From NCBI GenBank assembly GCA_903813345.2, contig CAIIXF020000001.1, positions 28,148,001 to 28,212,000 of the forward strand: DNA of 64,000 bases, written 5' to 3'. A program made the position numbers and the translations under genes. Of the stretch, positions 1 to 64,000 are shown in pieces (position 1 is the first letter of the stretch; each line of letters begins with the position of its first letter). The notes under the pieces are model-generated. The model was not told where the DNA came from. It worked only from the letters and a program-made list of their open reading frames with translations, and ran no database searches. The stretch comes from Owenia fusiformis. Its lineage: Eukaryota.

Positions 1-1162
1 ATACACAGTATATGTAGCATTTGGAAAAACATGTATGGTCTTAATCAAATCAACGGTCTCTCTCATTCTAGGGAATTATCCCTCAATGATATCTGAAAAC
101 ATCTACCTTTCTTAGTAGTACATAGATATGGAGGGAATAAAATTCAACTATGGTTGTTTTTATTGGGAAATCCCCAATGTGTGAGTGCAAAGTATAATGT
201 CTTTTCCAATAATTTAATTCCCTGGCCCCCAGCAGGGTTCAGGAATACAAACTTTTTAACTTAATGTTCTCTTGCCACCGTTTCCACAATTACATTATTG
301 ATTCAGGAATTCTTATTTTTATGAAGTTTCTGTTGGTGACCGTATGTTAAGTGTTGAAATTACATGTCATGTCAAAAGCAGTAAAACATAATGATTTGTT
401 ATTACTTAATAGAATTTTAGTGTTTCACTTGAATCAATTTAACCCCATTTTCAAAAGAATTTACATTCATTTTATTAAACAGTGGATTTAATTTAAATTC
501 CAAGGTAAGGGGATTACGTTTCAAATTAAAAGTATTGTGATGCTCTTAACCTATTACACACACATTCATTCAACGTCTTAATAGAAATTATTTTTTCATA
601 TGCATCAATGTTCGCTAATGTTCACTGATCGTTGTCACATTACTTTAAATTCTGACAGTTAATATTTTCATTAGATTTAGAAAAAATAGCAATTCATCTT
701 GCCATTTCGGTCATTTGACCATCAACTCTCAGATCTTTAACCCAAGCCTTGCATATATGTACATTTTTGTAATGTACATCTACCACTGATTTTTGCTTAA
801 TTTGGGGCCTGCTTGAATTAAAGAGAGAATCAGGTCTAAAGTAATGGGCAAGCTAAAACAGAATCTTTTTCAATTATCGAATATTTGTGGCTCATATCAT
901 GTCTATTTTCTACAAATCCCCAAAGTGCATACTTTCTTCCAAGAAAACTAAAGTTTTTTACAATAATGTATTATTATTTTCCATATGGTTACCATTTTTA
1001 TTATCTGGGAGAATTTGAACACTTTTCCCCAATTTTTGCACTTTTAATCCTTAATAACTTCACCAATTTTTTAGACTATTCAATAATAACATATTGTGGG
1101 TATTTTGTGAGATACATGTATTGTATTTGAGATCATAAGAATAGATCGGTAGGTCAATTGTA

Positions 1163-2151
1163 CAGGGTGTCCAAAAAAAACAGGACCGTAAGAAAGTTGA
1201 ATAACTCGGTCAATTTTGTATATTTTGCCTTGAAATTTCAGAATTATTCAGTTCATTTAATGTGAATTCTGTTGTGAAAGTTTGATAATAATCTACCAGT
1301 TGAGTAAAAAACTACAGCTCCTTACAAAACATACCCCAAATGTGCAAATCTCATCTCTATGCATAATACAATCCGGCGAACAAAGCTGTTGATGATCCTC
1401 CTACACACATGTCTTTCTGAATGGACAAATTTGTTCCAAAAACAATTGCTATTTGGGCTTACATCCTCCTGATGAAGTGTTACAGCATCCATTGCATTCT
1501 GAACAATGCACTCCCTGGGTGGCAATGAGGAAACATGGAATCATCAGTCCCTTTTGGTTTGAAGGTGACTGGGGACTTGCTATCACCATGAACAAGGACC
1601 AGTAAGTTCTCACCAAGTTTTGGAGGTCACTTAAAGCACCAAAAGGGACATCTAAGGAGATAATTAAGCAGTGGTTTCAACAAGCCAATACCACCCCAAC
1701 ACTGCAAATGATATGCTGAAAAGGTTTAGGCAATGCTTTGGTGGTCAGCTCATCAGTTGCAGAAAGCAAACCATATGGGCAGCTCATTCGCCTGATCTAA
1801 ATCCCCCAAATTTTTATCTTTGAGGATTTCTCAAAGCCAATGTGTATAGTGACAGGCCCCTAACAATCTTAAGAGGGCAATAACTAACCCAATATTTACC
1901 ATCCACATTAATGTGTATAGGTAAGGATCATTAACAACTTTGTTCGCAGGATTCTTTTGTGCATAGAGAGGAGAAGTGCCCACTTTGAGCATGTTTTGTA
2001 AAGGACTGTAGTTTTTGACACAATAAACAGATTATCATCAAACTTGCAGAACAAAATTCACATTGAATGAACTAAATAATTCTTAAATTTCAAGGCAAAA
2101 TATGCAAAATTGACCGAGTTATTCAACGGTCCTGTTTTTTTGGACATCCTG
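1163..2151 (+). mobile_element. Decayed Tc1/mariner DNA transposon (DD41D rosa/Visitor-like) with ~250-bp TIRs
   Basis: TA|CAGGGTGTCCAAAAA...TTTTTGGACATCCTG|TA termini. Internal relic reads WFQQ(A)NTTP-TAN...WAAHSPDLNPPNFYL*GFLKANVY at ~1672-1850, with a frameshift and a stop; 41 residues lie between the second and third catalytic positions. Confidence 0.85.
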
Positions 2152-3089
2152 TACAATGTACACATTTCTTGCAATATTGTCAACTCCTTTATTTCTGACT
2201 TCTGATTCTAAGTTATTCAGTTTTTCATCAAACTTGAAAAATGCAGATGCAGAGGCAGATTAGGTTCTGGGCATGTTGGGTAATTTTCAGTTTACTTGGT
2301 GGCTCTTATTCTTCCTGAGAAACTTTTTTTATTGTTAACAAAAATCAACAAGACTGCATTTTAGTGATCAATTTGTATAATCATATGAGACCAAATTACT
2401 GTACATGAATTAAATCTCAACTTATATATCAAATCACTAAACAATCTAGTGCTGAATTAATAAGTACAATTGTACCAAATATTATTTAGGGGATAATCTG
2501 ATTTTAGCTGTCATATATTTACTAAACATTGTGTTATATTGTTCTGTGTGGATAGAAATGAATATTGATTACTTTGCATCATTATAAATTCCACAGTGCT
2601 ACTTCCCTCTACTGTCTGTGACAGTTCTATTTTTCAAAAATATGTATGTGCTTGGAGTGTATGCAGTTACCAATACATTAAATTACTACATGTATATGGC
2701 ATAAGTAATGTGTTGTCTTGATACTCATATTGATGAAATATAATTTATATGAATTTAAAATATATTTATTTCTTTTGTTCAGTTCAATCAGTTACTGAGG
2801 TGCCAGGAGTAAGTTACCAGGTTTACCACCTGGTGGCTTTTTGAATATGTCCATTCAAAGAAAATCATATCCGTCCCAAAATGTAATTTGAAATGTAGAT
2901 TTCAAATATGATATTACTTTGACTAAAACAATATTTAATGTTAAAAATCAAGATCGTCTCTGCTTGCATCCAGTGTTTTGATATAGCTAATCATTATGAT
3001 TGCTAAATGGGACCAATGACTTGCTTTGATCGAATGCATGAATGTCCATTGCCAATTTGTTATGTGGCTTCTGAGGATTGAGCATATTT

Positions 3090-3730
3090 GATAACTTGGG
3101 ATTGTGTCACTTTATCACTCTGTTTATTGTACTTAGTTATGTCTAGATAACTGTGATTGTGCCATTTGACACGGTGAATCATTTTACTGTCAAACATTAC
3201 TGATATGTTTGATGACTTTTTATGGGAGGAAAGATTGTATTGTTGCTGTGTATGATTATACTTTGCGATTGCCTAAAGATTGTGTATAGACACAGCGGAT
3301 TAAGTTGTTGCTTTGCATGATTGTGCTATGTGGTTGATTAAAGAATGTATTAGGCACTGGGTATTGTATAACTACTGTGTGTGATTGTGCTATGTGGTTG
3401 CTGAAAGGTTGTGTTTAGACACTGGGGATTGTGTCACTACTCTGCATGATTGTGTTGGCTGATTGTGTTTACATATTGTGTCAGTTTACATAGTGTGGGC
3501 TCTGTTATTGCTATGAACGATTGTGATATATAATTGTTTAAATATTTACTAAAAACAATACTGATTTTGTTTGTGATTTTGCTGTGAATGATTGCTCAAG
3601 ATTATTTTAATTGGGTCTTTGAATACAAGAATTGAGCCACTGCTATGAAGTTATTGGTTATGGATATTTTATGATTGTGTGTAGACACTGGTTTTTACCG
3701 CTGGGTTTTACTATTCCTGTGGATGATTAT
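3090..3730. repeat. Degenerate minisatellite (~60-70 bp unit)
   Basis: Recurrent GATTGTGCTATGTGGTTG, GATTGTGT.TAGACACTGGG and GATTGTGTCACT motifs. Confidence 0.5.
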
Positions 3731-5769
3731 ATCATATTATAGTTTGTAAAGTATGATTTTGAGACCCTACTGCGTTTTTACTGATGTACTAGGTGCATTC
3801 ATGCACCCTCTGGGTCTCTGAGGATCGTGTTGGACCCAGGGGTGCATAACGTGCAATGTAAAGGAAGAGGCTCGATAGAGAGAGCTTTTTAGATGGGTAT
3901 AAGTTTTTTATTATTTCGATGATCAATATAAAATTGTAACACAATTTAGGAGATGAGGTGAATTTTCATATTCTAAAATATTATTTCTGAATCATCAAAA
4001 TGGATTTTTCTACAACCTTTTTGGCGAATCGATGAACTCGTTTTTCAGGTTTAACCCTTTCTTTGTGGTTAAATATAATGCCCTTTATATAATTATAGAA
4101 ACAAAATATTTTGTTTCTAGGTCTTTAATTATCTAAAGTCTTACATAATGTGGACACATATTTGTTTAACTGATCAGAAATATTTTTTTTCCCCATTTAT
4201 CAATTTTTCCATGTTAAAGTATAGGGGGGCTGAGATCCCCGGGAATTCCTGAGGTTTGACCCATTATGTTATGGTTTTGAACCGATGATAAGTTTATAGA
4301 GGGAAATGCTGTTCCATCGAATTATTTGATTTTGACTGAAATTAACGCATTACGTTATTCACACTGGGAGCTACAAAATATTGGGTTACGGATTTATTAA
4401 AACGTACCTTTTTATCTCGCATTCTCGGTTTACCTGCGTATCATGATTTATGATCATGATTTATCGTTTATGCTTTGCTCACATAAGTTCAGATTCACCT
4501 TATGGGTGCCTACCGATTACGGTATTTTTCAACTGCCAACCGATCACCGGCAGACGTTGCGCCGGGAGAATTTTCACAATCAAAATGTAAATTACATTAT
4601 AAAATATGTATCAAATGAAGAAAAGGATGTCCAGATGGGTGCTGTTCGGCAATTGTAAGATTATAGTGTTGCTTGTAATATCATAAGTTGAAGAAAATTG
4701 GATTCTTGGAATACATGTTCGTTAACGTTTTGATTTTGATTGTATATATTTATAATTCATATGTAATATACGATTGACTGTACTTTGAAGAGAAAACAAG
4801 TATTTTACCAATTAATAGAAGAATTCAAAAGCTCTAGCGAAGTAACCTTTTTAGTTTATATTCGCCAAAACGTAAAACGATAGAAAATCATATATTTTTG
4901 AAACATCGCTTATTGGAACCATTTCACTTGTCGACTAACTTGCGGTAAGTTAGTTGTACATGAACTGGGCAGGTCGTAATATCCCTATTTACCAGTTAAA
5001 GACATTCAACATGTTATGACCGAAATAATCAGTTACGATCCGTAGTATAATTAACAAATCCAGTGCCACGGAATAAATAACTTGAAAGTGGTGATAAGCC
5101 ATTCAGGACTACTTAGATTATTCATTTATTTTATTTTTCTAGTTTATTGACGGCCATTTATGTTTGTTAAACATTTTCATCATATAAATATGTATCAAAA
5201 TGTTTTGGTCTGCAATATTTCTTATTTAATAAATCTTTTTCAAGCAAATGGAAATTGTTATCATAATTCCATCTGAAACAATGGAACAATCATATAAATA
5301 TGAAATACAGGCATTTTACAGATAAAGTATAGTTAGCGTTGCTGCAGAAATAGGATTAAAATTCCAAGCGGGGCTATTATAATACATATTATTGAAAAGG
5401 GAAATCTTAGACTGGCTGAAACTTATGTCCAAAAGATATATGAAGAATTGCCCCTAATTGAAATTGCAGCATTTTAAGAACTTACCAGGGTTTATCTATT
5501 CAAAACTAGCTACAGTTCATAAGATGCGAGGCATTTATAAAATAGTGAATCAATATTAACAACGAAAGCATATCTATACAAGGATGGATAAAAACATTAA
5601 TGCCTGGTGTAAACGGGTAGGAGGTTCTATCAATTATGGTCCTACTCTCCATTGATTTATATGGTGACCTAAACTCTTTCCCTCATTATCTTATACGCAA
5701 TCTGGGCCAATAAGGGCCGTTAAGAAAGGGGACCATAATCCCTGGGGGACCATCATTTCTTTCACACCT

Positions 5770-5902
5770 GGTCACATTTGCTCAGATTTATCGGCCGGCG
5801 TCCGGCCGATTGAGTATCCTGCTGACAATTGCATTCAGTTTTGAACAGAATATTTAATCTGTCGGCCGCCGGGCAATGAATCGGAGCAAATGTGGGATAA
5901 CC
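5770..5902. mobile_element. Small palindromic MITE family (GGTCACATTTGCTC...); further copies or fragments near 14995-15042 and 18524-18643
   Basis: CACATTTGCTCAGATT...AATCGGAGCAAATGTG inverted ends; the CGGCCGATTGAGTA core is shared with the copy at 18524-18643. Confidence 0.55.
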
Positions 5903-6101
5903 AATTAACGAATATCTACAGACTGCTCATCTCTTGTAGTACTGTATATGTCTATGAATTCCGTCTAAAAGAAGACGTTCTCTAAAACTTTCTAATGGAA
6001 TACATGTATAGGACTAGAAACACAATGCAAATTCACGTTTATGCAATATAATTTCTTTTTTATTAAATTCAATCTTTCAACACTTTATGGAGCTGTTACG
6101 T

Positions 6102-6234
6102 TAGACCACGTGGGCTCACCGTTCGCTACAGTATGGATACGTTTTGCAGATGGCAGGGCTAGACATGGACATACGGTTGGCTAATCAAATAGTTTTAAAG
6201 CAGGATATTCCGAACGGTGAGCCCACACGGCCTA
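6102..6234. mobile_element. Short palindromic TAG...CTA element
   Basis: TAGACCACGTGGGCTCACCGTTCG...CGAACGGTGAGCCCACACGGCCTA; no clear TSD. Confidence 0.55.
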
Positions 6235-6597
6235 GTGCAATAGCCACTCATTACATTTCGATACTCATAACATCCTTCTGTTTCAACCGAAACTTGCTTT
6301 GATTTTATTAGGCATATTCTGTGATCTGAACACATCAGATGGGATGTGTTATAACTGTCAATAAGTGTGATAGTTATCATATACCTTAATGTCAATCCAT
6401 TACATAATAGGCATTGTATTCAACCACATATAAATTAGCAAAGGCACAGATGCACAGTTTTAGGACTGGAGAAGAAATAAGATGTCATGATTTATCAGGA
6501 CTCATTAGCTATTTAACATACTCTATATGTTAACATTATTATTGTATTTTGTTTCAATTCAAAAATTGAATTCAATTAATTTTAGTTGTACAATGAT

Positions 6598-7109
6598 CAC
6601 TGGTGATCCGCTCGATTACGCTGGTTACCGAAACGGTTCGTTTTGGTAACAATATGTCGGACATCGAAGGTACGATTTTTCTTTTTCCTTATTTCACGCG
6701 TTGTAGGCAGAATACCAGCGACGTTTTTGTCACAAACGTGTATCAGCATCATATGTTTTAGAAAATGTACATGTTTGCGAAAAAATAGCTCAGAAGACAA
6801 CAGAATCGTCGATTTAATTCCTCACTTAAGTGCAGATCTTAACTGTTTTTCGAAAAACCGTTTATGTAACTTAAGTGAGAAATTAAATCGACGATTCTGT
6901 TGTCTTCTGAACTATTTGTTCGCAAATATGTACATTTTCTTAAACATATGATATTGATACACGTTTGTGTTAAAAATGTCGTCGGAATTCTGCGTACAAC
7001 GTGTGAAATAAGGAAAAAAGTAAAATCGTACCTTCGATGTTCCGACATTTTGTTACCAAAACGAAACGAATCGTTTTGGTAACCAGCGTAATCGAGTGGA
7101 TCACCAGTG
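6598..7109. mobile_element. Transib-like foldback MITE
   Basis: CACTGGTGATCC...GGATCACCAGTG, palindromic over nearly its whole length; 5-bp TSD ATGAT (6593-6597 and 7110-7114). Confidence 0.85.
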
Positions 7110-7249
7110 ATGATTATCCCCGAACAATAACTCAACTGAGTCTACATTCAGCGCTTTATCGTATTCTATATGTGTTATTTTTAGTACCATCGTAAGTACA
7201 TCTGTGAAGCCCCGTTGTGTAGCCTAACGTAGCTACTTGTACAATGGTA

Positions 7250-9394
7250 CCTGTTACACTGCTGGGTTGAGTCTAACGAAGCATTTTTGTAACGAAGGTT
7301 AGCGAAAAAATTGTGTCCACACTGGCTTTATCCAACCCTAACGAAGCAATTATTTGGTGTTACACTGCACTTAAAATGCTTCGTTGCGCGTGCGCATTAC
7401 TCATCTGCCCCACCCACTTATTATGATTAATATTTTTATTCTTTTGATATAAACCATTGATCAAACTCAATTTTTAATCTTTATTTTAACAAATCAGCAC
7501 AGAAAAAGACTAGTTCAAAATTCTCGGGAAAATAAAACAAGATAAATGTGATCATTCCGTACACATGTCCATACATTTTTCCTATCATTTCGATTTTTAT
7601 ATATTTCAGCTGTCAATTACGATTACAAGTATTGTTTTCATTTTCTATCATTTCCTTTGGAAAACATATGGAATAAAAATAGGCCTATGTTAATTACTAG
7701 GAGGAATTGGATTTGGGGTTTATACAGACGACTAAGTATGTTATATCGTATAAAAACGTTCAACTTCCAAATGGACTCCTTAACTCAAGCGGTCCTAACT
7801 TCGACCTACCAGATGCTTGAAAATCAAGGATTGCGAGTCTCATACTGCACCGTTTTTCTTCAAACTTGTTCCATTCAAAGCAAAACAAAATTGCCTTTCT
7901 GTCGGTGCATTACTTTATTGTAAAGAGTCCCTCGTTCTAGCAGCGTTTTGGTCCCCAGCTGTTGGAAGGCCTTCTTAGTAGGGACTCTGTTTAAGAGAAT
8001 AATGTACCATCAGAAAGGGATTTTTGTTATGCTTTGAATGGAACAAGTTTGAAGAAAAACGGTGAAGTATTAGACTCGTAATCCTTGATTTTCAAACATC
8101 CGGTAGGTCAAAAATTCAAATTAACGGTCGAAGTTAGGACCGCGTGTAACTACTATTTCATGACCAATTCATTTTAATATGAATATTACCCGTCTCGCCA
8201 ATACTCCATGCATATTTGAGTGAGTTTGACATAAATTAGTATGTTAATCCATCAGCCGTCCGTTGAATTCGAAAATGGCGTAAATAGGAAGAAACTTGAA
8301 TATCAGTTGTAAGCATCGTCTTACGACACATCAATAGTGTTTGGGGCTGGCCTAAAACATGCAGCCTCTCTGTGGCAAATATCTGTCGACAAGAAACAAT
8401 TTTGGCCACCGTTCCTTGTCCGCAGGTTTTACCGTATTTGTATACGGAAGTTTTGAAACGTAATTAATTCAATATATTTAAACATGAAGTTTAAATTCAA
8501 TTACAATTTAAAATCGTCGAAGAATAAAATAATGGAACGACTAGTACAAGAACATGTATTGCAATGGGGCGACGAGCCAGTTGAATACGATTTCTGAAGA
8601 GAGACATTTTCGAATCAATCAAATCGGCTATATTCCGGCCTGATGTGATTCACCGGGAAGCAATTGTATCAGTATTATGGTATTAACACCTTTAGAATTA
8701 CATATAATTACGTATAATTATTCGAGGCGCAAGAAAAAATTAATATTAACCATGTATGCCACAACTTTCTATTTAGTAAGCATATCTTATGTAATTTCAA
8801 AAGTTTACCCTTCCACACTTGAGACGGAGTTTTCCGACAGAGGGACATTTAAATATTCTAGGTTTATTCTCTAATAGATCAGATAAATGTTTCAAAATTA
8901 GCTTATACATATACGGTAAAACCTGCGTTTTTTAGATTTAATACTTTTTGTCATATCAATTCGAGGAAAGGCAGGGAATCGAATGAAATGCTACGAAAGA
9001 CGGTAAATCACATTTGTACGTGGCGTTTAGGGCTTGAGGTAGGTAATTATTTTAATCAAAACGTAGCATTATAATAATACGTACTTAAAAACATGTTCTT
9101 TCCTCGCGATTCCTCTCATTTAATACAAAATGATGAATGTGCTCTTTATTACGCGCATGCGCAAACCGCCAACTAAGCATTTTCTAACGAAGCTACCTGT
9201 TACACAGGCCAAAAAAGCTTCGTTGGGAGCTAACCTTCGTTGAATTTTCTACTCAATTGCTTCGTTATCAACTAAGCTTTTCCAACGAAGGCGGAGGTGT
9301 TACACTGGCCCAAAATTGCTTCGTTACGAAGCTTTTTGTCAAATTGCTTCGTAACGAAGCATTTCAACTGGCCTGTGTAACAGGGGTCAATGAC
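7250..9394. mobile_element. Non-autonomous DNA transposon (PIF/Harbinger-like ends) with subterminal TAACGAAGC repeats
   Basis: CCTGTTACAC...GTGTAACAGG inverted ends; clusters of AACGAAGC/GCTTCGTT and GTTACAC motifs at 7250-7390 and 9170-9390. Confidence 0.6.
7786..8146. mobile_element. Transib-like foldback MITE, nested in the 7250-9394 element
   Basis: CAAGCGGTCCTAACTTCGACC...GGTCGAAGTTAGGACCGCGTG with ~150-bp arms; 5-bp TSD TAACT (7781-7785 and 8147-8151). Confidence 0.8.
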
Positions 9395-11084
9395 TACAAT
9401 GGTAACTTTGTGAGTGTCTGTAAATGCCATGATGCAATATAAAACACTGTAAAAATCTGATAATTATTTTTGATTACTATGACAAGTAAAAGATTTATAA
9501 CACTAACCTAATGCATAGTTTTACACATCTACATGCACACATTCTACTCGAATGTTACTATTTGAGATAATTCTTTTCGAAGCGATCGTACAGTCTTCAT
9601 ACATTGGAAGAATCACAATTTAGCATTGTTTTTTATGATTATAATAAATATAAATATGATAAGGTTAATGACATATCAAAATTCTTGTTGGAGTGGTCAA
9701 AATCATATACTCTCGATAAACTTTGATAAACGATTTTTATTCATTATCCATGGAAGACAAAATATGGCATAACTACACCCTGATGTGGTGTTAAATTCAT
9801 GTAGGCATATTATGTACATCTATATTTATGTTGATGTGAAATATAAAGTTATGATATTGGTCAACATGCAAAAAATGAACAAAAAATATATATATCGAAG
9901 CGTATTTCGAAAGTTTTGAGGACGACATTTTGTTTTTCGATTTTGACCAATCAGAAACATATGTCATCTCAATAGGGGTTTACATGTTCATGTTCTCTAC
10001 CTGGGAATGAGAGCCCATAATTCAATTTTTGAACTAGTCTGAAGAGACCTACATGCAAAGTTCATAGAAAAAAGAAAAATCACAAATATGAATACAGTTT
10101 GATTATAAGTCTATTGGAATTTTCATCGTGTTGATTTTAAAGTCTATTACAGAAGTTACTGTTATGTTTACCACACTGGTACCAGTTAGTGGTATGTTGA
10201 ATGGTATGAGTTGTTGAGTTTCACCTTCACCCAGATCATGCAGAATATCAACACGGCGTTCCTTGTAGAAAGTAGTTCTTGGTTTGTCTTACATATGATA
10301 GATAGTAAGATATGATAGGCAATATTCTCCTTTGACAAGATGTGACTGACACAGTTTTGTGTTGGAGTGTAGCTATATGCGGTGCAATCATACCATATCT
10401 AACATCACATAGCATGCTCATCCCCGTGCTCATCACAGAAAGATGTCAACACGTATGCCTCTCCATTAAATAATTCTTTTTTATATGCAGTATCTCGACC
10501 CGATCCTATCTGAAATATAAGAAATATATATAATCAAGTTACTTGTTGTATTTCCCAGAACTTATATAAACATCCATGACCAATATTCCCATTCTATTGA
10601 TATTGTTATCGTCTCGGGGTACCATAAATCGAAACAAGTAAATCCAAAATCGCAAGAAAAGATAAAGCTTGAAACAGGAACTACATGTTTCAAGACAGCT
10701 TGCAAATCCTATGGTTTTTCACATGATGAGATGGAAGAGCTAAAACTTATCCAAACATACTAGTTAATTAGTTCTAGTAATTCATCTAGTTTGTCATTAT
10801 TTATTACATTAAATATGTCTAAAGCATCGAAAAGTAATGTTTTCACCGCATGAAAGTAAAGTTGATCGATTTGTCGTACATGTAGATCGAGAGAATTGTG
10901 TGAAATCAACCGGGCTTTCTTGTGTCATCTGGGCTTTGTTCAGAATTAGTGAAACTTGAAACATAGAAGCAAGAAAAGAAATGTACGGTTTCTGTTATTT
11001 TGCTAAAATATAGGTCTCATCGCTCTTATTTGAGGCAATGCCATGCCACATGGCAGTTGTTAATCTTATACTTTCTTTCTTTCA

Positions 11085-12580
11085 ATAACAAGCCTCTTAA
11101 ATGTCATGTCAAACTCTGTTTATTTCGTATTATCTTCAGCAATTGTTTAACCACTCTTCATGTTTCATAAGCTAGTTCCACTCATATTGTCATGCCAAAC
11201 ACTGTTTATTTCATTTATCTACAAGTTGTCTATCGCATTGTTTCAAAAGCTAATCAAACAATTGTCATACCAAACTCTGTTTATTTCGTATTATATACAT
11301 GTTTTCAATCGCTTCTTTATGTTTTACAAGCTAGCTCTACTCAATTGTCATGCCAAACTCAGTTTATTTCGTAATTTTCATATGCTAATTCCACTCAATT
11401 GTCATGCCAAACTCTGTTTATTTCATTTCAAGTTGACAATCGCCTCTTCGTGTTTCACAAGCTAATTCCTGCCAAATGTCATGTCAAAATCAGTTTATTT
11501 CGTATTATCTACATTTTTTCAATCGCTTCTTTATTTTTTACAAGCTAGCTCCACTCAATTGTCATGCCCAACTCGGTTTATTTCATTTTAAGATACAGTT
11601 GTCAACCGCCCCTCGGGTCTCATAAGCGACAATCAATTGTCATGCCGAACTCAGTTTATTTCGTAATTTTCATATGCTAATTCCACTCAATTGTCATGCC
11701 AAACTCTGTTTATTTCATTTATCTACAAGTTGACAATCGCCTCTTCGTGTTTCACAAGCTAATTCCTGCCAATTGTCATGTCAAAATCTGTTCATTTCGT
11801 ATTATCTACATGTTTTCAATCTCTTCTTTATCTTTTACAAGCTAGCTCCACTCAATTGTCATGCCAAACTCGGTTTATTTCGTTTTAAGATACAGTTGTC
11901 AACCGCCCCTCAAGTTTCATAAGCGAATTCCACTCAATTGTCATGCGAAACGTTTTATATTTCATTTATCTACAAGTTGTCAATCGCCTCTCCATGTTTC
12001 ACAAGCTAATTCCACTCAATTGTCAAACATAATTTATCTACAAGTTGTTAATCGCCTCTTCATGTTTCAAAAGCTAATTCCACTCAATTGTCAAGCATCA
12101 TTTATCTACAAGTTGTCAATCGCCTCTTCATGTTTCACAAGCTAATTCCACCCAACAGTAATGTCAAACTCTGTTTATTTCGTATTATCTTCATGTTTTC
12201 AATCTCTTCTTTCTTTTTACAAGCTAGCTTCACTCAATTGCCATGCCAAACTCGGTTTATTTCGTATTAAGATACAGTTGTCAACCGCCCTTTAGGTTTC
12301 AAAAGCGAATTCCACTCAACTGTCATGCCAAATTCCGTTTATTTTTTTTCTCTACATGTTGTCAATCGCCTCTTCATGTTTCAAAAGCTAATTCCACACG
12401 ATTGTCATGCCAAACCCTGTTTATTTCCTATTATCTACATGTTTTCAACCTAAGCTTCATTTTTTACAAGTCAGCTCCGCTCAATTGTCATGCCAAACTC
12501 AGTTTATTATTTATTATCTACAGTTGTTAGCTGCTCTTCATGTTTCATTAGTTAATTCCACTCAATTGTCGTGCCAAACA
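11085..12580. repeat. Tandem satellite, ~80-bp unit, about 20 diverged copies
   Basis: Repeated GCTAATTCCACTCAATTGTCATGCCAAACTCTGTTTATTTC...CAATCGCCTCTTCATGTTTCACAA; accounts for the repetitive ORFs at 11160-12598. Confidence 0.95.
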
Positions 12581-13517
12581 TGTTCCAGTGCTTTATAAGA
12601 TATAATTATCTACATGATATAAAAGCATCTTTTCAAGACTAATTATTACTACGAACAAATGACATTCAATACCTCTTCCCAAATAATATCTTCTCATGAT
12701 CATCATAAACAATATCAACATCTTTGTTGCCATTGTTACACTATATATTGAACCTGAACCTGATACGACTTGGATACATTTACCGAAGAGTACATAGAAA
12801 AAGACAAATATTTTTATAAACCCTAGAGATACATATATCGAAAGATATACAGGACTCTCTAGGATGTAACCAATGTGAACGTTCAAGATAAGTTTCACTT
12901 TCATAAATATATTGAAATACATACAAGAGCAATGAATCCGAGTTAGCCTGAGTCAATTGTCAGAGATAAAAGATTGCTTCAAGGACAACGTATTTCCAAA
13001 AATTAGTTTCTGAGTTCATACTTCGTATTATAATCCTAATATCATTAGATCGTTTTGAGTATAGACATCACTTCAACACAAACAATCACAATGTTTAGAT
13101 ATGCCTCAAGCTACAAATCATATTAACGTCGTCATCATCATGAGCACCATCAGTCATCGTTGTCGCCAGAGTTATCGTCGTCATCTTGCACCTGAAAGTA
13201 CAGTAATACATGTATGGGTGCACACCATCTTCTCTTCAACTTGCATGCATTACAGACAACATTTGCATAATTTCAAACAGGCCTCGGTTCTGCTAAAAAC
13301 TCCTGCCAAAGAACCCTACCTTTTCGAACGAATTGGACTTATACATGTTAATACGTATAGCCTGTAAAATAATATAACTCGTTAAAACTCAATCAACCAA
13401 TGTTCTTTTGAGATAATGAGGATGGTGTCGAAGAAAAAAAATAATTAAAAATTAAAAAATATCGGACACAGATAAGACACAAATAAAATCATCGATAATC
13501 AAACTGAAGAGGTTTTA

Positions 13518-14591
13518 CAGGGCGTTCAATAAGTACTGATAAAAATGCTGTAACTTTTTATTTTTTCAGATATCTAACTAATTATTTTAGTGTGGATCGT
13601 TGAGTAATATACAGTGTGTCTAAAAAAATATGTTACACTTACAAAAAATTCAATATTTTTCATAATTTTGATTTTTCCCTAAAACATACTTTGGATATCA
13701 AAAGACAAATCTTTCTCGAATAATTTGACACCATTGAATTCAAAATCATCAAAATGAAAATTGTTCCTCAGTCAATTGTTTGCGCACAAACTTGTCACAA
13801 ATCAATGTCATTTCTAAATCATTATGAATAAAATGATGCGTGCAACCAAAATTTGAATTAGTCATGTCTGCAATTTTTCTGATAGGAATTCATTCAATAA
13901 GTATATTGCATCAATCTGACTATGGGAAGTTACAGCTTTTGGTCACTCCTGTCTGGGTTCATCTTCAACTGACTTTCTCCCTATTTGAAATAGCAGAACC
14001 AATGATATATGCCAGGGATAGATATAGTGTCCTCCCCAAAACCTTCATTAATGTCCTTTGTTGCATCCTATTTTGATTAACTTATGGTTGCATGTATATA
14101 GAACTTGACGCTGCTTCTAATTTGATGAATATCATTGATATATTCTGTTCAGCAGCCATGTTAAGTGATGCCAAGGTATCTTAGTACCAGTGTGTATTAC
14201 CCAACTGTCAAAATCGATTCAAAATAAAATTATTAATGACTGTTCACATTTGAAGTGGTTCTTTGAAAAGATTTTCGTGCAGATCTAAACCACGGCGAAC
14301 CATCTTAGGCTCCATCCAGTACCACCTTCCTGTTAGAGTGCACTTCCTTGATGCCAAGGTATCTTAGTATTATATTATGAAAATGTTCACATTTGAAGTG
14401 GTTCTTTTGAAAAGATTTTCGTGCATATCTAAACTACAGCGAACCATCTTAGGCTCCATCCAGTACCACCTTCCTGTTAGAGTGCATTCTTGTAATTCTC
14501 ACAGCACAATACTCAATAACGTTCAGTAGAAAAGTTAGTCAGAAATATAAAAAAAATTTAGCAATTTTATCAGTATTTATAGAACGCCCTG
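13518..14591. mobile_element. Non-autonomous Tc1/mariner element, with a second Tc1-type end nested at ~13612
   Basis: TA|CAGGGCGTTCAATAAGTACTGATAAAA...TTTTATCAGTATTTATAGAACGCCCTG|TA; internal direct duplication at ~14165-14485. Confidence 0.8.
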
Positions 14592-15385
14592 TATATAGCT
14601 CTGATATGCAATATTTAGGCCTCTTGGATATAATCGCCTTTTTAAAAATCGCTTAAAATACTTCCTTGCTGACGTCCTTACTTTCGAAGACGAACACTAA
14701 TCCAAATTGTTATAATAAGGGTTCCAAAATACGTAGGAGTTTTTACATGATTTATAAAGATTTGGGTTTCATCTAGATAAGTATATTAAGCCTATACCGA
14801 GTTATATATTATAATTCGATAACCAGAGCCACTACAATATTATGTTTTAGATATGAAATGTCAAAATAAATTCTATGAATAAAAAATGATGATCAACTTT
14901 GTGTTTGTGAAATACCATGAACCACAAAATACCATAGACGCGGATAAATGATTAGTTTTGCGCTTAGATACATATTGAATTGAATAAAAATACTCCGAAT
15001 CGGCCGGGCGTCGTAGTAAATATCGGAGCAATGTGACCACGGTATCACCAGGCCTGTTCTAGGGGTATAAGTGCTAGTTTAGAAGGCATTTATTTAAGGA
15101 ATAAAGACCGATATTTTATAATTTATGGCGCAATGTATGACCAAAAATTATATTCTACTCATTGTTAAAAAACCGAAATCGCGTAGCAATTGCCAGAATA
15201 AAATCTGAGGTCATATATTTGACATTAATCATGAAATCAATTCTAATATGATAGACAGACAAGAAAAACAATTATTACCACCTTACCGGTCCTATTCTAG
15301 GGTTATGAGTGCTAGTTTAGAAGGCATTTATTTTACTATATCAACATGAGCAGTTACGTCATATTGGCGGGCCATATTGCCGGTC

Positions 15386-15802
15386 AATAAATAAGGGTTA
15401 TGTACTGGGAGGTTTTGGATATGGGGTTTATCCAGAGGGAGATATGCATATCTACCTGAGGGACCGTAGGGACTGATGGTAGATGTGCATATCTCACGAG
15501 GAATGAACCCAATATCCAAACAGACCGTACATAACTGCTTTATCCTATACCAAGTAGAGTTTTCAGGAGCATATGGCCATTTCAATAGTTCAAGGTGTGA
15601 AAATAAACAAATCATTCATATGCAAAGTCATTTTATTGCATTATCGGAAGCGGGAAGATATGCACCGGAAGCGGGAAGATATGCACCGAAGCGGGAGATA
15701 TGGCGGGAGATTTGGAGGTTCTGGATATGGAAACCTCAAAATCAGGATACGGGATATATATTACCAACTTATCTTCCTAAAACTCTACTTGGTATAGGAT
15801 AA
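15386..15802. mobile_element. Palindrome-ended non-autonomous element (Crypton-like architecture)
   Basis: A ~140-bp hairpin GTTATGTAC...GTACATAAC followed by the inverted pair TTATCCTATACCA...TGGTATAGGATAA; no TSD seen. Confidence 0.45.
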
Positions 15803-15902
15803 TGCATTTTACAATCGGCAATTTTCCCCGAGAAATTAGATATCGTTCAGCGCGTAAGGTTTTCTTGCTATTTCAGCTCTGGTCATTAACGGTGGTAATA
15901 CT

Positions 15903-16012
15903 CGTAGTAACGTCATTTCTGCGAGCAATATAGAAAAATATTGGACCTTGGGCCTTCGGCGCTCAATCCAATATTTCAGTATATTGCCCTTCGAAATGAC
16001 GTTATTGTACTA
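15903..16012. repeat. ~110-bp imperfect palindrome (isolated Crypton-like terminal hairpin)
   Basis: TAACGTCATTTC...AATATTGGA...GGCCTTCGGC...TCCAATATT...GAAATGACGTTA. Confidence 0.5.
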
Positions 16013-16329
16013 CTCTTTGTATTTATGAATTTTGGCGGCCATACATATTCCAATAAAGACCATTAATTCAATTGTTGTAGCTATTGTGACTTCACGTATC
16101 GTATTAGAATTTACTATATCGACTTGACCAGTATGTGGAAATAAGATGAAATGTTCAACTTAGTTTAGCAGAAATCGGTAGTTTTCGAAAACGAAAGAAT
16201 GTCGGCAACTATCTTGAATGAAGCTACAGTCAAAACAGAAATGTTTGGGAGTACTTTGAATTTAAAACTAAGCAATCAAATGACCATATTGAAACAGTTT
16301 ATGTAAAAATCCTATACAGACCAGTTTAA

Positions 16330-16729
16330 GGTACAGCTGGAAAGTAACATTTTGGTAAAAAATTGCTTGTATATACCTGCACATGTTATTTTCTGGTACA
16401 AAATTAAGTATGAAGTCATGTGTGTATTTCCTTGCTTTTTTCAGGAAAGGATCATTACACTGTCTATTTTTAGTAAACCTGGAAACAGGTCAATGATAGT
16501 TCCTGTGTTGTCTGAAAACTTTGAAAGAAAAATAGAAAGTGTGGAATATCGGAATGTCTTGGAGTTCCCATTGAACTCCTACCAGATACTCTAAAAGAAG
16601 ACAATGTAATGATACTTTCCTTAAAAAAGCAAGGAAATTGACACATGCCTTCATACTTTATTTTGTACCAGAAAATAACATCTGCAGGTATAGAAATGTT
16701 TTACCAAAATGTTACTTTCCAGCTGTACC
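16330..16729. mobile_element. Kolobok-like foldback MITE
   Basis: TTAA|GGTACAGCTGGAAAGTAACATTTTGGTAAAA...TTTTACCAAAATGTTACTTTCCAGCTGTACC|TTAT, with arms longer than 100 bp. Confidence 0.8.
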
Positions 16730-19700
16730 TTATGACGTTTTCATCTGGGGTTTTGTAGTGACTTATTCCGTCCCTATTAATAAATGGAGGGCATCAATGA
16801 TAACACCTCTCAACCAAATGCTCCAATTTACTTGACCCACACAAAAGCAATATCCAAAAACAATTATGTATATCATGATATCATGAGAGGTACGAGTGGT
16901 CGCACTTTATACGACCTTTCAAACGTTATTGGGGTGGGGGGGGGGGCATACTCACTCTTGATTTGTGATGTGCCAGCTTTCAGAAGCATCACAGACAACT
17001 GTAGCCTTTCCCGTCTTGGGTCGGTCGCTTTTGCTTTTGGGTACGTTGCTGAGACTTATTAGACCTGACGCATTCGTTATAATATGTTTCTAAATTCAAC
17101 TGTGCTTCAAGTACGAGGCTGAACACGGAAACCGATTCTGTACAAGTGTAAGTTCAATTCACTCCAGGGAGTGTATTCAGTTGTTATATGTTACGTACAT
17201 ATTCATTGATGCCTGCTAAATGTTCGAGCTTGTTCGGTCAACCTGTCCTTGAATGTAATACATACTGTATAATCATTGTGAACATAAAAACTCGTTTAGT
17301 CTTTAGTGTCCTAAACATTGTACCCCTAATTAACAAAACATTCTAGATTGAGCATGTATTTTTGAAGTTATTGATTATATCAATCATACGAGTGTACGAA
17401 ATAAACGTATCAAACAAAAAGCATCCATCGTTGACACACACATTCCGTGAACACTCAAATTAATCAATTTGATGCTTCAAGCAAGGTTGACATATAGAGA
17501 TTTTGTTGGGACCGCCCTCAGTGATGTTTCAATACTAATATTATCTAAACGATGTTCAATCAACAAAGACCATATCAATATGTTTCTTTTCTGGAATATA
17601 TTGATGGCAATTTCTTTCCCAATTTGTATATTACCTTGAAGTTAATTATGTCTGAAATCTGACAAAAAGTGCGAGGCGTATTTTTCATACGCTCTCTACA
17701 TCTTTCACATTTACACAAAGAGTACACTAAAGGTAACCAGAACAGAGCGTAGTGAACGTTATATAAAAAATTGGAAAATGAAGTAGCCGACTTATTTTTT
17801 ATTTTTAAAAAGTAAGTCACTGGATTTTCTCGTTTTCATACATTTTATAAACGAAATATTGTCCACACTCTTTTCTCGCTACAATAGTGCAGTCTTTATG
17901 CAAAACTGAAAGTTGTAGACAACATTGGAAAGAGGTCCATATTTGAAAGTAATGTGTGGCTTCGTTAAAATTAGACTGTATAAAAATTCCCCAAAAACAC
18001 ATCTACCTTAAAGTTGCTTGAGAGATTAAGAAAGTGTTTCCATGACTAACTTGGGGTCTGTTTTGAGAGAAAGTCCCTGAAATGAGAAATTCACAAAAAT
18101 CGAGGGGATCACATTCTGCTCAATTTTGTTCATGACATTGCTAATGCGCATAAACATTACTAAGTACACCATGCAACACCGTTGTGTTACAATGTAGGTA
18201 CATACAATTAATGTAGTTACGTGTACAATACATAATACAACTTAATATCTTTAACGAGCAGGTTAGACTCTTCCATACTTTTTTAAAAACTTTTCAAAAG
18301 CAGTACTAGTTTTAATATGTATTCAGTCATAAATCACGTCAACACAACCAACGTGCAATATTTTGACAGACGTTGTCACCCATTAATGCCTAAACCTGTC
18401 ATGAGCACGTACAATCAAAATATTTGTGCGTCAATCAAGCCGTGAAAATAAGCAACCAATATCAAAATATAAGAAAGCCCAAGATACATTGTATTTGTAA
18501 AAAAGGGAACGTTACATAATGTCAGGTTCATATTTGCTGCGATTCATCGGTCGGCCCTCGGCCGATTGAGTATTTTGTTTCAAACAAATACAATTTTGAA
18601 CAAAACACTCAATCGGCCAGACACCTATGTGACCCAGCCATAACGTGGGCTAATTGTCGCGAAATGGTTGTTCTAGCTAACTGTGATATAAATGCTAATT
18701 GCATATATTTTGTAATCTCTCAATTTATAACATGTTAGGCTATGTCAGATATGTGTGAGCGTAAAATATTAAATCGACTCCTGTATGATATATATAGGTC
18801 ACGTCTCACAAGGCTTATACGTTATCTCAAATCCAGCCTTTAAATTGAAACAGCTTTTACAAATATTTGAGGGAAAATTCGGTATGCAGCTTTTACAACA
18901 TGTGCTCGACCCTTACTGCTGTACAAATTGAAGTGCGGCGTTTCTGCTTGCAATGGGTGTATGCCTACATGCATTAAAAACTGTTGTACATTGTAGGGAG
19001 AAGTGTTAGTTTAAACAAGTCAGCCAATGGAAGTACTAGTGCTGTAACTCGACTAAAAACTAGCCATCATAATTACAAATAAAATTCATCTATGGTCATT
19101 ACCCCATAACAAATCGTGGGAATACTAAAATAAATTGAAATGTATCAGGTCTTATCACTATACAAGAAATGTATTTTATTGCGTTTGAGTCACGTAGCAC
19201 GAATTAGCAAGAAAATGATTTCTATTTGGTCGTTTAACGTTATGAAAATAGAACGGTAATTGTAAATGCAGTATTACTGAGTGAACGGTGTATGTATTAG
19301 TGAATAAGATCACTTAGGCTCTAAGCGGCGAGATAAACTAAGTCTAAGTCTTTAAAATGTTTATGAACATTTTTCGGACAAACCTTTTTCCTTATAACCT
19401 CAATTGTTTAGGATTTCAAAGATTTTTAGCATCATGTTCTCAACAGAATAATAATGGGCATTAATGAATTTGTGATGCTAAAGATAGAAAAGGTTTTACA
19501 GGTGGTCGGAAAGTTTTTAATTTTGAAATGCGATTTGTTATTACTACATTATCGAGAAAGCTTATCAATTGTCCATTATAAACATTTTTGTATATTGTCC
19601 AGCGGCGACACAGCCGCAGAGCCACATTTTGGCAACCAGCATGGATTTACGATAACATTATTGTATGTAAATAATACACTCGGTTTTTCTGCAGCAGCCG

Positions 19701-21356
19701 CAGAGCCACATCCTAGTTAATGTTATGTTTCTTAAGTGGAGGTTAGAATAGAAATCTCAATACTTAACTTGAAAGGCGACTACGTCAACCGCAGATCAAT
19801 TTACTCCCAAGTCACATTTGTCGCACAGTGGCCGTAAGTAGACCGCAGATCAATTATATCAGTGAAGGGAAGCCGTAGATTTTATAACTCGGAGTTACAA
19901 TATTTGTTAATTTCTGCGGTCCCCGTAGAAATCAACAGGCCGTACGTAGCCAGACCGCATAAAGGTCATTTCATTGCAATCCGTTCAAATCGTTAGCTAC
20001 AAAAAATTGATTGACTGAACGTATGATACATAAATGAGAGCTAAGAAAAAAGCGCAAGAAAAAACAGTGAAATGTACTTGAAGTGGCGATTGTGTTTTCT
20101 GCTTACCAGTTACCCAGCTCTAATAGTGCGATATAAGGTGACTTGATTATGCAGATGACAAGACCCCATTGGTTTCCCGGTCAAACAATCAAAACAGACG
20201 GGGACAAGCTTTGTTTGAACTGTTACTATCAGACTATATCTAGTATTTATTTGTTTCGTGACCAGAAATCCACTTAACTATAGGGAATATATTCCGTTAT
20301 AAAGATAGATTGTTTTCACTTACCAATCATTCACTAACATGTGCTGTCATATTCAGCTCTGGCCTTCATGTCAAATGGGGGAAGGGTAACCCCCACACTG
20401 AATAAATTCAAAGTTCGCGCACCCTTCTTTTTCATCAAAGAACAGTTTACGATAAAAGGCCGAACGCAGAAAACATTGAAATTACGAACGCGGTACGTTC
20501 GGGGTATTTCTCTCGGCCTTGGAATTACTTAAGAAAAATAGACCATCCATAGACGACATGGCAACGACATCTAATTTTCGTCGAGTGAATCATTTCCAAA
20601 GATAATCAATTTTAAGAGAAAATTGCACATAATGGTTTTGCGAGACGACCTCTATCTAACACAAGTAAAATTCTACTAAAGAGATCGCTCAAAAATGTTG
20701 AAAAAATGTAACCATTTTTCTCATCAATTTTAAGACATACTTCTCATGGATCGAATCACGATTTCTTTACAGAAAATAAGACTTTGCTTTATTATGTGGT
20801 TACGATATATGTTATTTTGCTGCTTAAAAAACGTTAAGTCATTCTATTTACGCACTGAAAAACGGTACAAAATATAAGATGGAATTTCATCGCTTCGCCA
20901 AAAAAGTTCTACAAAATGCGTTTTTCATAATTCAACAATAATATTTTAGAATATAAAAATTCATCACACCTCCGATATAGTCTGAAAATTCCATAATGAT
21001 CGTGTAGAAAATAAAAAAGTTGTACTCATCTAAAAAGCTCTCTCTATCGAGCCTCTTCTTTTATCAAATTTAAGAAATGCTGAAAAGTCCGGATCTGATG
21101 TTTTTGACTTTTCTCCAAAGATCTTACCTCGATCTTGAAAATTCTTTCACCACTGGATAGCGGGACCAAAAATCTTCAAAATGAACCCATAAATGTTTCG
21201 CTTTATTACAGTAATTATGTGTAATCGTTGCAGATAAGACGAAATTACATTTCCGACCGGTCTTCTTGACATTTTCGCTGACCTAATTTCAAGTGCGCAT
21301 GCGTTGCATAAATCAGTGAGATGATCACGTGACGTAATTTGATGATCACGTAACGT

Positions 21357-21511
21357 AATGTTTTCCAATAACCAGTTGGTAAAACTGCTATAGTAGATTC
21401 TTGATTCAATATGTTTGTTATCACTTGTAACTGTTCTGGCTTCAAATCAAATCCAAACTTTGGTTTTATGTTATGCGAATAGAGATCATTGATTTCTTCC
21501 ATCGAATACAT
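21357..21511 (-). pseudogene. N-terminal fragment of a RecQ-like superfamily-2 helicase (probably transposon-borne)
   Basis: KFGFDLKPEQLQVITNILNQESTIAVLPTGYWKT matches the Q-motif/motif 0 and motif I (LPTGxGKS/T, here mutated); similarity ends right after motif I. Confidence 0.75.
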
Positions 21512-21668
21512 GATGGTCGAATGAATGATATAAACTCTGTATAGTCACTTGTAACTGTTCTGGCTTCAAATCAAATCCAAACTTTGGTTTTATGTTATGC
21601 GAATAGAGATCATTGATTTCTTCCATCGAATACATGATGGTCGAATGAATGATATAAACTCTGTATAG
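21421..21668. repeat. Exact tandem duplication, 2 x 124 bp
   Basis: 21421-21544 is identical to 21545-21668. Confidence 0.95.
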
Positions 21669-22213
21669 TAACATAGATGGCAGCAATATTCAATGGCTAC
21701 TCTCGTCAAATCTCGTGAGAACTGAAGCCGCCATAAAGATTTTGTGAACATTAGCGATAAACGGCGATTTTGCTACAAAATTAGCACAATTCAACCTTCT
21801 ACAACCTCAAAGATATGGTAATCTTTTGTATAAATCATCAATGTATCCATTTTGTTTATATTTCTCTGTAAATGACGCAGAGATTTAAGCAGAAGATTAA
21901 ACTAAAGTGAACCGTCAAAAATAATCAAGAAAAACTTAGATTGGCATGAATTTACAAGGATAAACACCGCCTCTAATGCAAGTCCATACTACAATCCAAC
22001 GCATTAGAGGCGGTGTTCACCGTCTACTGATGTACATGATTGAAAATTAGAATAATATTCACGTTCGCTATTATTGTGCGTTTGCCGTTCGTTCATTTGG
22101 TGAAGACAGCCTCGATATGGAGTTGCTACAGAAGCTTTTAAAACTTTAATTTCAAACTGCTCCAAGAAATGGATTGATTTCACAGTTATTAAAGCCTATA
22201 TATACATATAACA

Positions 22214-22337
22214 ATGCCACCAAAGAAACCTTTAACTTCTAAAGCACCAGCTAAGACAACTACGAAACCCGCTGCGAAGACAACAGCTGCAAAAACTGGA
22301 GTCAAGCCACCTGCGAAAAATGCTGTGAAAAAAACTG
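22214..22337 (+). CDS. IQANK1: IQANK1-like exon 1 (MPPKKPLTSKAPAK...)
   Basis: ACAATG start, Lys/Ala/Pro-rich frame, G|GTGAG donor in phase 1 matching exon 2. Confidence 0.8.
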
Positions 22338-25300
22338 GTGAGATGTATGAGACTGGCTCATATGAAGTAGATCTAGACGAGTTTACATAGTTGCTTGTGT
22401 AGAAATATTGCTGTTGTAAAACGTTGTCAGTAGCTTAGTTGACACAAATCTTAATTTTATCACAGTATCTTGTAGCACGTTTATGATGACTGATATGGGG
22501 CTGTATGGGAGACTGATATGCTTAGAGAAGGATTATAACGCCGACAAATTTCGAAAACTGGAAGTAAAAAAAATATATGAATTATTGGTCAGAATTTTAT
22601 AATTAGGGTCTTATTTTGAAAAAAAATCTTTCTTCTGTAAGATAAATGTCACTGCCTAACATTTAGATAAATTTAAATAAAAAAGTTTCTTTACTTTCTG
22701 ATACCCATGCTAAGACCGTTAGGTGCTGTCCAACCAAAACTCACCTTTATAGCGATTTCTCCCCAAATCTTTCGCCAATTAACTTGTCCTTTACTCGTAG
22801 AATCCTTTACCCACTAGAGATTTGTAGGGATGCTGCGCTTATGCTGTTCAGCCTGTAAAAATATGTTATTTTGCCGTTTTAAAAATGAAATGTTATTTCG
22901 TAGATATTTTGGCAAATTCTAGCGGCCATCTTTGTGAATAATTATGATGTAAATTTTGAACCAATCAAATTGCAGAACCCCGGAGAAGAGCGAAATTCAT
23001 AATATCTATTTATGATTTAAAATATATTTGGGCAGTTAAACATTAAAAAAAACAAAAGATAAATATATATTTTTGTTTATTAACTATTTACATAATTTTT
23101 AATAGCCCCTTTCTATATAGAATTATGAAAGGTCAGACGGGTCAAGTTTACTATGTCATTATTTCAAGATGGCGGCAGTATCAAACAGTCATATTTTTAA
23201 AATTAGTATGCTTTTACACATTTTTGAACAATAATAGTACAATTGAAACAGCGTATACCATTGCGTATGTGTGTATTACAACTGGATCAAACCAGAGATC
23301 AATCGACGAAACATTGAGGGAGAAATCGATCGATAAGGTAAACTATGAAAAATATGTCTGTCGAGGACTTCATGGTCTGATGCTAAGGTAACAGATAAGA
23401 CGAAAAAATCATATTTGCAGCGTGTCTACAAGTAATATAATGACATGTATGTTGCCGCTAAATATTTTTTCTTAAAAATGAGACCCTTATTGTGGAATTC
23501 TGAACAATAGTTTTTTTTATTTTTCATTTACAGAACCCGGAAGAAGTGATGTGTTATTACCCTTATTATTATACTATAGGGCCTATCATAGTGCTCATCT
23601 CATATCATAGTGCTACATGTCTCTGTGAATTTTATTAGTTTATCCTGCAGATTTTCATCTGCAAGATTTCACTAGAGTCCATTTCACTGCTTAATTGCGT
23701 CAGTAAAACCTAAAAAATAAGAAATCATAATATCATTATGCAAGAATATAAGGAAAAATATATTCTTATTGTACATGAATGACATTTGTATATCTTGGAT
23801 TGCTTCTAGTTTGGCTTATAAAGTGTGTGGCCTCTTATTACTCACTTCGAGATCCATGTTAGATTTTGAAACTTATGGCTCTCGAGCGGGTAAATGGACA
23901 GCTGAATAATAGTGACCTTTGAAACACGAATTAAGTCGATCAGCGTCGACCAGCGGCTTACTTTTGTTCTCTAACTATGTCATACATCATTATCATCCTT
24001 CCGTGCAAGTATCGGAGCGCTGAAGTACTTCCTTTTCGATCAAGACTTGTAATTGTTAGTCGAGTGAATGTTTTTTTCTGCCAAATTCCAATATGGCGTT
24101 TTCTGCTCTGACATTTTCGTAAATCTCCTAACTCATTCTCAAAATTCATTTCGTTCGTTGCGTATCTCGCTCCTAGCAAACCGCCATATTGGAAATGGTT
24201 CGAAAAAACATTTACTCGATGAACAATTTACAAGTCTTGATCGAAAAAGAAGTATTTCAGCGCTCCAATACTTGCCTGGATTGATGATACTGATGGAAGA
24301 TACAGTTAGAGACCAAAAATAAGCCGCTGAACGACTTAATTCGATTTCAAAGGTCACAATCATTCAGCTGTCCAAATGCTCCGTGGGAAAGCTATTATAT
24401 CAAAATCCACATAGCTTTCGCAGGAAGTAAGCCTCTTATATTTGGATGCTTCTCTGCCATGTTATTCTCAATAAGATTAACATGGCTGAAATTCTTCAAA
24501 TTACAAGAGGGCACAGGCTTATTGCACAAAAAACTAAAAAATCTAAAATATACAAATGTCATTCATATACAATACGAATATACTTTTCCCTATATTATTG
24601 CACTATGGTCTCCCGATTTCTTATTTTTGGGGTTCTACTGACGCAATAAAACAGTGAAATGGACTCTAGATCTAGATGTAGTTTTAACCAAACTCGTCTG
24701 GCCCAGTTATCTACTCCCCGATTCTGAAATGTCGTAGATCTACGACCTCAGGAGTAGATAACTGGGCCACACAGGTTTGGTTAGATGTAGTTCTAGATCG
24801 ACCTTATTCTTCAGCCACATCGGGCCTTTCGCTATCGTGAAGCCCTGTTTGTTTTATTGCCTTTTGCGCTATCTCTGATGGACTGTTGCTATTAGTGAAC
24901 TAAAATGCAATAAACTTACTTGAGTCTCTAGCCAAATTACTTGGCTAGAAGACATGGCATGTGGACCACCATGCACTAGTGAAGATGTTTATTCTGGAGT
25001 AAAATTTTTTTTAGATGTTATTCAAAAAATCGTAATGAGAATATTTCATCAATCCTTTGTGTGATATTGCATGCTTTCATCTAAACTAAAAATCACTGGA
25101 TCTGCATTCTTTAAAACATCTGTTAAGGTTGAACTTTATCCCGCTATAGCAAAAAACAAAATGGCCCTTTTTACCGAAGAAAAATTTGCTTTTAGAAAAC
25201 ACTAAATTAAAGCCAATGTAGAAGGACATATGAACTAAGACTAGATACTAAGTTCAATGAAGGTATGTTTACTACATTTTAGTTCATTAATAGTGTAATG

Positions 25301-28300
25301 ACCTTCGTTAGGAAGTTGCAACTACAGTCTCAGCTGTAGTTGCTAGCCTTTATGGTTCAGGGGTAAAGCGTCTGACTCGAGAGTGGGAGGTCCTGGGTTC
25401 GATTCCCATATGGGCATTGAATTTAGTTCACTTGTTTTCGAGTTTAGTATCTGGCTCGGTATACTACAGCTCCCCGACAGGCGTGCCCAAGGGTCGTTAC
25501 ATTGATGTCAGAAGTGGGATTGCCCTTGTGAATCAGTTACAACGGGACGTCGTCTTCTAGGGGGATGGTGTAATGACCTTCGATACCAAGTCACTACTAC
25601 TGTCTCAGCTGTAGTGGCTAGCCTTTATGGCTCAGGGTTCGATTTTCCTGTTAAAATAAAATTTGATTGTGCTCTATGCGGTTTTGTAATTGAGGGTGTT
25701 TGACTACGTTGTCCACGACTCATATTGGTGTTCATTGATTGGTGTTTGGCATTTGGCATCTGTAACAAATGGTAGGTTGTGACATTTTGCATGTTATTTC
25801 CTTGTGCCATGTTGCACTGTCATCATTTGATTGCTTATTTTTAGATTTGATAGCCTTACATTATATTAAATCCTAAAAATGAATATAATGGACACAGACT
25901 ATGAAATATCATTTGAGAAGAATCAGGAAATTCTACAACGACTACGTCAATAAAGATAGAGACCAGGCTCATAGCCAGAGGATGTTCGATCATGGGGGTT
26001 TGATAGGTTTGAGCACTTCCCCCCCTCACTTTCAAAATCGTGCAGTTTTTTACCATTCTAAGCATTTATTAAGTAATTTGGGCTATTTTTGGACTAAAAT
26101 TGTCAAAAGTGAACACCCCTCCTAGAACTTTTTAAAAAGTGAAACCCCCTTGGCAAAAGCTGGCTACGGGAGACATTTCAAGGTGTTGTTAATTTCAGCT
26201 GGCAAAGCTGCTCCCAAAGGGAAACAAGATGCTGCATCAAACAAAAAGGCTGATAAACCAAAGGAGAAGGTTTGGACAAAGGATGATGAGGCTGCTAGGA
26301 AGATACAGACAGGTGCAAGAGGATACCTGGCCAGGAAAAAACTTAAAGCGCTAAAGAAAGAGAAGGCAGACTATGATGAACTTATGGATAAACTAGAAAA
26401 GGAGGTAAGCAGGCAGAGCAAAATATGTACTTTGTAGTGCTTGCAAAATATGTTTTGTGTAATGCTAGAGAAATATGTACTGTGTAGTGCTAGCAAGATA
26501 TTTTTGTTATACCCCCCCCCCTCCTATCTCCCTTATGTGTTTTGAAATAAATTCTAGGCTCTCATTCAAGTGGTTAGGATGCAGCAAGAGGAGGCTGAAA
26601 GACAGCAAGCCAAAGAAGATGAGGAGAGAAGGCAGAGGATACAAGAGAAGAAGAGACAGAAGCGGATGCTGGAATCTGCATTTGATGGAGATGTAGATGA
26701 CATGGAAGCCATACTCAAAGAGGTACATGTATATGGCAGGTCAAACTCAAAGAGTTCTAGAGGCATGTCAAACTCAAAGAGTTTTTGCAAACTCAAAGAG
26801 TTTTTGGGGCAGGTCAAATTTAAAGAGTTATAGTGGGTCAGAATATATTGCCACCATTTTTGTGACCAGTGTCAGTTTTCAGTATTACTGTATAACATGT
26901 ATTAAATCCAGGTGCTTTATTTTCCGAATTGGATTAAAATTGTTATTGCTGAATAAACGTTTGCCGACCTGACACCCCTAAATGTAAAGCCAAATAAAAT
27001 ATTACTAAGCTGACACCTCTAATATAATTTTGATTTACAACTGGATTTTAATCACCTTCATTTTACTGACTCAGAAAACCTGACATCCTGACATTATGAG
27101 TGACAATTTGAGTGATTACCCACATTCGATAGACTCAGGACAATTAATAACAGGATTAAAAACTTTTAATATTGGGATTAAAAACTTTTAATACTGGGAT
27201 TTCCAAAGCACTTGGATACAATTAGATCTTCTGACATTTTAACTTTTTAACATGACTTTTTATTGTAATTTTATGCTGGGGAATAAAGCTAAGTATAGTA
27301 AGTTGATACTCGTTAGAAAATTACCCTAATTACAGTAAGTTGACACACGTTAGACAACTACCATATTATCGCCCACAAAGATTGATCATCAATTACTTAA
27401 TTATATGAATTTTATGTTGCCGTTTCTGTTTTACATTCGGCAATCGGCAACTTTATATCCACGGCAATATTTCATGTTATACGGTGTACCATCTGTAATA
27501 AATGCTTACAGTTTTGTAATTGCAACAAGTTTGTGACATATTTTCATGTACATGCCTTATTGCTTTAATGAAGCCTGGTTTTGGAACATCTGATGGACCA
27601 ATTGCAATAACAGAGTCCATTCTCACACATTGTCTGATTCACTGAACTTTTGAATAACCGCATCCGAGTAAGTGTGGGGAAAATTCCAACATTAGCACTA
27701 AAGTGTAACATATGTGTAGAAGTATTCAAGTCAAAAACTAAAAATAAATATTTTGTTCCTCGTGCATACATACCATATGGTATATGTGTATAAGTATATG
27801 CAGTAATGTACAAAATGTAAAATTTAAATCCAAGGATGACATTCAAATGTTTTGTATTAACATTCAATTTTTACAGGTGGGAGACATAGATGATAAGAAT
27901 GGTATAGGTCGAGATGACATAGGAACAGCAATACGCAACAAACATTTGCTCAACATTGTTGAATGTGAAGATGCCAATGAAAACACACCTCTTTCAGAAG
28001 CTTCAAGTTAGTCAGAATAACATTTTTAAAATGAAATGAAATAAAAATGAAATGCTATATTTGTTGTTAGTTAAGTAAAATGATTTGCCTTCATTGTATA
28101 GATGTCACTTGAGTTATAACCTCAATCTGAGGGAACTTAATTACTTTTAAAACTCGTCTTTGTCTTTAAAAATTGATCTAATCTATTTATTTTGAATGAG
28201 AGAATAATGGGCTTCACTACTTCCGTCTTTATATCAGCATAAAACCTATTGCACATTTCAAGGCTACCTCTATGTTTCTTATTTTTTCTTATTTTAACAA

Positions 28301-31300
28301 ATAATAGGATGCTATATAACAACATACAATGCATACATTTTTTGGCTTCAAGGTGGTGGCAGTATGGATGCAGTCAAATTTCTCATCGAAAGAGGAGCTG
28401 ATCCCAATCACCAAGGCCAGTTCCTAAGGACCCCTCTCTACAGGGCAGCCTTTGCTGGACATTTAGATGTTTGTCAGGTGAGTTCTTGAAAACTATGTCT
28501 TGCTCCATGATGTGTTGGACAGAAATCACACTGTACAAAAAAAGATTCTTATTGAATGTTATCAAATAAGGAATACTTATCGGCAAGTGAGTGACTGTTT
28601 AATGCAAAATATTATTTCGGAACCAAAATAATTGGCAGATTGTCTGCATGTCCTAGCGTATATTTATAATTCACATTATTCTAGGCCTACCCCTCTATTT
28701 TCGGGCTGGGATGATATGTTAATTCAAATCTTTTATGTGAATGAATAAAATATACATTTCCTCTCTATTTCTAATGCTGGTGGAGTTTGATAAACAGCTT
28801 GAGGTCACTCCTAGTCATATCTGCTCCAGTGTAATCCCTGAAAGCAAAGTGAGACTGCTAATGAAGCATATCACTACCCAGTACTGTCCGGGTATCTGTA
28901 CTTTTTGGCTTACACAGTGAGCCTATGGGATCGACCAGGCATCCGTCCGTCCGTTTGTTGGTCCGTCCGTCCTTTAAATAACCCCTCTAGCTGTGATTGT
29001 AGATGCTGCTTCAACATGGCGCAGACCCCAGGATTTATGCAAGTGATGGCCAATCTCCACAGCATGTGAGTTAACCATGGGGTCCCATAGGAGTATTCCA
29101 CAGAGAATTGTGGTGTAAAATTCAGGGTTGACATATGTATTTCCCTGGGTAATCAATTTTATTAACTTGTTCATCATCTCTTCGTGAAGTTGGAAATAAT
29201 CTGAAGATAGAGATGACTTTCGAAATCCAGGTTTGCTTTTGAAAATTCTCTGTAGTATTGAAAATGGCTAAGGTGGCAGTAACATGATCAGAGAATTGTA
29301 TTCAGTCAATATACAAATTGTTCTTTTTCAGATGTCATTTTTCTCAAGATTTTATGTGATCTTTACATCATCCATTTACAGATAGACCATTGACAACAAT
29401 TTTATTTAACATTTAGATTGCTTCCCTTGATGCAGTTGTAGAACTGTTGACAGAGTGGGATATCTCACAAACAGAATCTCTTAAGGAAAAAATTGATAGA
29501 GAAAAAGAGAAAAGATCTGAACAAGAGAAGAAAAGAAGAGAAGCTGAAACTAATAAGTAAGCTGAAGAATAAATCTCCCATTTACCATATTGTTTTTTTT
29601 GATATCATTATGATTTTCTTAGAATGTTTTCAGTCGGTTTGAAATTGAAATTACATGTTTTACCTAAATATTTTAAATTATTTATTTACTTAGTAGCTTT
29701 AAGTGACCATGTCCCACCCTCTTACATTACTGGAGAAAAAATCTTAAATCATAACTCTATGTTCACTGATCATTGAGTCCCTGTTTCAATACATGTGGTT
29801 ATATTAGATATTCTCCACAAAAATTGACTAAGGATCAATGTAGAAAATTGGCATATTTATTGGCCCATCCTGTTAACATAATGATTATTTGATGGGAGGG
29901 ATTTTTATTTCATTATATTTTACAATTCCAAATGATATTTGATCATGGTAGAAGAATGCTAAGCAAAATATGTAAAAGTCAAGAGATATCCCAGAATAGT
30001 TCTGATGAGGGATCTAATGCCTTTATTTCCCAGGAAAACATGTTATTATGGAATGAAAAAGATTTGTATTGAATGCTCTTTGTTTTCACTTGCAGATTAG
30101 AGGGCAGCTTGGCAGAGATTCAGAAAGAGTTTGAATCCAAGCAGAAGCATGTAAGTATACTCAGGGGAAGTCTCAAAAGTTTCACCCTAAATTATACACT
30201 CCATGTATTTATAATATTCAATTAATTATTGTATTGCCCACACATCTTCTTTGTTAACAAATATTAATTTTGGAAGCGCTTGTTTTTAAATAAAAAAGGT
30301 ATTCTAGAAATACTCTAGACAAAACAGATTTTTGAAAGTGTTAATTATTTTAATAAAAAGTGTGTTCTAAAAATACTGTGAACAAAACAAATTTTTATAA
30401 GTCATGCTATAGTGAGAAACAGGTAAAACAGGTCTTTTAGTGAATTTGTGCTTTTTACCATGATTTATTACATACTTTGTTGATGGAGATTGTATTGTAA
30501 ATATATTTTATGGGGGTTTAATGAAATAAATGCATGTTTAAATTAGTTAAGTCATTTTAAGAGCATATCATGACATGACAAACAAATATGATGCCTATTT
30601 TGTTGTACTTTTCAGTTGAATTCTGCGTACTGTGAACTGAACAAGCGAATTACGGAGCATGACACTGTATCAGCGCAAGGCTTTGAGAGAACTGATATTA
30701 CTTTACAGGTAGATACTGTTGTTATCCTGAGAATGTAAAATTGGATGAAAAAGAATTTAGCTGTCTAAATGGTGTTCAAATGCATAAAAAATATTTTTTA
30801 ATTCTTCAATGTTAGGAAGTGAGGCAAGCAATGCCCGATTTGGCTGAAATTTTTTGTGGGGTCCCTACCAATAATTCAAATTGACCATATGATATGAAGA
30901 GCAGCTTGATTGCCAAAATTTTCTAAAATGAAACACCCTAATGCCAGTCAGAAAATTCTTGATTTTCACACATTAAGTTACTCACAATTGTGACTTATTC
31001 TATGAAGTGAATGAGTAACTTAAAAATGTTTTACAATTATATTATTAGGTATGCTTAGCCTAAATATAAAAACAGAATATCAAGATGTGAAAATTCTGCT
31101 TTCAGTGTATACATGACCAGGAGGCAGTTGTAAATACAGCCCAACTTGACTTTGAAGTGATCCAAGGCAAACTACAGCAAGCAAAACTCAGGTTGAGAGA
31201 GCAACAAATGAACAATGCAGGTAAGACAGTACATATGTAAATACTAAGAAATAGATTAATGGGAATTTATAGACTCGATGCTAGTAGAAATATTCTTGAT

Positions 31301-34300
31301 TTACATCGTTGAATATTCAAAATTTAGTCAAAGTGATATCATAATTGAAGTCTTCATGTAAAATGACATCTTGAAATTTGGTTTAGAAAATTGAGATCAT
31401 CAAGATTTCAGCAACATAAAACTGAAAGATCATTTGTGTAAATATTTAGAGAGTAGTGATGGAGATTCAAAATACAGTAAAATCTGTCTAAGTGGAACCT
31501 CTTTGCAATTTGGTACCTCTAAAAAGTGTTCCATGTAGGAGGTGTTCCACTTATACAACAAATGTAGAAGTTAATTTGATTTTAAAGCAGATATGAAATG
31601 GTATTTTTAACCTAAAAGAATCAATATAATTTTTTGATAGATGTATTTGGACATGTTTTCTAATCAGTAGTGTGAAAACTATTTCACTCTAACGATCGTT
31701 ATAGCTGCTTAATAAGCAATATTCAAATTGGTTGTGACGTTATTGGCCCCCACATGATCTCTCACTGGCCCCCACGTGGACCGTTTTGGTCCATTAGATC
31801 ATGACGTCATAATGCCAAAATGTTTTGTTATTTGTTTACACAACAATCCTATGGTTGCCGTGACGTTGTTATTACTATGGAACCAATAAACCAAAACTAT
31901 AATTTGTATATGACGTTACTAATCACGTGGGGGCCAATTTGATTTATCAGTTAGTTTTATTTCGTTATCTATGATCGTTAGCAGTTATCTAACATTTATT
32001 TTATAATGGCTATCGCAAGAACTCTACGGTGGGCTTACAATAGAGAAAACCGCATTTTTGTAGCTGCAAGTTGAGAAAAGCTATTTCAGTTGTCCTTTAA
32101 TATAGTTGGTCCTGGGACTCTGAAGTGTTCCTCTAACATAGGTGTTCCACTTCTAGAGGTGTTTCACTTTACAGGTTTCACTGTATTTGATATGAGATAT
32201 TTGTATTTCAGAACTTGGGGATGACTTGCCAGGGTTAAAGGTTACTGTGCGGGAACTTGATGATGTACTTGTACGAGATGTGGGTAACAAGATCAAAGAT
32301 TCTGGAAAGCAAGTGGTTTGATTTATGTTTTAGAATATATAATTACAAACAATTACTTGAATTGACAGACAGGTCATTGCATATTGTTTACAAATATCAA
32401 TTCTAATACATTTATTTCACGGTAATGCAATATGAAAGTGAAAAGTAAATTTGGCATATTAAATGAAGCCCCCCTCCTTATGTATGTGATAAAATGTTTT
32501 ACTACTCTTATACCAAGATTTTGTGTTTGCCCTCTCCATTCTCTTTTGCTGGGAAAAGGATACTGTATAAGTGGTATTTAATCCGACTGGTTAATTTTCC
32601 GAATGGTCAATTTCATCATTTTCCTAATTTTAATTTTCCTAATGACAAGAAACCTCCCATTTGATAACATTATAAAGACAATATTTCCGACATTTTATTT
32701 TCCGAACCTGGCAAAAATTAGGAAATAGGCAAATTAAATGATTAGGTAAAATTACCACTTATACAGTAATTGTGATCCTTGGTTCCAATGTAATACAATG
32801 TTCCAATGTAATACAATGTTCATGTATATGTATACCAATACATGTAATTGTGCTGATTTTTTTAGGTGGCCAATGATAATAGACAGGACAGGCCATGCTA
32901 CTACCTTTCTAAGGTACCAAGATACCAATTATGTCAATGCTATCAATCCACAGTTTATGGACAAAGACAAACTTAGACTGGCACTTTTAGGAGCCATAAG
33001 GTGGGTACAGGTTATAATAGAAAAAAATAAGATTAAAGGACCCATGGAAAGTTTGAACCACATAGCTTATATTGTGTGTACCCTATGAAAATTAGTCCAA
33101 AATAGTATATCTAGAAAGGAAACTAGACAATCTTTGTACTCAAAATGTATGACATAATAATATTGTAAGATTATGCTCCAGCACTGCCAATATTAAGTTA
33201 TAAAGAATACAGTTGCCATAGGTAGATGCATGTCTGACTTACTTTTAAATAATAACAAACTGCAAACTGGGCATGTGAATTAACTTGAAGAATTTTTGTT
33301 TAAGTGGATTTTTTCCAAATGGATACAACAGCTCAAGTCAAAGACAAATTGTGTCCCATTCTTCTGAATTTAAATCACCAATTTTGGGCTTTCTTGTAAG
33401 AATGATGTGATTTGCTTACAATTGAAGGTCCAACAATAGAATTCTTTCATCAGGGATATTCTTGTATTTTAGATATGGCAAACCATTTGTGATTGACATG
33501 ATGGAGTTAGACCTTTGGGAGCAGATAGAAATGAGAATGAACGATGTCGAAGCAGGACTCCTAAAATCCATTCTAGATAAATCTATTATCCAAAATGAAA
33601 AGTAAGGTCCTTTTTACCCCTATATCACTCGGTTCATTCGTATGGATAAATCTATTATCCAAAATGAAAAGTAAGGTCCTTTTTACCCCTATGTCACTCA
33701 GTTCATTCGTATGGATAAATCTATTATCCAAAATGAAAAGTAAGGTCCTTTTTACCCCTATGTCACTCAGTTCATTCGTATGGATAAATCTATTATCCAA
33801 AATGAAAAGTAAGGTCCTTTTTACCCCTATGTCACTCAGTTCATTCGTATGGATAAATCTATTATCCAAAATGAAAAGTAAGGTCCTTTTTACCCCTATG
33901 TCACTCGGTTCATTCGTATGGGCAATAGCTCAAATACTGATGGAACCATCTCATTCATTTTAAGTAGGAAAATACAGATTGGGCCAAAACATGTCATATT
34001 TTTTCTCATTTTTTCTATATATTTATTCAGGGTGCTGGCTAAATGAAACCTGCTCCATGTGCCCTTGTAACATTTTTGTTAGCTTGATACTACATTCTTT
34101 TGCATCCTAAGTAAAATATATATAGAAAGAAATGAAAATGTTGAACATCTTTTAGCCCACCCTGTATACAATGAATGGTAAATATTCCAAAATGTCAAAT
34201 GGCCAATATTCAAATTTGGTAACCAGATATTGTAAAACAACTTTTTCGTATTGAACCAATGTTAAACATCTGCATTTTTTATGGCATGATTTCAAGGTCT

Positions 34301-37300
34301 TATTATATCGAGTGAATCATTTGGTATTTTAGTTGGCAGTCTGTCAAATGTGATAATTTAGAAGTTATGTATTGATGAAATTCAATATTAATTTATTATT
34401 CAACAAATTGGCTGACTCTTCTGATATATTTGATAGTATATTTTCTTCATTTAAGCAATTAAGCCATTCGTTTGAATTGTATGGTGATAATGAATTTATG
34501 AAAACATATTTAATTGTCGTTAATTATTCTAATGAAAAATATTTTAATATGATTCACATATATTCACAAGGTTCTCACCAGGAAATTTTTAGACCCTGGA
34601 TTTTTTTTGTGGTATCGCAACTACTCCTCCCCTAAGTAAGATCAGAGATATCCTATTAGTATACTTTTCAAAATATTACTAAGATTACCTTCCTTCTTAA
34701 TCACAATATATTTTTCTAAAAGGTTTCTGACTTCCTAGTTCTTGTTTGTATCTAGTTTTATGTATTTTCTCAAGATTTTACCAGAAATAATGTGACACAA
34801 TGTAAAATTAGACTCCGGAAAAACACTTTAGACTCCCTAAAACCTAGACCCTGGAGCAAGAGGGTCTAAACATATAATTAGACTTCAGACAATCTCCGGA
34901 GTCTAAAAACCTAGTGAGTCTAAAACCCTGATTCACTTTATATAATCGATTACTAGTAAATATATTGATTTTTAAAGGCATTCTTGTTAACTTATCCCAT
35001 ACTGTTGTTGCAGTTTTAGCAACAAAAGTAATAGTAATACATGTAGTTACATTTTACATTTACAAATCTGGAATAATTTTCTTTTTTTTTTTTCTTTTTC
35101 AAATATAGTTTATTCCAATTTAGGTTTTTACGATACAGAAATACAATGATACAATTAATTACAATAATGTATAATGAGTTATGTTTTAATCATTTTCCAT
35201 TTGTTTTTAAAAAATACATTTTTTCGAGTACAGATTTCAAAATTTAAAGTTTTAATAGTGCCTTCAAAATTACGCTTAATACCATTATTCAGTTCTTGAA
35301 TATATGTTTTATATATAACAAATGACACAATACTTATAAAATAGTTTAAAAATTCAGTATGATTGTCATTTCCATCGTAACCAATTATCAATTTTCTGTA
35401 AGTTACTCTTAACCCTGAGATATTATAAATATGTTTCCAAATGTTTTGAGAATATGAGCATGAAAATAACAAATGTCTCAAGGTACATAATTTATTACAT
35501 AAACTACATTTGTAGGTTTCACTTTTACCAAATATATATAAATCACTAAGGCTAGGAAGAATATTGTTGATTATTTTAAAGTTGAAATTACCTATTTTCT
35601 TTTCTTTACAACTTATTTTTGTAGAGAAAAAGTTTTGCCAATTTATTTCATCATTGGCTTCATAGCAAAACTTGTTCCCATTTCATTTTCATAAACCATT
35701 TTTCCGATCGTTTGTTTTTTAATATTTCATAAAAGAATTTGGATTTCTGATTATTCACAGTGATAATCACATTATTTATATTAAATTTAAAAGTATTATG
35801 AATATTTGTATACTTGACAGATTCTAAATTGAATCTTTCTTTCAGTGTGCCCGTGGCTGATAAAACTCTGTAATATTCAGATATCCAATTTTGTTTATTT
35901 ACAAGTTTTTGATATAACATATTAACATCAAGGAACCTGTTCTGAATTATCAAGTCTTTTATGTATATAATTCCACTTTTGATCCATGATTCAAAGAAAA
36001 TTGGTTTATTTTTGACGGTAAATAATTTGTTTCCCCATATAACCTCTTGCAAGAGTTCATGTTGCTTCATATCTCTTATATTTTTGATGCATTTACATAA
36101 ACAATGTGCTTCCAGCACTTGTTGATAAAAAAGTGGAACATTTTCAAATTCTTTGAATCTATGTCCCCACCACATAGTGTGGGGCCATATTGTCGGCCTA
36201 GGCGCGTCCGTCCGTCTGTCTGTCCGTCTGTCTGTCCGTCTGTCTGTCAGTCTGTCCGTACGTCCGGCAGTTTTCTCCAAAACCGCTACAGATAGCACCT
36301 TAAATTTTCAGGGATAACTTATGAATGCATAAAGATGTGGATGAAAAAAAATTAACTCGAGACCAACTTCCTGTCGGCCATTTTGAAGTCAAATGCTAAA
36401 ATCCTTGTCTGCAAACTTTAAGAAAAACGGCTTCACAGTTGCTTTTAAAACTTTAACATCTTGTTCAGCTCACTTCATTCTAGATCTGATTAGGTTTTGG
36501 ACCTGTAAGCTCAGTCATGTCAGCCATTTTGAATGTTTTAAGAAAAGTTAGCGCACGATAATACTTTGTATCATATTGAATGGTGTTATTCAGTTTTCAT
36601 ACTTAAACTATTTAGTAGCTTTATAAATAATTTCAGGTGTACTTTGTTGTAAAAGCCTATGTTATTGTTAACAGTAGTTATATGTGATAATTTTGTTGAA
36701 AGAAATTAGCAAAAACTCATAATCACTTTTTTATTGTCGGCCATTTTGGATTTTTCGGTCCTAAAATCTCGTGTGTAAAGTCTTGTCTACACGTTTTCAG
36801 GTGAACCGTTTGGTGGATCAATTTCAAATTTTCAGGGATGATTTTTAGTATGAAAATCTAGATCTGATTAGTTTTTGGGCATACTGGGTAAATGTCAAGG
36901 CAGCCATCTTGGATTTTCCGTCCTAAAATCTTGTCTGTAAAGTCTTGTCTACGCATTTTCAGGTGAACCGTTTGGTAGATCAATTTCAAATTTTCAGGGA
37001 TGATTCTCAGTATGAAAATCTAGATCTGATTAGTTTTTGGGCATTCTGCGTAAATGTCAAGGCAGCCATTTTGGATTTTCGGTCCTCAAATCTTGTCTGT
37101 AAAGTCTTGTCTACGCATTTCCAGGTGAACCGTTTGGTAGATCAATTTGAAATTTTCAGGGATGATTCTCAGTATGAAAATCTAGATCTCATTAGTTTTT
37201 ATGCATTCTGGATAAATGTCAAGGCAGCCATTTTGGATTTTCCGTCTTAAAATCTTGCCCGTAAAGTCTTGTCTTCGCATTTTTAGGTGAACCGTTTGGT

Positions 37301-40300
37301 AGATCAGTTTCAAGTTTTCAGGGATGATTCTTAGTATGAAAATCTAGATCTGATTAGTTTTTGGGCATTCTGGGTAAATGTCAAGGCAGCCATTTTGGAT
37401 TTTCTGTCCTAAAATCTCATCTGTAAAGTATTGTCTACACATTTCCAGGTGAACTGTTTGGTAGATCAATTTCAAATTTTCAGGGATGATTCTTAGTATG
37501 AAAATCTAGATCTCATTAGTTTTTATGCATTCAGGATAAATGTCAAGGCAGCCATTTTGGATTTTCCGTCTTAAAATCTTGCCCGTAAAGTCTTGTCTAC
37601 GCGTTTTTAGGTGAACCGTTAGGTAGATCAATTTCAAATTTTAAGGGATGATTCTTAGTATGAAAATCTAGATCTGATTAGTTTTTGGGCATTCTGGGTA
37701 AATGTCAAGGCAGCCATTTTGGATTTTCTGTCCTAAAATCTTGTTTGTAAAGTTTTGTCTACGCATTTCCAGGTGAACCGTTTGGTAGATCAATTTCAAA
37801 TTTTCAGGGATGATTCTTAGTATGAAAATCTAGAACAGATTAGTTTTTTGGAATTCTGGAATTATTACACCAAAAGAAGTGCGGAAATGGCCTTTTCACG
37901 TGTTGGCATAAAGTTTTGATGACATTTAAAGACATAGTTCCTCTTTCACGTATATTATCTCATGGAAATGGGCATACCAGGGCAAAGATCTTTGTTCCGT
38001 GGTGAAGAAAAGCCATCAAACATTGTCTGAAGAGCAGATTTATCTCCGTAATTCTACTTTTAACATGGCGACCTTGACCTTGAAAAAATATAGCCATTTG
38101 GGCGATAATAGGTGATTCAAAAGTGAAAATTAGTGCTTTTTTCGTAGTTTTACTTTGACCAAGCCTAGAAAAAAATTGAAGTGGTAAACCTACCCCCAAT
38201 TTTTGATATTTTTGTTGTCTAGAAGTGTCCTAGATGATATCAAAGTTTAAGAAAATATGTATGTCTAGAAATATTTTATAAATTAGAGCCAATATGGTGG
38301 GTTTAGGTGTTTTTTTGCTCTCATTTCTTACCCCATTTCTACGGTTGCCATGGCAACTATTAGGCTTTGGTAACCATGCCAACTTGATTTTTGAAGGACA
38401 TCCACCTGATAGTAGTTGGGCCAAGTTCGATGGAAATTGGGCCTGGTTTGATATGATGACAGTGAGGTTGATTGTGGCATGTAGTAAAACGGCAAAACAA
38501 TGGTGGAGTCATACCATTATTTTGCCACATTTTGATGCTTAATTGTCATTTTATAATCGTTTGGTACCATCGTGACGTCACAATATAGCGTCTGACCTCA
38601 TGATATGGGTACCAAATTGAAGCGGACGTGACAAGCTTTAAGATGGTACCAAACATGTGACCATTCATTTGATTCAAATGCTAACTTGAATAAGCCCAAA
38701 AGGTGTGTCACTCCCCTACCCCATCCATTTTTCAGGCCAGTGAAAAACACCAAAATCTCAAATAACACAGGCATCTTCAGGGATCGTTTTTTGGTCCCGT
38801 TTTATTCAAAATATCATGTTTCTGGATACCATTTTTATCAGAAATGTCTCAATTACCTAAAAACAGTTACACTAGTGCTGGATAAGAAAACATGTCCCCA
38901 TTATTTTGCCACATTTTGATGCTTAATTTTCATTTTATAATCGTTTGGTACCATCGTGACGTCACAATATAGCGTCTGACCTCATGATATGGGTACCAAA
39001 TTGAAGCGGACGTGACAAGCTTTAAGATGGTACCAAACATGTGACCATTCATTTGATTCAAATGCTAACTTGAATAAGCCCAAAAGGTGTGTCACTCCCC
39101 TACCCCATCCATTTTTCAGGCCAGTGAAAAACACCAAAATCTCAAATAACACAGGCATCTTCAGGGATCGTTTTTTGGTCCCGTTTTATTCAAAATATCA
39201 TGTTTCTGGATACCATTTTTATCAGAAATGTCTCAATTACCTAAAAACAGTTACACTAGTGCTGGATAAGAAAACATGTCCCCATTATGGAATTATTACA
39301 CCAAAAGTAGTGCGGAAATGGCCTTTTCACGTGTTGGCATAAAGTTTTGATGACATTTAAAGACATAGTTCCTCTTTCACGTATATTATCTCATGGAAAT
39401 GGGCATACCAGGGCAAAGATCTTTGTTCCGTGGTGAAGAAAAGCCATCAAACATTGTCTGAAGAGCAGATTTATCTCCGTAATTCTACTTTTAACATGGC
39501 GACCTTGACCTTGAAAAAATATAGCCATTTGGGCGATAATAGGTGATTCAAAAGTGAAAATTAGTGCTTTTTTCGTAGTTTTACTTTGACCAAGCCTAGA
39601 AAAAAATTGAAGTGGTAAACCTAACCCCAATTTTTGATATTTTTGTTGTCTAGAAGTGTCCTAGATGATATCAAAGTTTAAGAAAATATGTATGTCTAGA
39701 AATATTTTATAAATTAGTGCCAATATGGTGGGTTTGGGTGCTTTTTTGCTCTCATTTCTTACCCCATTTCTACGGTTGCCATGGCAACTATTAGGCTTTG
39801 GTAACCATGCCAACTTGATTTTTGAAGGACATCCACCTGATAGTAGTTGGGCCAAGTTTGATGGAAATTGGGCCTGGTTTGATATGATGACAGTGAGGTT
39901 GATTGTGGCATGTAGTAAAACGGCAAAACAATGGTGGAGTCATACCTTCTGGATAAATGTCAAGGCAGCCATTTTGGATTTTCGGTCCTCAAATCTTGTC
40001 TGTAAAGTCTTGTTTACATGTTTTCTGGTTAACTGTGTGACGGATCAATTTCAAATTTTCAGGGGTGCTTCTTAGTATGAAAATCTAGAACTGACATATT
40101 GGATTTTCCGTCCTCAAATTGTGTCGTTAAAGTCTTGTCTACTCATTTTTAGGATAACCATTTGATGGGATCACCCATAGGTGGGGACATTTTGTACACA
40201 TTTGTGTTCTTCTATCATTTATCTTGAATAATACATCTATATTTGGAAGAAATTTATTGAAATAGAAGTAAGGGATTTTATTGTACATGTTTTGATTATG

Positions 40301-41453
40301 CAAACGGGGGATCCATGCTGCTTTAAGTGCATGTATTTGAGACTCTAAGTCAATCATATTTATTCCACCCTTATTAATGTTATTTATGATTATAGATCTT
40401 CTTATTTTGTCCTTTTTTCCATCCCATAGAAATTTAAATACAAGATTGTTTACTTTTTTTATAATCTCATGTGGCATAGATAATACTGATGCTGCATAAA
40501 TTAATTTTGGAATTGCCAGTGATTTAATCACTGTAACTTTGCCAAAAAGTGTTAAAGTATCAGTTCTTCCAGCTGTCTAATATTTTTTCTACTTTTTTTA
40601 CTCTATCTTCCCAGTTTAATTCATAACATCTTTGTTTGTTGTGTCCTAAAAAGATTCCTAAATATTTGATTGGTTCATCAGTAAAAGTTATATTTTCACA
40701 TTTCTTTTCAAAGTCCTTATTTTTTCCAAGCCGTAGGCCTTCAGTTTTTTCTATGTTTAACTTCAGACCAGAAAATTTTGAGAAATTGGAAATAGTATTA
40801 AGAGCATTTTTCAATGACTCTTTATCTTTAATGAAAAGTGAAGTATCGTCCGCATATTGGGACATCTTATATTCTTTACCATCAACAGTTATACCTGATA
40901 TATTTTCTCATTATTGAATGATCTTCTTAAATTGTTGTTTAGATAAAAATAGTTCAATAGGACATGGTGTACCTACATGAATATTGCATTTTTAACTTAG
41001 AAATTTAAAGAAATTACATTTTCCTAGAGATTTAGAGAAATTACATTTTCCTTCCAAGATATGCTCTTGTGGTCAATAATCCAAAAACATTCAGAAATAT
41101 AATTCTCAAATTGGGATTTTTTTTAACAATTTAGGAAGAAGAGAGCATTCCTTGACAAAGAAAATGTGATTGCAAAAGCGATATAAGTTTATCATTGTTT
41201 GCACCATCGAACAATATTCTACCATAATTGAGAAAGTTATTAAAAAACTAAAGGACTGCAGTTTTATCGTATGACGTTGTCTTCCAGGTATTTATCCCTT
41301 CTGCGGGACACTGATGGTGATGACTACTCACGGAACAGATTTACAGACCTCAGAACATCAAACTTCAAATTTGTATTGATCACTAAGAACCCATACCCGT
41401 CAAAGGACATGATTGAGAACTTCTATGTGATACGAACAGATGTATCAAGTTGA
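22214..41453 (+). CDS. IQANK1: IQ motif and ankyrin repeat domain-containing protein 1-like, 14 coding exons, 1743 nt, ~580 aa
   Basis: Fourteen exons join in consistent phase from ATG to TGA. They give an IQ motif (AARKIQTGARGYLARK), a coiled coil, ankyrin repeats (NTPLSEAS, GADPN, RTPLYRAAFAGH) and the family C-terminal region (DVGNKIKDSGKWPMIID...[11 protein letters not shown]...LALLGAIRYGKPFVID). Confidence 0.9.
22530..23564. mobile_element. Old TIR element in intron 1 (diverged MITE)
   Basis: Degenerate inverted ends: TATTGGTCAGAATTTTATAATTAGGGTCTTATTTT versus AAAATGAGACCCTTATTGTGGAATTCTGAACAATA. Confidence 0.45.
23673..24668. mobile_element. ~1-kb foldback MITE in intron 1
   Basis: TAGAGTCCATTTCACTG...CAGTGAAATGGACTCTA; the arms stay complementary to near the centre (mirror-image ORFs 23958-24179 and 24068-24322). 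Confidence 0.85.
24685..24783. mobile_element. 99-bp palindromic mini-element with 9-10-bp TSD
   Basis: TAACCAAAC...TGGCCCAGTTATCTACTCC...GGAGTAGATAACTGGGCCA...GTTTGGTTA, flanked by GATGTAGTTT and GATGTAGTTC. Confidence 0.75.
25294..25645 (+). mobile_element. Miniature LTR retrotransposon (TRIM) with a tRNA-like sequence in the LTR, Helenus-like
   Basis: LTR1 25294-25501 (TGTAATGACC...GGTCGTTACA); PBS TGATGTCAGAAGTGGGAT 25503-25520; PPT AGGGGGATGG 25559-25568; truncated LTR2 from 25569; tRNA-like segment 25346-25416 with A and B boxes. Confidence 0.85.
25964..26172. mobile_element. Short hAT-like MITE just upstream of exon 2
   Basis: CAGGCTCATAGCCAG...CTGGCTACGGG inverted ends; the right end is eroded. 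Confidence 0.45.
26199..26404 (+). CDS. IQANK1: IQANK1-like exon 2 (IQ motif)
   Basis: TTTCAG acceptor, GAG|GTAAGC donor; encodes AARKIQTGARGYLARKK. Confidence 0.92.
26558..26722 (+). CDS. IQANK1: IQANK1-like exon 3
   Basis: TTCTAG acceptor, GAG|GTAC donor; ALIQVVRMQQEE...MLESAFDGDVDDMEAILKE. Confidence 0.92.
27877..28006 (+). CDS. IQANK1: IQANK1-like exon 4
   Basis: TTACAG acceptor, A|GTTAGT donor; VGDIDD...ECEDANENTPLSEAS. Confidence 0.92.
28353..28477 (+). CDS. IQANK1: IQANK1-like exon 5 (ankyrin repeat)
   Basis: TTCAAG acceptor, CAG|GTGAGT donor; GGSMDAVKFLIERGADPNHQGQFLRTPLYRAAFAGHLDVCQ. Confidence 0.92.
28902..28975 (+). mobile_element. 5' fragment of a Helentron-associated (HINE/DINE-1-like) element
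   Basis: TTTTTGGCTTACACAGTGAGCCTA short hairpin followed by a (CCGT)n microsatellite. Confidence 0.55.
29003..29065 (+). CDS. IQANK1: IQANK1-like exon 6
   Basis: TTGTAG acceptor, CAT|GTGAGT donor; MLLQHGADPRIYASDGQSPQH. Confidence 0.9.
29417..29556 (+). CDS. IQANK1: IQANK1-like exon 7
   Basis: ATTTAG acceptor, AA|GTAAGC donor; IASLDAVVELLTEWDISQTE...EKKRREAETN. Confidence 0.9.
30096..30150 (+). CDS. IQANK1: IQANK1-like exon 8
   Basis: TTGCAG acceptor, CAT|GTAAGT donor; LEGSLAEIQKEFESKQKH. Confidence 0.88.
30616..30708 (+). CDS. IQANK1: IQANK1-like exon 9
   Basis: TTTCAG acceptor, CAG|GTAGAT donor; LNSAYCELNKRITEHD...ITLQ. Confidence 0.9.
31106..31220 (+). CDS. IQANK1: IQANK1-like exon 10
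   Basis: TTTCAG acceptor, G|GTAAG donor; CIHDQE...AKLRLREQQMNNA. Confidence 0.9.
31475..32183. mobile_element. pogo/Tigger-like MITE interrupted by a TTAA-flanked (Kolobok-like) element at 31586-32096
   Basis: TA|CAGTAAAATCTG...CAGGTTTCACTG|TA with GTGTTCCACTT repeats; nested TTAA|AGCAGATATGAAAT...ATTTCAGTTGTCCT|TTAA; an uninterrupted relative lies at 50991-51148. Confidence 0.75.
32212..32308 (+). CDS. IQANK1: IQANK1-like exon 11 (GC donor)
   Basis: TTTCAG acceptor; LGDDLPGLKVTVRELDDVLVRDVGNKIKDSG; donor AA|GCAAGT. Confidence 0.88.
32563..32766. mobile_element. Tc1/mariner-type MITE
   Basis: TA|CTGTATAAGTGGTA...TACCACTTATACAG|TA. Confidence 0.75.
32866..33000 (+). CDS. IQANK1: IQANK1-like exon 12
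   Basis: TTTTAG acceptor, AG|GTGGGT donor; [28 protein letters not shown]...LALLGAI. Confidence 0.92.
33473..33601 (+). CDS. IQANK1: IQANK1-like exon 13
   Basis: TTTTAG acceptor, AA|GTAAGG donor; YGKPFVIDMMELDLWEQ...GLLKSILDKSIIQNE. Confidence 0.9.
33576..33920. repeat. 5 x 69-bp tandem repeat spanning the exon 13 donor site
   Basis: Near-identical units start at 33576, 33645, 33714, 33783 and 33852. Confidence 0.97.
36738..37860. repeat. 162-bp tandem array (~7 units; resumes at 39947-40140)
   Basis: GTCAAGGCAGCC recurs at 36894, 37056, 37218, 37380, 37542 and 37704. Confidence 0.95.
37861..39946. repeat. A-B-B-A direct-repeat block (A ~660 bp, B 384 bp) inserted in the 162-bp array
   Basis: A copies are offset by 1431 bp and B copies by 384 bp (visible as duplicated ORFs); flanked by TTCTGGA on both sides. 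Confidence 0.9.
41288..41453 (+). CDS. IQANK1: IQANK1-like exon 14 (terminal)
   Basis: TTCCAG acceptor, phase 2 matches exon 13; YLSLLRDTDGDDYSRNRFTDLRTSNFKFVLITK...TGA. Confidence 0.9.
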
Positions 41454-44021
41454 GACTAACCAATCTGCTGTTTTCAATTTTTACTGATCAGTATTAATGT
41501 TAAATTAGCAAAGATATATATAAAAGTAAAACAATGCCAAGCTTAAAAGTGAACGTGATTCTAAAGGCAGTATTTTTTGCGGTGTTTGGCCTTGTATGAC
41601 GTCTAGCATAATGATTTTAGAGAATCTGTTTTTACCAATCTGTTTTAAAGATGGCATGGTGGTCTGTTGGACAGATTCTTTTTCTCAAATTCAGTGTATC
41701 AAAAAAACAGAACATTAAAAAGTATCTTTGAAGAATTCATGGGCTTTCTAGTTGAAAACCCATGAAAAATTGCAGCATTATTTTGGTTGAAATGTCACTA
41801 CTGGAATGATGAAAGCTTATTGTTATTTCAAAGTGTAAATGTTGTATGTCAGTGTTCACCAACTGATGTCAGTGCTTCCTGCTGTGATGTCAGTGTTTTG
41901 GGAATGTTATGTGATAAAGAACCTCTTTTAATATATTTTAATATTTTGAAGAAAGGAATATGTAAATAATGTGTGACCTCAAGTTGAAAAATTATACATA
42001 CAATTCAGGCAACTTTGTCAGATACAGATATAGAAAATATTCATGCTAAACTTTAAATGGTAAAGCTTGGAAGGCAGCGGCATATCCTACTTATAATATA
42101 TTAAATACTAAATAATAGGACATTAGACATTAAAGTCAATGTACATAATGAGTGTATAAATGTAAATGAAATATCATGTATTAATATAAGTCTATGTATG
42201 AAGTGTACCATTCATTATATAGGCCCTATAGGCATTATATAATTTATACGTCTTCTGCCATCTTTATTTTGTTACCCAGTTTTATTTGAACAAATCCAAT
42301 ACCTGCTATTTGTTACAGTTATTACAGCTATTATTGTATAAAAGACAAATGCCCACATAATGTAACACTACAGATATGTGTCAGCAATTCTGTGGTCCAG
42401 TATATGTCAAAATCATATGACAATACAGTCCGGTAGGATAGTGTATACATATTACTATATCATGTAATCCGTCAATATTATCCGTTAATATGATGAACCT
42501 TGATATAGGATAATATCAAGTTTAAGTATTTCTCATAATGCTTTTGATTTATTGCTTCATTTTCTGTGAAATGTTCACAGTTATATACAGTTTATGAAAT
42601 ATATTTCTAAACTTAATCTGATCTTAGCATAGTATTAGTTATATTGTTGCCCTGGTACCCATTTGCACGGGCATGCAGGCAAGTTGAGTGATTAACATAG
42701 AATTATGTTTTAATGGAATTCAGTTTTTAACTTTGTTGCATTTTTGCTCAGTTTTTTTAATTAGATGGTCATACAGCTTTGAGATGTCATATTCGAGAAA
42801 TTCTCCAAGGAATGAATACATTTTAGGGTTGTGACAAAGTTGAAACAATGTTGAATAAAAAAAACTACAAGAGGCCACTCTTACAGAATAGTAGCCATGA
42901 GCAAAAAATAAACTATAATGTATGAAAGTATGAAAAATCTGGTCTTTTTGAAGCAGTCCATGCCAGCCCAAGTGTTGATTACACCAAGTGTCAGGCCTTC
43001 CTTGTGTGTTAAAAAAATTACGAAAATAAACTAACTTTAAAAAACTTAAGAAACATAAGTGTTCAGAGGTCAAAGAAGCTGTGGGAAGTCCGAGTAGGAA
43101 AAGACTTTTGGTCAAAACACAGCAAAATCAAGAGTGGCTTTTTTATGTTGGACTGTGTATGATGCATATAAAGATATTTTTTCTTCGTAGTATTGCTCTA
43201 TTTTGACAAAATGATAGCTGCAGATTGTCAAGAAAAGTTGACTTAATAAGGTCAAATATATGTTTAGATTGTAATAAGATTGTAATATAAGTTTAAAAAT
43301 ACATTATTGGCACTGCTTTGGAACATCCTGTATAAAGTATTATATTTTCATTGCTAGTACATTGCACTAGTTCTTGTTGCATTGCTTCAATAGATGAATT
43401 AAAGAGCAAAATCCAAGAGGATTTGACTCATAAATCTTTGCATACTTTACCTCTTCACAATTGAAGGTATATTTATAGCATATGAGCCATATGAGCCTCA
43501 CAAATTGTCCAGAGTCATTTTTAAGTTAAGTATATAAAATGTTTATCATATCATAATCATGTATGGAGCCTATAGGTATGAGTCAGGGATAAAGTGAACT
43601 GAAAATTGTGAGTTTAAATGTTTTTGATTTGCAACTTTGAAAATGAATTTCAACAGAACTATACCTTTTCACTCATATTTGCTGGGCCATGCCCTTAAAG
43701 ATTTGCATTTTATATGTTTTGTATTTAAAATCAAGTGTAGGTTGGTATATATTGTTAGATTGTCATTATATATACCTGTGTGTGTATAAGACCCCATCAC
43801 CTGAACATCAGTAGCAAAATGGTAGAATATTTGTACAGAATCATTGTAGGGTCAGAAACTAAATTAAAGTCATTTTACCCCCTCCCTCTAACCCCAATAA
43901 ATCTTATGAACATCTAGTCATGTTTTTAATTGGAATATTTTTTGATGTTTTTCAAATAAAAATCATTTCATCTCTTTCAATTGTTTCAACCATTTCATTT
44001 GTCCCCCACCCCTCCAAGAGT

Positions 44022-45043
44022 CACGCCCGGTGATCGTGAATATGGGACGGAGGGGGGGAGCAGGCAATTTCTGCTAGGAAATTCAACAAATCTGGAAGAT
44101 TTATTTTTTCAAGAAAAAGTTTACTATTGAATTGCTAAATGGATAGGCGCACGGTATGGTAGAATATGTTAGGTTTTCTGGGATTTTTTTCTGAAACGAT
44201 ACGCATCTAAGGTATGAGATCTATTAAAAAAGGCGCAAGGCCATCAACAGGCACAAATCAACGTTTTTGCTATAAATCAAGCAACAATGGTCTGGACGAC
44301 CTGTAATAAATACTTGTAAGTGATGTTATCATAACTAAATTAATGTCATTGCTGAATTTATAAAATAAGTTTCCATATGTGAAATAAAAAATAATCGAAA
44401 ATAATGAATTTGGGACGGAGGGGGGGAGGGGACGGAGGGGGGGAGCAATATGTATATAAGACATGATTAGAGATGTTTCGCGACTTTAAGTCCTTTTACT
44501 CCAAATGTCCCCATTTTTCAGTCTCCAGGGGTATATCATCCAGTTTCTTACTAAGTTAATGAGTTCATTTTTCAAATACAAGAATTCGTGTGAAGTTGTT
44601 TCACTTTATAGAATTACTACTCCCCCCCTCCGTCCCCTCCCCCCCTCCGTCCCATTTTAATTATTTTCGATTATTTTTTATTTTACGTATGGAAACTTAT
44701 TTTATAAATTCAGCAATGACATTAATTTAGTTATGATAACATCACTTACAAGTATTTATTACAGGTCGTGTAGTCCATTGTTGCTTGATTTATAGCAAAA
44801 ACTTTGATTTGTGCCTGTTGATGGCCTTGCGCCTTTTTTAATAGATCTCATACCTTAGATGCGTATCATTTCAGAAAAAATCCCAGAAAACCTAACATAA
44901 TCTACCATACCGTGCGCCTATCCATTTAGCAATTCAATAGTAAACTTTTTCTTGAAAAAATAAATCTTCCAGATTTGTTGAATTTCCTAGCAGAAATTGC
45001 CTGCTGCCCCCCCTCCGTCCCATATTCACGATCACCGGGCGTG
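44022..45043. mobile_element. Young Transib-like foldback MITE
   Basis: CACGCCCGGTGATCGTGAATATGGGACGG...CCGTCCCATATTCACGATCACCGGGCGTG with ~420-bp nearly perfect arms; 5-bp TSD AGAGT (44017-44021 and 45044-45048). Confidence 0.92.
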
Positions 45044-46679
45044 AGAGTACTCCATCCCAGAATAATGTTTCACAAATTTTGCCTTTGAAATATTCAAATG
45101 AGGTTAAGTTTTGAAGAAAATAGCATGATTGTAAGCTTTATATGTTTATTCTATTTCAAAAGTAAAACAATTACCTAATGAAAATAGCAAAATGGCTGAA
45201 ATGTAAAAGAGCTTGAACATTTTTCTTGTAAGCAGTCACCTGTACATACTAATAAATTCAACTGAAATGTTTTGATTTTGGTTTCATTTAAAAAGACTAG
45301 GTTGTTTGCTTCAATTTCTAGCAGTTGACATTCTAATTTATTAAAGGGGCACATAAAAGCTTGCGAAACTGACTTGTCTGGTGAAAATGTAAATGTTGCT
45401 GATATGCTGTGCAAGGGGGTGTCCTGGGTGCTAATGATTGAAGGTTGAGACGTAATCATTTGCCTGTTATTGTTGTTATATGGTTGCTCAAAGTACATGT
45501 TGTTGATATTATTGACAATAGGTGTCTTATCTTAATTTGTTGTTAGATACCCAATGTAAACATACACATATACGTAATAAAAATAACAAAAACTGAAGCA
45601 TTTAGCTTATATTTTCATTAGCGAAGTTAGCTGTATATAATGTAGAATTAATATGCAGTTTAAATTCCCACAACCTTGGTGTCTGGCACAATTAACAACT
45701 TCAATAAAGTTGACTATATTTACGTATTTGCGTCATTGTGGTACAAAAACTATAGTTACATAACATCCATATGCAGGAGGGTGCAAAGGGTGTTCATTAA
45801 AATGCAACAGTTTGACTATCAAAGTGAAAAATATTCTATGGGGAACATTTCCCCAGACCTCCATTTTTCGAACTTCACAATCGGTCTTGGTGGCATTATT
45901 ACTCATGCTCAAATTTACCCCCCCCCCACAACACTACATTTATTCTCAAATTATAAATCTCCACATGTCAAAGCACATGAGGAAAATATATTCTCAAAAA
46001 GAAAGGAATAATGGACAACTAAAGTCAAACATGGTAAAAAATGTCTAAAGCAGGCTGGAATTAATAAAGTAAAACACTTTTTAAAATGTAAATATACATT
46101 TTGATCATATGATTAAATAAACTTAACATCAAAGCTTGTGGCTATTCCCATAAATTACAATATTCATGGCAATTTGTAACTATTGTTTACACATTTTAAG
46201 GCACCTTAATATAATAATATAAAACAATATGTAGTAAAAATGGTATATGCCCGGAAATGCCCTTTTCTGCATCTTAATTACAAATGTATCTTCAATATCT
46301 TCTATTTTTGATCAAATATCTTGTTCTTTTTCAGAAAATAAAATGAAGATTGCAATGGAAACATTGACATGCTTTTCGAAAAATATTACTTCAAACATGT
46401 TACACTCTCTAATCTTTGATGCCTCTTTAACATAAAGGACTTTTAAAAATGGTTCTTCTTACATAATGTAACATAATGTCCACTGACTTGACAGTTTTTT
46501 ATTGACCATTAAAATCATTTTTGTTTTTCCATGAAACTTGGTAAAACATAACCGTTAATTGAAATTTAAAAATATATAAAACAGGCTTTTACTTACAGAG
46601 TGTCTGGATCAAAAATGATATATAAATAATTTCTATTAAATCTTACATAAGAGTGTATTGAACTGGTTTAATAGGGTTA

Positions 46680-46760
46680 ATGCATTCTGTTAATGCATTC
46701 TCTTATTGCATTCTGTTAGTGCATTCTGTTATTCCATTATGTCTTTGCATTCTGTTATTG
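46680..46760. repeat. 13-bp minisatellite, ~6 copies
   Basis: Repeats of (A/T/G)TGCATTCTGTTA. Confidence 0.8.
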
Positions 46761-48160
46761 ATGCAGACATAAATAGTTCAAACTTAAAGTTCTCAAAAAT
46801 ATTGAAATAAAATCATGTTCTCAATTTCAATGAATATAATAAATATCATTGCCTTTTATTACATCGTCTATTAATGTCTAATTAGTGAATACAGAGTTCA
46901 CGTTTTATATGCTTTACAGTCATCACAGCTGGCTTTGTGCGAAACAAAAAAAGCTTGTATAGCCTTGCTTAGCACATTTTTCTCATTTACATACAAGTCA
47001 AAATGTCATTTAGAGCCAAGAAATCAATATTTTCAAGCCGAAGCTAGAACTAATCATTCTGTCACTATTTGAGAAGCCAAAAGAAGTTCACTTTAAACTG
47101 ATTTAATTTACATTGAAATGAATGATGTGATCATTTTTCCCTTATGCGAAGCTCCATCGGGAAAATATATGCATTGAAATTTCACTAAATCATACTTAGG
47201 AGACTAATAATGCAACCATTATCCTATGATGGATTTTAATCCGGAATTTACTGGGATGATATTTTTCTCGATTCAATCAGATTTGTATTTTCTGATTAAA
47301 CTGCCTACTGCCATACTATTAGTTAAGCTTGAGATTGAAAAATATCAAATTGTGTTTGCTAAGGGTATAATTTAATGTAGCGTAATCACGATCAATATTT
47401 TCTTATTTTATATTTCAATGTTCCTCCGGACACAGGAAACCTTGCGAATCTCTCTCAATTTGCAACAAATTATTACTGTTATTAAACAGGCCTAGTCCAT
47501 TTATTATCAAGTAAACATTGTAAACATATAATTATTTTCAAATAAACGTGGATTCCTACGTGGATTCTTTCAAAGCATTTTAAAGAAATTCAACCTAGAT
47601 GACCAAGTCACATGAAAATGAAATAATTAATTGATAAATAGAGAACAATGGTTATAGGTTATAGTACATCATTTGTTAATTAATTTTTTTTAATTTCATG
47701 AATTTATTATTGATTTTTTTTTTGATAACATCTAATATCCATATGTAATGGTATAATGATTGTCCTTGTACGTATTAAATGTAAATTAGCATCCTGTGAT
47801 AACACCAGCAATTACATTTATTTGAATATTTTAATAAACGCCTACATATACATGTATATATTTTTATTATAGATTCTAACCAAACAGGCAGAGTAGTGAG
47901 GGGGTTATATTTAAAGGAACTTGTTTTTGTAATTTCCGGTTATGTACATAATGATTCCATTAGGCTTCCAATATAGTCATTAATTGCACTATCTGACATT
48001 TGGAATGAATTAAAAATAAAAAAATTGATTATATAGTTGATCATATTATTATGACACAAAAACTGAACTGAACCAAGTGGAATAAATCAGAATGTCTGCC
48101 TGCTCTTATGAAAAAAAGATAGTGGGGTTATTCATAAGTTTTGCATTGTGAAGTTGTTGT

Positions 48161-49021
48161 TATGTCACCACCAAAAAGTGGTGACATATTGTTATGGTCT
48201 CCATTTTTTGTGACGGCAGTTGGTGGTTGGCATCTGTAACAAATTCTTAACTTCCAATTACTTAAATACTTTTAGACTGACTTCAATGTTTTTCAAAATC
48301 ATGTACAAGTTTTCAGAAGTTCAAATTTGACTTTAGGTTCAAGATTTGACCTTCAATGACCTTTTCAAGGTCAAAAAAGGTTTATGATTGGCGGGTGGTG
48401 TCTGTAACAAATTCTTACAACTTCCAATTACTTAACAAATACTGTTTAGACTGACTTCAATTTTTTTCAAAATCATCTGCAAGTTTTCAGAAGTTCAAAG
48501 CTGATTTCAAATTGAATACCTCTTTTTCAAAATCATCTATGTGTTATCAGAAGTTCAAATCTGACTTTAGATCTAAATCATTACAACTTCTCAGAAATTC
48601 AAATCTGACTTTATATTTGAGATTTGACCTTCAATGACTCAGGTAACTCAGGTTAAAAAGGTCAAAAAGGTCTTTAGATTAAAAAGGGTCAAAAGGTCTT
48701 TTTTCAACTTGCTTCAAATTGATTTAAATGTTTTCTTCAAAGTCATCTACGAGTTCCCAGAAGTTCAAATCTGACTATAGATTTGAACTTCAATGACCTT
48801 CTCAAAAAAGGTCTAAAAGGTATTTTTTCAATTGGCTTAATTTTTTCCAAAATCATCTACAAGTTTTCAGAAATTCAAGTCTGACTTTAGATACGAGACT
48901 TGACCTGGTAAAAAAGGTCTTTAGGTGAAAAAAGGTCAAAAAGGTATTTTTCAACTTGCTTCAAGTTGATTAAATTTTCTAGGTGGAGGTGCAGTACATT
49001 TTGTCATGTTAATGCCTTGTT
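48161..49021 (+). mobile_element. Older HINE/Helentron-associated element with degenerate internal repeats
   Basis: 5' TATGTCACCACC...GTGGTGACATA hairpin; repeated TTTGACCTTCAATGAC, AAGGTCAAA and CAAAATCATCTAC modules; eroded 3' end finishing GCCTTGTT. Confidence 0.65.
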
Positions 49022-50889
49022 ACATTCTGGTTACATTCTGGGCTCAGGTCAACCCCGTACTATAATGTAAGACATTTTAAAGGGCTTCTTTAGACTTATT
49101 TGGAGGAGGGGGTCCAGAGCCTGTCTTTCTGTCCACCAACATATTAGTCAGTTAGTGTTACATGAAAAATACTCTTTAAAATGGGATATATAGTCTTCGA
49201 TTGGTCAATAAGTGTTGTCTCAAAAGCTTACCAGGTCTAAATGGCAATCATTTTTGCCTTTTTATCATTATCTGTATTCCATCAAACTTTATAAAAACAA
49301 ATATTATTTTTATGGTAAAAATCTAGTAAATATTGCATCAATTTGCTTCACATTGTACAGGTCAAGCTCAGTTATTAAGTTGTTATCAAGTCAACAATAT
49401 TGCTATTCTTGCAATTCCAAAATGGCTGCCAATTTGGAGAGCACCTTTTCTGTGAGACAATTGTCAATTATGCTTTTTGATACATTTAAATGCTATGCAA
49501 TCCAAAGACACAATATATACAAATGGTTGAAAAAGTAGTGCCTTAGAGCTTGGCCTCTTGCTATCTTATTAAATATTCTAATCTATATTCTAAAATACCA
49601 TTACATCTAATAAATGAACTGTCATATTTTATTATCTGTTAATAAAGACCAATTTCAAATAAATTATTCCTGGAGAATATCATGTGGGTGACTCAGATAC
49701 AATAATTCCTCTTTGTACGATTTGAATATTCAGATTTAATTTAAGCCATAAATTCTAGGATCGATAAGTTGACGTTAGTGGAATTTTAGAATATGACATT
49801 TTCTGAGTAGAATACCAATGTGTAATATGAGTGTCAAAACAGATTGATTGTTGTACAGTATACTCTAATATATTAACAGGTTTTCTTTCTCATAGGCTAA
49901 TTGCATTATTGTTCTGTTTTAAGATTTTGTTCTTCATCCTGTATTGTTTACATTGTGTTGAAAAGTTTGAGGCCATTTATTCTGTCATTTGAAAATTGTT
50001 TACGTAGCAATTTGTTTTTCCAACATCTCACTCTCCCTCCCACACTGTATATCAGGTACAATATTGTGTAGAATTTAGATCAAGGTAATACATTGTAGTG
50101 CAATTAATGTTTTGTTGCTTCCCTATGATAGTTTTCACAAAAAAATGTTTTGAGAATAATTCATGATCATTTAGTTAGAGGGCAACTTGGTACATATCTT
50201 GGTTTCAGCATTTCAAACTGAAGCAAAAGGAGATATTAAAATACAAAAATTCTCAGAAAATGAGGTCAGTTAATCACTTTTGCTAGAAATATAGAAATGC
50301 ATAAACTTTTTATCAGATATGCCAACTTAAAACTTCACCTTCAGTGGTATTCAACATATACCATTATGATAAGCCACTGATAGCTTATCAATTGCCTCTG
50401 CAACTCTAAAATTCTTATAGAAATGAAATCCATAATTTTCCTTGCATACATTTTGTAAGATTCAATGCTAGATGTTCCAGTGCCTCATGGCCCTCACCCA
50501 CATATCTTTTTCAATGTGTGCAAATGGATATTCAAATGGTTGAAATGTAATATCCAGATTTTCAACTGGGTGGTATATTTGGCAGAATATACTAAAGCCA
50601 TTCAAAGTTAATTAATTATTTATTATTCTGTTAAGGGTGGGGTAGGAAATTCCCCCTCCCTTATAATGAAGGGGCCCATAACACAAGTTAATTTTGCATA
50701 GTATCTTTCCATTTTTAGTCCAAGAGTATTTTTGTACATCATCAACAGTTTCTCAGCAAAATATGAAACTATTTCACATTTTCTAGCTTTTAAGGAAGAC
50801 CTTTTAACACTTGGTCAAATATGAAAATTCAGATTTCACATATAGATGGCAGCCAATACCATTACAGTGAATATTATTATATTATAGTA

Positions 50890-51310
50890 TTATATGAACA
50901 CCTCCATCTCCTTATTATGCAAACACTTTATGAATATAGGAACACTCATATGTGAACACTTTATAAGTATATGTGAATGTTTTGTAAATACAGTAAAATC
51001 TATGTAAGTGGAACACCTTTGGTACTTCTTAAAAGTGTTCCACTTGGGAGATCTTCCTCTTATAAAAGTACATTTAACATTTAAGTGTTAGTTTTTGGGC
51101 GATAAAGTGTTCCACTAACAGATATGTTTCACTTTACAGGTTTCAATGTATATGTGAATACTATCTAAATGAATATATGTGAACACATTATAAACTTATG
51201 TGAACACTTTGAAAGTATATGTGAACACTTTGAAAGTATATGTGAATGCTTTGTAAATATGTGAAAATACTATGTAATATATGTGAAAACTTTGTAAATA
51301 TCTGTGTATG
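50890..51310. repeat. ~21-bp minisatellite (TATATGTGAACACTTTGAAAG) interrupted by a MITE
   Basis: Repeated ATATGTGAACACTTT motif on both sides of 50991-51148. Confidence 0.75.
50991..51148. mobile_element. pogo/Tigger-like MITE
   Basis: TA|CAGTAAAATC...GGTTTCAATG|TA; same family as 31475-32183. Confidence 0.75.
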
Positions 51311-51395
51311 TTTTATACTGTACATGTATATCTGAAATATATGATTGAATAAATGTTTTGGAAGAACATTTTAAAATGTGTACACTAGGACAAAC

Positions 51396-51623
51396 GAGGA
51401 GGGAAAAACCCATGATTCAATTGATGACATACGATTTCCTCCTTTGTGCACCTCCTTTCCCGGAAGTACTTACCCTCCATCTTGGTTTTCAAAGTTTTTA
51501 AATTGACCTAGTTTTAAACCAATCAACGATCGACTCGCTAAACCAATCAGCGAAGATGTCATCTCAATACAGATTTACATTATAAGCGTATGTCATCTTT
51601 GAACCCTGGGGTTTCTCCCCCTC
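51396..51623. mobile_element. Short TIR element (unclassified)
   Basis: GAGGAGGGAAAAACCCATGATTCAATTGATGACATACG versus CGTATGTCATCTTTGAACCCTGGGGTTTCTCCCCCTC. Confidence 0.5.
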
Positions 51624-51649
51624 TTCTAGGATAAGTTAGTATTGTTAGT

Positions 51650-52257
51650 ACCTCAGTGTAAATACTCGCATCTGATTGGTCAATTAGCAGTCAACATTTT
51701 TGCCTGTACCTCACTTGTGCATCATGGGATATCATATTATTGACCGCGTATGTTACTGTACTACACTTGTGAATTATGGGGAATATGACGTCACAATGTT
51801 TACAGAAAAAACATGGTAGGCGGACATTTTGTAAACGTTGATGAAAGTGATATTTTGACTTTTCTACACGACGAGTATAGCAAAAATACAAATAGAAACG
51901 CAAAATTAACATTAATTTTCTCAGTGAGTACGCAGATGTGCCGAAAACAGAGAGTTTAGCTTCCACTGTCTTCAGATTTGCTTAAAAAATTATTGCTGGC
52001 GTGGTTCGGAGAAAAGATTCTGAAATGAAGCCATGATTGATGACTGTCGTATATATGAGTATTATTAGTTTCTTCTGACTAACAAAACAATTGTAGACCT
52101 CTCCATTTGGTCAACCGTTAAAATCATATACCTCGACTGTAAACCTTGAAACAACTGTTGACCTCGACCTTCGGTCTCTGTCAACAGTAGTTTCTCGGTT
52201 TACAGTCTCGGTATACAATTTTGCCGGTTGACCTCTGGAGAGGTCAACAATTGTATA
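51650..52257. mobile_element. Palindrome-ended non-autonomous element (Crypton-like architecture)
   Basis: Begins with ATACTC...CTGATTGGTCAAT and ends in a 170-bp palindrome (52087-52257) centred on GACCTTCGGTC. Confidence 0.5.
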
Positions 52258-55200
52258 CTGTACAATTACTGTATGTAATCAAGCCTAGGCTGAAGATGTT
52301 TTCGAATGTAAATCCCATTTCAATATTTTAAGTTTACATATTAGTAGGATTTTTTTCATAACTTCCTCACCTCAGTCTAATAATACATTCTTTGTTGGTT
52401 CATCCAAGTCAACAATAATTGACCACTCCTAATCATGATCACTGATAAAATACTGTTGACTGCTACTGGAGTACTGTTGACCTCTAATTATGGCATATTT
52501 ACAAAATTATGTTAAGTTTGGACTTGCTAATACATCATTGTAGCATGTTGTAATACAAGAGAATGATTGATTCCATTTTAGCAGTGGGCATCTCAGTTGG
52601 ATTTGCTTTGAGACTGTCATGTAGACATCTTTTTCAGTCAATCCAAATTTAAATAACTAGTGATCGTGTTATTTTCAAACAGTGGATAAGGTAATACATG
52701 TACAGTAGATGAAATAATATCAAGAATGCCATATCAAACTGATAACGTGTGGGTGTGGGGTCATGAAACAGAGTTCCAATCTTCAAACTTACAATGCAGT
52801 TTTTGACCTCTCTTTTGGCTCAGCTGAAAAATTGTACCCAACCATTAACTTTTGTAAGTACTGTTGACCTCTACCTTTATTTTAGTCTCAGTCCACAGAT
52901 TGTTCAAAGTTTGCGGTTGAGGTATTCCAATTTATAAATTGATGTCTACAATTGTAAACAGTGTACCTTGCAGTCTACAATTTTGTCAAAACTTACCTGT
53001 ATGAGTTGTACACTTGGAAGTAGAAAACAATTGTTGACCTCTTCATCCAGTCAGCTTGGCAAATTGGGCATCATCTCCAGACAAAACAATACATTGGGCA
53101 CAATAATCAAAGCTATTGACCTCTCTTTAACCTATCAGAATCAAGTATTTAAACTAAAGTACTGTATAGGAAATAAGTTGCTCTTTCAACTTTGGTAAAT
53201 ATGAATTTAGCCTGCCATCTATATGGTATTTCATGCATTATCTGTGGGTAATCACTTCGTGGATGTTTTCAGTTGGGGCGAATATGTATTTTTCATATTC
53301 TGAAAATGTCAACATTCCTCCATTGAATTCTGGGTTCACACATGGGCTTTCAATTTCTAGTTGAAAGCCCATGGTTCACACTACCATTAAACTGGTAATA
53401 TATTAAGCATTTCTTGAGCGCTCAAAATTGGAACTGTGATTATCATTAAACATGTATTGGACCAAATAGAGATACTTTTATATTTTCAGTAAATTACCAA
53501 AAGGTCTCTGATTCTTTTTCTATGTTATGATTTCCATAGTTACGGAGCTGATCATCTATTCAAAAGTGCTCCCATTTCTTTAACTTGGAGTCTCTCAATG
53601 GCATTTTCAAAGATAATTTGTAAAATACCTTGGAATCTGATTGAGATATTACTGAGTTATTAACTAAGAAATATTTTAAAGTAACTAAAGAATAAAGAAT
53701 CAGAACTTTCTCAAAGTTTATGGATTGTCCCTTGTATGACCTTCACACCCAGCAATGACCATGGGGTGAGAGACTGACAGTTTTTCAAAAGCATAAACAT
53801 TATTTATCTCTTAAATGATAACATATCTCACATATATGCAAGTTCCAGACACATAAGGCCCCCAGAAGATTGTCAAATGTGTTCCTGCCCTGTTTAGTCC
53901 TTGAGAATCTTATGTTTAGGTATGGTTTTTCTAATTAATTTATCAATGGCAGTACATGAACTTTTAAATGGCAGTCACTTAAATAAATATTAATACGTTT
54001 TTGATTGAGGAATTTTAACAGTAAACTATTTGGTTACTTGTATAACAGGATTTGAGAGGTTGCTGGTTTTCAAGGGGAATGTATCAGGATCTTGGTGTTT
54101 TTAATTAATTAATCAGATAATCTGCTCGTTTTCATACATAAAAGGGATTGTCAGTGGGGCCCCAAGAAGCTCCATTTTGGCCAGATCAACCTAAGGAATG
54201 GGAAACATGGGAAGGAGTGTATCATATTTCATTACTCTTGGGCCTCTATAAATGCCTATGCTATACTGCATGGATGTTGTGTGACCCATCATTGATTTGA
54301 AAATTGACACTTTAAATGTAAGGTTTAATGGCTCTGAAAAAGGATATGAGGTTTTAAAAATAAATATGGCTCATAAAATATAAGTTATAAGCGCTTAAAA
54401 TATCTTATGTATAAGGGTGCTAAAACATTAAACATTACATTTCAAACTTAACCCTTCCTACTCCATATATAACCAACACTTCATGAATAAATGAACAAAA
54501 CAAAATATGTAGATTTTTATAATTTTATATAACACACATTCACACGATATCACTGCAAATCAACAGGTCACAACATAGAACATTAAGAATTTCTCCAACA
54601 ATATGTTTATCTCCATTGATTTATATAATTAAAAATAGTATTGTCACACTTAAATTTTCAACGTCCAGAAAATAGCATATACAATCATATATATGATTCA
54701 ACGATTATTTAGTTCACGTCATAATCAATTGTATTGATGGAGATCTAGAGCTAAACTTGACATATATTTATTTAATTTCGATCAACATATTAAAAAAAGT
54801 AATTTCAATTGTTGAAACAGTTGTCATAAACTGGCTATATTATAACACATAATTGCATTTTAAAACCAAGCTGTTTAGCTACCTGTATAGATGCGGTAGA
54901 ATTTATGCCATTGAACTCATGTTTTAATCATGTATTTTAAATAAGTATCATAAAATGAATAGCAGTACTCGAAAAATATAAATCAACATTGTAAGTTTAA
55001 TAAGCTATTTAAAATGACATGTGAACTTCTCTTGAATACCAATTTAGACAATATTACATAAATATTTCATATGTAGTTTTGGCATTTAAATAAAACACAA
55101 TGCTAAACCATTAATTCATAATTCATTAATGTTAACAATGAATAACTGTATGATGTTGCTATATGATGAAATATTTTATACCAACATATGCGCTGTATTT

Positions 55201-58200
55201 TACACTGAAATAATAGCAATATTGCTCATCGTTCAACTATAAAGGTATTCAAGAGATGCAAACAATATTTTACACTGACCTTGCATCAAGAATCTATTTC
55301 CCCCTCTCTCCCTATTTTCTCTATAAAATTGGGCGTGCAAAAAGAAAAGGAGGGGGGCTAGAGACTACTTTTACACTTCAGTCATTTTTCATTTTGGTAC
55401 ACTGCAGTTAATTTAATCATGACTTAATAATATAATAAGATGTGGTTTTTATACATTAAAGTTCCCATATTGCTTAGTTTCTCCATTGAATTTGGCAATA
55501 AAAAGCATGATAGCCATGGTATACAGGTGTAAAATGATTTCAATTTGACAAATCATCACAACTGGATTATCATTCATTCATATGGATGATTTAAATAGCT
55601 TTAATATACACAGGTAAAATGTAAATGTTGAAATTGCACTTCACTAATTAAAATCCATATACATTTTAACACATGTCACACTGAAGGTCAGCAAATGTCA
55701 TTTTAGGACAAAATGTGTTAAATTATAAATATCATTAATTAAAAATGGTCAACTGCGTTTATAACAAATGTATTGTGCATAATTAAAAAGAATTTAATCA
55801 TGAAATATCTTGGCGAGTTAATTAAGTTTAAGTTTGCTCACAAACTGTCCCAACTTTAAAATATAAGCTGACGTATGAATTTCATGTATGAATTTCACAC
55901 TCAGATTTGACAGGTGTGTTCATGGGTAACTTTAATTGTTCTTAATTAACCCCCGTGGGGATAACTCTTTCACTCTCAAACACACTGTAATAAATATGTC
56001 ACAAAACATATGGCAAATTCTAATAGGCTTTTGATTGGTAGCTACCATTGCACAACATATTGTTCATTCTCTTTGTTTTAACAAGGTATTGCATGACAGG
56101 TCTTACATTCAAGACATCTGACCAATTTCTTTGTTTGCTTGAGGTGTAATAATTTAATTCATTCCAGGTGAAGTCTAATTAATTAATTAATTCACCTGGT
56201 GACATAATTAAATTGAAACAAATTCCAAAATGACAATATTCACTATATAGTTTGTACATATACACCACAATATTGTTAAATGATCTCTCTGATGTCTTAA
56301 ATGTTTATATTACAATTTTATAATGTCATGTTCAAAAACTACAAACAATAAGTTTGATTTTTTACAACATATTCTAGAATACATGAAAGTGAATATAATA
56401 TGATTGAAATGAAGTTTAACATGCATCAACAGTTACAAAATACATATTGATCAATTTATGTGAAAACAATATGATAATTTGGTAGATATTACGCTGTACA
56501 CAAATACATGCAATCCATTGTATTTCTATTCGAAATAATGCTCATTTTCACAATTAGTCATCACATGAGGATATTGACACATCCATTATGCATGGATTTT
56601 TTTTATTTCAATTTCATTTCAATTTCAACAGAGATGATTTATTTTATGTTGCTTAAAACAAACCCGTATGTTCAGGCTTTATTAGTTCAGATACTTAAAT
56701 GTGGTATTTCAATGAAATTAATTTCATATTGTAATTGAACTTTATATTGCAGATCATATAAAGGCGGTATATAAAACATATATCTATGTATTGTATGTAT
56801 ATTGTATATTTATGATATATGATTTCCTTACGAGCAAGAATTACAAAACATAAGAAGGCATATAAAAATTTAAAGTGTTTAAACCGGAAATTAAATTTCA
56901 GTTGCCATAGCATTGCTTAAAAACAACAGAGAAGACTAACAATGAAAAGCCCAACCCAACATGATGTAGGCTAGACCATTACTTTAGTACAAATATAACA
57001 GAGACATAACTTATCAATTTTTCATAAAATTGGACTGTTATGAGGACGTCAATGGAATTAATGGGTTTCATTAAATTCGATAACAGTTCAACAATAGGTA
57101 CATGTGTCAATTCAACTAAGCCATGATGTGTACCTCGATAGTTCTCCTAATTGTAACATTGTCTCAATCAGCCTCAGGAATACAGAATAACACATGACCA
57201 TTGTCCATTAGCGAGCACTAATTTCATTTGAATTTTAAAACAATAGCGATAATCAAATTAGTGAATGTCGAAGGCGAATAGCTCGTTAAACCACATGAAT
57301 ACCTTACATTGGCAATATGACATTTCTATGGGGATATACAATTAGAAAACTCACAATTAATGTAATTAACATGAGTTGGTTGTTGTCACATTCATACGAG
57401 GCTCAATTCCAATGCAGCCTTCTGATGTCAGTTTCAAAAATATTCATATCACTCAAAAATTCATATGAAGCCAAGTAAAAAATCGATCGGATTTTCCGTA
57501 TATCAAAAATGAATGTGACTCGTTTAAATTCCTTCTATAAGCCCTGGCACTGGAATTGTCTGTGATAATTATGAAGATATTGGAGAATTAAATCCATGAG
57601 CCATTCCATATAAAACAATTATCATTGAAACGCAATATTTTACTAGCTAATGCACTATGGATAGAATAACGGATGGATGATAATTAGATTGAAACATGTA
57701 CCACAGGCAGAGCTGCATTTAAGTGCTATCACATGACCTTTCCATCAAATAAACATGTTTGTATGTATATATCGCTAGCATAACATTTCTAAAATTGTAA
57801 TTTAGATATTGAAGTTTGGTAGGGAGGTGAAGGGTGGAAGTTCATATCCAAATAAGGAATGCTGAAATTGAACACCTTAGCAAGCAATTAGACCCAACTG
57901 GAAAACATAGGCAAAGAGCCAGCTTAAAATTAGTTGCTACTTAGCACTGGTAAAATATACTCATCACTACACAAGCTAAATTTGCTAGACAAATTGGCAG
58001 AATTTTTCCCCTTCTCTCCACGATGCCTCCTCAAATTTTTTAATTTATAAAGAACACAGAGCGCTAAGGAAATGAGACCTAATGGTTGCCAAGCAACGTC
58101 CAAGAAGAATGTTATTAACATAAAATCAATTTCAGTAAATCAATTTGATAACTTGCCATAAACTAATTAACATTTGAAATTAATTATCCCGATTGTTTCT

Positions 58201-60353
58201 TGCAGAATTATTGACCAGGTGCAGATGTCAGGCAATTCGAAATCTATTGTGTAATATCCAAACTCGTAATATGACTTCAATAATTTAGATGTAAAATTTG
58301 AGCATTATTTGAAAAGATTGGGATTGGTAGTTGTCTACTGTTGGCAAACACTTGCATTATCATTGATATATGGCAACATAAGTCAACAACATTCTGAGCT
58401 ACATTTCTACTCTTCTTAAAAAGATCATTGCGGTTGTGTCTCTTGAGGATTACATAAAATGAACTCTGAGTATGAACATTCATGAAGTTCATGAGTCTTA
58501 ATCATATCAGAAAATGACCGCTACAGATTTGGATTTCTCATGAAATCCTCGAGAGTTTCAACTCGTATTGATCTTCTTTTGAGAGGGTTGCACTTGTTTT
58601 TTCAGTTCCGTGTTGAGATTTGTATGATGTACAGATTTGTATGACGCTTAGACTGAATGAATAATAATCATGTATAATCGTATAATTTATGATAATAATA
58701 TATAATAATAATATGAATATCAAGCGATGGTGGCTTTTCTTAGTTTCTCCTAACTTAAGTTGATGTTTCTTGTTGTTGTGCCTCTTTCAGGTACACTTTA
58801 GTAATATATATTAAATAATATTAATACAAATAAATTAACTACACTTTTTACTACAACTAAACTACATATCGCTGGGATATTTATGTTTTCAACTCCACCT
58901 AAAGTAAACTCCTCTATCCACTGAAGAAATCAGTCAAGTTTAAAAACAAAAAATAATCTATATACATAAGTGCCCAACTTTAACTAACAAGTTGGTATAT
59001 AAATAAGTAGAGTTTACTTTAACTGGAATTGAATAGTTTCTTATATTAATTCGCTGCAAATGCGCAGTACAATATTGAACACTTGCCCGTGTATGTATGT
59101 CTAAATAGATACATTTTACACAGCACCGTTGACTTAGCATTTTTCACATACTATCAAAACTAAAAATGTTTTGCTACAACTATGGTATCAGCATATTTCA
59201 ACCATGAGCGGGTGCCTGATATCATCTGAGATACATCCCTCTTAAACTGGTTATAAAAACAGAAACAAAAAAAGCCATAAAAACAAAGTTGTAATTTTGC
59301 CTTTTTAACTTTAAGTTTTTCTTATGTTAAGAGCAGTTAGAAGGCTTTAATATCTTTCGAGAAAAGGTCAAATTGTAAAATTCTTCTAAAAGTGCTAATT
59401 TATTGTTTTTGCCTGCCATAAGTTGAGCTTGTTTTCAAATTGGAAATTGAAGAATTTCGTTAACCTTTAACAGTTCATTGGCAACAGCATCTTAATTGCA
59501 AGTAAAACTAAAGATGAGATTCGGAGAATAGAGATTCTTGGAAGATGATAGGTAAGTGTTTAAATCTGGCACAGACATATAAATGATTGGTACCCAGCTT
59601 GTAGCTACGGCTGAACTTTTAACAACCCCCAATTTGACGCTTCAAACCTATAAATTTTCACTTTCAGCATTTGCCTTACTCAGGAATTTGAAAAGTTCAA
59701 GTGATGGGCTGTTTTAGAAGTCTTCATACACAGGCACATACACATGGTGTAAACTTTACTGATAGCTTCCAAATATTTAGACGAAAAGGTCCTGACTCAT
59801 TTTCCTCTGCTTAGTTTTTACATTGCACATTTCAGTTGTAAATAGTTCAACTGTAAAGGTAGAATCTTCCATTTCTGAAGTCCTATTTCAAAGAGGGATC
59901 AGCTCATAATATTATCTGAAAGACTAGTTTATGACATGATCCCTTTGTATGATTTTAATGCTTTTTGTGAGCAATTAACAAAGTTAGATACTAATATATT
60001 AATTACTCTGTAAAGACTAGAGATTCTGTTCAGCTGAAGTTGAATACATAAATGTTTTTTAAATATGTATTAATATACATAAATATGGCATCTGCATGTC
60101 ATTCACAGTTTTCATGTGTGTAATATACATCTATGTCATTTTAAAATGCAGGCCAAGGGCTCTGATCTCTTTATATTGCAGTCATATACTAATGTATTAA
60201 ATAGTCCATGTCTATATGTATATTGCAGTGTAAGTAAAGTCATGCAAAATGTTAATAAAATATATAAAATATGTCATGAAAATGTAAATATGGATAAATA
60301 TGTGATATATGTTACAGGTGGTGGTGCGTTTTATAGTTACCATGGTGATCTGA

Positions 60354-63300
60354 TTACTCGGTGGGATTGAGAGTAAACGTGACATTCTGACTTTCTGTGA
60401 TTTTCTCCATGACGGGGAGATACACTAGCGATGTGACGAATCTAGCAGCACCATCTGTACCGTCAGGTTTCACCGTGAATGGCTGCATGATGAAGCTGTC
60501 TTGGTTGCCTTGGTTACCTGTTACTTTTGCGTAGCTAACAGGATTACCATTTTCTCCGCTCATAACAACTGCCTCACCTTTGTGTTTAGCCACAATATGG
60601 GCTCGTAATTTCTTGTATCTGTTTGACGAAAAGTCACACTTGTTGCAGTTAAAGCTAGTTGGCTTGGCTGTTATGTCCTTGCCATGTTTGGTGATTTTTA
60701 CTGATTTAGCGTTCGGGTGTGATTCTCGAATATGAAGCTTACATTGCTGTCGAGAGGGAAATCTTTCACTGCAGTGCACACAGCGGAATTTTTTCTTGGA
60801 CATTTTACCCAGTGTCTTGTTCACTATTGCATTGGATTTAGCGATAGCAACATCAATTTGATCATGTTGTCTGGCCATGTGGCGTTGCAGAGAATGACCA
60901 TATCGGAACGATTTGAAGCAATGGTGACAGACGTGCTCTCGATTAAAACCTGGTGGAATCTTGCCGATGTTATGTTTGCGTTGCTCATGAGAATAGATAT
61001 TAGACAGCCATTTTGTTTTATAGTCACACTGTGAACAATTGATAAGTTTTTGTTTGAGGCTGCGGCTGTATTTGCGCTTGAGGAGGTGATAAGATGATTT
61101 GGTGGGTGAGTTAAGTTTTACCTCAGCCTGGTGCTCCTGGATCAGATGAATCTGTAGGGCAAGCATGTTTGGGCAATCTTTCTGGCATTCGCTGCATTTC
61201 TCAACCTTGCTCGAATTACAGTTGACATCAGACTTGCTGTGGATTGCAGCCGACAAGCCACTGTGGTCACGTAATTTATGTGTAAGCAACCATTTTGTGC
61301 TTTTAAAACGGCGCTCACATAAATTACAAGCTTCGGTGTACTCTTCGAAATACTGTTGGCAGACGTCAGCCTCTTTGGCAGGGGGGTCAGAGGTTTCCAT
61401 GGGGGTGCCGCCATTGGGGAGTTTGTCCTCATTGGGGGTCCGTTTGGGGGCAAGCGTGCGACCAGCATTCAGGATCTGTTCTACTTTTGTGTTCACAACA
61501 CCTTGGATATTGCTAGAGACGGAACCAGGGCTGCTGGGTTGAGAGGTGGAGATCAGGTCCTCGTAAATACCGTGCTTGTTGATCTTATGGGTACGTAGGA
61601 AATATTTATTGCACACTTCTTTGTTACAGATATTGCACTTGACTCGAGATGGATTTGAAGGGGTTTCTTTCCACTTCCAGGACGCCACTTCGGATCCAGA
61701 TTCAGATTTGTTGGGGGTCATGGGAGAGGTTGGGGTGGTGGAAGGAGAGGCCTCATTGCTTGGTCTATCCAACTTCATCACCTTGATGCCATGTACATTA
61801 AGCTGATGGGTCTTGAAGAAATACTTGTTGCTGAACTCCTTCTTACACAACTTGCAATAAGACTCCACATCAATTCCCATCTTCTTTAGCTCATGTTGCT
61901 TAGGGCTGCCTTGACTTGGCATCAGCTCCATTTTGATGCCTTCTTCTTTGATGTTGACATTGACAGGATCTTTGACTGATTGGCTCAGCTGCGTCACTGT
62001 GTTTTCAAGAGTGGTGTCCATAGTGGTGCCAGTTGGAGATGCCTCTTCCTTAGACATGTCAATGCCATGTACCTTCTGCTTGTGTGTCTTCAGGAAATAT
62101 TTATTGCAGACCTCCTTGTTACAGAGCTCACACATGACACGATCAGCAATCTTAGCAGCCATCATACTACCGAACATTGTCCCTTGTTGAGATTGCTGGA
62201 GAGCCAGAAGAGGATCAGTCATGGCTTGGTTAACAAGGGGCTCAAGCTTCACAAGGTTGGCAGTTTCTTCAGCGAGGTCTTTGTGAATGACACCGTGCAT
62301 GTTAATCTTGTGGACCTTGAGGCTGTAGAGATTTGTCAGCTCTTTGTTACAGATGTCACAGACAGTTGTCTCACTGTTTTCTGTCTTGCTACCCTCAGCA
62401 GAGACCTTAGTGGAGGACGCCTCTGGTTTATCAGCATCCTTCGATGGACTTGCCTTGGCAGGGGATTCGGGATTGCCACCACCATAACTGCTCTTCTTCT
62501 CTTCACTGTAAATACCATGTTTGTTGGCTTTGTGTACACGCAAGAAATACTTGTTAGTGAACTCTCTGAAACACAGCTCACAGAACGCTTCCTTGTTGAT
62601 ATGGCGAAGTCTCTCAGGCGTGACTTGGACACCTTCAGCACCACTATTGGCAACATTCTTGATATGCGCAATGGAAGCAGAATCACCAGATGAGTTCTCT
62701 TGCTTGGCTTGTTCTTCTGCTTGTTGGATTTGCTTATGCTGCTCAGCAGCCATGGCTTGGGCTTGCTGAGCCTGGGCTAAGACTGCCTGAAGCTGGGCCT
62801 CTTGTATAGCCTGGGCTGCAATCTGGGGAGCCAGGGCATATTGGCCAGGGAGCATACTTTGTTGTTGTTGGATACCAGCCTGGATGAATGCCATAGGGGG
62901 CATGAATGGGTTAATGAACATGACGTTAGACATGTTGGGTACACCACCCATGCTCTCAGCCATAGATGTCATATTAGGCATACTTTGGATTGGTGGTGGT
63001 AAAGAGAGATCTAGTGACTGGTGGGCTGACGTAATATCAGGCTGAGGAGAGGGTATCTTCGTGACTTGGGGTTGAGGCTGTGGAGGGGTGATCAAGGCTT
63101 GATTCTTTGGACTAGGGTCACTAGGAGCAGGTGAGGTAGTTGGGCGAGAAGTTGACTTCTGCTGTTGTTGTTGTTGGGCCTTTTGCTGCTCCCGCTGGCG
63201 CTTACGTTCTTCCACATTCACATTGTGCACATCTTTCATATGCTTTTTGAGGTAGTATTTGTTGCAGAAATGTTTCTGGCAGATGTCACAATAATCTTCC

Positions 63301-64000
63301 ATATCTGGTGTCAAACTTGTGGGAGTCATAGTAGTCAAGCTGGCCACAGTGAGATTCTTATTAGGGGCCGTCTTTTCTGGGGAGGGCTTCAGTAGGGGTA
63401 GCTGTGATGGGGCAGGTGGCTGGGGCAAAGGGACAAATGAAGGATAGGGCAGGCTGTTGCTAACAAAACTTGGGGTAGTGCTGGTTGACCCTATCGATGT
63501 GCCATCATATACACCATGCTTATTAGCTTTGTGTGTTTTAAGGAAATATTTGTTGCAGAATTCACGGTCGCAAAGCTCGCAGTAGGCATCCTGATGAAAT
63601 ATACGAGAGCCCTTACCACTACTGTCGCTACCATTGGAGTTAACAGGTAGGCCCTCCAGCATGCCCTCCATTGTCTGGCTCTGACTCTGGAATGGAGGTG
63701 ATGGGGGGTTACTCAAGGTTTGAGAGTCCTGATCATCTGCACGGTGAGATTCTGGCTTAATAGACTGGTAAAACTCATTACCAAGCTGGTGATATTTTGT
63801 GGGGAATTGCTCCTGGGGCTCGGGCTCATTTGTTATGTTCTCTTTCATGTGAACACTCTCGATATGTGTGTTAAGTAAATCTTTGGTTGGAAATGTTTCT
63901 GGGCATTGAGTACAGCTGTTCATATCAGTGTCCATATCTTGCTCTTCATTTTCACTTTTGTCACTACTTACAGCTGTATCTGCATCCCCATTGGTGGGCT
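60354..64000 (-). CDS. Large multi-C2H2 zinc-finger protein, terminal coding exon; 5' end lies outside the window
   Basis: 1193-aa ORF whose frame stays open upstream of 63935 to the window edge (PTNGDADTAVSSDKSENEEQD-M); 14 dispersed C2H2 fingers separated by Pro/Gln/Ser-rich linkers. Confidence 0.95.
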   Translation of the reverse strand, partial: PTNGDADTAVSSDKSENEEQDMDTDMNSCTQCPETFPTKDLLNTHIESVHMKENITNEPEPQEQFPTKYHQLGNEFYQSIKPESHRADDQDSQTLSNPPSPPFQSQSQTMEGMLEGLPVNSNGSDSSGKGSRIFHQDAYCELCDREFCNKYFLKTHKANKHGVYDGTSIGSTSTTPSFVSNSLPYPSFVPLPQPPAPSQLPLLKPSPEKTAPNKNLTVASLTTMTPTSLTPDMEDYCDICQKHFCNKYYLKKHMKDVHNVNVEERKRQREQQKAQQQQQQKSTSRPTTSPAPSDPSPKNQALITPPQPQPQVTKIPSPQPDITSAHQSLDLSLPPPIQSMPNMTSMAESMGGVPNMSNVMFINPFMPPMAFIQAGIQQQQSMLPGQYALAPQIAAQAIQEAQLQAVLAQAQQAQAMAAEQHKQIQQAEEQAKQENSSGDSASIAHIKNVANSGAEGVQVTPERLRHINKEAFCELCFREFTNKYFLRVHKANKHGIYSEEKKSSYGGGNPESPAKASPSKDADKPEASSTKVSAEGSKTENSETTVCDICNKELTNLYSLKVHKINMHGVIHKDLAEETANLVKLEPLVNQAMTDPLLALQQSQQGTMFGSMMAAKIADRVMCELCNKEVCNKYFLKTHKQKVHGIDMSKEEASPTGTTMDTTLENTVTQLSQSVKDPVNVNIKEEGIKMELMPSQGSPKQHELKKMGIDVESYCKLCKKEFSNKYFFKTHQLNVHGIKVMKLDRPSNEASPSTTPTSPMTPNKSESGSEVASWKWKETPSNPSRVKCNICNKEVCNKYFLRTHKINKHGIYEDLISTSQPSSPGSVSSNIQGVVNTKVEQILNAGRTLAPKRTPNEDKLPNGGTPMETSDPPAKEADVCQQYFEEYTEACNLCERRFKSTKWLLTHKLRDHSGLSAAIHSKSDVNCNSSKVEKCSECQKDCPNMLALQIHLIQEHQAEVKLNSPTKSSYHLLKRKYSRSLKQKLINCSQCDYKTKWLSNIYSHEQRKHNIGKIPPGFNREHVCHHCFKSFRYGHSLQRHMARQHDQIDVAIAKSNAIVNKTLGKMSKKKFRCVHCSERFPSRQQCKLHIRESHPNAKSVKITKHGKDITAKPTSFNCNKCDFSSNRYKKLRAHIVAKHKGEAVVMSGENGNPVSYAKVTGNQGNQDSFIMQPFTVKPDGTDGAARFVTSLVYLPVMEKITESQNVTFTLNPTE

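Follow-up and report, generated by a model that had tools for sequence, protein, structure and literature searches.

The question raised by this locus is whether two hairpins lying some 18 kb apart in the window (the whole 64-kb stretch of DNA analysed; features are on the plus strand unless stated otherwise) delimit one large transposon or something smaller. We conclude that the supposed "18-kb cargo transposon" is most likely a defective transposon of about 1 kb that was split by a separate mobile element of 17 kb. In its full form, to which we would give an even chance, this reading holds that a ~1,034-bp non-autonomous, TSD-making DNA transposon (E1) was later interrupted by a nested TIR element (I2).

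At the outer boundaries, CTGATGTAC adjoins TAG at 3781–3792 and CTA at 22024–22035 (reading CTA and then CTGATGTAC), bearing out the predicted 9-bp repeat beside TAG/CTA at both ends. From the sequence and a chance estimate, its two copies (3781–3789 and 22027–22035) were assigned as a putative target-site duplication (TSD). They are the only copies in the window; shuffled sequences contained a mean of 0.54 copies, with at least two copies in 10 of 100 shuffles. Since the direct repeat extends to at most 11 bp (TACTGATGTAC, at 3779–3789 and 22025–22035), the duplication could be 9, 10 or 11 bp long, the two longer forms being possible if the outer element is taken as 1–2 bp shorter.

The left terminal segment of E1 (3790–3860), delimited by folding and by the contig joint 3862→21060 (see below), begins with TAG and holds an imperfect hairpin (3794–3855) with a main stem of 3801–3816 paired to 3833–3847 and one bulge. 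The final TA of this segment (3859–3860) is at the same time one of the two flanking TAs of the nested element. The right terminal hairpin (21963–22017), identified by folding, has a perfect 17-bp stem and a 21-nt loop and is followed by CACCGTCTA and then by the flank repeat. Folded as DNA, the left hairpin reached -17.2 kcal/mol (z = -4.2) and the right one -19.1 kcal/mol (z = -7.6), and in both cases none of 200 shuffles was as good, in agreement with the prediction that each end forms its own hairpin and that the right stem is perfect. No further copy of either stem was found in the 64-kb window, and hence no second E1 with a TSD of its own. The ends were also said not to be inverted repeats of each other beyond TAG/CTA, and neither local alignment (score 13 versus a shuffle mean of 12.9, with 239 of 500 shuffles as good) nor end-anchored alignment (81 of 500 shuffles as good) detected any such repeat. 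The proposed boundaries of outer TAG and inner TAC are present, the inner ones at 3858–3860 (as GTA) and at 21953–21955, but nothing shows that the inner TAC matters.

Could the match between the flanks be fortuitous, the hairpins being unrelated local palindromes or the ends of different small elements? In favour of coincidence, the two ends have no sequence in common beyond 3 bp, no subterminal motif common to both was found, the window is full of palindromic MITEs, and the match came from a pattern scan of the whole 64 kb. Strong folds (-15 kcal/mol or lower per 70 nt) were located at 11 loci in the 64 kb, 6 of them at -17 kcal/mol or lower, both ends included. Among the 55 ordered pairs of strong hairpins, the 3781/22035 pair is the only one whose outer flanks have a 9-mer in common within 12 nt, against a chance expectation of 0.088 pairs with a 9-mer and 0.011 pairs with the 11-mer. 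A flank repeat at both hairpins is thus unlikely by chance, though an expectation of ~0.01–0.09 is not zero and not negligible, and we take the match as suggestive, not as proof. The match abuts both hairpins symmetrically, beside TAG/CTA, and in contigs from three runs the left hairpin is joined directly either to the right hairpin or to the DNA preceding it, which is unexpected for unrelated structures 18 kb apart, a deletion allele excepted. We therefore consider coincidence unlikely. Judging from the chance estimate and from the joints 3833→21973 and 3862→21060 in three runs, the two hairpins are probably the two ends of one TSD-flanked element, as had been proposed.

Hairpins near a terminus are also a property of Helitrons. 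The 3' end of a Helitron carries a hairpin about 10 nt before CTRR and is inserted before T, the 5' end is TC after a host A (so that the insertion context is A/T), and no target site is duplicated. The left hairpin could accordingly be the 3' terminus of a minus-strand Helitron-like rolling-circle element, and the right hairpin may be another outward-facing end, with no target duplication. On the minus strand, the sequence of the left end of E1 indeed presents a strong hairpin, 8 nt, CTAG and then T, and the right end on the plus strand presents a hairpin, 6 nt, CTAC and T. However, CTAC is not CTRR, a hairpin is found at the other end too, and the 9–11-bp direct repeat around the unit would require identity of the flanks by pure chance at fixed positions. 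Neither a Rep nor a Pif1 remnant was found in Pfam scans of the window ORFs, the sole helicase remnant being RecQ-like, not Pif1-like. A Helitron-like origin thus appears very improbable.

Most of the DNA between the two hairpins belongs to I2 (3861–21061, no strand assigned), a TIR-bounded element of 17,201 bp that was identified from its TIRs, a contig joint and Pfam scans. It begins immediately behind the left hairpin, at a TA 70 bp inward from the left end of E1, and has TA on both flanks (3859–3860 and 21062–21063). Its left TIR arm (3861–4036) is perfect with respect to the right arm (20886–21061, minus strand, located by alignment to the left arm) over 3864–3895, these outer 32 bp having zero mismatches, and 81% complementary over 178 nt (3859–4036; E = 5e-44). 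The 22-mer GAAGAGGCTCGATAGAGAGAGC occurs only at 3864–3885 (plus strand) and 21037–21058 (minus strand), with 0.00 occurrences expected. The non-coding interior is crowded with MITE-like inverted repeats, a satellite and high-copy repeats; the satellite array (11077–12579, from repeat analysis) consists of ~82-bp units with higher-order periods of 214–382 bp. Pfam scans of the ORFs revealed no recognisable gene and no transposase remnant, with no domain in 74 ORFs of at least 55 aa nor in 150 of the 181 ORFs of 35–54 aa. I2 would be a second, unrelated element inserted at the TA inside the E1 left end. Since it makes up nearly all of the 18 kb, its presence argues for a nested insertion and not for cargo taken up by E1; nested insertion is an ordinary pattern in repeat-rich animal DNA.

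Joined forms of the locus were present in contigs from three public runs with the same organism label (15 of 812 joints were covered). The joint 3862→21060 was detected in all three runs, skipping 17,197 bases (3863–21059), at depths of 2205, 148 and 3455, from 1, 2 and 2 contigs, respectively, with shorter sides of 18–35 letters. The junction reads TA-AA/TT-TA (the slash marking the joint) and represents E1 without I2. Since I2 has its own TIRs and is exactly the part missing from the joined contigs, parsimony favours a ~1-kb element with a nested insertion, and an 18-kb cargo unit mobilised via hairpins, as predicted originally, is unsupported: 17,201 of the 18,237 bp are a separate TIR element, exactly what those contigs miss. 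Because AA and TT are retained at the junction, the joined sequence does not correspond to an untouched TA target site: it represents either a footprint left by excision or the original palindromic TAAATTTA without duplication, and in the latter case the TA-TSD interpretation of I2 would be weaker.

The same data bear on the possibility that the whole 18.2-kb unit (3790–22026, I2 included) transposed as one piece via its hairpin ends, with ~17 kb of passenger DNA. The perfect TSD and the perfect right stem point to a young insertion, and several MITE-like inverted repeats of the interior, with arms only 80–92% alike, may predate that insertion and could have travelled within the unit. The bin covering the left flank (3100–3763) had a very low depth in the three runs (246, 9 and 44), as compared with ~1000–1800 for interior single-copy pieces with 0–3 differences, as would be expected if the unit were located elsewhere in those individuals; given the uneven depth of the runs, however, the low value has other explanations. 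Moreover, the supposed cargo lies between perfect TIRs of its own and is exactly what the joined contigs lack, which nesting explains without an 18-kb transposition. No empty-site joint (3789→22027) was present among the 15 of 812 joints listed, and there is no second copy of the unit in the 64-kb window. Transposition of the whole unit is, in our judgement, quite improbable. Depth in these contig runs was in general very uneven.

A second joint, 3833→21973, renders the two hairpins adjacent and was likewise found in all three runs (depths 76, 357 and 194; sides of 21–28 letters). Its breakpoints lie inside both hairpins, in no homologous register of them, which indicates that it is not a cross-copy alignment artefact. 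Its depth is low (76–357 versus roughly 1000–1800 for single-copy pieces), and an infrequent deletion between two fragile palindromes could account for the joint. The joined contigs are short and could in fact stem from the locus itself, as alleles or deletions, and not from other family members. If all of them arose at this single locus as deletion alleles, through breakage or excision and end joining, with the breaks at or within palindromes and TIRs, they would be uninformative on a family, and E1 might be a transposon or might not. The low depth of 3833→21973 and its breakpoints inside both hairpins fit this explanation, as does the resemblance of the 3862→21060 junction to a Tc1-type excision footprint, in which two bases of each element end are kept between the duplicated TAs. 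In contrast, the depth of 3862→21060 is at or above the single-copy level in runs X1 and X3, and the bins over the E1 parts (3764–4427 and 21028–22355) have about 3–8 times the single-copy depth, which fits several copies, although the I2 arms add to the first bin. That deletion at this locus accounts for all the joined contigs is accordingly hard to credit.

The right segment of E1 (21062–22026), delimited by the sequence and the contig joints, ends in CTA and, together with 3790–3860 and with the TA counted once, gives the ~1,034-bp element. The RecQ-like helicase fragment predicted inside this end is real but short. It lies at 21221–21544 on the minus strand (Pfam DEAD, E = 0.0027), has no counterpart elsewhere in the window, and corresponds to about 65–80 codons of the first coding exon of an SF2 helicase. 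The remnant begins at the initiator Met of its family, which is one of RecQ-like first exons, and contains the motifs FGFDLKPEQL and LPTGYWKT, with a degenerate Walker A, beyond which stop codons interrupt the frame; its start is repeated by a perfect 124-bp tandem duplication (2.0 copies, 21421–21669, from repeat analysis). Relatives of the remnant comprised 46 matches at E ≤ 1e-3 (best, 3.6e-9), of which 44 are 166 aa or shorter; DEAD was detected in 12 of the 14 relatives scanned, and a relative of 257 aa shares 27–36% identity with RecQ/WRN. The remnant starts exactly at an initiator Met and first exon common to the whole family, which is better explained by internal deletion of a coding element than by random capture. 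Pfam scans of the E1 ORFs revealed no transposase domain, as expected of a non-autonomous copy.

On the preferred reading, E1 would be a cut-and-paste type DNA transposon (3790–3860 plus 21062–22026) that inserted with a 9-bp, possibly 10- or 11-bp, TSD, had no TIRs beyond TAG/CTA and carried a different strong hairpin at each tip, which a transposase or a helicase may recognise; the insertion of I2 would have followed. Of a RecQ-like helicase gene, only the 5' part (exon 1, minus strand) would survive in the body, as is typical of derivatives that arise by internal deletion from a parent encoding a helicase. The strongest candidate for this parent is AcademH, the alternative being a non-TIR Mutator-like element with a captured gene fragment.

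The AcademH lineage of the Academ superfamily is reportedly the subject of work by Kojima (2020, Mob DNA 11:15). AcademH elements produce 9- or 10-bp TSDs and encode a helicase, as stated in PMC10045372, and the proposed AcademH fit agrees with these stated features in that E1 has a TSD of 9 (or 10) bp and a RecQ-like helicase coding remnant in its body; the host is probably an animal and E1 is low-copy, as a further likeness. On the basis of TSD length and the helicase remnant, E1 may thus be called AcademH-like. E1 differs in having only ~65–80 helicase codons and no Academ transposase, as judged from the absence of a Pfam domain in its ORFs, Pfam itself having no Academ model according to PMC5751038. 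The two E1 ends, with different hairpins and no inverted repeat beyond TAG/CTA, may constitute a further point of difference. Mutator-like elements, according to PMC6446971, have 8–11-bp TSDs and include non-TIR families, and Pack-MULE and Pack-TIR elements carry gene fragments (PMC8277862). The 9–11-bp TSD of E1 falls within that range, and a resemblance to the non-TIR, VANDAL type lies also in the existence of TIR-less families and in the fact that a host-gene fragment can sit in a non-autonomous element. In contrast, E1 has neither a MURA-type transposase nor a zinc-finger remnant, and lacks long TIRs; since non-TIR families are known, it is nonetheless compatible with this group.

A more far-reaching interpretation is that E1 represents an animal DNA transposon family whose ends are set by two different hairpins instead of inverted repeats, which makes a 9-bp duplication and is mobilised in trans by an AcademH-like parent, the RecQ-like helicase encoded by this parent handling the structured ends. 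We regard this as decidedly doubtful. Taken furthest, the interpretation holds that a unit of 17–18 kb can be moved by such ends or by the TA-flanked I2 ends within them, and if this were true, TA-AA/TT-TA would be the footprint left on excision by a non-autonomous, still mobile element of 17 kb. A TSD-making element with hairpin ends, no inverted repeat and a RecQ-like remnant would bear on end recognition by helicase-encoding Academ-type transposons, which to our knowledge has been little studied. If the nested reading is true, the locus is a case of routine transposon nesting and the claim of an 18-kb cargo is to be dropped; when a nested element is overlooked, a perfect TSD on either side of a long interval can be misleading.

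I2 itself resembles Tc1/mariner or Stowaway-like elements in having TA on both sides, 32-bp perfect TIRs and precise absence elsewhere, and the joined junction TA-AA/TT-TA resembles a two-base footprint. It differs from them in its size (17.2 kb, far above the usual), in the lack of a transposase remnant, in TIRs without the usual CAG-type start, and in a joined form that is not pristine TA. As in bacterial-style composite transposons and eukaryotic macrotransposition, long, unrelated, repeat-rich DNA lies between two matched ends, but here it is the I2 TIRs, rather than the hairpins, that bound this DNA, and movement of the long unit is putative. A 17-kb TIR-bounded non-coding element that is precisely missing from other sequences of the same organism could be a very large piece of non-autonomous DNA that has been moved.

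Within I2, a 2,145-bp insertion (7250–9394, no strand assigned), recognised from a contig joint, is flanked by the 10-bp TSD TACAATGGTA at 7240–7249 and 9395–9404, and its subterminal regions contain palindromic AACGAAGC-type motifs. It is missing from contigs of runs X1 and X3 (joint 7239→9395, with 10 ambiguous letters and a side of 155 in X1), and is therefore polymorphic and recent. Judging by this insertion, an element with a 9–10-bp TSD is currently active in the genome.

The 9-mer CTGATGTAC lies at 3781–3789, immediately 5' of a TAG, and again at 22027–22035, immediately 3' of a CTA, and has only these 2 copies in the 64 kb. Since the identity of the flanks reaches 11 bp (TACTGATGTAC, at 3779–3789 and 22025–22035), the duplication may measure 9, 10 or 11 bp, depending on the choice of element end. 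Each end carries its own hairpin: the left one (3794–3855) has 15 of 16 positions paired, with one bulge and an additional 5-bp outer stem (DNA fold of -17.2 kcal/mol, z = -4.2), and the right one (21963–22017) is a perfect 17-bp stem (-19.1 kcal/mol, z = -7.6), neither fold being equalled by any of 200 shuffles. The original prediction had described such a flank repeat with two hairpins, and the sequence matches the description at both ends. The putative element bounded by these ends, consisting of 3790–3860 and 21062–22026, is designated E1. Its two ends do not form an inverted repeat, since their alignments scored like those of shuffled sequences (239 of 500 shuffles were as good in local alignment against the reverse complement and 81 of 500 in end-anchored alignment), and the reconstructed E1 contained no inverted shared subterminal k-mers of 9 or more. 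Apart from the partner arm of the inner element and a local tandem duplication (both below), no further copies of either end, the flanks or the helicase piece were found within the window. In metagenome contigs, the single match to a 20-mer of the left stem was in a GC-rich, apparently bacterial contig without hairpin context and was discarded as chance, and a 26-mer of the right end had no match; these collections evidently do not include this organism.

Since a lone 9-mer repeat is meaningless in 64 kb, we tested the rarity of the combination of hairpin and flank repeat. DNA folding of 9,133 overlapping 70-nt windows gave a mean of -4.1 kcal/mol (sd 2.4), with only 11 loci at or below -15 kcal/mol; both ends of E1 were among the 6 loci at or below -17 kcal/mol. 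A 9-mer common to the outer flanks (within 12 nt) was found in 1 of the 55 ordered pairs of strong hairpins, namely the E1 pair, whereas random position pairs had a common 9-mer in 643 and a common 11-mer in 81 of 400,000 trials, i.e. 0.088 and 0.011 pairs, respectively, would be expected by chance. Chance is thus an unlikely source of the pattern, although this test is not decisive on its own. We consider it probable, at roughly two chances in three, that both hairpins are parts of one element flanked by a target site duplication (TSD).

Directly past the left hairpin starts a second inverted repeat, in which 3859–4036 pairs with 20886–21063 (arms of 178 nt, 81% complementary, E = 5e-44). The outer 32 bp of the arms (3864–3895) are perfect, and the 22-mer at the tip is absent elsewhere in the window (0.00 expected). 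If the 19% divergence were evenly spread, 32 bp would be spared with a probability of only about 0.001; the arms are therefore terminal inverted repeats (TIRs) of a functional type, less similar in their subterminal parts, and not a decayed pair of copies. A TA dinucleotide is present directly outside both tips (3859–3860 and 21062–21063). The element so bounded, I2 (3861–21061), makes up 17,201 bp of the hairpin-to-hairpin interval (18,237 bp). E1 retains 71 bp to the left of I2 and 965 bp to its right, where the helicase remnant and right hairpin lie; if the TA is counted a single time, the reconstructed E1 is about 1,034 bp long. I2 may be a non-autonomous, TA-targeting element of very large size, or the arrangement may be a footprint left by its excision.

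Beyond the window itself, the evidence comes from public sequencing runs and protein databases. Of 13 public sequencing runs listed, three contig runs from one study with the same organism label (X1, X2 and X3) contained fractions of 0.56, 0.44 and 0.43, respectively, of the sampled words of 17500–27400. These and a raw-read run (X10) were mapped on 3100–23000 at 90% likeness. A joint connecting 3862 to 21060 and skipping 17,197 bases was present in contigs of X1, X2 and X3 (depths 2205, 148 and 3455; shorter side 18–35 letters). As the joined I2 arms are mutually inverted, alignment switching to a third I2-family copy cannot explain this same-strand skip, and these contigs represent the outer element E1 without I2. 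The sequence at the junction, TA-AA|TT-TA, has the form of a Tc1-type two-base excision footprint, but could equally be an original palindromic site. A second joint, 3833 to 21973, again in contigs of X1, X2 and X3 (depths 76, 357 and 194; sides 21–28 letters), runs from the left hairpin's loop into the right hairpin's 5' arm. An artefact of alignment across repeat copies was rejected here because the joint's register allows no alignment between the two hairpins, and the two ends are therefore truly adjacent in these contigs, which represent either a deletion derivative of very short length or a rare allele with a deletion. Joints between 5789 and 18552–18591, by comparison, connect two same-orientation members of a single repeat family and are such cross-copy artefacts. 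The joint expected from an empty site of the 18.2-kb unit (3789 to 22027) was not among the 15 listed of 812 joints, a weak negative result that does not prove such a site to be absent.

A third joint, 7239 to 9395, was found in contigs of X1 and X3, with 10 ambiguous letters, a depth of about 1081, 0–1 differences and, in X1, a side of 155 letters. It identifies the 2,145-bp element at 7250–9394, which these contigs lack, as a recent, polymorphic insertion with a perfect 10-bp TSD (TACAATGGTA; 7240–9404 with both copies). The tips of this element are CCTGTTACAC and GTGTAACAGG, the 3' end having 10 additional bases, and several palindromic motifs of the AACGAAGC type are subterminal; it is possibly a non-autonomous element of Mutator-like or Academ type. 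The joint shows that the interior of the locus is present in runs X1 and X3, and that an element making 9–10-bp duplications has recently been active. In X10, which has the same species label, 20,429 of the 20,708 mapped reads fitted only partly, most being 90–95% alike; as single-copy bins had almost zero depth, this run was uninformative on the locus.

The longest open frame between the ends was 123 codons. Pfam scans of 74 of the 86 frames of at least 55 aa (the others being 10 in an 82-bp satellite and 2 outside the element) gave nothing credible except a weak DEAD match, and those of 150 of the 181 frames of 35–54 aa gave nothing credible, the other 31 lying in the satellite, a high-copy block at 15.6–16.9 kb, 18.5–18.7 kb, the right I2 arm and 21.4–21.9 kb. 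Rfam and tRNA scans of the element had no matches. The interior contains at least 9 MITE-like inverted-repeat structures, and several blocks had summed contig depths at least 100 times those of single-copy pieces. The interior thus holds no gene cargo. The satellite (about 1.5 kb, 11077–12579) consists of units of about 82 bp with higher-order periods of 131–382 bp, 71–93% matching. A very-high-copy repeat with the palindrome GGCCGATTGAGTAT is present in two copies (5772–5835 and 18528–18625), the bins containing them having summed contig depths of about 24,000–194,000, and many contigs and X10 reads jump between the two copies. A 1,078-bp element at 13516–14593 has TA-flanked inverted termini starting with TACAGGGCG and is Tc1/mariner-like; an opposite-strand joint in X10 at 13559/14554 (117 and 112 reads) suggests abundant foldback or short palindromic relatives of this element.

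The simplest account comprises two events. A non-autonomous E1 of about 1 kb, with TAG...CTA tips and dissimilar hairpins at its two ends, would have inserted with a 9-bp duplication, and the TA-flanked I2 lies 70 bp inside its left end. The 18 kb are thus most likely a 17.2-kb TIR element nested in E1 and not, as originally predicted, captured cargo: 17,201 of the 18,237 bp belong to a separate element with its own TIRs, and E1 free of I2 occurs in contigs. E1 could have arrived already carrying I2, as the cargo model requires, but nothing calls for such an arrival, and the I2-free form exists. Some features hint at a possible mobility of large units in this genome, as the arms of the interior MITEs are 80–92% alike whereas the tips of I2 and the duplication of E1 are perfect, and the left flank (3100–3763) is almost without depth in X1, X2 and X3 (246, 9 and 44, where single-copy pieces of the interior have about 1000–1800). 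Depth is, however, very uneven in these runs; the flanks are either haplotype-specific or diverged, or coverage was merely irregular. The longest right-flank contigs listed (22051–22460) were of low depth and about 3–4% different.

The RecQ-like fragment that had been predicted inside the right end was borne out by family matches, as a remnant of about 65–80 codons with a broken Walker A motif. The Pfam match to DEAD helicases (21245–21544, minus strand) is weak (E = 0.0027); the frame opens with a Met, continues over FGFDLKPEQL as far as LPTGYWKT, and decays thereafter. A full HMMER scan, covering 1.84 billion representative proteins, yielded 46 relatives at E<=1e-3, the best at 3.6e-9 and none reaching 1e-10; 44 of them are no longer than 166 aa. 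The aligned relatives have a common start and the motifs LK.EQL and LPTG.GKS, and many share an end point shortly past PL..D.V, so that the remnant looks like a family-wide first exon. Pfam DEAD was present in 12 of 14 relatives scanned. A 257-aa relative is 27–36% identical to RecQ and WRN helicases, and a search with it gave 2,913 candidates, of which 1,208 proteins reached E<=1e-5; as a query of the ESM Atlas, a 257-aa family member gave generic DEAD-helicase clusters only. When the 100-aa remnant was used in a word-indexed search for longer relatives, none of the 22 candidates scored. With 55 family and RecQ proteins, tblastn matched the window at 21221–21689 (minus strand), with one marginal match elsewhere (E = 0.009). 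The start of the remnant is repeated by a perfect 124-bp tandem duplication (21421–21669).

AcademH transposons are described as making 9- or 10-bp TSDs and encoding a helicase, and AcademX elements as making TSDs of 3–4 bp (PMC10045372); KolobokH, another RecQ-encoding lineage, is described as reported only from fungi (PMC9587614), and an Academ model is stated to be absent from Pfam (PMC5751038). The combination of a 9–10-bp duplication with a RecQ-like coding remnant points to AcademH. E1 resembles AcademH in its duplication (9 bp, possibly 10 or 11); of a helicase it has only the RecQ-like first-exon remnant, and it has no transposase. It is a plausible AcademH candidate. The order of its parts (end, about 550 bp, helicase first exon, about 300 bp, other end) agrees with an origin by internal deletion from a helicase-encoding parent. 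A Mutator-like element is a live alternative, as duplications of 8–11 bp and families without TIRs are described for this group (PMC6446971), as is the pick-up of gene fragments (PMC6446971; PMC8277862). The left end also bears a striking resemblance to a Helitron terminus, its minus strand reading hairpin, 8 nt, CTAG and T, but a Helitron would make the 9–11-bp flank identity at fixed positions a coincidence, and the helicase remnant of E1 is of the wrong kind. The end architecture of E1 is worth checking.

The window is AT-rich and repeat-dense (GC about 27–47% across 2-kb windows), presumably eukaryotic, and contains MITE-like palindromes, fragments of LINE reverse transcriptases and one long zinc-finger gene. 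The latter, an open frame of at least 1,214 aa on the minus strand (60354–63998, running off the window end) with many C2H2-like zinc-finger motifs (C..C...FxNKYxLxxH..xxH), lies where the GC content rises to 42–47%, the sole such region of the window, and probably represents a genuine host gene. Minus-strand frames at 35179–36307 and 40139–40907 resemble C-terminal parts of non-LTR (LINE) reverse transcriptases and are connected to stretches of TDRR repeats. A tRNA-Ser(CGA)-like sequence called by ARAGORN at 25346–25416 lies within a repeat (25290–25362 and 25565–25637, 275 bp apart and 86% alike) and may be the head of a tRNA-derived SINE rather than a tRNA gene.
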